Below the pieces are notes generated by a model. The model was not told where the DNA came from and searched no databases. It worked only from the letters and a program-made list of their open reading frames with translations. The translations under genes were made by a program, and so were the position numbers. This document shows positions 1 to 64,000 of a stretch of 64,000 nucleotides of DNA, in pieces. The stretch is from Anthoceros angustus (Eukaryota; Plantae; Anthocerotophyta): the NCBI GenBank assembly GCA_010909165.1, contig MU008195.1, positions 310,001-374,000 of the forward strand, given 5' to 3'. How positions within the stretch are numbered: the first letter of the stretch is position 1; the number at the start of each line of letters is the position of its first letter.

Positions 1-1110
1 CGGGGTGTACTTCCGCTCATGCTCCCAGGCAATTTGAGCCATCATGTTAAGGGAAGACCTAGCATCTCTCTCATCAACCACCTCCCTGGGGAATGGTATC
101 CTAATCTCCCTGATTTCCTGCGGGTCACGCGTCAATACCTGAAGATCAAACCCTAACCTATCCACCCATGTTATGCTTACTTGGGCCACCTCTGCCGCAA
201 CACGAGCATAGACATTGCAGAACCGGAGGACATCTTCAAAGTGCTCCCTGTTCATGTCTTCAACAATCCTTGCTGCACATTCCCTCAGGGGATCCGCAGC
301 AGCTTGTGCATACTCCGGCCCGGATACCCAGTTTTCCTCCTCCCCAACATCCTGAGCCTGCAGAAGCTCCTCCACATTTAGGACGAACAACTCATCACTG
401 CTGTTGTCTGTGCCAAATCTTCTTTCCCATGCCACCTTTAGCTTAATAACATCCGAAGCATCTGCCTTACTAATCTTCCCTTTCAACGTGCATTGTGGCT
501 TTTGCCTCCCAGGTTGCTCCAATTGCACATGGAGGCTGCACCGGCTTTCAGCCAAGACATGGCCAGTATGCAGGGCAGTCGAGGCCAGACGGAAAACAGG
601 GTTCCCCTCAGGATCTACAGCAAAGCGCACTGCTGTGCCCAACGGCCACCCATCCTGAGACAGTGTGCACAACGTTCCTTCAGAGACGATGTCCACCACA
701 GTCCTCGCAGCCTCAGCTGCAGAGGGTCTGAGCAGCACCGACGGCGATGTAACAGGCGGGGCCGATGGAGGTGCAGCAGCTGATGCCACCACCCGCACTC
801 CCCTCCCAGGAGCCTGTGCACACATATGCCCACGTTATCAAACCGGCTCAGGTCAGCATCTCAGACAAAGCACAGCACACACTGATCCAAAAGCTAGCCA
901 GCAGAAATCACCCAACAATGCGACAAAATCCACTGGAGGAAGAGAGGACATCATCAAATCGGTTCCACTGACATGTTGCAGCGGAAACACAGAGGGCGCA
1001 GCTCCTAGAGAAAGATTCAATGAAACTCTGAGACGCTGCAATGGCAAGCCCCGCTGCTGCGACACAGAGGGCAGCGCAGGCAGCTGCAAACAGCGCAGAG
1101 CAACCGCCAT
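1..1110 (-). CDS. PGR7: Glutamyl-tRNA reductase-binding protein (GluTRBP/PGR7), chloroplast; 3'-partial. Model: complement(join(<1..813,973..1110))
   Basis: Manual minus-strand translation of 813..1 is open and runs off the edge, so it is absent from the ORF track. It reads ...GTLCTLSQDGWPLGTAVRFAVDPEGNPV...SLHVQLEQPGRQKPQCTLKG...DPLRECAARIVEDMN...RFCNVYA...WVDRLGFDLQV...RIPFPREVVDERDARSSLNMMAQIAWE, matching remembered Arabidopsis GBP/PGR7 motifs. Exon 1 (MAVALRCLQLPALP...PLQH) looks like a transit peptide and is joined by a phase-0 GT-AG intron at 814..972. Confidence 0.92.
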
Positions 1111-2042
1111 GGCTGGTTTCGCTCAACGGACTGACAGAAGCCAAAAGGATGGCATGATCTAGACTGGATAGAGATGCTCCTTGGTGATTAGGGCTGCCAA
1201 AAAGCCCGTTTCACACAGACGATGTGACCGCAATGGTGGTATCTGGAAGGCGCAACACGACATGAACGAAGGCAATCATGGACTGGAATGCGGACACTGT
1301 TTCGCCGGTAGCGCCAGTTTCGCCTGTTGGGTTCTTGCCAACGTGAAGCCTCAAAGTGGTTGCTGCTTCTTTCACGACCCGCCTCTCCTGCTTCTGCATT
1401 GCAGGCAGCTGGCGAAGGTTTCTCCTGGCTCACGTGATTTCATCGGAGGTCGGTGCAGTAGCATTTTTGTAGAGCTAGAGGTGCCGGAGTGCTTGATCGT
1501 GCTGAAAGCGCCTGGAAATCTTTGGTTTCTTGGAGCTCCCAAAGCGTGCTTGATCGGAGAAGTAGCTGCATTCTCTTGCGTCTATCAATTCCATGTGCTA
1601 ATTCAGATCAGCTTGGCTGCAGCTTGCTGAGGTGATCTGTAGCAGTGGCGAGGCTGCCGCTTGTTCGCCTATTGGCGTATTTCCTTCCGTTCTTGGTTGA
1701 GGGCGTGCACACAGGCGTGCAGGTTGGTGAGGTGAGATTGGAGTTCTCTTTGCAAATATGCACAGGGAGAACGCTGCCTCTGCGACGATGTTATGAGCTC
1801 AATTGTGCCGTTCTTTGCTGTTCTGTCGACTTCAAAACCTTGTATTAGTATTTGCCCGCCTGTCACCCTTCTGCTCTAGCGTTGTACTGTTCTGTTGTGT
1901 TCTCCTTGAAAAGTTTAGCCTTGGCTAACTCGTCTTGTCCTTCAGATCTGAAATGCGCTGCCAGTCCAGCGAAAGACCATAGCTACACACTTTCGTGGAA
2001 TCTTGTGGTGACTCGTTTTGAAGCATGGGATTCGGGGAGACC

Positions 2043-2477
2043 ATGAAGGCTGAAGTCTCCGCTCCTCTCTACTGCCTGCTCTTCCTGCTAATCTTGCAGA
2101 GCAGCGCGCTGATTGGTGCTCAAGCCTCATCTCCTGCACCAGCGCCTGAAGACGGTGAAGATGGTGACTATCAGCTGTCACTTCCTATAGTCAGTCCTCC
2201 ATCTCCCCCGCTTCCGGCTCCAGCCGGTTCTCAAACGGTATTCTCACCTCCAGCTCCTCCAACTGAAAGCGGCGCAGGGGGTCCAGTAACAGGTAGTCAG
2301 ACGTCATCAAGCACCTCAAAAGACGGCAAGCATGGTCTCTCAGCAGCAGCCAAAGGAGGAATTTCTGTCGCAGTTATATTGGGGATTATTGTTGCCTGCA
2401 TAGTCATCTACGTTAAACGTGTGAGGGAGGAGAACATGAGGAGGCAGCAACAGTCACACATGCACCCCATTCGCTGA
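2043..2477 (+). CDS. Small type-I membrane protein with Pro/Ser-rich (AGP-like) ectodomain
   Basis: Signal peptide (LYCLLFLLILQSSALIGAQA), APAP/SPPSPP-rich region, TM helix (GGISVAVILGIIVACIVIYV) and a basic stop-transfer segment KRVREENMRR. ATG 2043 is preferred over 2025. Confidence 0.7.
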   Translation: MKAEVSAPLYCLLFLLILQSSALIGAQASSPAPAPEDGEDGDYQLSLPIVSPPSPPLPAPAGSQTVFSPPAPPTESGAGGPVTGSQTSSSTSKDGKHGLSAAAKGGISVAVILGIIVACIVIYVKRVREENMRRQQQSHMHPIR

Positions 2478-3552
2478 CTAGTCCATATTAATGGTTCTCG
2501 GACTATCTGTCCATATCAATGGCTTTCCACAAACAATCTAGCGACAATTATATACCAGGTAGCTCTACGAAATGGGGATTGCTGTTTTCAGAAGGCGTTA
2601 TCCTTATACCAGTTTGCCACACTGTTCCCCTTTACCAGTTTGACAGTTTTCTCACGGACTTGAGTTTCTCGCTGTCAGGGGGTTATTTTGGAGGTGGTTG
2701 CGGACTTCCAACGCATCAGACCGTAGTCGAGACATTCTAATTTCAGTATTGCTGAGCGAGCACATTTTGCCGAGGTTTTCGAGTTCTGTCGTAAATAAAA
2801 CGATTCGCATATTGTCCTTAATGCATTCCAATTGTGGCGCAATTGTTTTGAACCAGAAACAAACCGATGCCTACGATAAGACATCACATATGGAGAAATG
2901 AATGGAAACGGACATTGCCCGATGGCAGCATCCACTAGGTAGTCAAGAACTGTTTCCTGTGTGAGCCCTTTTCACTCTCGGCTTACCACCCATGACTCAT
3001 CTGCCAATCTTCACAAATGCCCTTGGAGTGCAAGCTTGAAGTACCATCTTCTTCCCGGCAGATTGCACATTCACAATCAGGTCAATGCCAAACGCCGAAT
3101 AAGCAAATGTCTTTGTGCTCGGGAGATGAAAATAGCCTGTGACGGTGACTTGCCGCTGTCACTTGCCGGTAATGTGTTCAGGTTCTAACCGGGTAACATG
3201 CAGCAGACCTCCGCGCAGCAGGTCTGGCTGTTCACTTGGCGGTACAAGAGTCTGGATAGCAGGGTGGATAATCACCAAACCCCCTCAACAGTAACCTGTT
3301 ACGAACACCTCTCTGTGACCAAGGTCGAGCAATGAGATACTTCGCTCACTTCTTAGACTGCAAAGAATCAGGATCTGAAAAGACACCATCTCAGAACTGA
3401 ACTTGCAGCCAACATACATCGTTGCCCCGAACCTTGTCTGGAGATGGTGGGGAAACTCTTCAACAGTCGTCATAAAAGACTCATTCTGAGGAATGAAGAG
3501 GTTCTTTCGGTTGGCAAGACACCATAGATAGTTTATAATACCAAAACGCAAA

Positions 3553-5217
3553 CTAAGTAAAGTTGAACAAATCTTGATTGCTCTGTCTGGTGCACTCCTC
3601 TGTTAACGCTAGAGTTAGCATTTCAATGGTAAATGAATCATCAGGCTTTATGCCAAGAGCCTTGTGGTAATAATCAATAGCCAAGCCCATGTTGCCCTGT
3701 ATGTGGTGAGTAAAACCAAGGGCAGCATAGGTACTTGCACCTCTAGGGTAAAGTGCAAGGGCTCTTTCATACATGGAGATGGCCTCTGTATATAACTTCA
3801 GCTTCCGTAATGTGTGAGCCAGATTCACAATTGTGGTCTCCCAGGCATCTGTGACTGGTGCAGGCACAAGAATCAGTGCTTTCCGTAACCATCTGGCTGC
3901 AGCTTCATAGTCCTTATTCCGGTAAGCCAGGACACCCAGTTCATTGTACACCAGGGGATCTGTAGGACAGATGTTCCTTGCTTGTAGAAAAAACTGCTCG
4001 GCAAGATTCAGGCTTGTACTTCGTAAATACTCAATCCCTATGCACAGCACCGGCAAGTGACACCCAGCAAACAGCCTAGCAGCAGTTCTGTAAGCAGCCA
4101 TTGCTTGGTCACTCTCATCTTGTGCGGCATAAGCATTCCCAAACCCTAGCCACGCAGGTGCAAACCCGCCATCCAGAACAGTTGCCTTGCAGAAATAGCG
4201 GCGAGCATGATCAAACTGTCGAATGCAGTGGTAGTAGCACCCGACGGCAAACCAGGCTATAGCTTTCTGAGGGTATTCTTGCACCAGTGCATGCGCCCGC
4301 AAGAAAAGCTCATTCTTCCGATTCAGCTCCAAGGCAGCACAGAGGTGCAAAGAAATGCAGGATAGATGGTAGGGATCCCTATCTAGAATCAGTTTCGTAG
4401 TGTCATAACAGCGTTGAAACTCCCCCCTATGATAATAGTAGTCCGCCCTACAAGCTATCACATCATTGTTGTCCTTGAGGGAAAAGCCTGGATTCCCATC
4501 TTCCTCTGCCTGAGAAGCGTCCTCTGGTTCCCGTTCCAGCTCCGCAAATCTTGCCTCCATGGACGCCGTACTCTGACCATACTTCTTAGCCCTGCAAGAA
4601 TACACCAACGACAGCCACCGATCCTCCGGCTCGAACTTGAGCGAGTTCAACAGCTTCGTCTCCTCCTCACTGGTCAGCATGTGGTTGTCTATCAGGTGAG
4701 TAAAGGCTTCGTAACAGTAAGGATCTGCTTTCAAGGCGGCCTTGTACCATCGCAGGGCCCGACTCCGATTCTCCAGCGCCTCCAGCGCCCGCCCTCGCAA
4801 CAAGCACATGGCCGAGCTGACGCTAATCTCCCGATCATCCAAAGCCTCCCTGAAATCCAGAAACTCGGCATCCCCCGCCTCCTGCTCCAGGATCTGGACG
4901 TTGCCGTCCTCATCCACCTCCCCGTCCCCAAGCATGGCCAGACACTCATCCCACTCCTTCACCTCCTCCAAGCACTTGGCAGCCAGGTAGCGGAACCGAG
5001 AATCTGCTGGCACCAGATTGTGCCTACGCAGCAAGTGCACAGCTCTGCGGTATTGCTTCCCCAAGTACAAGGCCTGCACGTGCATGTACATGTCCTGCGT
5101 CGCGTTCCCGGCCATGGTGATGAGCTTGTCTGAAAAAAAAATGGCTGCCGAGTACAAATGCTTCCCCAGGCAGTCACGTACCACCGACCTCAGCTTCTCC
5201 ACCTCCATCTCCCACAT
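3553..5217 (-). CDS. APC6: Anaphase-promoting complex subunit 6 (APC6/CDC16), single-exon
   Basis: 554-aa uninterrupted ORF: EKLRSVVRDCLGKHLYSAAIFFSDK, RFRYLAAKCLEE, WFAVGCYY, DQAMAAYRTAARLF, CPTDPLVYNELGV, plus TPR repeats. First ATG is at 5217; the ORF track start is a GTG. Confidence 0.96.
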   Translation of the reverse strand: MWEMEVEKLRSVVRDCLGKHLYSAAIFFSDKLITMAGNATQDMYMHVQALYLGKQYRRAVHLLRRHNLVPADSRFRYLAAKCLEEVKEWDECLAMLGDGEVDEDGNVQILEQEAGDAEFLDFREALDDREISVSSAMCLLRGRALEALENRSRALRWYKAALKADPYCYEAFTHLIDNHMLTSEEETKLLNSLKFEPEDRWLSLVYSCRAKKYGQSTASMEARFAELEREPEDASQAEEDGNPGFSLKDNNDVIACRADYYYHRGEFQRCYDTTKLILDRDPYHLSCISLHLCAALELNRKNELFLRAHALVQEYPQKAIAWFAVGCYYHCIRQFDHARRYFCKATVLDGGFAPAWLGFGNAYAAQDESDQAMAAYRTAARLFAGCHLPVLCIGIEYLRSTSLNLAEQFFLQARNICPTDPLVYNELGVLAYRNKDYEAAARWLRKALILVPAPVTDAWETTIVNLAHTLRKLKLYTEAISMYERALALYPRGASTYAALGFTHHIQGNMGLAIDYYHKALGIKPDDSFTIEMLTLALTEECTRQSNQDLFNFT

Positions 5218-5302
5218 TCTGCCCTCCACACAGCCCTGCTCTCACTATCCTCCGTCTCTCTGCACTTCTCCAGCGCAAGCTTCGAGCCTTGGCGGTTTGA
5301 AT

Positions 5303-5311
5303 TTAGGGTTT
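5303..5311 (-). promoter_or_regulatory. Telo-box (AAACCCTAA) upstream of APC6
   Basis: ttagggttt ~90 nt upstream of the APC6 ATG. Telo-boxes are common near plant cell-cycle and translation genes. Short motif, could be chance. Confidence 0.35.
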
Positions 5312-5744
5312 TACTAAGGCTGAAATGGTGATTGCGACACTCCTGTCCAGGCCTTTGCTTCCAGGCCCGGCATTGCAATGGATGTGTTCACTGTGCGACA
5401 ACTTCGATGAAGCACCATCGCGATGTTTACAAGAACTGGTTTTTGAGAGTGAGATGACAATGGCGTCACCTTCCGAGTTCTCCATCGACCTACCAAGGCT
5501 TGGTAAAGGTTTTCCAATCCTTCTCCTTCAAAGTAGCCGTTGGACAGGACACTGTGTCACAGCCTGCCGATGGACTCCCGCTCGCTGTTTGCTTCCAGGC
5601 TCTCAAGCAGGGCGGCAGGGCTCAAGTCATAAACTGCAAGGCCTTTCACAGGATAACCGGTGAGCACCAATCAGGACCTTCCCATAGTTTCCGAGGATTC
5701 TCAATTCTCCACGACGAAGATTTTCTCAAAGCACTCAAAAGGAC

Positions 5745-5752
5745 TTTCCCGC
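5745..5752 (+). promoter_or_regulatory. Candidate E2F site TTTCCCGC upstream of APC6
   Basis: Exact match to the TTTSSCGS consensus ~530 nt upstream of a cell-cycle gene. 8-mer only. Confidence 0.3.
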
Positions 5753-5929
5753 TCAGATTGTGTAGGGAAACTATTATAATATTTTAATTTAAAGGGATAT
5801 CCTTTTTAACGAACTGTAGGGTATTAAGGGGACCCCAAAATGTCTTTATTGTCCGTAAAAAGAGTGTGCCGTGCACTCAGGAGTTCATTAGAACTCCATA
5901 GGCAAGCCTCTTGGGACGGATCACTACAA

Positions 5930-5989
5930 GGATGTAGTGTCTCTTGTCCCATGTTTCAACTAGGATGAGGAGTCTCTTGTCCCATGTTT
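5930..5989. repeat. ~31-bp tandem duplication (gtctcttgtcccatgttt core) in an AT-rich intergenic block
   Basis: ggatgtagtgtctcttgtcccatgtttc / ggatgaggagtctcttgtcccatgtttt. Confidence 0.7.
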
Positions 5990-7129
5990 TAAGGTTGTAC
6001 GGGGCTGGCTATTGATTTATTTCGGTTATTGTATCGGGTGTAACCAAATATCACGCATTTGCTGATTTTTATATATTTAAATAAAAAAAAGCCAAAATCA
6101 GTCTTCCATCTGTCCCTTTTATTCATCAAGAGATGTGTTTGTTAGTAAAAAGTCATAAATAGAAGGGTTATTAATGGTCTAATTTATAATGAATTCATAA
6201 AATAATCTAGACCCAATTTCACTTGTGACTGGCGTCCATTGCTCTCCAATGGGCACTAGTCATAGGATCAATTCTCGGGACGGCCATAACTACAAGTGAT
6301 GACTGTTCGATAACCTTTGATGTATCATGCTAAGCTTTTAAATTTGCCTAATCATGATATTTTAGGAGTTTATGGGCTATGTTAGATTCAGAGCTTAGTT
6401 GCTCCCTCTTACTTATGACCCTCAAAATCTCCTATGAGTGTTGGCCTTTCAAAGGTAGATGGGCTCACGCCATATCTTTTGCCTTAATAAAGCCACTTCA
6501 TATTCCCTACAAAGGGTTAGGTAACTTCATTTCATCTCCACTAAGTAAGGGAAGCAAGATGGTATGGCAGATGGGATGGAACGCTGTGTTGATTGAGAGT
6601 TTTGGCGAAGGCTTTGTTGAGTGTATGCTGAATATTAGTTATGTTGGTTTACGACTTGTGTTTGGGAGACAGTGTATCTAGTGTGTGTTCAATGGATTCT
6701 GTTTATATCGTATAGTTAGTTATTACTTTTCTTAACTTCCTAATTTTTTCTTTAACTTTGCAACTTTAAATTAATAGACCAGATATTCGTAGGGAGATAT
6801 TTCGAAATTCAGTTCCCGACACATCCAACACGAGCTCGGTGGTGAGACGGCAAATTCATAGAGGAAAACATCGTAACCGTTGCGGCAGCTGTCACCTGCA
6901 ACCAAAACCTTGTCATTTCATTTTCACCTTGCTCCTCAAGTTCGTACGTATGCTGTCAACTGGCCAGATGTCCTCGGTATTCCGATGAAGGTGGTGTGAC
7001 CACTGGTGATGGCAGTTACGACGTGACAATGTCCGTGGGACTGAACGTTCTTTGCCAAGAGGAGACGGAGTGAAGTCCTTTCAGCTTATGATAGTAACTG
7101 TGGATCGTGCCTTTTAAAGTCCCCTCGAG

Positions 7130-7156
7130 TCGTGAATCGTGAATCGTGAATCGTGA
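7130..7156. repeat. (TCGTGAA)n heptamer microsatellite, followed by a GA-rich tract ~7226-7247
   Basis: tcgtgaatcgtgaatcgtgaatcgtga seen directly. Confidence 0.8.
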
Positions 7157-7948
7157 TTTCAAGGCCTGACGATTCTCCCTTTATGGCGCGAGTTTTTCCA
7201 CAAAATTTCGAGCAAAGCTGAGCGGAGGAGAGAAGAGAGAGAGAGAGCAAGAGCCGGGGGCACACGAGCAACACAAGCCGGCGCCTCCTGCTGCGGCTGG
7301 CACTGGGGGACGAGCCAGAGGACACGACAATCTTCTCCTCTGCACCGCTCCATTATTCCTCCGGATCGGATCACGACAACTGCGTGGGAGACAGTGCAGC
7401 CGTGACATCTGCTGCTCGCCCAAGCCTATCGCGAGCGCAAACTTTGCTGGAGAGCTTGGCTCGCTGTGTGCGATTTGCAGCACCAAGTCCGTGCAATTGA
7501 GGCTTAGAGTGGTGCCTCCGCAGGGCCTGACTCAGGAGGCAGTCAGCTGCTCAATCTTTGTGCTCCAATAAGTAGGGTGCGGCCGAGAATGCGCATTTGA
7601 ACCTCGACTGCGGCGGGAGGCGGAGATTTGTGGAGCACAGACTAGAGTTGCTTCCTCTTGGAAATTGCCTTTCGGATTTGTGGCGACCTGAATTATCCTC
7701 GGAAGATTGGTAAGGGAAAGTACTGCACGAGTTTCAGATAGCCTGACCGCTCCTTGGTCCGGAACGGTTTGGCTTGCGGACGACTGACGAGGCATTGCGC
7801 AACACTGTGTTCTGATGCTTCTCTGCACAGGTAATTCTTGGAGTCTGGCAACTTCAGGTGGCTTCTGCCGGTTTCGAGAGCTTTCGGGAGGCTTCGAGAG
7901 CAGAAGCAGTTCAGACGTTGCAGTCCAGACCTACTTATCGGGCACAAT

Positions 7949-8550
7949 ATGCAGCGCTCGAACAGCATACATCTTACGGTGGAGGCGGACCATCTCGTCT
8001 CCTCTCCCAGCGCGGCACAAGTCCATGCTGCCTCCGGACCGGCACCAAGGCAGAGTGTCGCCTCCTTGCCGAAGAATCTGAGCGTGAGTACTCTTGATCT
8101 TCACGATGACTATGAAGTCGACCACAATGACAAGAAGAAGCAGTCAAAGATTCGGCCAGAACACCTTCTTCATCTTATACCAGTGGTCCTGTTTTTCTGC
8201 GGGCTGATTTTGTGGTGTCAAACAACAGGTGAGACGTGTTTCTTGAAGCTGCTGGTTATCGTTCGTTACCCCAGCTCTGGGTTCTGGTGAATGGTAAGCC
8301 CGTCTCTGACATGCATTCACATCGTCTCATGTATGATATGGCAGAACCGAGTGTCGATTACCTGCTTGAGGTCAGAGGAATGAAGCCTGCCGAAACCAAC
8401 CCAACAGTGCCTACCGTTGAAGCTGTAAATGGCGTTGCCCAAACAAAGAACATGCTAGTAACGCGGCAGAAGTCTTCCGTTGCTTTCACAGGCTTCAATA
8501 TTGCCAAGGAGGCTAATCAAGCGGGCTTGAAGGCTGACACCGCAAGATGA
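7949..8550 (+). CDS. Small plant membrane protein of unknown function; join(7949..8228,8345..8550)
   Basis: MQRSNS...EHLLHLIPVVLFFCGLILW resembles a plant-specific 'E-x-x-HLIP-hydrophobic' TM family. A phase-1 GT-AG intron at 8229..8344 joins ORF 7838 and ORF 8236 in frame. Confidence 0.65.
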
Positions 8551-8932
8551 CGTCCGATGGCAACTACACGTAGACGAGAAGGGGCCATCGATTCGGGCGT
8601 GGAAGTCACTTGCAGATGGGGCAGGTACTCACCGACCAATACAAGTACCAGCTCTGTACAATTTTGTAGCGTAGATTGTCAGACAGGTTGTCTGAACAGG
8701 CTGTATCGAGCGCGCCAGCTTGATAAACAGTTGCTTAACTAATGTAGACCATTCCGGTAATCGTAAGAGACCGTCAGGATGGGGCAACAATCATCAAGTA
8801 ATGGTTTAAACAGTAGTCCGGAATAATGCTTCCATGAAGCCGCCTTAGAAGCAAGGCTGGACAGGAAGATTATGTTCACTGAACATACAGCAGTCTCAAT
8901 TCTGGTATGTCCGAACCCTCGGAAACTGCCAG

Positions 8933-11900
8933 TCATTTTCTGGACATAAAAGACTCCTTCAGCTGTGTGCCCAAATCTTTTAACGTCGTATACAGTACTT
9001 CTTTCTGTTCATGCCTGTGGTCTCCAACAAGAAATGTATGCTTCTCCTGTCCATGCTCAATCCAGCTCTGGCCAGGCTTCTTCCAGGCATCTCCACTCTG
9101 TCTCAACTGATCTATTTCGTCCGCAGACTCCAGCATGCCAGCATCAGCATAGATATTTGACATGAGCACATAAGCAGCAGAATGCTTGGGATTCAAGCCA
9201 ACTGCTGCATCAAATGCCCTTCTCCCAAGTCTCACATTACCATGCTTTTGGCAGGCACCTAGCAGGCATAACCACACAGGAAGGTCAGGCTGCATTGGCA
9301 TTTGCGATAACATGTCTTCTGCCTCGCTAAAAAGACCTGCGCGGCCAAGAAGATCAATAACACAAGCATAATGCTCCAACTCTGGAGAAATGCCATGATC
9401 CCGGGTCATGCTTTCAAAGTGCTTCAGTCCGTCATCTACCATGCCTGCATGACTGCACGCAGACAGGATTGCCACAAACGTGACTCTATTTGGTTCTATG
9501 CCTGCTAGACACATGTCGTTGTAGCACTCCATAGTCTGCTCCAAAGCTCCCATTCGAGCATACCCAGCAATTAGTGCAGTCCATACGACCACATCATGCT
9601 GAGGCAGTGAGTCAAATACACGCTGAGCCTGTCCCATGCTGCCACATTTACCATAGGCATGGATGAGACTGCTTGCCACTGCTGGACTACACTCCAATCC
9701 AGTCTCAATAACATGCTGGTGAACTCGAACACAGGTATCTAAGGCCCCAGTATTGCTACAAGCTTCCAAGACGGAAACAAATGTAGACTCCTGTGGCTTC
9801 ACGCCTTCTGCCTGCATTTGGATGTACAGTTGTAGAGCCTTGTCGCCTTGATCCTGCTGAGAGTAAGCTGCGATCATGAGCGTCCACGTCACCTCATTGC
9901 GCTGGGACAATCTGTCAAATACTTGTTCAGCATCCTTGACGCTCCCACACTTTGAATACATACTAACTAAAGTGTTACCCACAAACATGTCCGTTTCAAG
10001 GTCCATGCTCACAACCTCAGCATGGATCACCTTTGCCTGTTGCAGAGACTCCACCTGGACAAACTGCCCATCCACCAGAGAACTCTTCTCCTGGTCTGCA
10101 ACCATGCCACATGCTTGGAGGGCACCTACAAACGTCCGCGCATCAGGCCTGATGCCTTGCTTTTGCATTTGCCGGTACATCGCTAAGGCGTTTCCACCTT
10201 CATGTTGGGCAGCATAGCCTGCAATTAGTGCATTCCATGATACTACAGTGCGCTGGGACAATGCATCAAACACCTGACGTGCCTCTGTGATGCTTCCACA
10301 CTTTGAATACAGGCTAACCAAACTGTTGTTAAAGAAGACGTCTCCATCAGAACCAGTCCCAATAGCTCTTGCATGTATCTGCTTACCCTTGTGCAGGGTT
10401 ACTACCTTGAGGTTTCGCCCAAGCACCATGACACTGTCCTCCTTCTCTGCAATGGCACCACATGCTTGAAGGGCGCTCACGAAGGTCCTAGTATCTGGCC
10501 TCACCTTTGCTTCTACCATCTGTTCAAAAATCTGCAAGGCCCTTTCTCCTTGGTCCTGCTGGGCGTAGGCTGCAATCATTGCATTCCAGGACACTACATT
10601 GCGCTCCACCAGACTATCAAACACCTTTTGCGCATCCACAATGCTCCCACACTTTGCATACATACTTACCAGAGTGTTAGCAACAAAGACATTTGATCCA
10701 AAACCCCCTTGAATAGCTTCAGCATGTATCTTCTTGCCCTGCTCCAGCGTCTTCTCCTTCACCATTTGACCACCTACAAGTAAGCTTTTCTCCAGTTCGG
10801 ACAGGGTCCCACATGCTTGAAGAACAGCTACGTAAGTCCGTGCATCTGCCCTCACTTCCTCCACTTGCATTTTCTGAAAAATCTGCAAGGCCTTGTCTCC
10901 TTGGCCCTGTTGAGCATAAGCCGCAATTATTGCATTCCAAGACACAAGATTCCGTTTAGGCAGGGTATCAAAAGCCCTCTGAGCATCCACCATGCTCCCA
11001 CACTTCGCGTACATGCTGACCAAAGTGCTCCCAACAAAAACGTCTGACTCAAGCCCAAGGTTAGCAGCGTCAGCATGAATTCGTCTGGCCTCCACCGGGT
11101 CCTTTAACCTGCTGCATGCTTTGAGTAAGCTGACAAATGTGTAGTTGTTGGGCTGAACACCTTCCTGTTGCATCTGTTCATAGCATGAGAGAGCCTCCCG
11201 ACATTGTCCAGCGTTGCTATAGCCTGAGATGATGGCTGTCCAAGAGAAGGCATCGCGTCGAGACAAGCGTTGAAAAACTGGAAGTGCATCTTTAAGGCTT
11301 CCACAATTCACCAATGTTATGACCAGAAGGTCGCCCAACACGCTGTTCGACTCCAATCCATGTTTTGCAATGTGTGAGTATACTAGCTTGGCGCTGGCAA
11401 GGGCTTTCTCCTTCAAACATGCCTGCAACAGGTGCTGATACATCTGTACCGAAGGAACACTCCCCTGCACATCCAATTGCTTCAGAATGCCCAGTGCCTC
11501 ATATAGCCGTCCCTGCTTGCATAAACTCTCCACCTCCCATGAGTCCCTAGGGCTAACAGGCGTCCTGCAATAGCAGAATTCCAAACTCACAATTGCACTA
11601 ATTCTCCTTCTCACATAAATCCCAGCACTTGTTGCAGGCTTGTGGAACAATATTCAGAACAGCACAGTACCTCTCGTTGGCAGTCCACGGAGACATACTC
11701 ATCCCAGTCTGCAGCCGAGAATTCACCGTCACCGGAGCTGGCTTCCGTATGCAGTTCAACCATAGCCTAGATTCAAGTGTCTTCTGCCTGGAAGGCCTCT
11801 TCTGCAGGCATTGTAAAGGCCACTGTCAGGGTCCTCATAAGAACGACAGGATTGCTTATCAATCACTCCCAACGTCAGCCCCAGTGAGCATCAAAACAAC

Positions 11901-12237
11901 TCTCGTGGGGCAGCAAGCATCAATCCGAACATGCCTTATTCAGACTACTCTGCCACCATTGAGCAGGATCTGAAAACGAGCTGTACCCCCTTAGACCCAG
12001 CTGATTCTTGGGTGTAACTAGCGCCTTGCGATGGTTCACTAGAAGCCCCCTGGAAGCCGGAGGTGCCATGTCCAGCCCTCCTGCTTTTAGCTTCCCTGGA
12101 GGCCAACTGGAGGATGCAAATCGGTCCAGAGCCCAGAACAGTTCCGTTGACACCATGCTGTTGCTGTTCTGCAAGAGCAGAGAATTCGAGAGCATGCTGC
12201 TGAAACCCATGGACGCGGCAGCGTGAGAATGGAACAT
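8933..12237 (-). CDS. PLS-class PPR protein (PPR-1), E/E+ end with PG box and no DYW deaminase; complement(join(8933..11564,11671..11822,11935..12237))
   Basis: ORF 8933..11650 has repeated P-L-S triplets (LVSMYAKCGS...VVSWNAMIAAY), E motifs and KKPGQSWIE, then stops with no HxE/CxxC. Upstream exons were inferred from splice sites that keep frame (phase-2 GT-AG at 11565..11670; phase-0 GC-AG at 11823..11934). The 5' model is less certain than the body. Confidence 0.88.
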
Positions 12238-12505
12238 ATGTTTGCCCTTCACAGTTGCATCCGATTCCTGCTACCGGCTTGATGGGAGGTCGACACGCAG
12301 AGCACATTACAGTTGGCAGCTTTGCAAATTCGAATCTGTACATCAAAAAGACCACCAAAGCTAAAAGAGCTTCTCTCACCAGCCAGCTCAGAATTGCATA
12401 TCACAATTGCTGAGTTACCAACCGCAGGTGGGGCCATCCACTTTGGAGACTGCTGCTTGCTTCAAAGGCTAGGGAGGCAGAACCAATTTCATCCCTGTGT
12501 CCACG

Positions 12506-15420
12506 ATGGTCGAGGACAGGAGCTCTCGGCAGTTCCGATTCTGCATCGATAGGGGTGGGACGTTTACGGACGTGTTCGCGGAGGTCTGCGCACCCTTTAC
12601 CAGTTTTGTGTCCTTCACATATAACAACTGGACTGAGATGTTGAATGTGATTGCTTTAGTGCTCAATTTTGGGGATTTCGTGGCAGGTGCCTGGAGAACC
12701 AGGCTGGCGATTGGTGAAACTACTGTCCGTGGACCCAGCAAATTATGAAGATGCTCCACGAGAAGGAATCCGACGGATTCTGGAAGAGGTATCCTTGCAT
12801 TGTTTATCTTGTGTGCTCCTAAGATGTGGTGCAGTTGAGGTTCTAAGGTTTGCAAATTGCAGGTCACCGGAGACAAGATCCAGAGGTCAGGGAAGGTTCC
12901 TACTGACAAAATCGATTGGATTCGCATGGGTGAGATGATAACTCTCTTTTGCACCCAACATTTCTGGTAGGTGGCTGGTAAATGTGTCGCTTGTATTCTT
13001 CTGATGGGCTTCTTGCTGTCCCTGAAGGAACAACTGTGGCAACAAATGCCTTGTTGGAGAGGAAGGGTGAGCGTACAGCTCTAATGCAATCACATGAATC
13101 AGATATGAGGAAGTGATTGAAGCGGATGAACGTGTTCAACTAGCATTGGATGGAGTGCAAGTAGAAGGAGTTACTACTTTAAAGGGAGTCTCAGGCGAAT
13201 TGGTGGAGATTGTAAAGCCTCTGGATGAGAAAGCTTTAGAGGCTCAGCTCTGGGTGAGCCAGAAAGTGTCTGGTGTTAACTTCGATTGTGAAGCAGAAAT
13301 TTGAGCTTTTTTTCTTGTTCCCAACATGAGCAGGTTATCTTTGAGCTTTTTTTCTTGTTCCAACATGAGCAGGTTATCTTTCGTCCTTTCCTGATCAAGA
13401 GAAAAGATGTAAGAGGAGGTGGGCATGATGTTGTGTACAGTCCAGGAGGTGGAGAGACTGGCTATGAGTCTGGGCTTTAAGCAAGTGTCGATCTCGTCAG
13501 CTTTGGTTCCTATGATTTGAGCTGTTCCAAGGGGTCTCACAGCAACCGTGGATGCTTATCTTACCCCGGTCATCAAGGAGTATCTATCTGGCTTCCTCTC
13601 AGGTTCTTGACATGTTATGCCTGCGACTATTGGCTTCTTGAAAGAACAGAAATAAACTGTCGATCAGTCGCGTGACCAACATCTTATGTCTTTGCTTATG
13701 ATGTCAGGTTTTGATGAGGGACTTAGCAAGGTGGCCATCTCATTTATGCTGTCTGATGGAGGTCTTACCCCTGAACACAGATTTTCCAGTCATAATGTTG
13801 TGAGATATAAAGCTTGAGTTCCTTGACTTTATCCAACTTTTCTAGTTAAGGCTTGTATGGATTGATCGACACCTTTTTTGCAGGCTATTCTTTCAGGTCC
13901 TGCAGGAGGCGCAGTTGGCTACGCACAGACGACTTATTCCATCGAAACCGACCAGCCTGTACGTCTTACTTCTCAGCAATAGTCTATCTCCCTGTCTCAA
14001 GAATATCCTCATATACATGGTACTCTTCAGCTGATTGGCTTTGACATGGGAGGAACATCCATGGATGTGAGTCGGTATGCGGGGAGCTACAAGTAAGATT
14101 CATATTACTCATTTGCAGAAAATTGTTGTGGCCATCCAATTTCTTGCACAAGTCACAAACTATGTTCTTTGAATTGGAAATCACATGCAGGCTCCACAAC
14201 TTGATATCAACACAACTTGTTTAGTCCTGATGGAGGACTGGTGGCAAATGCGCCTCATGTACCAGTCCACTAGGAGCGATGTCAAGCACTGTCCGTTGGC
14301 AAATAAATTACTGGCAAGTTGTTTCTATACTACGATCCCCATCAGCTAAAATGTATAACTATGTTGTCACAGAACACAAGTCACAAGGAGGATGACTAAG
14401 TTGTAGATCTTCTTTTGCATGTTTCAGGGGTGATGATCTGAAAGAAGAAGACGTGCTTGTCACCAATCATCCCGCGTGTGGAGGGAGCCACCTTCCAGAT
14501 ATAACCGTCATCACTCCAGTATGTGACATTGCAGATCTCATCTCCAAGTGAACTTTGTTAGAATTATTTCATACTGTTTGTTGTGTAGGTGTTTGACAGA
14601 GGACAACTGATTTTTTTTGTGGCAAGTGGAGGACATCATGCAGAAATTGGGGGAATAACTCCTGGCAAGTGAGATGCAAAGTGTGTATGGGTAGATATCA
14701 CCGAAGTCCGCTATATCGGTACCGATCGTCTGAATGATACTAGATCCAGCATGCCCCCATTTTCGAAAGCAATTTGGGAGGGAGGAGCAGCCATTAAAAC
14801 GTTTAAGCTTGTTGAGGGTGGTGTCTTTCAGGTACGTGTGTGTGAATGCATTGCGTAGTGACCACTGCATATTCGAGATTAAGACATAATTCGACCACTA
14901 ACAACAGCGATGTTGGCTTGTTGTGATATTTTCAGGAGGAGAGGATTGTCCAGATCCTCCGAAAAGAGACCTATGATGACGAACAGGACGATGAGAACAG
15001 TGCCACGATACCAGGAACAAGGCGGGTAGATAACTTATCAGACCTAAGAGCTCAGGTTTGTCCCTTGGGTTTGGTTGGAGCTTCAATGAGGACGGCGGCC
15101 GGGCTGCCAGGAATAGGTTTGAGTGGATGAGGTAAACAAACGTGTTCTGCCTGCTTCATTGTGTCAGATAGTAGCCAACCAGTGGGGCAGTGTGCTTATT
15201 GGAGAACTCATTCAGACATATGGACAAGAGGTGGTGCAAGCATGCATGCATCCTGTGCAGGTGCTGTACGCGAAATGCTGAAATCCATGGCACACCATGC
15301 TACCAAGCAACACGGTATCTCTCAACAGGATGATCATGTGACGGTTCTGGAGGCTGAAGACTACATGGATGACGGCTCCACTATTCATCTTAAGCTTACC
15401 ATTGATGCTGAGAGGGGTGA
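12506..15420 (+). pseudogene. OXP1: Inverted, deleted pseudogene copy of 5-oxoprolinase
   Basis: Same 5' exons ([23 protein letters not shown]). It has a nonsense change CGA>TGA at 13518-13520 and deletions at ~13083, ~13320, ~14090, ~14214 (~2.4 kb), ~15262 and ~15421 (~1.4 kb) relative to the minus-strand copy. Confidence 0.9.
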
Positions 15421-15868
15421 GTCCATGAGAAAAGTATGTAATCAAATGTTAAATTGTATATGTGTGCACTCAATAAGGAAGTATTTTCTATCTACTCTCT
15501 CCTCAAATTGAATGGCCTTTTGCATCCATAGTCATAACGCTTGCTCCTGCCAGCAATGGCGGTCTGGAGCATTGCAAGTCATGCACGCGAAGGGCCAGAG
15601 GACGCGTCGTGGGAACAGTCTTCGTGGACACAACAGAGTGGTAGGTTCACGGGTTGTCAAGGAAGAGTACCAACTCGACTGTCTTCAAAGAAGCAAGCGC
15701 TGGAGCTCGGGAGATTCAATTTCGGGGGGTGCAGCACCTTTACGAGAAAGACATCTCCTACAATTCAACATTTGATTACATACTTTTCACATAGACTCAA
15801 CTCTTCCTGCGCATCTCCACATCGAACGCCGATGTGATGTCACCTGATCTCATAGAGCTGGACAGCGG

Positions 15869-18800
15869 CTAGGCTTGCCCCCAGCCTCCTCCGCCGGGAG
15901 TCAAAATCTGAAGGCGTTCTCCAGCTTTGACGTGCACAGTGTTCTTCCCTGCCAATACCCGCAGTCCAACAATGAGCAGCTACGGAATCCAAGAAATCAG
16001 TCTGGAGGAAAGGTGGCAGACTGGGATACCTCCTAAGTACACATGCCGGCAATCCTGCTTGAAGAGAATGTTTTGGCCCCTGGCCCCATCTTTTCCTCCA
16101 GCCAGCCCTCGGGGTGCATGTACGCGGCGTTCTGAAAGAATGGATACCTGCTCACGGAGGATGCAGCAATCAGTAACGAAAGAGGTGAAGTTTTATAAGG
16201 ATGGAGCGTTAGGAAAAATGCAAACAAGAATGCAGCCATCTGTGACAGACTGGGAAGGGCATAGGAAAGTTACAATGACTGGCTTTCGGAACTCTATCTC
16301 TCGGATGACGCCGTCGCCACCACGGTGTTTGCCTGCACCTCCACTGTCCACTCGCAGTCCAAATTTATGGAGTATAACCTGGGAGGCAGCCACGATCGAT
16401 GCTCGGTTCAGTGTTACCGAAATGCCAGGCGAGCTGAGGAGGAGAGCGAGTCTGAAATAGGATGTGCATGCTCACCGGGTATCGTTGCTCAAAGATCTCG
16501 GGATCCGTTATTCGGGTGTTGGTCATGTGACACTGGACTCCGCTGGTGCCATCCCATGTTGGTCCTGCACCACTGCCGCCAGCAATGGTCTCATAGTAGC
16601 CAAATGTCTTGTCCCCAAAGGTGAGGTTGTTCATGCAACTACATCAACATAGCGCCAGTTAGAAGAAAACGGTTTCTTTCCTGCTGCAAACAAAGAGGTG
16701 GTGGATCGTGTGTGTATACCCTTGAGAGCATGCACAGGCTTGGAAAGCAGTAAGCACGACGTCAGTAACTCTTTGTGATGTCAAAACGTTTCCGCCGACA
16801 ACAGCGGCTTTATCACTTGGGGAGAGCAGGCTGCCTTTTGGGATGTGAATGGAAACGGGAGCCAGGCATCCCTGGTTGAGGGGAATGTCCACATCCACCT
16901 GTTTTCGCCATGCCATGTTATGAACAGAACGAAGCATTCATGAGAAGCCTTAAGCTAGAGATGAAATTTCTGGGCAGTGGTGACTACTGCAGAGCTCACC
17001 AGGCAGCGGAGACAGTAGATGATAGCAGCTGCTGTGACTGCTTCTGGTGCATTCCAGTTGCCGTAAACCTGGACAACTTCATGGTTCAGTTGCCAAGGAC
17101 AGAATATGCAATCACAGAAGTAGCTATCGTGACCCTATTTGCAGAAAAGGATATGCTGTGCCTAATATGGCCATGGCAAGTATTGTACTCACCTCTGGAC
17201 TAGTGCCCTCAAAATCGAAATGCGCCTCACCCCTCTCAGCATCAATGGTAAGCTTAAGATGAATAGTGGAGCCGTCATCCATGTAGTCTTCAGCCTCCAG
17301 AACCGTCACATGATCATCCTGTTGAGAGATACCGTGTTGCTTGGTAGCATGGTGTGCCATGGATTTCAGCATTTCGCGTACAGCGGCTTCAGCATTGGCC
17401 TGCAGCAGGAGGACACTGCATGAGCTTGTATGAGTGTGCAGGTATGGCATCCAGGTTTGTTGATTATACTCACCTGCACATGATGCATGTATGCTTGCAC
17501 CACCTCTAGTCCATATGTCTGAATGAGTTCTCCAATAAGCACAATGCCCCGCTGGTTCGCTGCTACCTGACACAATGAAGCAGGCAGAATTTGGTATCTA
17601 CGTTTGTTTACCTGATCCACACAAACGTATTCCTGGCAGCCCAGCCACCGTACTCATTGAAGCTCCAACCAAACCCAAGGGACAAACCTGAGCTCTTAGG
17701 TCTGATAAGTTATCATCTACCCGCCTTGTTCCGGGTATCGTGGCACTGTTCTCATCGTCCTGTTCGTCATCATAGATCTCTTTTCGGAGGATCTGGACAA
17801 TCCTCTCCTCCTGAAAACATCACACAACAAGCCAACATCGCTGTTGTGAGTGGTCGAGTTATGTCTTCATCTCGAATATGCAGTGGTCACTACGCAATGC
17901 ATTCACACACGCGTACCTGAAAGACACCACCCTCAACAAGCTTAAACGTTTTAATGGCTGCTCCTTCCTCCCAAATTGCTTTCGAAAATGGGGGCATGCT
18001 GGATTTAATATCATTCACACGATCAGTACAGATATAGAGGACTTGGTGATCTCCACCCATACACACGTTGCATCTCACCTGCCAGGAGTTATTCCCCCAA
18101 TTTCTGCATGATGTCCTCTACTTGCCACAAAAAAAATCAGCTGTCCTCTGTCAAACACCTACACAACAAACAGTATGAAATAAGTCTAACAAAGTTCACT
18201 TGGAGATGACATCCATGCAATGGTTACAAACTAGGGAGTATTTCACATACTGGAGTGATGACGGTTATATCTGGAAGGTGGCTCCCTCCACACGCGGGAT
18301 GATTGGTGACAAGCACGTCTCCTTCTTTCAAATCATCACCCCTGAAACATACAAAAGAAGATCTGCAACTTAGTCATCCTCCTTGTCACTTGTGTTCTGT
18401 GACAACATTAGTTATACATTTTAGCTGATGGGGAGCGTAGAATAGAAACAACTTGCCAGTAATTTAGTTGCCAACGGACAGTGCTTGACATCGCTCCTAA
18501 GTGGACTGGTACATGAGGCGCATTTGCCACCAGTCCTCCATCAGGACTGAACAAGGCACAAGAAAAATCAAGGCGTTCCTGTTCCAAGTTCGTGTCAGAA
18601 TACTGGCACTTGAGCTTAAAGGTCACTTAATTCCAAATTCCATGGAGGTCTGACCTTGATGTTGGTGGAGATGGAAGTTCTCTGAAGTGTGCGTCCCATT
18701 TGTTCAGCTATACCCATAAACCGGTTGTTGAATATTGAGAGCTGTATGACATCTGCCTTCAGGTCCAATTTTCCAGACTCGAGGCCAGCAACCTGGGTGC

Positions 18801-21800
18801 CAACTTCTATGCGGATGTTTCCATGCTTGGTGATCACAGCCTTGCAACTTGGTTCCACCACTATCTGTCAGACAAGGAGAGTGCTCAAGCACGAGCACAT
18901 GTCAGCTGGGAATTTGATCGTTTTCTTGACTGAACATTGAGCGCATAAACCAGCAACTCATCACTTGCACTTACCGTGCTGTTTCCATTCATGACAACTG
19001 CTGGGCCACTCAGTTCATGACCATGCCTGAGTTTTTCCAAAATGAACACCTGACAATACGCCACAGCAAAGGTTCAATATAGTGTCCAAATCAAGGGCCG
19101 TTTCCACAACATTTGCACATGGTGTAGAAGACAGGACAGACCGGTGTGTCATGCCACCCAGTTTCAAAAAACAATCGTTGAAGCTTTGGTTCTGCAACTG
19201 GGCTATCCACAGCCTTCTCCAGAACGACTGGCCTGAGAGTATGCTCAGCTTTAGAATCAGAAAAAAAAAAACCTGCCCAGAATGGTGGAACTTGCGCACA
19301 ACTTGTTGAGAGCAGTCTGACATACAACTTGAAAGGTGAGAAAACTTACTTCAAAATGTTGGTAACTCCAACGCCATGGATTCTTACATCACTTATGAGG
19401 ATCTTCCTGTTTTGCAGTTCAAACCCGTACCTAGAAAAAGGATGGCAACGCAAGAAACTCGCTGAGGCTTGGATGACACTCTAGCAACAATAGTGGCGCT
19501 GATGAAAACAAAGAAGTCAGTTTGAGCTGTCCCGAAGATTACTTACTCTCTACGAAACTGCTTGACAAACGCTCCTGCATAATCACCATAAGAGGGAGCA
19601 CCTATCATCATCGCTGTGTCTGTACCCTGGAAGACAGTTATTCACAGAAGAAATATCATCATGGAGGGCACTTTAGGCAGTTCTACAACCACCTGCCATG
19701 GGGGATTAAGCCCAGGAGTAGAATACTACCCACCTCGTAGCGGAGATTGAGTAAGACCTCTGTGGTGATGTCCTGCTCTCTAAAGCCCTGTATCAATTGG
19801 CAAGAACCAATGGCATGCCAGTCAGTTCAGGAACCATGTGAAGCTTGCACAAAAGCAGTTCTATCCTAGTTCAACAGACCTGCAGCTGAAGCTGCTCTTT
19901 GACCCGCTTGGTTAGGCCAGCTGCACGTATTGAGACTTCAGCCAAGGCATCTTCACCATACACAGCAGCATAGGGCTCTTGAGCCTCCTCAACAACATCA
20001 GCTAGTCCCATCCCATAAGCACTTAGAACTCCACAGTATCTATGAATGACAACCTCCCCTGTGAGCAAAATGATTTCTCTTAGAAGACTTGGTGGACGTA
20101 GAGGCATTCAAATAAAAGCTGGGAGAAGAGCATACTCATGCCCAGGGCTCGGGCAATTGCACAAGCATGCTGTGGGCCTGCTCCACCAAAACATGCTAGG
20201 GTATGTTTACTGGTCTCATAACCTTTCATTTCTGTAAGCTGCAAACATGGAATGTAGCCATTATGATGCAATGCTTAAACACAAGATCACCCCATCGATA
20301 ATAAAAAGTTCGCCGAGAAGCGTGTATACCTGGCGAATGGGTCGACACATGGCCTCATTAGCTACATTCAGAAAACCAAGGGCTATCTCCTCCACAGACA
20401 TTTCCTTCACTGACCCATGAAGCGGGTTACCACCCAGGAAGAGCACCACAAACAAACGGTAAAGCTGTAGCGACTATCCTACAACTGAGTACCATGTGCA
20501 TCCTGCTCAAGGCGATATTTGTTGATCACGGCAGCTAGAGATTTGAATGCTATGCGGGTTGCTGTCACATCCAAAGGTTCGTTTTCCTGCATTGACAGGT
20601 ACTCCAAAAGTCATCCATATCACTCCAAGGATGAATATTATTTTCTATAGCAGTGACGACTTACGTGAGGACCGAAGATAGATGGAAAATATTCGGGAAT
20701 GACACGCCCAAGAACCAGATTAGCATCAGTGACAGCCAGCTCCCCTCCCTTGCGATAGCACACTGGTCCCGGATGAGCACTGACGGATTCTGGTCCCACC
20801 TGTACCGACCTCTTATCAACTTCAGGACCTCAGCCCTGCATCACATGTCCTATCACTTGCTTCCTAACACCTAGCATCGTAATACCAAAGATTTGATTAG
20901 CTGCAGGTACCCTCAGTGCTGGGCACCAAGGACCCAGTACCTTGAAGACTCCTGCCTGAAACTTCAATTTTGAGCCCCCACCCGCTGCAACTGTGTTGAT
21001 ATCAAGTTGTGGAGCCTGCATGTGATTTCCAATTCAAAGAACATAGTTTGTGACTTGTGCAAGAAATTGGATGGCCACAACAATTTTCTGAAAATGAGTA
21101 ATATGCATCTTACTTGAATGATAACACCTGCAGTTTGAGTTTCAAAGACTTGCTCGTAGCTCCCCGCATACCGACTCACATCCGTCGATGTTCCTCCCAT
21201 GTCAAAGCCAATTAGCTGAAGAGTACCATGTATGTGAGGATATTCTTGAGACAGGGAGATAGACTATTGCTGAGAAGTAAGACGTACAGGCTGGTCGGTT
21301 TCGATGGAATAAGTCGTCTGTGCGTAGCCAACTACGCCTCCTGCAGGACCTGAAAGAATAGCCTGCAAAAAAGGTGTCGATCAATCCATACAAGCCTTAA
21401 CAAGAAAAGTTGGATAAAGTCGAGGAACTCAAGCTTTATATCTCACAACCTTATGACCGGAAAATCGGTGTTCAGGAGTAAGACCTCCATCAGACTGCAT
21501 AAATGAGATGGCCACCTTGCTAAGTCCCTCGTCAAAACCTAACATCATAAGCAAAGACATAAGATGTTGGTCACGCGACATAGGATGTTGGTCACGCGAC
21601 AGTTTATTTCTGTTCTTTGAAGAAGCCAATAGTCGCAGGCATAACATGTCAAGAACCTGAGAGGAAGCCAGATAGATACTCCTTGATGACCGGGGTAAGA
21701 TAAGCATCCACGGTTGCTGTGAGACCCTTGGAACAGCTCGAATCATAGGAACCAAAGCTGATGAGATCGACACTTGCTTAAAGCCCAGACTCATAGCCAG

Positions 21801-23083
21801 TCTCTCCACCTCCTGCACTGTACACAACATCATGCCCACCTCCTCTTACATCTTTTCCCTTGATCAATTAAGGACCAAAGATAACCTGCTCATGTTGCGG
21901 ATAGATATGTGAATGCAAGAACACAACCGCAAGGCTCCGTATCCCTTTTGCCAGCAGCTCCTGTTTGGGAAAACTGTTCAGAGACAAGCTATCTGGAACA
22001 AGAAAAAAAGCTCAAATTTCAGCTTCACAATCGAAGTTAACACCAGACACGTTCTGGCTCACCCAGAGCTGAGGCTCTAAAGCTTTCTCATCCAGAGGCT
22101 TTACAATCTCCACCAATTCGCCTGAGACTCCCTTTAAAGTAGCAACTCCTTCTACCTGCACTCCATCCAATGCTAGTTGAACACGTTCATCCGCTTCAAT
22201 CACTTCCTCATATCTGATTCATGTGATTGCATTAGCACCAAAGAAGTGATTTCAGCTATCAATTTTTTTCCAATTTCTCAAATTCATTCAAGAGTGAGTT
22301 TCTGACATACAATGCTGAAGGTTTTGCGACAGTAAGATCAAAAATCTTTGGACGAGCCTGATTTCCAATGAGAAGAAGGTCTTTGAATCCCTGCCACGCG
22401 TTCCAATGAGCAGAAACAAATCAATTCAACTCACAATCTCCACCGTGAATACACCAAGGTATGAGAGGAAGAAAACTCACTTTGGTGACGCAAAGAGCTG
22501 TACGCTCACCCTTCCTCTCCAACAAGGCATTTGTGGCCACAGTCGTTCCTTCAGAGACAGCAAGATGCCCATAAAAAATACAAGCGACACATTCACCAGC
22601 CACCTACCAGACGTATTCAGACCAGAAGTGTTGGGTGCAAAAGAGAGTTATCATCTCACCCATGCGAATCCAATCGATTTTGTCAGTAGGAACCTTCCCT
22701 GACCTCGGGATCTTGTCTCCGGTGACCTGCAATTTGCAAATCTTAGAACCTCAACTGCACCACATCTTAGGAGCACACAAGATAAACAATGCAAGGATAC
22801 CTCTTCCAGAATCCGTCGGATTCCTTCTCGTGGAGCATCTTCATAATTTGCTGGGTCCACGGACAGTAGTTTCACCAATCGCCAGCCTGGTTCTCCAGGC
22901 ACCTGCAACGAAATCCCCAAAATTGAGCACTAAAGCAATCACATTCAACATCTCAGTCCAGTTGTTACATGTGAAGGACACAACACTGGTAAAGGGTGCG
23001 CAGACCTCCGCGTACACGTCCGTAAACGTCCCACCCCTATCGATGCAGAATCGGAACTGCCGAGAGCTCCTGTCCTCGACCAT
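15869..23083 (-). CDS. OXP1: 5-oxoprolinase (ATP-hydrolysing), multi-exon
   Basis: Exons encode [75 protein letters not shown]...[21 protein letters not shown]...[12 protein letters not shown] and the C-terminus [26 protein letters not shown] (TAG 15869-15871). One apparent -1 frameshift at ~21726 (ccc vs cccc in the other arm) is a likely homopolymer error. Confidence 0.95.
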
Positions 23084-23351
23084 CGTGGACACAGGGATGA
23101 AATGGGTTCTGCCTCCCTAGCCTTTGAAGCAAGCAGCAGTCTCCAAAGTGGATGGCCCCACCTGCGGTTGGTAACTCAGCAATTGTGATATGCAATTCTG
23201 AGCTAGCTGGTGAGAGAAGCTCTTTTAGCTTTGGTGGTCTTTTTGATGTACATACTCGAATTTGCAAAGCTGCCAACTGTAATGTGCTCTGCGTGTCTAC
23301 CTCCCATCAAGCCGGTAGCAGGAATCGGATGCAACTGTGAAGGGCAAACAT
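23084..23351. promoter_or_regulatory. Compact bidirectional promoter between OXP1 (-) and PPR-2 (+); duplicated at ~12238-12505
   Basis: Head-to-head ATGs only ~270 bp apart. The PPR start (23352, alternatively 23379) is inferred. Confidence 0.55.
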
Positions 23352-25980
23352 ATGTTCCATTCTCACGCTGCCGCGTCCATGGGTTTCAGCAGCATGCTCT
23401 CGAATTCTCTGCTCTTGCAGAACAGCAACAGCATGGTGTCAACGGAACTGTTCTGGGCTCTGGACCGATTTGCATCCTCCAGTTGGCCTCCAGGGAAGCT
23501 AAAAGCAGGAGGGCTGGACATGGCACCTCCGGCTTCCAGGAGGCTTCTAGTGAACCATCGCAAGGCGCTAGTTACACCCAAGAATCAGCTGGGTCTAAGG
23601 GGGTACAGCTCGTTTTCAGACCCTGCTCAATGGTGGCAGAGTAGTCTGAATAAGGCATGTTCGGAGTGATGCTTGCTGCCCCACGACAGTTGTTTTGATG
23701 CTCACTGGGGCTGACGTTGGGAGTGATTGATAAGCAATCCTGTCGCTCTTATGAGGACCCTGACAGTGGCCTTTACAATGCCTGCAGAAGAGGCCTTCCA
23801 GAGATGGATCTTCCAGGAAAATTGAGCCGACCTGCTCGTCGAAGAATTTGTCAGCTCACCATATGGGCGTAACAGTCGAAACCGTGAGCAAGCTATGCCA
23901 TGATGGGCATCTCACTGAGGCTGTTGAGGCTCTGGAATTTCTGGTGCCGTCAGACCGTTGTATTTCCAAATCTCTCCTGGCCACTTTGCTGAAGAAATGT
24001 GTAGCCAAGAAGAGTCTGGTTCTAGGTAGGCGGGTCCATGCTTGCACGGTGAAGATGAGCTACCAGTCAGATACGTTCCTGGGCTTCCACCTACTGCGAC
24101 TGTATGCTTCTCATGGCAAGTTGCAAGACGCGTTGGATGTGTTTGAAGTGGTTGCCAGACCAGATGCCTTCACATGGTCTGTCATAATTTCTGCGCATGT
24201 TAAACACATGCAGGACAAGCAGGCCATAGAACTGTATCATCGGATGTGCAGGTCCGGTGTGAAGCCAGACGGACATTTGTTTGTGGCAGTCCTTCAGGCT
24301 TGTGCAAGGGGATCAGACTTGAAAACTGGGCAGCAGGTGCATGCTGATGTGTTGGCCACTGGCGTCGAGCCTGATTTGTTCGTCTGGAATAGCTTGGTGG
24401 ACATGTATGCCAAGTGTGGGAGCTTGGATGACGCTCAGAGAGTGTTTGATGGACTTGGTCAGAAAGATGTGGTCACTTGGACTGTGATGATAGCAGCCTA
24501 TTCCCAGCAGGGCATGGGGCAGGAAGCCCTTCGTCTCTACGGTGTTATGCAGAAAGAAGAGGGCATGGCCGTGCCTAACACAGTCACATTTGTGTGCCTT
24601 CTGCAGGCATGTGCAAGTGTAGGCACGGCAGCTTTGGAGAAAGGGAAGCAACTTCATGCGCAAATTAGAAAAGGAGGACATGAGCATGATGTGTTTGTAG
24701 CCAGTAGCTTGGTGAACATGTATGCAAAGTGTGGCAGCTTGGATGACGCTCAGAGAGTGTTTGATGGACTTGGTCAGAAAAATGAGGTGACATGGACTGC
24801 CTTGATAGCAGGATATTCCCAGCAGGGCATGGTCCAGGAATCCCTGCGTCTCTACAGGGCTATGCAAGAAGAAGGCGTGGCTGTACCCAATTCTGTGACA
24901 TTTGTGTGCCTCTTGCAGGCTTGTGCTCGGGTAGGCATCCCAGCGTTGGAGCAGGGGAAGCAGCTTCATATGCAGATTAGGGCGGGAGGACATGAAGCAG
25001 ACTTGTTCGTAGCCAACAATTTGGTGAACATGTATGTGAAGTGTGGTAGCTTGGAAGACGCCCAGACAGTGTTCAATGGGCTGGGTAAGAAGAATGTGGT
25101 CACATGGACTGCCATGATAGCAGGGTATTCCCAGCAGGGCATGGGGCAGGAAGCCCTTCGTCTCTACGATGATATGCAAGCAGAAGGCCTAACTGTACCC
25201 GATTCTGTAACTTTTGTCTGCCTCCTGTATGCCTGCGCGAATGTAGCAGCTCTGTGTCTGGGGAGGCAGCTGCATGCAGAGATACGAAAGCAAGGACTTG
25301 AAGCCGATTTGTTTATAGCTGGCAGTCTAATCAACATGTATGTGAAGTCCGGGAGCATGATTGACGCACAGCAGGTGTTTGATACATCACCCAAACGGGA
25401 CATCGTGGCCTGGAGTTCACTCATTGCAGGCTACACCTACCAAGGAGAGAGTGACATGGTCTTGAACTTGGTGCAGAGAATGAGGGAGGATGGCATACAG
25501 CCAGACGGCATCACACTAGTCAGTGTCCTAACTGTATGCAGCTACGCAGGACTAGTGCAGCAGGGATGGGAGTATTTCGAGGCTATGCGCAGCCAATATG
25601 GCATCACCCCCACGGTGGAGCACTACACCTGTATGGTGGATCTCCTGGGCCGTGCGGGACAGCTAGATGAGGCACTGACTTTGGCAAGATCAATGCCTGT
25701 AACGCCCAATGCTGCAGTGTGGCACACTCTGTTGAGTGCTTGTCGAAAGTGGAGCAACGTGGAGGTGGGCCGTTGTGCTTTCAATGAAGCAGTGCAGCTG
25801 GACACGAAGGATGCCGCAGCATACGTGTTGATGTCGAACATTTACACCGATTCCCACATGTGGGAGCAGGCACAGGAGATGCAGGAGAGAAGGAAAAGAA
25901 TGAGGGCGTGGAAGGAACCAGGACAGAGCTGGTGGACAGACGTGGATGGACTGGTGCATAGCTTTTTGGCTGGTGCATAG
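23352..25980 (+). CDS. PLS-class PPR protein (PPR-2), WW-type PG box, truncated before the deaminase; join(23352..23654,23767..25980)
   Basis: ORF 23848..25980 has P-L-S triplets and E motifs, ending KEPGQSWWTDVDGLVHSFLAGA*. The frame stays open upstream to the acceptor ctgacag|TGG at 23767. The phase-0 donor AAG|GC at 23654/23655 is inferred. Confidence 0.88.
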
Positions 25981-26036
25981 TTTTTTGGTTAGGGATGAGA
26001 AAGCTCTGCGAAGCTGGAGCAGGTTTGATGCTCAAC

Positions 26037-26166
26037 TTGCTGCTTAAGACACTATTCGATTACCAGCATGCTTGCTGCTTAAGATTCTATCGATTACCAG
26101 TACGCTTTCTGCTCAAGACACTCTTCGATTACAGGTATGCTTGCTGCTTAAGACACTATTCTATTA
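26037..26166. repeat. ~35-bp minisatellite x~3.7 just downstream of PPR-2
   Basis: Unit ttgctgcttaagacactattcgattaccagcatgc with variants. Confidence 0.85.
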
Positions 26167-26383
26167 TAAAGTACGGCAGATTTGTGGCCATGTGCACAGA
26201 CAGACACCAAGGTAAGGCATGAGGGAGGAGGGAAGCTGGTAGGCAACTGGTGCACTGTAATAGGGATAAGATGCATTTTTATTAAATTAAATTATCGATT
26301 TAAATGAGTATAAAAAATCGTAAAATTCCCACCCCGGTCATCCCGGTGTATCCCATTCCCTCTGGATGATAGACGACAGGTAA

Positions 26384-29300
26384 CTAGACCAAGAGTTTCT
26401 TCTGCACGTGTTCTGAAATCGAAAGAAGGAAGTGCTCGCCAACCGACAACTCGTATGCCTGTTGGCCCTCTATAGCTACCTTGATCTGATGAGGAAACAA
26501 AGAAGAAAGGACAGATGATTAGTCAGTGAAAAACCTGAACGCCCAAATATCGTACCCAGAGGTCGACACCAAGAAGTAGTGGTACCAGAACATACCTTGT
26601 TTTGGTTGACAGCCAACTCTGTTTTTAGGTTAGCCAAATCTCTGGAAAGGAGGTAAATTTCTACATTTTCTGCATGCTGTGCTTGCCCTGAGCATAATTG
26701 AATGACGGCATCCTTGGCAAAAGAGAGGGTGGCTCTAGACAGGGTGACCTCCAAGGTGCCTCCACCAACTCCTTTGAATACCTCGCTGTCAATAACCACC
26801 TACAGCCAACCATAATCACAGGTTAAGAGAGACAATGTAACGAACGACAACAGCATATCCTGCAAGAGTGAGATACATAGAACAAGGTCTGTTCCAGCTG
26901 GAGCCGTACCGCATGGCCAGGAAGTAACGTCAAAGGAAGCAGTGGAGATCCCAAGGAGTCCTTGATGTAGGCAGCCTGACACAAGAAGGAAGAGACCAGC
27001 ATAGTGAGATTCGGTGTCTGTTTATGTGATACTTGAAACTGAGTCTGCTCACACAGCTGCGTCTATTCATTATGCATCGCCCTACCTGAGTTTCGATAAC
27101 GTGGCTAAGACAACTCTTTTCACTTGTAGGAGGATCATCTTCCAGTACTTTGTACCACACCTCAATACTATCTGTGGGCTCTAGCCCAGCTTTCTTTCTG
27201 AGCTTCTGAACCCTGTTGACAATCTGGTCCAGAACAAGCAGACAGTAAGTGAACTGCAATAAGCCAAACATGCGGCTGCTGCAACCCAACCCAGGCTGAA
27301 AGGGTGAGCAGCTTACTTCTCTTGCAAATCCAGCTTCAATCAGACTTTCATCAGGTTGTAGGTCCAACACAACCAAAACATCACCTGCACACGTAATGAG
27401 TGAGGAAAGCAAGGGCGAATACACATGCTTAATCCTAGCAACCCTTGGGTCATGCTTTGTGTAGAGAATGTGTAGAGAAGTGCTGACATACATACCATCT
27501 CCAGCAGCATCAACGTCCTCTTTCCTAACCCCATCAGGAGGACGGAAGTCTCTGATAACCTGGAGCACAGGCAACAGATTACATTCACGCATTCCACAAA
27601 CAACGTAGAACAGAATCTAACACGACATGTTGCATTCTGAACCTTGATATCTCCTCCAGTGAGCTTGTGCCCAGCAAACGTAGCCTCCCCGGACTTCTCA
27701 AAGGCGAGGATGTCAGACTGAGTCATGCTTTTCACCTCCTTTGCCACTAACCCCATGGCTTTACCCAGTCTTTTACCAAGCACACTGCTCCCAAAAGGTT
27801 TTCAAAGGTTAGAATTTTGTCGACTTGCATGCCAATCTCAAAAACATAAAACCAGGAGCTGAGCATTTACCTGAAATCTGGTTCTGCTCGAAGATTAGCA
27901 TATGTAAGTGGATCATTGCAAGATTTGATGGTTCTGACATTCAGCTCTTCGGATACATACTGCAAGTCAAATTTTGCCAACAATGCAATATTGGCTTGGT
28001 CATTATGACGCAGAAGCATCATGATGCTTACAAGCAGCACAAGGTGCCTCAAGTGGCCCTACCTCGCCAAGTTTTCCAGTGATGTCTTCAAGAAAGTCGG
28101 TGTCGGGATGCACAATAACCATTTCTCTGGCAGACACAAAGTACTAAAGTAAGATCCTTCTTCCAGTGCCCACACAAAACACACAAGTATCATTTCACAG
28201 CATCAAGCCCAACCTCAGAGGCGTCTTCAAGGGCTTGTTATGCCGCTCTCTGATGATCCTGGCCAGCTCAATGACCCTCATCATTCTTCCCACACTCTCT
28301 TCAATTCTGTGATCACTCTGGCAAGAGCAGATAGACCACATCCATTAGTCGACAAATGACATACCAACGTCCTTCTCTGTAAAACCGGCTTCCACACGAA
28401 ACAGTACCTTTCCTTGCACTTCTGGAAAACTGCAGAAGTGCACACTTTCTTCGGCTGAAGGCCCTAGAGGTCTGCGAAGATTCTGATACAGCACCTCGGA
28501 GAAGAAAGGCGTGAAAGGCGACATTGCTTTGGAAGTAGTCAGAAGCACCTGACACACATGATGCGAAGGTATGAGCAGAGACTACATGCAAATTACAGCA
28601 GCCTCTAGCAAAATACTACCAGTAAATGGAAGGGAGTGCATACATGATACAGGGTAGACAGAGCAACTCTGCTATCTGCTTCCCCAGTGCGGCCTTTTAG
28701 TCTCTTGCGATTGAAGCGTACATACACATTTGTCAAGCTCTCAATGAACTTCAAAAGCTGTGGGACAACCTGCATTGAGGAAGATCTGCTATAAATACCT
28801 TTGCATGATTGGTACACTGATGTGTCATCCTTCAATTCGCAATGTAGAACGGTGGAAATAGGAAAGCTTACTGTATACAGTCTGAAGGCTTCCATCTCCT
28901 CTCGCACAAACCCAACAAGACTCTGACAGGCAGAATTGATCCATCTGTCCAAAACATTGGTGGACTTCTGCAGAGTGGGCAGATCTAGTGGCTGGAAGGT
29001 GCCAAGACCTTCGACTTCAAGGCGCAGTGCATTTTGAACTAAAAATCTGTACGCATTGTACCAGGGGAGGAAGACATCCTTGACCTACAGGCACAGTTCA
29101 ATAGATTTGTACCTCACACTCGTTTCACGATCTTAGAAAATGAGAGCATAAGTACAAACACGCCAGATTCAGACTAACCACAGCAAAAACTCCATCCTTC
29201 TTGAATCTTAGAGGTTCTGCTCGCACAACTGGTGAGTTGATGAGATACAATCTCAGAGCATCCTGCAAAACCAGAATTGTCACGACTGTGTGCATATGCA

Positions 29301-32300
29301 TCAAGCAACAGATTCTGCTCATACTAGCATGCAAGAAGTGCCAAAGAAAAGTGTGGCAACATACGGCTGAAGAGCATGCAAACAAGAAAAATCCATGAAA
29401 AGAATATTACAGCTCCAAATTCATTGACAACGTCCATTGTTGGTGGATAGTTCTTCAAGCGCTTGCTCATTTTCTTCCCATCTTCTGCTAGGACCAGACC
29501 ATTACAGATAAGGTTCTGAAATGCTGGTTTGTCAAACAGCGCTGTTGACAACACCATGAGAGTGTAGAACCTGTAAAATGAACACAAATCTGTGACTCTC
29601 AACTGAACAAGCGATTGAGACTCTAGACTCAACAGCCATACCAGTCCCAGTGACATCGTGAGAATTTGCAAGGCATCAATAAAAACAAAGTACAACACTG
29701 AGGTGGACACACACCATCCACGAGTTTGATCCAGGCCCTCAGCTACAAAATGTCCAGGGAAGTTGCGTTCAAAGAGTTCTTGATTCTCAAAGGGATAGTG
29801 GATATAAGCATATGGCATTGAGCCACTTTCGAACCAGCAATCAAAAACCTGAGGACGAGCACAACAATTCCTGGAATTTAAACTGGAGAATCGGGTGACA
29901 AAAGCACCTAGTGCAAGCACATCCAGCAAGCATAACGCAAGGTTTTTAGATGGATGCTAGCAAAACAAACACCTCAAAGTCTTGACACTCACATCTTGAA
30001 CACGTTTCAGGACTCCAAACTCAGGGCCCCTTCTTGATGGAATGGTAACATGATCAATTTTATGGCAGTGAAGATCTGTCGCCTGAAACATCAAAGTATG
30101 GATGATTGCTCTGAGGCATAAAGCGTGCATTAGCCTTTTCAACAGCTCGAAGAGCAAAACGTATGGATAAAACCTTAAAGCCCGACAACTCCTCCAGTTC
30201 CTGGACAGAGCCGACAACCACCATCTCCTGACCGTCGTCACTCAGCCAGATCGGCAATGGGGTTCCCCAAAAGCGGCTGCGACTAACAGACCAGTCTCGT
30301 GCATTTTCCAACCAATTGTGGAACCTCTTTTCCTGCACTTGACAGTTGAATTTTTGAAGTTCCGAGAATGAAGCGACAACACACTGGGCAGACATAACGT
30401 AAGCCAAACTTAGAGATGGTTACCTTCACATAATCAGGCACCCAATATGTCTTCTTGTTATTTTCTATCAAGCGGTCCTTAATGCTCTCAACCGCTACAA
30501 ACCTTCAGAATCAGCAGTACAACATGCCGACACAATCAAGATCTGCTATTGAAATGCCAGATGATGGCAAAGAAGAACCTCCTTACCAACTAGGAACCGC
30601 TCTGTATATCAAAGGAGTTTCAGACCGCCAGCAAAATGGATAAGAATGCACCTCACTGCCTGCGTGCACGAGCCTGCCAAGGGCCTGGCCATCAAATTAG
30701 CACGTCAGGTCGCACTCAAAGACAACAGAAGCACAATTGACATAAGTAGCAAGTCACAGCTAGAAAAATGAGGCTTCAGGTAGCATGACAGGTTCAGAAT
30801 ACTTTTCACCTTAACCGCAGCAATGATATCTTTATCTGCCTCTTTCACATAACGACCCTTGAAAGCCGTGATGTTGTCGGTGAAGCAGCCATTTGAATCA
30901 ACTGGGTTTGGAAACTCCTCTCCCTGAAAGCAGGAAGATGGTGGAATGTGGGCAACACCATCATGCACATAGCAAAAGACTAGAAGACCCAGAATAATAT
31001 CCAAGTCTTACACCACCGGTCAATTGGCAGTGATATACCTTTTGAATCACACCAGCAAGTAGACACACACGGTAGTCATCCTCCCCAAATGCTGGTGCAC
31101 AGTGAACTACACCAGTTCCAGCACCATCGGTTACATAATCATCAGCCACAACCTTAAAGGCTATGTCTGACAAGTGCGAGAAGTACTCAAACATTGGCTT
31201 GTACCTACACCAAACCAGCACAATTTAGCACCATGACTCCAATGCATATCCATCAGAACCTGAATATGTTTAGAGCTTACTTCTTGCCGACCAGATCCTT
31301 CCCTTGGTACGCACTAATGAGCTCATATGTACTGGAATCCGGCTTCGCTGGTTCTTGAAGCTGGCCTTTTTTACTACCATCTGCTGTTTTAGCAGACTTC
31401 TCCACGTTCCCATCAGCAGTTGCCACTTTTGCCTTCTTGCTTGGCAGCTGGGAAAGGCGAGACTCTGCAACAATAAGGACCTCTCCAGTCACCTTACTCT
31501 TCACCTGAGACACACAGCCCACAGAGCGTAACCATCAATATCACCACAGATCTTTATCAGTGTCTGGGAGCCAACTGAACAGACAGCCGTAAAATTGCAG
31601 AGACCTTGACGTATGTGAAGTTTGCATTGATGCAGAGGGCCAAGTTGCTCAACAGAGTCCAAGGAGTGGTGGTCCAAGCGACTAAAGATGCATTATCCTG
31701 ATCTTCACCAACGGAAACGCAATCATGATGGCAGGATCTGAGACATCCTGAAAGTTGTAGCATATAGCACACCGGTTAGAGTGGTACAAGACCAGAGAAA
31801 TGTGGATCCATATTCCGTTGGAATCGCCAACAAGAGGGGCAGCATCTCAGCTCGAACCCCCAGCATCCAGTGCAGTGGAAAACCTTGTAATTGAGACCAG
31901 CTTCGAAATTGGATAAGGGGGTGTTGCACCCTGTGCTGTACGGCATAACCTGCAGAAAAAGAATTGAGACAGTGAATAATCAAGTGCCCATTCCTCTCTG
32001 ACACCAGGATTTGCCTTCCATCACGGATAAGCCAGTTCAAAATAGACAGAAACCAGAAAAGAATACCTTAAACCCCGGTAGACAAGTCCCTTCTCATACA
32101 GCTGCTTGAAAACCCACCAGACACTTTCCATGAATGGGAGGTCCAGTGTCTTGTAGTCATTCTTGAAGTCGATCCATCTCCCAACTCTGGTGATGATTTT
32201 CTCCCATTCCGAGCTATACCTCATCACAATACTCCTGCACTCATCATTGTATTTGTCGATACCCATAGCAAGCACCTGTTCAAAAGCAAGGGCAATGTCA

Positions 32301-32674
32301 GCAAGTCTCCTGCCACTCGAGCGAGATCCATCTGCAATTGAATCCCGCACCTGCTCCTTAGATTTAATTCCCAGCTTCTGATCAATCTCGTACTCGACAG
32401 GCAGGCCATGGCAATCCCACCCAAACCGTCTCGTGACATGAAACCCTCGGGCTGACTTGTACCTCGTCACGATGTCTTTAATGGTCCCGGCTAGAATATG
32501 GCCGTAATGAGGCAGTCCTGTTGCAAAGGGGGGACCATCATAGAAAATGTACTCCGGCTTGCCTTCACTAAGCTTGAGCTGGGTGTGGAACGCGTCTAAG
32601 GATTCCCACAGTGCGAGAATTTTCTCCTCCTCTTGAGGGAAGCTGTAGTTCTTCCCCTCGGGGACTTCCTCCAT
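26384..32674 (-). CDS. IleRS: Cytosolic isoleucyl-tRNA synthetase, multi-exon
   Basis: [13 protein letters not shown]...[99 protein letters not shown]. Last exon inferred as IKVAIEG...KKLLV* (TAG 26384-26386). One apparent 1-nt loss near 31706 (FPLV/EDQD) is probably an assembly error. Confidence 0.95.
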
Positions 32675-33097
32675 TGCAAGTTTCAATAGCTAGAATGCAC
32701 GAAATGGACAGACTGCTCTGTCACCACACATGGACAGCCGCTTTCGATCCTCCTGCAGGGGATCGCTGATCAGCTGAACGAAAATAGCTGGTCACACAAG
32801 CCAAGCCAGGTCTCAAGTTTTAGGCCGTGTGTTCAGTCGAGCTCGTGTGTAAAGGGTTTTTAGCATGAAACTTATGACTCAAGTTATGCTGTAAGTGCTA
32901 TACAGACGAGCCTCTTGAGGGAAGAACATCGGGCAAATCTTCAAACTGTACAAGGTCCGGTGCTCGAAGGGGGAGCCCCAGGTGGCCTGGCTGTGCAAGG
33001 AGCATAGGGATTGGGGCGTTCTTCGACGCTCCATGTCCGCTCTCTCCTGAGAATCCTGAGCCTGCCTGCTGAGCTATCCATACATCAAGGCTGTGAC

Positions 33098-33475
33098 CTA
33101 AGCCGATGCCAGCTCCGGAGCCCGCGACACCACCGATTTCAGCTGCTGCACTGCCGCTCCATCCAGCGCCGGGAGGAAAACCGTCACCGGCCCCAAATCG
33201 GAAAAGATGGTGGAGGGGACCCTGGCCAGCGTGCTGTTGATCTCGGCCAGCTCGCTGGGACTGAGGTACCCGGACTTGCCTAGGGCTTCGATCGCAAGGG
33301 CGGACGCTGCTGCAGTGGAGAGACTGCCGCTACGCCCGAGCCCGTGGCTGCGGCTGCGGCTGTGGCTGTGGCCGTGGCTGTGGCTGTGCTTGCCCAAGTT
33401 GGCGGAATTGAGCCAGAAGAGCAGGTTCGGAGCGCCGATGGTGAAGTGGAAGCCGTAGTAAAAGAGACTTCTCAC
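33098..33475 (-). pseudogene. Possible fasciclin-like (FAS1 H1) gene fragment with His/Ser hexamer repeat
   Basis: AIEALGKSGY...GPVTVFLPALD resembles the FAS1 H1 'TVFAPxD' region. There is no true ATG, and stops follow immediately. A (GGCTGT/GGCTGC)n repeat lies at ~33346-33388. Confidence 0.3.
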
Positions 33476-33896
33476 CGCAGGCTAACTGTCAAGACAGGGT
33501 GACTCCGCTTGCTCCTCACATCTGCTGCCTATGAATGTCTGTGTTCCAAGTCCTGGGTCTGATGCTGTTGCTGCCTTTTCTTGCCAGAAGACAGGAAGGA
33601 CGAGGAAGGAGAATGGTATACCTGGATGCTAAGTATTACATACTCGGGATCCAGACCTGACAGATTATGTAGTAATACCAATGACATCTGTCGTCGTTGG
33701 CAAGAGGCCCTGCGCAAGGAGTGGTTGAAAGCCGATTGGACGTTAGTGTGCCGTCTTCGTGGTTGTGTTAACCAAAAACCATTCGTGAATGTCACTGCGA
33801 TGACATTTGTTTTTGGCTGCTGTAGGCAGAGAATCAGATGGCAGCTGACATGTGTTCTACTCCAGATGTTAATGAAATGGTTGTGTGTCCTTGTAG

Positions 33897-33971
33897 GTAT
33901 TAGCAACGGAGTTGAAGAACAACGCCAACAAGCTTGCCAAATGGACAGCACAGGCTGTCCTTGCAGGTGCT
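33897..33971 (+). pseudogene. Isolated eIF3d exon fragment
   Basis: After ccttgtag it reads VLATELKNNANKLAKWTAQAVLAGA, matching the conserved eIF3d C-terminal segment. No other eIF3d exons are recognisable nearby. Confidence 0.75.
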
Positions 33972-35960
33972 CAAGTATGTGCAAACGAAGCAAGTCAAGA
34001 AGTTCAACAAATGGTTGAACAAAGATCAAAACCCAAATGATTGAACAACAGGCTTATCAGATGTTGTGAGTGGTGTCGAAACAGCCCAACGACGAGGCTC
34101 TTCTGATTTTCTGATCCATAAGCTCGCAGCCTTACTTTGCTTGTGACGATCACCTTCAGATTCTACAACTCTATGCAGCGAATATCGGAAAAGCATTTAC
34201 AGGTATGGTACTGGAATTCCTCTGAGTTGCCTTCATATATGTGAGATGATCACCTGAAGAAGCTCGTCAAATGAAAGAGAACGGTTGTTTGGGATAAACA
34301 GCACATACCTTTTCTTTCAAGAAGAGCAACTAGACTGCACATGATTCCTCTGTATGGACTGATGCACATTGTCTTCCATGAGGTTTGACTCGCACGAATG
34401 CATGAAAAGACCACAGGTGGTGACCAGAACTTCCTTCCATCTTACGTAAATCGCTTCATGCCTAATCGATTCCTGTGTAACCTACTGCTGGATACTACGA
34501 GATTGGGAATATGGGCTGTAGAATCTGCATCCACTTTTGACACTTTAGGAGGCCTTCAAGAAGCTTAAGCAGAGCATACACTGTTTCCGCTGGCATAGCA
34601 GATGCCGCTCTAACAGATTGCTGGCAAGCCCATCTGGAACATCCAGCCAGTGTGATGGGTGTTATACCGCGACGCATGTGAGAGTTTTGTGGCTCTTAAA
34701 AGAGTTGCCCTGAGAGTTGAAGGTAGGTGAAGACTTTCAAGAGCCGGCTGCTCCGTATGTCATTTGACGCGCTCTTCCATGCTAGTGAGCGGCCTGACAT
34801 TCCCTGGACGCTGCCAAGCTACATTCCGGTGACTGCGGTTTTGTCGTATGCCACCCATGCATATTGGTGGAGTCTGCCACTTGCATCATCATATTCAAGC
34901 ACAGGTTCGTGTCGTGCGCAGCCCATGATCCAGCGCCGATATCGATGCCAGAACCTACATTCTGGAGTGGTGGCAGTATTGTGTTTTATTAGGTATCATC
35001 CAGATCCGATGGTGGCGAATGCGTGCCCCGCGCTGCGTACCTCATGCAGGCACCTGATTATCATTTGAAAGGATGTCCATCTTGAAAGCAGTGCCTCTGA
35101 TGGGTGAGTGGAAAGATGAAGTAGAGCTGTGCCAAAGCCCGGTTTTAAAGCACTTGGTGAAGACTGTTTGCATCCGCTGAACAAGTCCATTGCTTCTGCT
35201 TGGTTTTCTTTCGGCCCGTGTGTGTGTTTTTTGATTCTGGTCGTCGGTGTGTATCGCAGTGACAGTGAGATAGAGGAGATGGGTTGCCGGTTCCTTGTGT
35301 TGGCTAGAGTTTTGGTGTCCATTCAGGAAAATGAGTTCTGGGTTCGTGGTGCTGGATCTCCAGCGACCAGCGGGAGCAGGAAAGGAAAGTAGGCAGAAAG
35401 GAGCGGAGAAAAGGAACTTCCTGAGAGGTGCCACTCCCATGCCCCCGCTTCTTCTGTGAATCAACTTGCCAGGCTTTAGTACGTAGTCTCCTATATTCCC
35501 TTGACTCCAGGCTTGATGCGACAAGCTGTGACAGAGTTCACGCGTCATGCCAAAGACCAGACCACACCTGCAACCACTCAGGAAGTCCTGTCGCCAAAGG
35601 CAGGTGAAGGGGTAAAACCTTTTCAAGGCCCCACTACCAAGAAAGCAATTGGAAACGACGACAGCGATGATGTACCTAGTCAAGCCTGACATGGAGCGAC
35701 AAACAGTTGGTGTTGCAGCCATGTCTAGACCAGAGAAGTGTAGATCAGGAATATCCACAATGCCGCCATTCGCCGCAACTCATCTCAGCACACCTCGAGG
35801 GCTGGGTGTGGGAGACACCTGGCGGGCACATGGCATTCCACGGGCAGATCTGGCTGAGATTTGTGCACAGAACAACAGTACGCTAGAGAGAAAGCCCCCT
35901 TATGTGCACGTATCCAAGAGTGTGCCCCAGCTTTGTCCAGTGGAGGGGTGGATTCCTGTT

Positions 35961-36559
35961 CTAGGACTGCAGCCATACACGATCCCCAAGCCTCTGGGCG
36001 CCATTGCCCCTGCCACATCACGCGAAAAGGGGAGGACGGATACTCGTTGCTCAGGTTGCAAAAAGTGGGAAGGCTAGCATCTGTTTACCCGCGTAGCACC
36101 TGGGGCAGAAGCAATCCGCAGCGCGGGCTGAGCATAGCCTCACAGACCAGCAGTGCAACTCCGAACAGAAATGCATCGAAACTATGCAACGCGGGAAAAG
36201 CATACACAACAACGCTCACCAAGGTCCTCCATGGTTCACCACAACCTGCACAAACGCCATGAAATTCAATCAAACCAAACTAGTTCCGCATCACCAGCAA
36301 ACGGGGAAATCGTTGCAGGACGAAGGAAACGGAAAGGGAAAAGATTTGTCCCAAGAGACGAGACGAGACTCACAGGTCGCTTGGGAGCCTTGGAATTGGA
36401 CAGGATCTCGGTGAGCTGGTTGCAGTGACGAGGTTGCCATGGGAAATTCACGGGGAGGTAAACCCTGCGCAGGCTTCCTCCAAAACCTGCTGAGGCACCG
36501 GGGAGCACGCTCTCCTCCTGCTCCTCCTCACCCTAAGGATTCCCTTCCTTGCTTTACAT
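35961..36559 (-). pseudogene. Thioredoxin-like 3-3 pseudogene (older paralogue)
   Basis: Colinear with 48214..48895. ATG is followed directly by TAA, WCHAC has become WCYAG, and exon 3 has a frameshift and deletion. The AQRLGDRVWLQS* end is retained. Confidence 0.85.
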
Positions 36560-37613
36560 CGCAACACACCCTGCCCCTCGACCTGTAAAAAGCTACAGAC
36601 GATGCTCAATTCGGACAACAACCGTCTTGTCTCCTCTCCGCTCTCCTCCCATCGATTACGTCACCCCCATCCCTGTCGGAGCGCAGCCGAAACAACTCCA
36701 CTCAATCTCCCTATCGCCTTCCAATGTCATGCCGATGGCGCCAACCACCAAACTCTAGACCGCTGCGCCTTTCCATCACCCGCCACCGCGAACGAGCTCG
36801 TCCTCCTGGGAGCAGCTGCAGCAGGACCTTCTTCTCCCCCGGATCCCTCAAACCAAACATTTGCTCTCGCCCTGATAAAGCCCCTTCGCTATCACCGCAG
36901 CATCTACACCGCGAAGATTGCTGTGAAGCCGGGATCGTTGCACTGTGCTTATTACTCAGCTACCGTCGGAGGCCGGGGCCGCATCCCTTTCGGTTGGTGC
37001 CACATCAGGAGCCATGCCCGCAAACGACAAGACACGACGTCATCCCGCTTCTGCCAACCAGCTGCTCCTGCACGGACAGGCCGGAAGCCCCGAGGAAGAA
37101 GAAGTCTAGCTCTTGCCTCTCTCTCATCCTCTTATAAGGTTGCGCAGTTGCCGTGACAAGCCACAGCCCGGTCAGTGTGGCGGCCAGACAGCGGCCACGT
37201 AGTCGGTTCTTCCCTGCCTTGACTGGTGCAACAAGCAGGCGAGGAAGCTTTCAGCATTATGTGAAATCTCCTCCTTTTCTTCCTTCTTCCCGTGCGTGCT
37301 CGAGGAGGCCGTGCGCTTTCAGTGAAGTTTTCTCTTGTGTGTGTGAGTGAAATCTCCTACGTTGTCATCCGCATCATCCTGTGTTCCCTCCTTCTCCTTG
37401 CATCCGGTTGTCTGCATCCGACTTTGTTGCTCCGACTACACAAGGAAGCCAGAAGCTTTGCTGTTACTGCAGGAGGAAGATAGAAGGGGTGCATCCGACT
37501 GTGTAGGGGCTACTGCACTAGGAAGCTCGAAGCTGTGCTTCACATTGTGTGCGTTGCAAGAAGAAGAATGAGCCTGTGAAGTGATTCCTCCGAATGGCGG
37601 CATGGGGTGACTG

Positions 37614-40500
37614 ATGGAAGGAGGCAGGAAGATGGCCGGGACATGCCGGCCCCGGATTTCCGACCTCTGGATCGTGATCCTGCTCCTGGCCGGAGGGGCG
37701 GAGGCGGGGAGGACAAATGCAGCCGACATAGTGGCGCTGCAGAAAGTGAAAGCCGCGCTGCAGGATCCGAACAAGAAGCTGGTCAGCTGGCAGGGGGGGG
37801 ATCCGTGCGGGGACAGAGCTTGGGCGGGGGTCTTCTGCGAGCAGGACGCGCAGGGCGTGGGGAGGGTGATCGAGCTTCGGCTCTTAGGGATGGGACTGCA
37901 GGGAACGCTGGCACCTGAGGTCGGGGACCTGCAGAGCCTGGTGACGCTGAACGTGATGTGGAACAACATCTCGGGGAGCCTGCCTTCGTCCATCGGCAAC
38001 CTCCAGTACCTGGAGCTGCTGCTGGTGAGCGGAAACCAGATGACGGGCCAGCTGCCCCCGGAGCTCGGCCAGCTCGAGATGCTCGACAGGCTGCAGGTGG
38101 ACGAGAACAACTTCACAGGCCCCATCCCGTCCACCTTCGCCCAGCTCCCCCGCGTCAAGCACCTGCACCTCAACAACAACTCCCTCTCAGGCTCCATCCC
38201 GGCGAACCTCGGCTCTCTCCCGAAAGTGCTCCACATCTTGGTGGACAACAATCAGCTCACGGGCGTCATCCCCCCCGACCTCGCCAACAGCTCCACCCTC
38301 CACATCCTGCAGCTGGACAACAACCCCCTGGACGCCCAGCCCATCCCGGGCTCCTTCTTGGAACCCGGGAGGTTCACCACGCTCCTCAAGCTCAGCATGC
38401 GGCGGTGCAATCTGGCAGGACAGGTCCCCCGGCGGATCACCAACATGGCGTCCCTCAAGTTCCTGGATGTGAGCCAGAACGCGCTGGCGGGCTCAGTCCC
38501 GGCACTCCCGCTTCCCAACCTCACCTCCGTCTACCTCTTTGCCAACAACCTCTCCCAGGACGTGGGCCGGGTAACCCTAAGCGGGCTCCCGGAGCTCCAG
38601 GCGCTGCTCCTCTCCAGCAACAATCTGAGCGGGGTATTGAACGAGTCCTCCCTCCTGGGGCTCGGGCCGGCGAGCTCCTTCCAGGACATCATCGTGGATT
38701 TGCAGAACAACAGCATCACCAACATTAGCGTTCCCCTGCCGAACGTGAAGCTCTGGCTGTGGAGTAACCCCGCCTGCAGCGGATCCAACTCCGGTTTCAC
38801 AGAATGCCAAAGGCAGGAGATCGCAGTTTCCTCGGAATTGGACCGCGGGGACAACGAGACCGTCAGCAACTGCGCCGACGCTGTGGTTTGCCGGGAGCAG
38901 TACCAGGCCGCCTGGGCCGTGGGAGGCCCGCCGTTCAGCTGCTCCTGCAGGTACCCCGTCACGCTCCGCCTCCGGCTCAAGAGCCCCAGCTTCACCCTCT
39001 TCGCGCCCTACATCACCACGTACTATGCCTACATCGCGGGAGCCGTGAGCACAGTGAGCAACGCGACGGTGTCTCTCATCCCCGAGCAGGTTCACGTCCG
39101 GAACTACACATGGCAGGCGGGGGGAAGGATGCTGCTGGATCTGCAGCTCTTCCCCGACCCGGATGACAGGTTCCAGCAGACGCAGGCGGACGTGGTCTTC
39201 ACGCTCTTCTCCAACTGGAAGCTTCCGGAGGAGCCGCACTTCGGGCCGTACGAGTTCATGCTGTGGATCCCCGGGGTGTATGGCTCCGTGAGCGAGATCG
39301 CCGGGGGATGGGGACAGGGAGGGATCGGGGTGGGGGTTGTGGCGGGCGCGGTGGCGGCGGCTGTGGCTGCCACGGTCGTCCTGGCGTTCGGGGTTGGGGT
39401 TTGGGTGGTGAGGAGGAAGGGAAAGGGGAAGAGGAAGGCAACGACCATCAGGCGCGGACCGCTGGGCGGCGACGGCAGCAGCGTGCAGATCACGGGGTGA
39501 AGGAGTTCACCTTCGGGGAGCTGAGCGAAGCGACTGATGGATTCAGCGAGGAGCGGAGCATCGGGCGGGAGGGTACGGGAGAGTATACTATGGGGAGCTG
39601 GCGGAGGAAGGGATGGTGGCCATCAAGCGCGCACAGGAGGGGAGTTTGCAGGAAGCCACGAGTTCTACACCGAGATTGCGCTGCTGTCGCGGGTGCATCA
39701 CCGGAACCTGGTGAGGCTGGTGGGGTATTGCCATGACCAGGAGGAGCAGATGCTGGTGTACGAGTACATGGAGGGGACGCTGCGGGATAATCTGTCCGGG
39801 AGGGCAGCCGGGGCTGGATCTCCAGGCTCGCCTGCGCATCGCCATGGGGAGCGCGAGGGGATAGCTTACCTTCACAACGAGGCCAACCCGCCGATCTTCC
39901 ACCGGGACATCAAGGCCACCAACATCCTGCTGGACCACAAGCGGAATGCCAAGGTGGCGGATTGGCTCTCGGGCGCCCGCGCCGGACCAGGAGGGATCTG
40001 GGCCGGGGCATGTCTCCACCGTCGTGAAGGGGACGCCCGGGTACCTGGACCCCAGTACTTCCTCACCCACAAGCTCACGGACAAGAGCGATGTTTACAGC
40101 TTCGGGGTCGTGCTCCTGGAGCTCATCACCGGGCTGCACCCCATCTCCCACGGGAAGAACATCGTGCGCGAAGTGAACACGGCCTTCGAATCCGGCACCG
40201 TGCTGGACATTGTGGATCCTCGCATGGGCCCGCCTACCTGAGCTCATTCACCCGCTGGTGAGCCTCGCCGTGAGCTGCTGCCAGGACAACCCCGATAAGC
40301 GGCCCGGCATCGTCGAGGTGGTGCGGGACCTGGATGACATTTGGCACACCATGCCCTGGGGCGTCTCCACCGATACTGAGGGTTCAGCGCGTGTGCACTC
40401 CAAGGGGCCTCCGCGAGCCCGCTTTCAGGATGATAACTCCGACATCTCCATTGCCGGCGGGATCACCAGCGGCACAGTTATCGACGTCATTCCCCGATAG
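37614..40500 (+). CDS. LRR receptor-like kinase, subfamily LRR-VIII-1 (RLK-A), intronless; kinase part frameshifted in this assembly
   Basis: Signal peptide, LRRNT (WQGGDPC...WAGVFC), LRRs, juxtamembrane [14 protein letters not shown] motifs, TM helix, kinase motifs [36 protein letters not shown], and a C-terminal VIPR*. Frameshifts from ~39495 lie mostly in G/C runs and differ from those in the duplicate, consistent with sequencing error. Confidence 0.88.
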
Positions 40501-40584
40501 TACCAGAAGTGCATGAGCCAAACACGGCATCATAATCTTGTATTTCCACCAGTCTTCCATGACTGAGATAAGCCTGGCAATGCT

Positions 40585-41705
40585 AAAGCGTTGCTGCAAT
40601 TTGTGATGCCACAAGTTGCGAACACAAGACGCTGAAGAGTGAAATGCTGAAGTGATTCAACTGTTAAGCCCTCTCACAAACCGCAAAATCATGAGGTTTC
40701 TGGTGTCAGCTAGAGCGAAAGACTATGCTTCTGTGTTCATCATGGCGGCCAAGCCAACTCCGATGAACTATGCTTTTGCATCATCCACCAGCCGCTTAGA
40801 CTAGCAGTCAGAAAGGAAAAGAAAAAGTTACTCACACATGTCAGGCGACGATATCGTAGAGGCCTCTCGGATGTATGAAGCCTAAAAACTTCATACGCCA
40901 GAACACAAGTTACCAGCAGCAATAGATACCATGAATGACGCTGGCACCTGCAACCGAGTCTGAATGCAGACCTTCTGCGCTGGAAAAGCATGTTGCGTTC
41001 CGTCATTCATCATCTGCCACCAACACAAACAGTGACGACTCAACCGTTACCTACATCTATATGTGCCAAACCGGTTACCTTCACCCATTTACAGAGAATT
41101 AAGGTGAAGATCTGGCAGCCCGTACAACACACCACAAATTGCCAAACAGCACCCACCAAGACCTACTCCAAAAATGTGTTGACCTTTAATTGCTGGCTAC
41201 ATTGCGCAATTCTGTGATAAAACACCATTCAGCACTGAGGGAACAAAAGGAGCTTGATGCCACTCCCATCCCTAACAAATTGTCACTGCACCATGTTAGA
41301 CACCTTCCGTCAGCAACCGATATCACTCAAGTAGCCTCAGCTGCACGACAGGCAGCGACAGCTCCTTCACTTAGAAGATTGTGTCATTCTCTTAATAGCT
41401 CGCATACGTTGTGCCTCAACATTAGCTGCCACCTTCGTACGTGATAGACAACTACCAACACAGAGATGCTAATCCCTAAAAGGTTGGCGAGACAACCGAG
41501 ATCTTGGTCGTCAATCATCTGCGTATGACCAAGCAATCAACAAAAACCACCACAAACATACACACAACCGACCCCGAAGGACCCTCGCACTCTGAAGAAC
41601 ATCAACCCATCCAGACCTCACCACCATGAAACCGCCAGGCGACAGGCAGAGGGCCTGCAAAGAAGAAGAAGAAGAATTATCAGAAGTAAGCTACAGATCA
41701 GATCT
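40585..41705. repeat. Diverged ~1.1-kb block repeated at ~46107-47185 (and ~53000-54120, ~58520-59605)
   Basis: Shared runs such as caagttgcgaacacaagacgctgaa, gactatgcttctgtgttcatcatggcggccaagcc and gacagctccttcacttagaa. Confidence 0.8.
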
Positions 41706-41851
41706 TGGCTCCGTGGGAAATCCTACGCAACATACTTTATACAATTTTGACCCAGATTTAGCCAATTCCGTTGTAGTGTAGAGTGGATGGGGTCCGTGGG
41801 AAAACTCTAGACAAAATAGTTGATAGAATTTTAAATCCAGCCATAATCAAA

Positions 41852-41924
41852 TCCGTTGTAGTCTAGACGGTTAGGATACTCGGCTCTCACCCGAGCGACC
41901 CGGGTTCGAGTCCCGGCAACGGAA
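41852..41924 (+). tRNA. tRNA-Glu (anticodon CTC)
   Basis: Acceptor stem TCCGTTG/CAACGGA, anticodon arm CTCGG-CT-CTC-AC-CCGAG, T-arm CCGGG-TTCGAGT-CCCGG, and a CAA just upstream. Confidence 0.95.
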
Positions 41925-42285
41925 GGTTTACACTCTTGCTCCGGATGGGAGTTTTCTGAGGTTCAGATGTTTTTTCACTTTTCAGTCCGTAGAGTCCGTC
42001 GGTGGAGACTTTGGTTTTCAGAGCCTCTTCGACCACTTTTTTTCACTCTTCATTCCGCAGAGTGCAAGATTTCAGGCCAAACTCAGCACAGTCCAGATGG
42101 TTCACAGGAATCGCGTCGCAAACCGCACAATCCAAACATTCTTCGAAAGCTCTGGTGTTTTGCAATTCGACTGTGTTAGTCCTCTCTATGGAAGATGTTG
42201 GAAGTAAAATACACTTTGGTCCGCTGGCCGCACAAGTACCTGTCCCGCAATTTCCCACATTGGTGGAGCAGGTTTCAGCAGCTGG

Positions 42286-42623
42286 TTAGCGAGGAACGAC
42301 GTCGACAACGGTGCCGCTGAGGAGCACGTCGGTGTGGTTGAAGTTGTCGGAGTTCTAATCTTGACTGCGGTGGCGAGGCGGCTTAGCCTGCAGACCTGCT
42401 GAAGCCTCGATATCTGTGGACACATCCCAGGGCATTGTGCGCCATATATCATCCAAGTCGCGGACCTCCTCAAGAATCGAGGGCCGCTTGTCGGGGTCAT
42501 CCTGGCAGCAGCTGATGGCCAGGCTCACCAGCGGCTGGAACACCTCAGACGAGAATGCTCCATCTGGGGATCCACTACATGCAGCACAGTGTCGGAGTCA
42601 TATGCCGTCTTCACCTCGCGCAC
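42286..42623 (-). pseudogene. Inverted 3'-end fragment of a further LRR-VIII-1 kinase paralogue
   Basis: VREVKTAYDSDTVLHVVDP...[36 protein letters not shown]...QD*NS...GTVVDVVPR*. The in-frame TAG is present in both duplicated units. Confidence 0.85.
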
Positions 42624-42629
42624 CTTCAG

Positions 42630-45330
42630 TGCTTATTTACAAAAACACCCCCATCGGGTATATTCCCCAATCGAAAATTCCAGTCCACCCCTAATCTAGT
42701 TTGGGTGTGCAAAGCCTATCACAGCCACAGGAATTGGAGCCTCCTTTCCTCCGTGATGGCTTTCTTTCGCCAGCGGGTTTTCATAGCTCTGCACAAAGTG
42801 CTATTATAGTTCTGCAGAAAGCGCTACTATAGCTCTTGAAAAGCGCTGGCTAACGCTATTTATGGGATGACTATGTGTCAGGATTAGCGACTTCTTCGCA
42901 CCGGTGATAGGTAGGCCCTTCATCATCCCTGATCACAATATTATTAATAGGTAGTTAGGAAAAGGCATTCGAGGACTAGGACTTCTCTTTACTATTAGTC
43001 CTTTTGGGTTGTTCCTCCTCGGACTTCAGATGGGATTCCTCATCTCGCCTATTAATAACGTCTACTCTTCTCTCCTTTAGAGGTCCCATTCAGGGAGGTG
43101 TCCGATTATATTTTCCCTATTTAAAACTAATAATAATATTATAAACTTTAAAAATCAAAAAATACCCAAAAAAAGAAAAATTTAAATTTTGATTGATAGG
43201 TTTCACTAAAAATAATTTTTACCACTTCTCTATATAGTTGTTTGAAAGCTAGCACTCTCTCTAAGCAACATCAAAAAACCTCTACCTATCATAAAGGAAA
43301 AAGCCTAGCTTAAGAGTCTTCAATCACACCTAAAAGTCTATTATGCTTTGAAATAATCGATTCTTTTTTCTTTCTTTTTTAATATTTTTTAGTAAAAGAA
43401 TTAGAAATCCCATTTAGGGAGGTGAAACTAACATGAATATATGTTTCAAAAGGTCCCAATTACCATTTAGGGAAAAGTCCCATTTATTACATTGTAAACT
43501 AAAGGGAGTAGGATGGGAGGTCCCATTTAGAGAGGAATCCAATTTATAGAGTTCCGAATTAGAGGGGGCCGACTGTATGGTGTTTTGAATTAAAGCCCGC
43601 TACTTCTACATCAGACATATATGGTGCTTTGAGCTTTCCACACTTACACTTTCCCACATAGAGCCCGCAAAGTGAAATCATAGATCTCTGTGCCCATGAA
43701 CGAGGGTTGGAATTCACCCACACATGGCCACAATAGCCAACCTCTCCGGATCCTCGACCATTTGTCAAGGCTAGCTCCTCGCTCATTTTGCGCCTTGACT
43801 TTGTACCATGAGTTACCCTATAGGAGCAATCGCCTAGGGTGAAAACTATATAACGGCACACTAGTTAAACACTAATCGCGACTAGCTTGTAGTGTTGTTC
43901 CATGATATCCTTTCTTTCAATCCTAATTAAGAGTTGGTGTACATGCGCCCAATAGATGTGACCACGATTCCGTCAAGCAAAGGTGTGGAAGAAGGTGTCG
44001 ATTGGACACAGTGAGATGGACGCAATTAAAACACGCCCTCCACCTCTCCACTGGACTAAGAAGCGCTGGCACTGCGTATGATGGTCTCAAGTCGTTGTTC
44101 AAATGGTTCAAGATGCAACAATCAAAGTCTGCATGCAAGTAGGGACTATACATGCAAGCTCGGCAACTAAAAAGCGGCCATTGTTAAGAGATAACTCTTG
44201 ATATTAGAAAGTTTTTGAAATAAACTATAAATAAAGATAGAATAGAACTCAACTACAATAATATTTATAACCATAGTTTCAAATATATTTCTCAATAAAA
44301 TACCTATTCAATGTATAAAGAGCTAATGAGGTGATAATTGTATAAAATTATAATGAGAGTTGCCATTGTACCATACGATGGTAATGTGATTTTTCCTTTT
44401 AAATTCAATGGGTTCATATTTAAGAAACATGACCCTCCTTGACATTTGACATAAACTGAGATTGATGTTTTTAAGACTTGCGCTAACATCAAGAGCTCTA
44501 ATTCGCCACCCCACTCCGTGACCATACTCATCCTCTTAATATAATTGTCTATGTCGCCCTCTACTAAATCTTTGTAGGTATCTCGATGGCTTTCTAATTC
44601 AGCCATAGCCCTTTTGCGTAAAACATCTGCCACGCGGCCTTGACTAGCGTTATCTAACTTCCCATAAAAGTATGCCCTCAACAAACATTTTCCATCCCCT
44701 TCAACATGAATGATCTTGTATTCATTTGGTTGCAATATTTTCCTATCAATGGGTGATGTGAAAACTCCCGAAACAACCTTCGATTTGGCGACCGCTTCAT
44801 GTGGGATCTTTGCAAGTGTGAAGCTCTTTGAAACAACCTTCGACTTCTAAACTAGTATTCGCCTCCAGTTCACATGGGATTCTTGCGGATGTGCATCTCT
44901 TTGAAACAACCTCGGACTTTGAACCAATATTTGGTCTGGTGTGATCTTTGCTTTTTACGCTCTAATAATATAGACAAATCTTTCTTTGAATCAAAATCGG
45001 AAGGAGAGAGTTTTCTCTTGGCGCTTGATTGAACCATCTTTAAAAATATCATATACTGTATATACAACACAACGAACATATATAGCCTTCAACATGGGGC
45101 TTACGACCTTGGTCTTTGAATATTGTAAATATATTGATTAAAAGGGGCTTAAGACCTTGGTCTTCGAACTTTGTAAAAAACTTAAAATAAAAGAATGGGC
45201 CATGCATATGCATTCTACACAAAGCAGCTTCTCCCTATACACTTGTACTATATGTAGCTTTGTGTGCCAAGAACACGCGAGTTGCTAATAAAGGGCTGGG
45301 ATTACGTTAAACTAGTCCGGGTTTGGTTAA
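42630..45330. mobile_element. AT-rich inserted island (putative transposon/viral remnant) carrying an OTU-like ORF; duplicate at ~55035-57750
   Basis: Sharp drop in GC, abrupt truncation of the RLK fragment at 42623, 23-bp tandem repeats at ~42782-42846, and an intronless OTU ORF. No transposase or clear termini/TSD were identified. Confidence 0.4.
44323..45037 (-). CDS. OTU-family cysteine protease/deubiquitinase-like ORF (frameshifted here)
   Basis: IIHVEGDGKCLLRA (Asp/Cys loop), YIKRMSMVTEWGGELEL and GNSHYN (His loop), split over frames. N-terminus MVQSSAKRKLS has GCFK-type repeats. Confidence 0.7.
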
Positions 45331-48213
45331 TCAATGAACTTGCTAACGATTGCAACCGTCACGGGAAATAAAAATGCGAGTGAGATTGAAAAGCTTCGCT
45401 CAAGAGGGACTCCTGAATTGTGCTTGGTGCAATTCTATATTCGAAGCAATTGGGCAACACACTGGCGAGTTTTCGTTGTACAACCACTGGGCACAACAAA
45501 CACAAGTTGGTTGATAATACCAGCTTGAATTAAAGCCAGTCTTGCTATTTCTACATCCTATGGTTGTAGTGTTAGTGCTTTCCAGCTCACAGAGCCCCCA
45601 GAGTGGAAGCACAGATCTCTGTACCCATGTGCTGAACGAGGATCGGACGTGGCCACAGCCACGTCCTGTCTTGCACGTGGCCACAATAGCCAACCTGTCC
45701 GGGTCCTTGCTGACCAGCTTGTCCAGAAGGCGCAGCTCCAGCTCCTTGTTTAGCTTGCAGTTCCTTGACTTTGCACCACGAGTTACCCTATAGGAGCAAT
45801 CGGCATGCTGCAGGAATGGTGGCTTTGATGAATGCTAGCGTCAATGAATGCTAGCACCATCAAAGCACGGAATGCTGGCTTCATCGAAGCAGGAACAGAA
45901 GAAGAAGAATAACATCTTAGACTAAGCAACGAACATGAAGGACCATCTCAAAGCCCAGGACCTTGAGCACACCGTTCGGACATCCAGCACAAAGATCCGT
46001 GCAATCACGAGGCCAATTTCTCGAAAGTGGAAATCGTGCAGTCGCAAGTTTCTCCGCAACCGATGTGGGGATTTCTGTGCACAGGCCACCATTTCTGTAC
46101 ACAGGCCAAGCATTGCTGCAATTTGTGACAAGTTGCGAACACAAGACGCTGAACAGTGAAACGCTGGAGTGATTCAACTGTTACACCGCAAAATCATGAC
46201 GATTCTGGTGTCAGTTAGGAGCGAAAGACTATGCTTCTGTGTTCATCATGGCGGCCAAGCCAACTCCGATGAACTATGCTTTTGCATCATCCACCAGCGC
46301 CTTAGACTAGCAGTCAGAAGGAAAAGAAACAGTTACTCACTCATGTCAGGCGACGAGGCCTCTCGGAGGTATGAACCCTATAAAGCTTCATAGGCCAGAA
46401 CACAAGTTACCAGCAGCAGTGGATATCATGCATGACGCTGGCACCTGTAACGAGTCTGAATGCAGGCCTTCTGCGCTGGAAAAAGCATGTTGCAGTCCGT
46501 TATTCATCATCTGCCACCATACCTTAACAGTGACGACTCAACCGTTACCTGCATCTATATGCGCCAAATCGGTTACCTTCACTCATTTGCAGAGAGCTAA
46601 GGTGAAGATTTGGCAGCCCATACAACACACCACAAATTGCCAAACAGCACCCAGCAAGACCTACTCCAAAAAGTGTTGACCTCTAATCGCTGGCTACATT
46701 GCGCAATTCGGTGACAATACACCATTCGGCACTGGGGAACAAAGGGGCTTGATGCCGCTTCTACCCTAACAAGTTGTGAGGGCCCTATGTTAGACACCTC
46801 CGTCAGCAACTCGAGTAGCCTCAGCTGCACCACAGGCAGCGACAGCTCCTTCACTTAGAATATTATGTCTTTCTCTTCATAGCTCGCACACGTTGTGTCT
46901 CAACATCAGCTGCCACCTCAGTACTTGGGATCCGCCACCACATAGTGATAGACAACTACCAACACAAAGATGCTAAAAGCTTGAGAAACCTAGATCTCGG
47001 TCGTCAATCATCTGCGAATGACCAAGCAATCAACAAAATCACCACAAACATTCACACAACCTACCCCAAAGGGCCCTCGCACTCTAAACAACATACAAAC
47101 CATCCAGACCTGACCACCATGGAACCGCCAGACCACAGGCAGAGGGCCTGCAAAACAACATCAAAGAAGCGGTACAGATCGGATCATACCCTTGCCGACA
47201 GAACGATTGCCCTCTGAAGACTGTCAGATGCTCCAAGAGAAACACCTGGAAGACGTGATTCCCCAAGACAACCGAACGAAACCCTACTACTACCGCAACG
47301 GATGTGGGGATTGCTGTACACAGGCCACCATTTCCTAGACTCCCTGTTGTGAAAGGCAGAGCTGGAGGTGTAGCTCCCATTTTCGACACTCAGCAACAGA
47401 AGGTGAAGACTGCCCAGATCTGCACCTCGTCGCCAACAACAGTGGCGAGGGGATGCCACTGCAACCGAGCAGGAGCTAGAGGAGAAAGCATTGAAGCACC
47501 ATTTTGACAGACAACACTGGACGAAGGCCCTTTCAACAGTTGCGACAAACTAGCTAACAGTCCCTCCTGTCCGGCCCTGCAGATCTTGGCAAATCCCTGC
47601 TGGCCAGGCGTCACCCACTGTACGAGTTGCAACCTGGGCGCGACCAAAGTTGAATAATCGGGCTCCAGGACGTGCACCGTCGTTGCCCACAGGCTGCCAA
47701 AAGCGAGTCTGCTTCAACGAGAGTCGGCCGCCGAGATTGATTGAAAGACCTTGAGCATAAGCGTGTTACCGCGTACCTGCTACATTCGTAATTCCCTTTG
47801 ACCCCAGGAATGACGCGACAGGATGTTAGAGATCAAGCGTCATGCCACAGACCTGACCAGAAATGGAGCACTCAGGAAGTGCTGGCAGCGATGGCACATA
47901 GTATTGTCAAGAGCCAACACCGAGAAAGCAATTGAAAACCTCAATCGACATAGACGACGTAGCCCAGCCTGACATGGAGAGAGAGACACAAGGTTGGTGC
48001 TGCAGCCATCGCCGACAAGAGAAGAACAGGGTGGTGTGCGGAGGTATGTTGGCTGGACGTGGGAGACACTTGGACACATGGTATTCCAAGGCTTGCAAAC
48101 GAGTCTGAGATTTGTAGACAAGCAACACATCATGCTACAAGGCAAGTAGCTTTGCTTTCACATTTCCCATGGTGTGCCCCAGCTTTGTCCAGGTGAGGAT
48201 TGGGGTTCCTGTT

Positions 48214-48895
48214 CTAGGACTGCAGCCATACACGATCCCGAAGCCTCTGGGCACCCCCGCCATAGAACTCATCCACCTTGGCTCCGTCCCGGTAGAAACG
48301 GAACGTTGGAGTGTACCGTACATCCTGTGTGGTGGCCTCGCATTTGTCGATGTCGGCATACACAAAAACGGAGGATGGATACTCGTTGCTCAGGTTGCAG
48401 AAAGTGGGAAGCATTTGCTTACACGCGTGGCACCTGAGGCAGAAGCAATCCGTGTGCCAGGGCTGAGCATACCAGACCAGCAGAGCATGCAACTCAGAAC
48501 AGAAATGCATCCAAAGCATTCAACTCGGGAAAAGCACACGGATCAACTCCACCCACGGCTTACCAGGACGCTCCGTAATTCACTACAGCCTGCACAAACG
48601 CGACGAAATCCAATCAAATCAAACGAGTTCCACATCACCAGCTCACTAACCGACGGTTGCAGGAGCAAGAGAGGAAAAGACTCACACGCCGCTTGCAAGC
48701 CTTGGCATTGGACAGGATCTCGGTGAGCTGCTCGTCCGTTGTTGCAGTGACGAGATTGCCATGGAATTCACGGGCAGGGCAAACCCTGCCGCCTCTTCCA
48801 ACACCTTCTGAGGCACCGGCGCACGCCATCTTCCCTCCTCCTGGTGCTGCTGCTGTTGCTAACCCTAGACCAGGATTCCCTTCCTTGCTTTCCAT
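48214..48895 (-). CDS. Thioredoxin-like protein 3-3; complement(join(48214..48433,48564..48589,48686..48895))
   Basis: Spliced product reads ...AVVNYGASW|CHACKQMLPTFCNLSNEYPSSVFVYADIDKCEATTQDVRYTPTFRFYRDGAKVDEFYGGGAQRLRDRVWLQS*, matching remembered plant TRX-like 3-3 motifs. GT-AG introns keep the frame. Confidence 0.9.
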
Positions 48896-50065
48896 CGCAA
48901 CGGAACCTGGCCCCAACCAGAAGATGTACAACGGACAATGACAGTCTTGTTTCGTCCCTCCAATAGGTTAGGTCATCCCATCACTGTCGAAGGGCATCCG
49001 CACCAACTCCACCCCATCTCCTTGTCGCCTGCGAATGCGAGACATGCCATTACCCGTTCCTTTCCTTCCTTTCATTCCCTTCCCGTCCCGGTCTGCGGGC
49101 CCTATCTCCGCCTTGTCCTTCATCCGCCAGCTCGAAAGAGCTCTTCCTCCCGGTAGCAACAACAGCAACACATTCCCCGCGGGATCCCACATTTGCTAGC
49201 CGGCATCTGCACTCCGCAGACCGCCGGGAAGCCGGGATCCGTCACTGTGATAAGATGCGCATTGGCAAGCGAATGTGGAGGGCCGGGTACGAGGCCGCAT
49301 CCCATCCGGTTGCTGCCACATCTGAGGCATCCCGCAAACGACGACACACGACGTCACCTTGCTTCTGCCGACCCGCTACTTCCGCACTGGCAGGCCGGAA
49401 GATCCGAGGAAGGAGAAGCCCGTCTCTCTCTTCCACTCAGTCAAGCCACGCAAATGCAGTGGCAGCTCCATTCCGGCCGGATCTTTACTGGCCCGGTCCT
49501 GTGGACTGTAGCCAGCGGTCAATGAGGCCGCCGGCTTCACACGCCTGGCGCCAGGCAGTTGGGTCCTCCTCCCCATTTGCATGCCGTTCGCCCCCACGGA
49601 AGCCTGGAAGCTGCGTGCTTTGAGCTTTTGTGAGATAGCTCCTTGTTGTTGTGTGTGTTTGTGGACGTTTGAATCCCTCCTTGTGATCTACATCATCCTT
49701 TGTTTCTTGTGATCTGCATCATCCTCTGCTTCATTCGTCTCCTTGCGTCCGATTGCGCTGCTGCTGCTGCCGTAGGACGAAGCTGCCTCAATTGTTGTGC
49801 TGTTGCTACTGCAAAAGGAGGCATACGCATCCGTCTGTGTTGTTGCTGCAGAAGAATAAGCTGCATCTGCATCCCACTGGGGTTGCTGCTGCTGCAGAAG
49901 GAGGAATCTGCATCCGATTGTTTTGCTGCTGGTGCGGAAAGAAGGAATCTGCATCCGATTGCGCTGCTGCTGGTGCTGAAGAAGCTGCATCCAAACCTGG
50001 AGCCTGTGAAGCGATTTGGAGTTGGAATTGCATGGGGTGCCTTGATTAAGGAAGAAGGCTGGATC

Positions 50066-52917
50066 ATGGGCGGAGACGCCGGCCATGGATGTTCCTCCTC
50101 TCGATCTTCATCCTCATCCTGGCGGGAGGGGCGGAGGGGACGACGAATGCAACCGACCTCACGGCCCTGCTGGCCGTGAAAGCCGCGCTGGTGGATCCAA
50201 CCGGGAGCCTAGTCAACTGGCAGGGGGACGATCCTTGCGGCGCCGGGGCGTGGGCGGGGGTAATCTGCGAGCAAAATGCGCAGGGAGTGGGAACGGTGAT
50301 TGAGCTACGTCTCTTCCGCATGGGGCTGCAGGGCGTGCTGGCTCCGGAGGTCGGGAATCTGCAGAACCTGGTGACACTGGATGTGATGTGGAACAGCATC
50401 TCGGGAGCTTGCCACCTCCATCGGCAACCTCCCGCTCCTCCAGCTCCTGCTACTGAGCGGCAACAACATGACAGGCCTGCTCCTGAACTGGGCCGGCTCG
50501 CGACCTCCAGGTGAACAAATTCACCGGCCAGATCCCGACCACCTTCACCAACTTGCTCGCCATCCAGCACTTCCACCTCAACAACAACTCCCTCTCCGGC
50601 ACCATCCCGTCAGGCATCGGCTCTCTCCCGAACGCGATGCACCTCCTGGTGGACAACAATCAGCTCACGGGGAGCATCCCCCCCGACCTCGCCAACAGCT
50701 CCACCCTCGAAATTCTCCAGCTGGACAACAACCCCCTGCCCGGGCAGCCCATCCCGAGCTCCTTCGGCGAACCCGGGAAGTTCCCGGCCCTCCTCAAGCT
50801 CAGCATGCGGGGGTGCCATCTCCAGGGCAACATCCCCCCCGGGCTCCGCAACATCCCCTCCCTCAAGTTCCTGGATCTGAGCCAGAACTCCCTTTCCGGC
50901 ACCATCCCGGTGCTCTCCCTCCCCAACCTCACCTCCATCTACCTTTCTTCCAACAACCTCTCCCAGGACATAGGCGGGCTAACCCTAGGCCCGCTCCCAT
51001 CCCTCCAGGCCCTCTTCCTCTCCAACAACAACCTGAGCGGGTACGCGGACATCCCGTCCCTGCTGGCGCTCTCCTCAACCGGCACCGGCGCCTTCCCCGT
51101 CTCAACCCTGGACCTGCAGAACAACCACATCTCCGACTTCAAGGCCGGGGAGAACGTCACGCTCTGGCTGAGCGGGAACCCTAGGTGTTCGGGCGACAGC
51201 GCCAATTTCGAAGACTGCAGGTGCAGTCGAGAGCAGCTTCCCCAGCCAGTCCTGGACTCCGACGGCAACAACAGGACGTTGTCAGACGCGGGCGGGTGCA
51301 GCGCTCCTTTGCCCCGGCCAGTTCCAGTACTCCTGGGACGGCCAGGCCTGCAGCTGCAGGCTCCCCGTCACGCTCCGCCTCCGGCTCAAGAGCCCCAGCT
51401 TCTCCGTGTTCGCGCCCTACATCACCACGTACTATGCCTACATCGCGGGAGCCGTGAGCACAGTGAGCAACGCGACGGTGTCTCTCATCCCGAGCAGGTT
51501 CACGTCCGGAACTACACATGGCAGGCGGGGAAGGATGCTGCTGGATCTGCAGCTCTTCCCGACCCGGATGACAGGTTCCAGCAGACGCAGGCGGACGTGG
51601 TCTTCACGCTCTTCTCCAACTGGAAGCTTCCGGAGGAGCCGCACTTCGGGCCGTACGAGTTCATGCTGTGGATCCCGGGGTGTATGGCTCCGTGAGCGAG
51701 ATCGCCGGGGGATGGGGACAGGGAGGGATCGGGGTGGGGTTGTGGCGGGCGCGGTGGCGGCGGCTGTGGCTGCCACGGTCGTCCTGGCGTTCGGGGTTGG
51801 GGTTTGGGTGGTGAGGAGGAAGGGAAAGGGGAAGAGGAAGGCAACGACCATCAGGCGCGGACCGCTGGGCGGCGACGGCAGCAGCGTGCAGATCACGGGG
51901 GTGAAGGAGTTCACCTTCGGGGAGCTGAGCGAAGCGACTGATGGATTCAGCGAGGAGCGGAGCATCGGGCGGGGAGGGTACGGGAGAGTATACTATGGGG
52001 AGCTGGCGGAGGAAGGGATGGTGGCCATCAAGCGCGCACAGGAGGGGAGTTTGCAGGGAAGCCACGAGTTCTACACCGAGATTGCGCTGCTGTCGCGGGT
52101 GCATCACCGGAACCTGGTGAGGCTGGTGGGGTATTGCCATGACCAGGAGGAGCAGATGCTGGTGTACGAGTACATGGAGGGGGGGACGCTGCGGGATAAT
52201 CTGTCCGGGAGGGGGGAGCAGCCGGGGCTGGATCTCCAGGCTCGCCTGCGCATCGCCATGGGGAGCGCGAGGGGGATAGCTTACCTTCACAACGAGGCCA
52301 ACCCGCCGATCTTCCACCGGGACATCAAGGCCACCAACATCCTGCTGGACCACAAGCGGAATGCCAAGGTGGCGGATTTCGGGCTCTCCAAGCTGGCGCC
52401 CGCGCCGGACCAGGAGGGATCTGGGCCGGGGCATGTCTCCACCGTCGTGAAGGGGACGCCTGGACCCCGAGTACTTCCTCACCCACAAGCTCACGGACAA
52501 GAGCGATGTTTACAGCTTCGGGGTCGTGCCCTGGAGCTCATCACCGGGCTGCACCCCATCTCCCACGGGAAGAACATCGTGCGCGAAGTGAACACGGCCT
52601 TCGAATCCGGCACCGTGCTGGACATTGTGGATCCTCGCATGGGCCCTTACCTACCTGAGCTCATTCACCCGCTGGTGAGCCTCGCCGTGAGCTGCTGCCA
52701 GGACAACCCCGATAAGCGGCCCGGCATCGTCGAGGTGGTGCGGGACCTGGATGACATTTGGCACACCATGCCCTGGGGCGTCTCCACCGATACTGAGGGT
52801 TCAGCGCGTGTGCACTCCAAGGGGCCTCCGCGAGCCCGCTTTCAGGATGATAACTCCGACATCTCCATTGCCGGCGGGATCACCAGCGGCACAGTTATCG
52901 ACGTCATTCCCCGATAG
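50066..52917 (+). CDS. Chimeric LRR-VIII-1 RLK (RLK-B ectodomain + RLK-A juxtamembrane/TM/kinase), frameshifted in this assembly
   Basis: 5' part matches 62473-63814 and 3' part matches 39000-40500. Kinase motifs [21 protein letters not shown] and DFG are present. Confidence 0.8.
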
Positions 52918-54263
52918 TACCAGAAGTGCATGAGCCAAACACGGCATCATAATCTTGTATTTCCACCAGTCTTCCATGACTGAGATAAGCCTGGCAATGC
53001 TAAAGCGTTGCTGCAATTTGTGATGCCACAAGTTGCGAACACAAGACGCTGAAGAGTGAAATGCTGAAGTGATTCAACTGTTAAGCCCTCTCACAAACCG
53101 CAAAATCATGAGGTTTCTGGTGTCAGCTAGAGCGAAAGACTATGCTTCTGTGTTCATCATGGCGGCCAAGCCAACCTCCGATGAACTATGCTTTTGCATC
53201 ATCCACCAGCCGCTTAGACTAGCAGTCAGAAAGGAAAAGAAAAGTTACTCACATGTCAGGCGACGATATCGTAGAGGCCTCTCGGATGTATGAAGCCTAA
53301 AAACTTCATACGCCAGAACACAAGTTACCAGCAGCAATAGATACCATGAATGACGCTGGCACCTGCAACCGAGTCTGAATGCAGACCTTCTGCGCTGGAA
53401 AAGCATGTTGCGTTCCGTCATTCATCATCTGCCACCAACACAAACAGTGACGACTCAACTGTTACCTACATCTATATGTGCCAAACCGGTTACCTTCACC
53501 CATTTACAGAGAATTAAGGTGAAGATCTGGCAGCCCGTACAACACACCACAAATTGCCAAACAGCACCCACCAAGACCTACTCCAAAAATGTGTTGACCT
53601 TTAATTGCTGGCTACATTGCGCAATTCTGTGATAAAACACCATTCAGCACTGAGGGAACAAAAGGAGCTTGATGCCACTCCCATCCCTAACAAATTGTCA
53701 CTGCACCATGTTAGACACCTTCCGTCAGCAACTGATATCACTCAAGTAGCCTCAGCTGCACGACAGGCAGCGACAGCTCCTTCACTTAGAAGATTGTGTC
53801 ATTCTCTTTAATAGCTCGCATACGTTGTGCCTCAACATTAGCTGCCACCTTCGTACGTGATAGACAACTACCAACACAGAGATGCTAATCCCTAAAGGTT
53901 GGCGAGACAACTGAGATCTTGGTCGTCAATCATCTGCGTATGACCAAGCAATCAACAAAACCACCACAAACATACACACAACCGACCCTGAAGGACCCTC
54001 GCACTCTGAAGAACATCAACCCATCCAGACCTCACCACCATGAAACTGCCAGGCGACAGGCAGAGGGCCTGCAAAGAAGAAGAAGAAGAATTATCAGAAG
54101 TAAGCTACAGATCAGATCTTGGCTCTGGGAAATCCTACGCAACATACTTTATACAATTTTGACCCAGATTTAGCCAATTCCGTTGTAGTGTAGAGTGGAT
54201 GGGGTCCGTGGGAAAACTCTAGACAAAATAGTTGATAGAATTTTAAATCCAGCCATAATCAAA

Positions 54264-54334
54264 TCCGTTGTAGTCTAGACGGTTAGATACTCGGCTCTCA
54301 CCGAGCGACCCGGGTTCGAGTCCCGGCAACGGAA
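54264..54334 (+). tRNA. tRNA-Glu(CTC), duplicate copy with two 1-nt deletions (probably sequencing errors)
   Basis: Same as 41852..41924 except ttagatac and ctcaccgag. Confidence 0.8.
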
Positions 54335-54692
54335 GGTTTACACTCTTGCTCCGGATGGGAGTTTCTGAGGTTCAGATGTTTTTTCACTTTTCAGTCCGTA
54401 GAGTCCGTCGGTGGAGACTTTGGTTTTCAGAGCCTCTTCGACCACTTTTTCACTCTTCATTCCGCAGAGTGCAAGATTTCAGGCCAAACTCAGCACAGTC
54501 CAGATGGTTCACAGGAATCGCGTCGCAAACCGCACAATCCAAACATTCTTCGAAAGCTCTGGTGTTTTGCAATTCGACTGTGTTAGTCCTCTCTATGGAA
54601 GATGTTGGAAGTAAAATACACTTTGGTCCGCTGGCAGCACAAGTACCTGTCCCGCAATTTCCCACATTGGTGGAGCAGGTTTCAGCAGCTGG

Positions 54693-55028
54693 TTAGCGAG
54701 GAACGACGTCGACAACGGTGCCGCTGAGGAGCACGTCGGTGTGGTTGAAGTTGTCGGAGTTCTAATCTTGACTGCGGTGGCGAGGCGGCTTAGCCTGCAG
54801 ACCTGCTGAAGCCTCGATATCTGTGGACACATCCCAGGGCATTGTGCGCCATATATCCAAGTCGCGGACCTCCTCAAGAATCGAGGGCCGCTTGTCGGGG
54901 TCATCCTGGCAGCAGCTGATGGCCAGGCTCACCAGCGGCTGGAACACCTCAGACGAGAATGCTCCCATCTGGGGATCCACTACATGCAGCACAGTGTCGG
55001 AGTCATATGCCGTCTTCACCTCGCGCAC
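54693..55028 (-). pseudogene. Inverted RLK 3' fragment, duplicate
   Basis: ORF 54762..55028 translation plus the VVPR* tail. Confidence 0.8.
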
Positions 55029-56727
55029 CTTCAGTGCTTATTTACAAAAACACCCCCCATCGGGTATATTCCCCAATCGAAAATTCCAGTCCACCCCTAA
55101 TCTAGTTTGAGTGTAAAAGCCTATCACAGCCACAGGAATTGGAGCCTCCTTTCCTCCGTGATGGCTTTTCGCCAGCGGGTTTTCATAGCTCTGCACAAAG
55201 TGCTATTATAGTTCTGCAGAAAGCGCTACTATAGCTCTCGAGCGCTGGCTAACGCTATTTATGGGATGACTATGTGGATTAGCGACTTCTTCGGCACCGT
55301 GATAGGTAGGCCCTTCATCATCCCTGATCACAATATTATTAATAGGTAGTTAGGAAAAGGCATCTGAGGACTAGGACTTCTCTTTACTATTAGTCCTTTT
55401 GGGTTGTTCCTCCTCGGACTTCAGGGTAGATGGGATTCCTCATCTCGCCTATTAATAACGTCACTCTTCTCTCCTTTAGAGGTCCCATTCAGGGAGGTGT
55501 CCGATTATATTTTCCTATTTAAAACTAATAATAATATTATAAACTTTAAAATCAAAAATACCCAAAAAGAAAAATTTAAATTTTGATTGATAGGTTTCAC
55601 TAAAAATAATTTTTACCACTTCTCTATATAGTTGTTTGAAAGCTAGCACTCTCTAAGCAACATCAAAAACCTCTACCTATCATAAAGGAAAAGCCTAGCT
55701 TAAGAGTCTTCAATCACACCTAAAAGTCTATTATGCTTTGAAATAATCGATTCTTTTTCTTTTCTTTTTAATATTTTTAGTAAAAGAATTAGAAATCCCA
55801 TTTAGGAGGTGAAACTAACATGAATATATGTTTCAAAAGGTCCCAATTACCATTTAGGAAAAGTCCCATTTATTACATTGTAAACTAAAGGGAGTAGGAT
55901 GGGAGGTCCCATTTAGAGAGGAATCCAATTTATAGAGTTCCGAATTAGAGGGGGCCGACTGTATGGTGTTTTGAATTAAAGCCCGTCCTGCTACTTCTAC
56001 ATCGTACATATATGGTTGCAGTGTCGTGCTTTCCAAATTTACATACTTTCCACCCACATAGAGCCCGCAAAGTGAAATCATAGATCTCGTGCCCATGTGC
56101 CGAACGAGGGTTGGAATTCGCCTTACACATGGCCACAATAGCCAACCTCTCGGATCCTCGTCGACCTTGTCTGTATATGCAGCTCCTTGCTCACTTTGCG
56201 TTCCTTGACTTTGTACCATGAGTTACCCTATAGGAGCAATCGCCTAGGGTGAAAACTATATAACACTAGTTAAACACTAACCGCGACTAGCTTGTAGTGT
56301 TGTTCCATGATATCCTTTCTTTCAATCCTAATTAAGAGTTGGTGTACATGCCCGTCCGAGATGTGACCACGATTCCGTCAAGCAAAGGTGGTGGAAGAAG
56401 GTGTCACGATTGGACACAGTGAGATGGACGACAATTAAAACACGCCTCCACCCTCTCCACCGGACTAAGAAGCAGCGACACTGATGATGGTCTCAAGCTG
56501 TGCTCAAATGGTTCAAGATGCAACAATCAAAGTCTGCATGCAAGTAGGGACTATACATGCAAGCTCGGCAACTAAAAAGGTGCCATTGTTAAGAGATAAC
56601 TCTTGATATTAGAAAGTTTTTGAAATAAACTATAAATAAAGATAGAATAGAACTCAACTACAATAATATTTATAACCATAGTTTCAAATATATTTCTCAA
56701 TAAAATACCTATTCAATGTATAAAGAG

Positions 56728-57439
56728 CTAATGAGGTGATAATTGTATAAAATTATAATGAGAGTTGCCATTGTATGTACACCGATGGTAATGTGATTTT
56801 TCCTTTTAAATTCAATGGGTTCATATTTCGCAAGAAACATGACCCTCCTTGACATTTGACATAAACGAGATTGATGTTTTTAAGACTTGCGCTAACATCA
56901 AGAGCTCTAATTCGCCACCCACCGTGACCATACTCATCCTCTTAATATAATTGTCTATGTCGCCTCTACTAAATCTTTGTAGGTATCTCGATGGCTTTCT
57001 AATTCACCATAGCCCTTTGAAAACATCCGCCACGCCTTGACTAGCGTTATCTAACTTCCCATAAAAGTATGCCCCACGCCTCAACAAACATTTTCCATCC
57101 CCTTCAACATGAATGATCTTGTATTCATTTGGTTGCAATATTTTCCTATCAATGGGTGATGTGAAACCTCTCAAACAACCTTCGATTTGGTCAGACCGCT
57201 CATGTGGGATCTTTGCAAGTGTGAAGCTCTTGAAACAACCTTCGACTTCTAAACTAGTATTCGCCGCACTGCTCACATGGGATTCTTGCGGATGTGCATC
57301 TCTTTGAAACAACCTGACTTTGCCGAACCAATATTTGGTCTGTGTGTGATCTTTGCTTTTTTACGCTCTAATATAGACAAATCTTTCTTTGAATCAAAAT
57401 CTAAGGAGAGAGTTTTCTCTTGGCGCTTGATTGAACCAT
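56728..57439 (-). CDS. OTU-like ORF, duplicate copy (frameshifted)
   Basis: ORF 57004..57312 contains EYKIIHVEGDGKCLLR. It is colinear with 44323..45037. Confidence 0.6.
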
Positions 57440-60400
57440 CTTTAAAAATATCATATACTGTATATACAACACAACGAACATATATAGCCTTCAACATGGG
57501 GCTTACGACCTTGGTCTTTGAATATTGTAAATATATTGATTAAAAGGGGCTTAAGACCTTGGTCTTCGAACTTTGTAAAAAACTTAAAATAAAAGAATGG
57601 GCCATGCATATGCATTCTACACAAAACGGGTTGCTTCTCCCTATACACTTGTACTATATGTAGCTTTGTGTGCCAAGAACACTACGCGAGTTGCTAATAA
57701 AGGGCTGGGATTACGTTAAACTAGTCCGGGTTTGGTTAATCAATGAACTTGCTAACGATTGCAAATACTGTCACGGGGAAATAAAAATGCGAGTGAGATT
57801 GAAAAGCTTCGCTCAAGAGGGACTCTGAATTGTGCTTGGTGCAATTCTATATTCGAAGCAATTGGGCAACACACTGGCGAGTTTTCGTTGTACAACCACT
57901 GGGCACAACAAACACAAGTTGGTTGATAATACCAGCTTGAATTAAAGCCAGTCTTGCTATTTCTACATCCTATGGTTGTAGTGTTAGTGCTTTCCAGCTC
58001 ACAGAGCCCCCAGAGTGGAAGCACAGATCTCTGTACCCATGTGCTGAACGAGGATCGGACGTGGCCACAGCCACGTCCTGTCTTGCACGTGGCCACAATA
58101 GCCAACCTGTCCGGGTCCTTGCTGACCAGCTTGTCCAGAAGGCGCAGCTCCAGCTCCTTGTTTAGCTTGCAGTTCCTTGACTTTGCACCACGAGTTACCC
58201 TATAGGAGCAATCGGCATGCTGCAGGAATGGTGGCTTTGATGAATGCTAGCGTCAATGAATGCTAGCACCATCAAAGCACGGAATGCTGGCTTCATCGAA
58301 GCAGGAACAGAAGAAGAAGAATAACATCTTAGACTAAGCAACGAACATGAAGGACCATCTCAAAGCCCAGGACCTTGAGCACACCGTTCGGACATCCAGC
58401 ACAAAGATCCGTGCAATCACGAGGCCAATTTCTCGAAAGTGGAAATCGTGCAGTCGCAAGTTTCTCCGCAACCGATGTGGGGATTTCTGTGCACAGGCCA
58501 CCATTTCTGTACACAGGCTACATTGCTGCAATTTGTGATGCCAGATGCCAAGTTGCGAACACAAGACGCTGAACAGTGAAACGCTGGAGTGATTCAACTG
58601 TTACACCGCAAAATCATGACGATTCTGGTGTTTAGAGCGAAAGACTATGCTTCTGTGTTCATCATGGCGGCCAAGCCAACTCCGATGAACTATGCTTTTG
58701 CATCATCCACCAGCGCCTTAGACTAGCAGTCAGAAGGGAAAAGAAACAGTTACTCACTCATGTCAGGCGACGAGGCCTCTCGGAGGTATGAACCCTATAA
58801 AGCTTCATAGGCCAGAACACAAGTTACCAGCAGCAGTGGATATCATGCATGACGCTGGCACCTGTAACCGAGTCTGAATGCAGGCCTTCTGCGCTGGAAA
58901 AAGCATGTTGCAGTCCGTTATTCATCATCTGCCACCATACCTTAACAGTGACGACTCAACCGTTACCTGCATCTATATGCGCCAAATCGGTTACCTTCAC
59001 TCATTTGCAGAGAGCTAAGGTGAAGATTTGGCAGCCCCATACAACACACCACAAATTGCCAAACAGCACCCAGCAAGACCTACTCCAAAAAGTGTTGACC
59101 TCTAATCGCTGGCTACATTGCGCAATTCGGTGACAATACACCATTCGGCACTGGGGAACAAAGGGGCTTGATGCCGCTTCTACCCTAACAAGTTGTGAGG
59201 GCCCTATGTTAGACACCTCCGTCAGCAACTCGAGTAGCCTCAGCTGCACCACAGGCAGCGACAGCTCCTTCACTTAGAATATTATGTCTTTCTCTTCATA
59301 GCTCGCACACGTTGTGTCTCAACATCAGCTGCCACCTCAGTACTTGGGATCCGCCACCACATAGTGATAGACAACTACCAACACAAAGATGCTAAAAGCT
59401 TGGCGAGAAAACCTAGATCTCGGTCGTCAATCATCTGCGAATGACCAAGCAATCAACAAAATCACCACAAACATTCACACAACCTACCCCAAAGGGCCCT
59501 CGCACTCTAAACAACATACAAACCATCCAGACCTGACCACCATGGAACCGCCAGACCACAGGCAGAGGGCCTGCAAAACAACATCAAAGAAGCGGTACAG
59601 ATCGGATCATACCCTTGCCGACAGAACGATTGCCCTCTGAAGACTGTCAGATGCTCCAAGAGAAACACCTGGAAGACGTGATTCCCCAAGACAACCGAAC
59701 GAAACCCTACTACTACCGCAACGGATGTGGGGATTGCTGTACACAGGCCACCATTTCCTAGACTCCCTGTTGTGAAAGGCAGAGCTGGAGGTGTAGCTCC
59801 CATTTTCGACACTCAGCAACAGAAGGTGAAGACTGCCCAGATCTGCACCTCGTCGCCAACAACAGTGGCGAGGGGATGCCACTGCAACCGAGCAGGAGCT
59901 AGAGGAGAAAGCATTGAAGCACCATTTTGACAGACAACACTGGACGAAGGCCCTTTCAACAGTTGCGACAAACTAGCTAACAGTCCCTCCTGTCCGGCCC
60001 TGCAGATCTTGGCAAATCCTGCTGGCCAGGCGTCACCCACTGTACGAGTTGCAACCTGGGCGCGACCAAAGTTGAATAATCGGGCTCCAGGACGTGCACC
60101 GTCGTTGCCCACAGGCTGCCAAAAGCGAGTCTGCTTCAACGAGAGTCGGCCGCCGAGATTGATTGAAAGACCTTGAGCATAAGCGTGTTACCGCGTACCT
60201 GCTACATTCTGTAATTCCCTTTGACCCCAGGAATGACGCGACAGGATGTTAGAGATCAAGCGTCATGCCACAGACCTGACCAGAAATGGAGCACTCAGGA
60301 AGTGCTGGCAGCGATGGCACATAGTATTGTCAAGAGCCAACACCGAGAAAGCAATTGAAAACCTCAATCGACATAGACGACGTAGCCCAGCCTGACATGG

Positions 60401-60639
60401 AGAGAGAGACACAAGGTTGGTGCTGCAGCCATCGCCGACAAGAGAAGAACAGGGTGGTGTGCGGAGGTATGTTGGCTGGACGTGGGAGACACTTGGCTGA
60501 CACATGGTATTCCAAGGCTTGCAAACGAGTCTGAGATTTGTAGACAAGCAACACATCATGCTACAAGGCAAGTAGCTTTGCTTTCACATTTCCCATGGTG
60601 TGCCCCAGCTTTGTCCAGGTGAGGATTGGGGTTCCTGTT

Positions 60640-61313
60640 CTAGGACTGCAGCCATACACGATCCTGAAGCCTCTGGGCACCCCGCCATAGAACTCATCCA
60701 CCTTGGCTCCGTCCCGGTAGAAACGGAACGTTGGAGTGTACATCCTGTGTGGTGGCCTCGCATTTGTTTGTCGGCATACACAAAACGGAGGATGGATACT
60801 CGTTGCTCAGGTTGCAGAAAGTGGGAAGCATTTGCTTACACGCGTGGCACCTGAGGCAGAAGCAATCCGTGTGCCAGGGCTGAGCATACCAGACCAGCAG
60901 AGCATGCAACTCAGAACAGAAATGCATCCAAAGCATTCAACTCGGGAAAAGCACACGGATCAACTCCACCCACGGCTTACCAGGACGCTCCGTAATTCAC
61001 TACAGCCTGCACAAACGCGACGAAATCCAATCAAATCAAACGAGTTCCACATCACCAGCTCACTAACCGACGGTTGCAGGAGCAAGAGAGGGAAAAAGAC
61101 TCACACGCCGCTTGCAAGCCTTGGCATTGGACAGGATCTCGGTGAGCTGCTCGTCCGTTGTTGCAGTGACGAGATTGCCATGGAATTCACGGGCAGGGCA
61201 AACCCTGCCGCCTCTTCCAACACCTTCTGAGGCACCGGCGCACACGCCATCTTCCCTCCTCCTGGTGCTGTTGTTGCTAACCCTAGACCAGGATTCCCTT
61301 CCTTGCTTTCCAT
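60640..61313 (-). CDS. Thioredoxin-like 3-3, duplicate copy (indels, probably errors)
   Basis: Near-identical to 48214..48895, with WCHAC retained. Confidence 0.75.
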
Positions 61314-62472
61314 CGCAACGGAACCTGGCCCCAACCAGAAGATGTACAACGGACAATGACAGTCTTGTTTCGTCCCTCCAATAGGTTAGGTCATCCCATC
61401 ACTGTCGAAGGGCATCCGCACCAACTCCACCCCATCTCCTTGTCGCCTGCGAATGCGAGACATGCCATTACCCGTTCCTTTCCTTCCTTTCATTCCCTTC
61501 CCCGTCCCGGTCTGCGGGCCCTATCTCCGCCTTGTCCTTCATCCGCCAGCTCGAAAGAGCTCTTCCTCCCGGTAGCAACAACAGCAACACATTCCCTGCG
61601 GGATCCCATTTGCTAGCCGGCATCTGCACTCCGCAGACCGCCGGAAGCCGGATCCGTCACTGTGATAAGATGCGCATTGGCAAGCGAATGTGGAGGGGGG
61701 TACGAGGCCGCATCCCATCCGGTTGCTGCCACATCTGAGGCATCCCTGCAAACGACGACACACGACGTCACCTTGCTTCTGCCGACCCGCTACTTCCGCA
61801 CTGGCAGGCCGGAAGATCCGAGGAAGGAGAAGCCCGTCTCTCTCTTCCACTCAGTCAAGCCACGCAAATGCAGTGGCAGCTCCATTCCGGCCGGATCTTT
61901 ACTGGCCCGGTCCTGTGGACTGTAGCCAGCGGTCAATGAGGCCGCCGGCTTCACACGCCTGGCGCCAGGCAGTTGGGTCCTCCTCCCCATTTGCATGCCG
62001 TTCGCCCCCACGGAAGCCTGGAAGCTGCGTGCTTTGAGCTTTTGTGAGATAGCTCCTTGTTGTGTGTGTTTGTGGACGTTTGAATCCTCCTTGTGATCTA
62101 CATCATCCTTTGTTTCTTGTGATCTGCATCATCCTCTGCTTCATTCGTCTCCTTGCGTCCGATTGCGCTGCTGCTGCCGTTGCAGGACGAAGCTGCCTCA
62201 ATTGTTGTGCTGTTACTGCAAAAGGAGCATACGCATCCGTCTGTGTTGTTGCTGCAGAAGAATAAGCTGCATCTGCATCCCACTGGGGTTGCTGCTGCTG
62301 CAGAAGGAGGAATCTGCATCCGATTGTTTTGCTGCTGGTGCGGAAAGAAGGAATCTGCATCCGATTGCGCTGCTGGTGCTGGACGAAGAAGCTGCATCCA
62401 AACCTGGAGCCTGTGAAGCGATTTGGAGTTGGAATTGCATGGGGTGCCTTGATTAAGGAAGAAGGCTGGATC

Positions 62473-64000
62473 ATGGGAGACGCCGGCCATGGATGTTCCT
62501 CCTCTCGATCTTCATCCTCATCCTGGCGGGAGGGGCGGAGGGACGACGAATGCACCGACCTCACGGCCCTGCTGGCCGTGAAAGCCGCGCTGGTGGATCC
62601 AACCGGGAGCCAGTCAACTGGCAGGGGACGATCCTTGCGGCGCCGGGCGTGGCGGGGGTAATCTGCGAGCAAAATGCGCAGGGAGTGGGAACGGTGATTG
62701 AGCTACGTCTCTTCCGCATGGGGCTGCAGGGCGTGCTGGCTCCGGAGGTCGGGAATCTGCAGAACCTGGTGACACTGGATGATGTGAACAGCATCTCGGG
62801 AGCTTGCCACCTCCATCGGCAACCTCCCGCCCCTCCAGCTCCTGCTACTGAGCGGCAACAACATGACAGGCCCGTTGCCTCCCGAACTGGGCCGGCTCGC
62901 GACCCTCATCCGGCTCCAGGTGGACCAGAACAAATTCACCGGCCAGATCCCGACCACCTTCACCAACTTGCTCGCCATCCAGCACTTCCACCTCAACAAC
63001 AACTCCTCTCCGGCACCATCCTGTCAGGCATCGGCTCTCCCGAACGCGATGCACCTCCTGGTGGACAACAATCAGCTCACGGGAGCATCCTGACCTCGCC
63101 AACAGCTCCACCTCGAAATTCTCCAGCTGGACAACAACCCCTGCCTGGGCAGCCCATCCTGAGCTCCTTCGGCGAACCTGGAAGTTCCTGGCCCTCCTCA
63201 AGCTCAGCATGTGGGGGTGCCATTCCAGGGCAACATCCCCTGGCTCCGCAACATCCCTCCTCAAGTTCCTGGATCTGAGCCAGAACTCCTTTCCGGCACC
63301 ATCCCGGTGCTCTCCCTCCCCAACCTCACCTCCATCTACCTTCTTCCAACAACCTCTCCCAGGACATAGGCGGGCTAACCCTAGGGCCCGCTCCCATCCC
63401 TCCAGGCCCTCTTCCTCTCCAACAACAACCTGAGCGGTACGCGGACATCCCGTGTCCCTGCTGGCGCTCTCCTCAACCGGCACCGGCGCCTTCCCCGTCT
63501 CAACCCTGGACCTGCAGAACAACCACATCTCCGACTTCAAGGCCGGGGAGAACGTCACGCTCTGGCTGAGCGGGAACCCTAGGTGTTCGGGCGACAGCGC
63601 CAATTTCGAAGACTGCAAGGTGCAGTCGGAGAGCAGCTTCCCCCAGCCAGTCCTGGACTCCGACGGCAACAACAGGACGTTGTCAGACGCGGGCGGGTGC
63701 AGCGCTCTCCTCTGCCCCGGCCAGTTCCAGTACTCCTGGGCCGTGGACGGCCAGGCCTGCAGCTGCAGGCTCCCGTCACGCTCCGCCTCCGGCTCAAGAG
63801 CCCCAGCTTCCGTGTTCGCGCCCTTGGTGAGCAGATTCGAGAGCCACATCGCGGACGCCATCTCCACGGCCAGCAACGGAAACCTCCAGCTTCCCGTGGA
63901 GCTGGTGCACGTGCGGAACTATACCTGGCAGCCGGGGCCGAGGGTGGAGCCTTCCTCCAGCTCTTCCCGAACGGAACGGAGTTCGTGGCCGCGCAGGCGG
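62473..64000 (+). CDS. LRR-VIII-1 RLK paralogue RLK-B, 3'-partial, many indels
   Basis: Same signal peptide and LRRs as 50066-51408, but it diverges after 63824 (ttggtgagcagattcgag...cacgtgcggaactatacctggcag) into a paralogous juxtamembrane sequence. Confidence 0.75.

Follow-up and report, generated by a model that had tools for sequence, protein, structure and literature searches.

A candidate for leader capture between two PPR genes through an inverted duplication in Anthoceros angustus

An inverted duplication in the 64,000-nt stretch of DNA analysed here (the window) has set a copy of an intergenic region, a leader exon with the intron behind it and 35 nt of the following exon in front of the body of a PPR gene (PPR-L), the copied segment having very probably been taken from the 5' end of a different PPR gene on the right (PPR-R). 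We hold this structure and the right-to-left direction of copying to be well founded, and with the same high confidence, covering structure and direction jointly, we regard PPR-R, the leader and an ancient phase-0 intron as the ancestral pairing. In kind (segmental duplication, exon shuffling) the locus is nothing out of the ordinary, and its reading depends on a single predicted gene model; judged from its sequence it is a textbook-style candidate for leader capture. The features are listed in Table 1.

Table 1. Positions of the arms, junctions and gene parts in the window (a slash within letters marks an exon boundary).
Feature	Positions	Strand	Remarks
PPR-L body	8933..11564	-	intact 876-codon PLS array; E motif, PG-box remnant (KPGQSWIE...), no DYW domain
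Left intron 2 (proposed), 106 nt	11565..11670	-	ag/gtactg ... ctattgcag/g
Left chimeric exon 2	11671..11822	-	35 nt copied (11822-11788) plus 117 nt of PPR-L upstream sequence, joined in frame at 11788/11787
Left arm (copy)	11788..15421		decayed OXP1 5' part plus copied promoter region, leader exon 1, intron 1 and 35 nt of exon 2
Left intron 1 copy	11823..11934	-	3 substitutions relative to the right copy
Left leader exon 1 copy	11935..12237	-	Gly/Arg difference at 12048, synonymous difference at 11968
Single-copy spacer, 1804 nt, between arms	15422..17225		OXP1 3' exons and 3' flank
Templated inverted insertion, 37 nt	15422..15458		copy of 15759-15795 (OXP1 3' flank), 34/37 identical
Intact OXP1, multi-exon	15869..23092	-	spans the whole right arm into the spacer; stop codon 15871-15869
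Right arm (template)	17226..23801
Head-to-head intergenic region, OXP1 (-) / right leader (+)	23093..23351
Right (ancestral) leader exon 1, 101 codons	23352..23654	+	Ser-rich presequence and first half of a degenerate PDF-type domain (SFSDPAQWWQSSLNK)
Right intron 1 (proposed), 112 nt, GC-AG, phase 0	23655..23766	+	aag/gcatgt ... ctgacag/tgg
PPR-R exon 2 and body	23767..25980	+	PLS array, E motif, ends soon past EPGQSWWTD, no DYW domain
Outer breakpoint, template side	23801..23802		then agatggat-cttccag

Inverted repeat pairs in the window tile 11788-15421 against 17226-23801, and the outermost pair (11788-12968/22621-23801) is 1181 nt long, ungapped and 99% complementary. It had been claimed in an earlier note on this DNA that identity between the arms ends inside PPR exon 2 and that the right junction carries a repeated cttccag. 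When both junctions were read, identity was found to stop exactly at 11788 on the minus strand and 23801 on the plus strand, inside a short exon and after ...ccttccag, with the repeat present past 23801; neither the junctions nor the arm alignment gave any residual similarity past these breakpoints. What follows on each side is a different PLS PPR body, as had been described, the two sharing 36-41% identity. Aligned, the arms show 124 substitutions and 18 indels. Mismatches amount to 1.4% in the outer 1181 nt by the leader versus about 4.7% in the remainder, and none of the indels falls in 11788-12968 while all 18 lie in the other 2.45 kb (P about 0.001 if evenly spread). Over the innermost 159 nt the arms are 100% identical, a sign that gene conversion may have acted between them. 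Judged by its divergence of 1.4-4.7%, the duplication is young. Left-arm deletions make up 15 of the 18 indel events and include some with loss of OXP1 exons, one of them 2435 nt long; many of them could stem from copying errors during the duplication itself.

On the left, the frame is open all the way from 11822 to the donor at 11671, crossing 11788/11787 and followed by GT at 11670, and the other two frames contain stops; the 106-nt GT-AG interval then joins the 8933-11650 ORF through ...KPGQSWIE, in agreement with the gene model proposed earlier. The right frame is likewise open, from the tgg at 23767 to 25980, through ...EPGQSWWTD. The PPR-L body frame is closed by a TGA at 11656-11654 and contains no ATG ahead of the one within the first PPR repeat; a complete start for PPR-L therefore needs the intron 2 splice. 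Both bodies have Pfam matches to PPR_2, PPR, PPR_1 and PPR_3 (E values 1e-38 to 1e-104) and to the E motif PF20431 (4e-12 in PPR-L and 1e-13 in PPR-R). The DYW deaminase PF14432 has no Pfam match in either, and no downstream ORF continues the domain. The PLS repeats, E motif, PG-box remnant and cut before the deaminase core of the E+ PLS PPR class are common to both bodies, and by this domain content PPR-L and PPR-R are E/E+ subclass PLS PPR proteins that stop shortly past the PG box. As to the proposal that a PPR body acquired a ready-made promoter and leader from a neighbour, the copy does stand in frame before a different body; transcription, splicing, organelle import and function of the fusion are not part of that observation, and we infer them from the sequence. 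That the left gene is a functional chimera seems to us slightly short of an even chance; in its favour are the in-frame junction, the intact 876-codon body and the lack of indels in the 1181 nt beside the leader.

The duplication may instead be real and the left fusion a dead by-product, PPR-L having lost its promoter and start at the break, gaining no productive splice to the copied leader and being a young pseudogene that awaits a disabling mutation. We regard this as a serious contender, if on the unlikely side. At such low divergence few substitutions are expected in PPR-L, and because the duplication is young the intact ORF is weak evidence of constraint against substitutions. An in-frame junction is a one-in-three chance, exon 1 has a GC donor, the OXP1 part copied alongside is plainly decaying, and gene conversion, as over the 159 identical nt, could account for the low divergence near the leader. 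Against this, the 2.6 kb of PPR-L contain no frameshift versus the 18 indels of the adjacent 2.45 kb of arm, the fusion frame is the sole open frame across 11787-11671, and the splice signals of intron 2 are good and its phase fits.

The direction of copying was assessed from OXP1 (5-oxoprolinase) and from the inner junction. Hydant_A_N (PF05378), Hydantoinase_A (PF01968) and Hydantoinase_B (PF02538) follow one another in this order along the minus strand between 23092 and about 16200; OXP1 exons scored singly fall below the whole-protein cut-off, with the exception of the Hydantoinase_B pieces. The N-terminal ORF begins at 23092, has its first ATG at 23083 (-) and carries the Hydant_A_N match, and the C-terminal exons and stop are read in spacer sequence. 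The OXP1 fragment of the left arm, on the plus strand from about 12497, is truncated and bears the 15 deletions, so the decay reported for it is borne out. At the inner junction, the small inverted repeat formed by the 37-nt insertion and its source (15422-15458/15759-15795) starts precisely at the end of the large arm, with a TGAG microhomology at the template switch. The earlier note held that the donor copy could not be told from the window; this view has to be given up. The right copy is ancestral, because OXP1 is intact only via the right arm and spacer, because left-arm deletions predominate among the indels between the arms, because the inner junction carries a templated inverted insertion as in fold-back repair, and because a PDF-relic N-terminus is found on relatives of PPR-R and is absent on relatives of PPR-L (see below). 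The same junctions bear on an assembly artefact, that is, a chimeric join at 11787/11788 or 15421/15422 with the left arm brought in from elsewhere. Inverted repeats mis-join easily, but the substitutions and indels between the arms indicate two distinct loci and not one read twice, a microhomology and a templated insertion are found at the inner junction as in a biological fold-back, and the open frame continues over the outer junction; we consider such an artefact improbable.

Under the fold-back explanation that we prefer, a double-strand break between PPR-L and the OXP1 3' end would have been repaired by fold-back synthesis. The OXP1-side end would first have made an inverted copy of 37 nt from its own 3' flank; synthesis would then have switched at the TGAG to 17226 inside OXP1 and copied about 6.6 kb outward, comprising the OXP1 5' two-thirds, the ~270-nt intergenic region, PPR-R exon 1, intron 1 and 35 nt of exon 2. 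With the new end joined to the PPR-L side at 11787, PPR-L would have exchanged its own 5' end for copies of the promoter region and the leader, set in frame. The head-to-head region between OXP1 and the right leader is a candidate bidirectional promoter, copies of which would likely drive both genes at present, with splicing as modelled in the earlier note; the outcome would be two different E+ PPR proteins nearly identical over the first 113 or so residues. We give the whole explanation, a functional left chimera included, an even chance. Fold-back (hairpin-primed) inverted duplications are known from human constitutional rearrangements and from yeast (PMC3907307; PMC7467729). Their single-copy spacers measure 766 bp to 70 kb, the inverted microhomologies span 2-8 bp, and some of the junctions contain inserted sequence (PMC3907307). 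The present locus resembles them in its inverted arms round a single-copy spacer, in the microhomology and inserted sequence at the spacer junction and in the joining of the copy to another broken end. Unlike the human and yeast fold-backs, the copy here is about 6.6 kb long, interstitial, fixed in a plant genome and already diverged to the extent given above, and its far end landed inside a gene to give an in-frame fusion.

When families of PPR editing factors expand to hundreds of members, promoters and import signals have to be gained or retained all along, and the PPR family is hugely expanded in this lineage. PPR expansion is mostly explained by whole-gene duplication or retroposition. 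This locus points to a different, readable route, in which a second PPR body receives in frame, by way of a fold-back copy made in break repair, the promoter and presequence of a neighbour together with a conserved intron. We propose, tentatively and at rather less than even probability, that PPR-L, from a subfamily that normally has unrelated presequences of its own, now works on a captured bidirectional promoter and a presequence/PDF-relic leader acquired via fold-back repair. If true, this would be a dated, mechanistically resolved N-terminal module swap between editing-type PPR genes in which the donor, the recipient, both junctions and the decaying OXP1 passenger are all still legible, and the destination organelle of PPR-L could have changed. 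An expressed fusion would be a clean natural capture of leader and promoter with the donor next door, and a natural experiment on the PDF-relic leader as a targeting determinant; if not expressed, it would exemplify a rearrangement that decapitates a gene. Since donor and recipient are both PPR genes, the recipient probably had a leader already, and the event would be a replacement and not a first acquisition. The presequence of plant cytochrome c1 is a leader acquired by exon shuffling or duplication (Long et al., 1996, as cited in PMC7456531), and in that case, as the citing source relates it, a 5' leader exon separated by an intron from the body likewise moved before another coding region. 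Unlike the cytochrome c1 case in that account, here the promoter was copied too, and both the donor copy and the mechanism can still be recognized.

The right leader ORF has its first ATG at 23352. As had been noted, the 101-codon first exon is open in both arms with one residue of difference (ASRG/ASRR), to which we add one synonymous site; the left-copy alleles are G at 12048 and T at 11968. No further leader copies were found elsewhere in the window, and no whole-leader relatives among 1.84e9 proteins in collections without this species' own proteins. The leader had been described as a targeting leader. Its N-terminus is indeed presequence-like, but the leader is not a presequence alone, ending in a degenerate PDF half-domain. 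We take this domain to be probably OSB-type on the basis of the published motif description. For the OSB PDF motif we follow its description in PMC6963530. The first half-domain (W..FFSDPxQWWDNRxxK) is present in the leader, which matched alignment A1, made of Diphasiastrum, Sphagnum and Calypogeia PDF-PPR proteins, with an hhalign probability of 77% (E 2e-5, columns 9-23, ending at the invariant K). Exon 2 had no match to A1 for the second half (PDFKHK...LW...NPPW), and a PDF[KR] motif is absent near the leader in all frames. As in the PDF-domain PPR genes of seedless plants, an FSDPxQWW core lies upstream of a PLS array and is followed by a phase-0 intron after the invariant Lys; unlike the full PDF-PPR genes, the window leader keeps just the first half, and the P-D-F half is missing from exon 2. 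The exon ends read ...WWDNRSEK/gtaaac in Calypogeia (L005), ...WWDHRSEK/gtaagt in Sphagnum (L006) and ...WWQSSLNK/gcatgt in the window.

The donor proposed for exon 1 is GC rather than GT, which speaks against the splice model, but it sits exactly where PDF-PPR genes of a liverwort and a moss share a phase-0 intron, a finding that supports the model; leader-body splicing as modelled is what we infer from it. Also against the model, an alternative in-frame GT-AG intron (23665/23666 to 23816/23817) exists in the right copy alone, and the left-intron substitution at 11923 abolishes the GT present solely on the right. The leader ORF might otherwise lie outside both PPR genes, as an upstream ORF or small gene, with PPR-R starting from the ATG at 23862 and PPR-L untranslated or starting from the ATG at 11703. 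PPR genes are often without introns (e.g., Sphagnum P0097) and a second ORF of 144 codons overlaps the leader in a different frame. We nevertheless find this quite improbable: the PDF half-domain is homologous to the N-terminus of P0036, a PPR-R homologue, in the same place and orientation, the leader breaks off precisely at the conserved intron position, and without it either PPR would have at most about 10-20 residues before the first repeat.

P0036 is the closest PPR-R homologue, with 61% identity and collinearity at the DNA level with 24017-25949. Its N-terminus is PDF-type (hhalign probability 97.6%) and matches the window leader; the pairwise match is weak (E 2e-5) and in the right place. 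A second paralogue, in the same run as P0036, has a degenerate PDF-type N-terminus upstream. The best PPR-L homologues, from another species, are 48-53% identical and have N-termini of their own (70-100 aa) without the PDF relic. Judged from these homologues, the PDF half-domain belongs to the subfamily of PPR-R. That the two genes are old inverted paralogues with leaders always related, homogenized in their 5' parts up to a sharp boundary by recent gene conversion, is very improbable: palindrome arms do undergo conversion and identity is uneven along the arms, but a left arm in which the OXP1 copy is cut short at a templated insertion is no conversion tract, the N-termini of the nearest PPR-L relatives are unrelated, and similarity ceases at the breakpoints. 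PPR-R itself is an SWWTD variant, which it shares with P0036, P0102 and P0080.

A repeat scan of 7000-28000 returned 15 inverted pairs that tile the left arm against the right arm, and the same layout was reproduced by BLAST and MAFFT of both arms (positions of all features are collected in the table). The outermost pair, 11788-12968 against 22621-23801, spans 1181 nt with no gaps and is 99% complementary. When the sequence was read directly at both junctions, arm identity was seen to break off after ...ccttccag, at 11788 on the minus strand and 23801 on the plus strand, inside the PPR exon where the earlier note had placed it; the right side reads on as agatggat-cttccag, which is the repeated cttccag described there. 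The leader, a 101-codon first exon running from the ATG at 23352 (right) or 12237 (left) to the proposed donor, has no stop in either arm, as claimed, and the single residue said to separate the copies proved to be one of two differences: Gly to Arg at 12048/23541 and a synonymous change at 11968/23621. Downstream, the frame of the right PPR gene (PPR-R) is free of stops, while that of the left gene (PPR-L) reads through the breakpoint without a stop between 11822 and a GT at 11670; an interval of 106 nt, whose GT-AG signals are good, links it to an ORF at 8933-11650. Each body is an array of PLS-class PPR repeats with an E motif recognized by Pfam, and the two share only 36-41% identity, in keeping with the claim of two clearly different bodies in the same frame. 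A DYW domain is absent from both bodies by Pfam, and no DYW-like ORF was found downstream of either. The two are E+ type PLS PPR proteins, and they would be called editing factors by family membership only. The duplication is confirmed in its arms, frames and two bodies; each exon was searched separately, and the frames were checked by script. In the PPR-L/PPR-R alignment, three L-type repeats of PPR-L carry extra segments of ~14-16 residues (e.g. ...LSELEKSLLVGGQMVKEK...) opposite gaps in PPR-R.

Features of the inverted duplication, its surroundings and related loci
Feature	Position	Strand	Remark
Left arm	11788-15421
Right arm	17226-23801
Single-copy spacer	15422-17225
PPR-L body	8933-11564	-
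PPR-R exon 2 and body	23767-25980	+	frame stop-free throughout
Leader (exon 1), right	23352-23654	+
Leader (exon 1), left	11935-12237	-
Proposed intron 1, right	23655-23766	+
Proposed intron 1, left	11823-11934	-
OXP1 (5-oxoprolinase gene)	15869-23092	-
Extra L-repeat segments of PPR-L	~10735-10810, 10400-10470, 10040-10115	-	PPR-L/PPR-R alignment
tRNA genes in tandem duplication	41852-41924, 54264-54334
snoRNA snR60/Z15 copies in tandem duplication	40698-40793, 46203-46299, 53115-53211
Split PDF-type domain	L005:1605-1821 (liverwort), L006:1126-1360 (moss)		first half alone on 27-codon exon

The leader could be placed through relatives of the two bodies. The protein collections searched with PPR-L and PPR-R, which did not include proteins of the species itself, gave matches of at most 61% identity. 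The best relative of PPR-R (P0036, 61%) is encoded on a Logan contig that runs collinear with 24017-25949, and its N-terminus ...FLWYEFFSDPTQWWDSRRN matches the leader end YSSFSDPAQWWQSSLN. A well-conserved N-terminal domain of 52 residues, with the consensus LWxEFFSDPSQWWDNRxxKKNPKxPDFKHKxTxExLW...NPPWV, is borne by 22 of the 220 proteins from the two PPR searches (Diphasiastrum, Sphagnum, and Calypogeia; alignment A1). Its features agree with those published for the OSB "PDF motif", which has ~50 residues with a Pro-Asp-Phe signature and binds ssDNA (PMC6963530). Against the A1 profile P0036 scored with a probability of 97.6% (E 4e-12); the leader matched columns 9-23 only, up to the invariant Lys (probability 77%, E 2e-5), and exon 2 gave no match. 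Because of this partial match, the leader is read as a presequence followed by one half, the first, of a degenerate PDF domain. Pfam, which holds no model for the PDF motif, assigned no family to the leader or to the PDF-bearing N-termini; a 92-residue leader query run by phmmer on 1.84e9 representatives met no whole-leader relative at E<=1e-3, and within the window there is no further copy beyond the two arms. In a second paralogue, P0080 (locus L004, same run as P0036), a degenerate PDF-type copy occupies a separate ORF upstream. The PDF motif is missing from the best matches to PPR-L (48-53% identity), whose N-termini are contiguous and 70-100 residues long. The presence of the PDF relic on PPR-R relatives and its absence from PPR-L homologues argue that the leader belongs to the subfamily of PPR-R. 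That SWWTD-type E+ PPR subfamily includes PPR-R and, in one related species, three paralogues (L001, L003, and L004 of Logan run SRR33208241), of which the first type has a contiguous PDF-type N-terminus, another a degenerate PDF-type copy in its own ORF upstream, and the last no such copy within 1.1 kb upstream. In L001, 1.4 kb of sequence precedes the PPR-R homologue and shows no OXP1, but it is too short to inform on synteny. A second long ORF of 144 codons (23210-23644, plus strand; 11945-12379, minus strand) lies in another frame than the 110-codon leader ORF, and was treated as non-coding because the PDF-type match falls in the 110-codon frame.

The PDF-type domain also bears on splicing. 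In annotated PPR genes of Calypogeia fissa (L005) and Sphagnum jensenii (L006) it is cut by a phase-0 GT-AG intron right after ...QWWD(N/H)RSEK. The leader ORF breaks off at this very residue, which argues that this is an old, conserved intron position; the split exon layout, common to liverwort and moss, is ancient. The intron is absent at this position in Sphagnum P0097 and in loci L001 and L004, and its presence is therefore not universal in the family. The junction 23654>23767 predicted in the earlier note thus has its donor at the conserved intron position, but the donor is GC (aag|gcatgt), not GT; apart from this T-to-C change the site is a good match to the donor consensus. Listing all in-frame donor/acceptor pairs gave too many combinations to be informative by itself, among them only one credible GT-AG alternative, 23665|23666 to 23816|23817, in the right copy only. 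A single T/G difference in intron 1 (11923/23666) creates this GT on the right and leaves TT at the matching position on the left, so the two copies may not splice alike. A TGA at 11656-11654 shuts the PPR-L body frame, in which the first ATG falls within the first PPR repeat. Since no start for a complete protein is available upstream in that frame, the left gene would need a second intron. The proposed model is a GC-AG intron 1 in both genes and an intron 2 in the left gene.

The earlier note had held that the donor copy could not be told from the window, and here the analysis departs from it: the donor is the right copy, for four reasons. The remainder of OXP1 is continuous with the right arm alone, decay is one-sided (left arm), the inner junction is informative, and the homologues place the leader in the subfamily of PPR-R. 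Minus-strand exon-sized ORFs from 23092 to ~16200 match Hydant_A_N, Hydantoinase_A, and Hydantoinase_B in order, and the final exons and stop codon (15871-15869) lie inside the single-copy spacer, which makes OXP1 a single uninterrupted gene across the right arm and spacer, head-to-head with the leader and with start codons ~270 nt apart. The left arm is a truncated plus-strand copy of the OXP1 5' two-thirds. Fifteen of 18 indel events between the arms are left-arm deletions (2435, 260, 87, and 40 nt among them), several beginning within OXP1 exons, and the other three are of 1-2 nt each; the decay reported for the co-duplicated OXP1 part is thus borne out. The gaps are not precise intron removals (the 87-nt gap takes 16 exon bases, others begin inside exons), which marks the copy as genomic rather than a retrocopy. 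The truncated copy (12497-15421, plus strand) faces the 3' end of the real OXP1 (15869-17225, minus strand) and retains a copy of the predicted bidirectional promoter region; read-through from it would yield RNA antisense to OXP1, or a hairpin.

At the inner junction, the left arm ends at 15421 and is followed directly by 37 nt (15422-15458) that repeat 15759-15795 of the OXP1 3' flank in inverted orientation (34/37), with TGAG common to both sides at the switch point. A MITE was rejected for the small inverted repeat 15413-15458/15759-15804, as the real repeat begins exactly at the arm end and has no target-site duplication. Fold-back inverted duplications have a non-duplicated spacer of 766 bp to 70 kb (median 3.4 kb; PMC3907307; see also PMC7467729), 2-8 bp of inverted microhomology and, at some junctions, inserted sequence (PMC3907307). 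The inner junction shares this anatomy of spacer, microhomology, and insertion, and the mechanism is a fold-back inverted duplication. In the simplest history, the DNA would have broken between PPR-L and the 3' end of OXP1. The OXP1-side end would have folded back, copied 37 nt and re-primed at 17226; outward copying to 23801 would then have been followed by joining to the PPR-L side at 11787. The sequence once between PPR-L and 15459 would have been lost, probably with PPR-L's own start and promoter.

That the left chimera is functional we hold only tentatively. In favor, the copied part is joined in frame to the PPR-L side and no other frame is open across 11787-11671, the PPR-L body is intact at 876 codons, and the 1181 nt beside the leader have no indels and 1.4% mismatches, against all 18 indel events and ~4.7% mismatches in the other 2.45 kb of the arm (a 0 vs 18 split has a chance of ~0.001 if indels fall evenly). 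Divergence in the outer block is 0.66% in exon 1 vs 2.7% in intron 1, small numbers without significance. Against function, the duplication is young, so intactness says little on substitutions, and error-prone copying could have produced many deletions at formation. That the left fusion is a dead by-product of the duplication we consider somewhat less likely than a functional chimera. In their innermost 159 nt the arms have 100% identity, suggesting gene conversion between them; this could equally account for the clean outer block, which also contains OXP1 pseudo-exons.

As to the claim that a promoter and leader were captured from a neighbor, copying from the right copy and the in-frame join stand, and the capture itself is a candidate case only. 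It resembles the way in which targeting sequences have arisen by exon shuffling (Long et al., 1996, as cited in PMC7456531). PMC5080715 is no precedent for chimeric PPR genes, since it uses "chimeric" for mitochondrial CMS ORFs. The structure of the locus is neat and can be read with unusual clarity, yet it is one locus only. Just downstream of PPR-R, an ORF at 26930-27592 (minus strand) probably belongs to a neighboring gene as one of its exons; its DUF5915 match is weak (E 3e-5, under the Pfam cut-off). Farther along, 38000-64000 is a tandem duplication of near-identical copies that repeat every ~12.4 kb and are not rDNA; 300-nt probes within it are 100% identical at spacings of 12407-12423.
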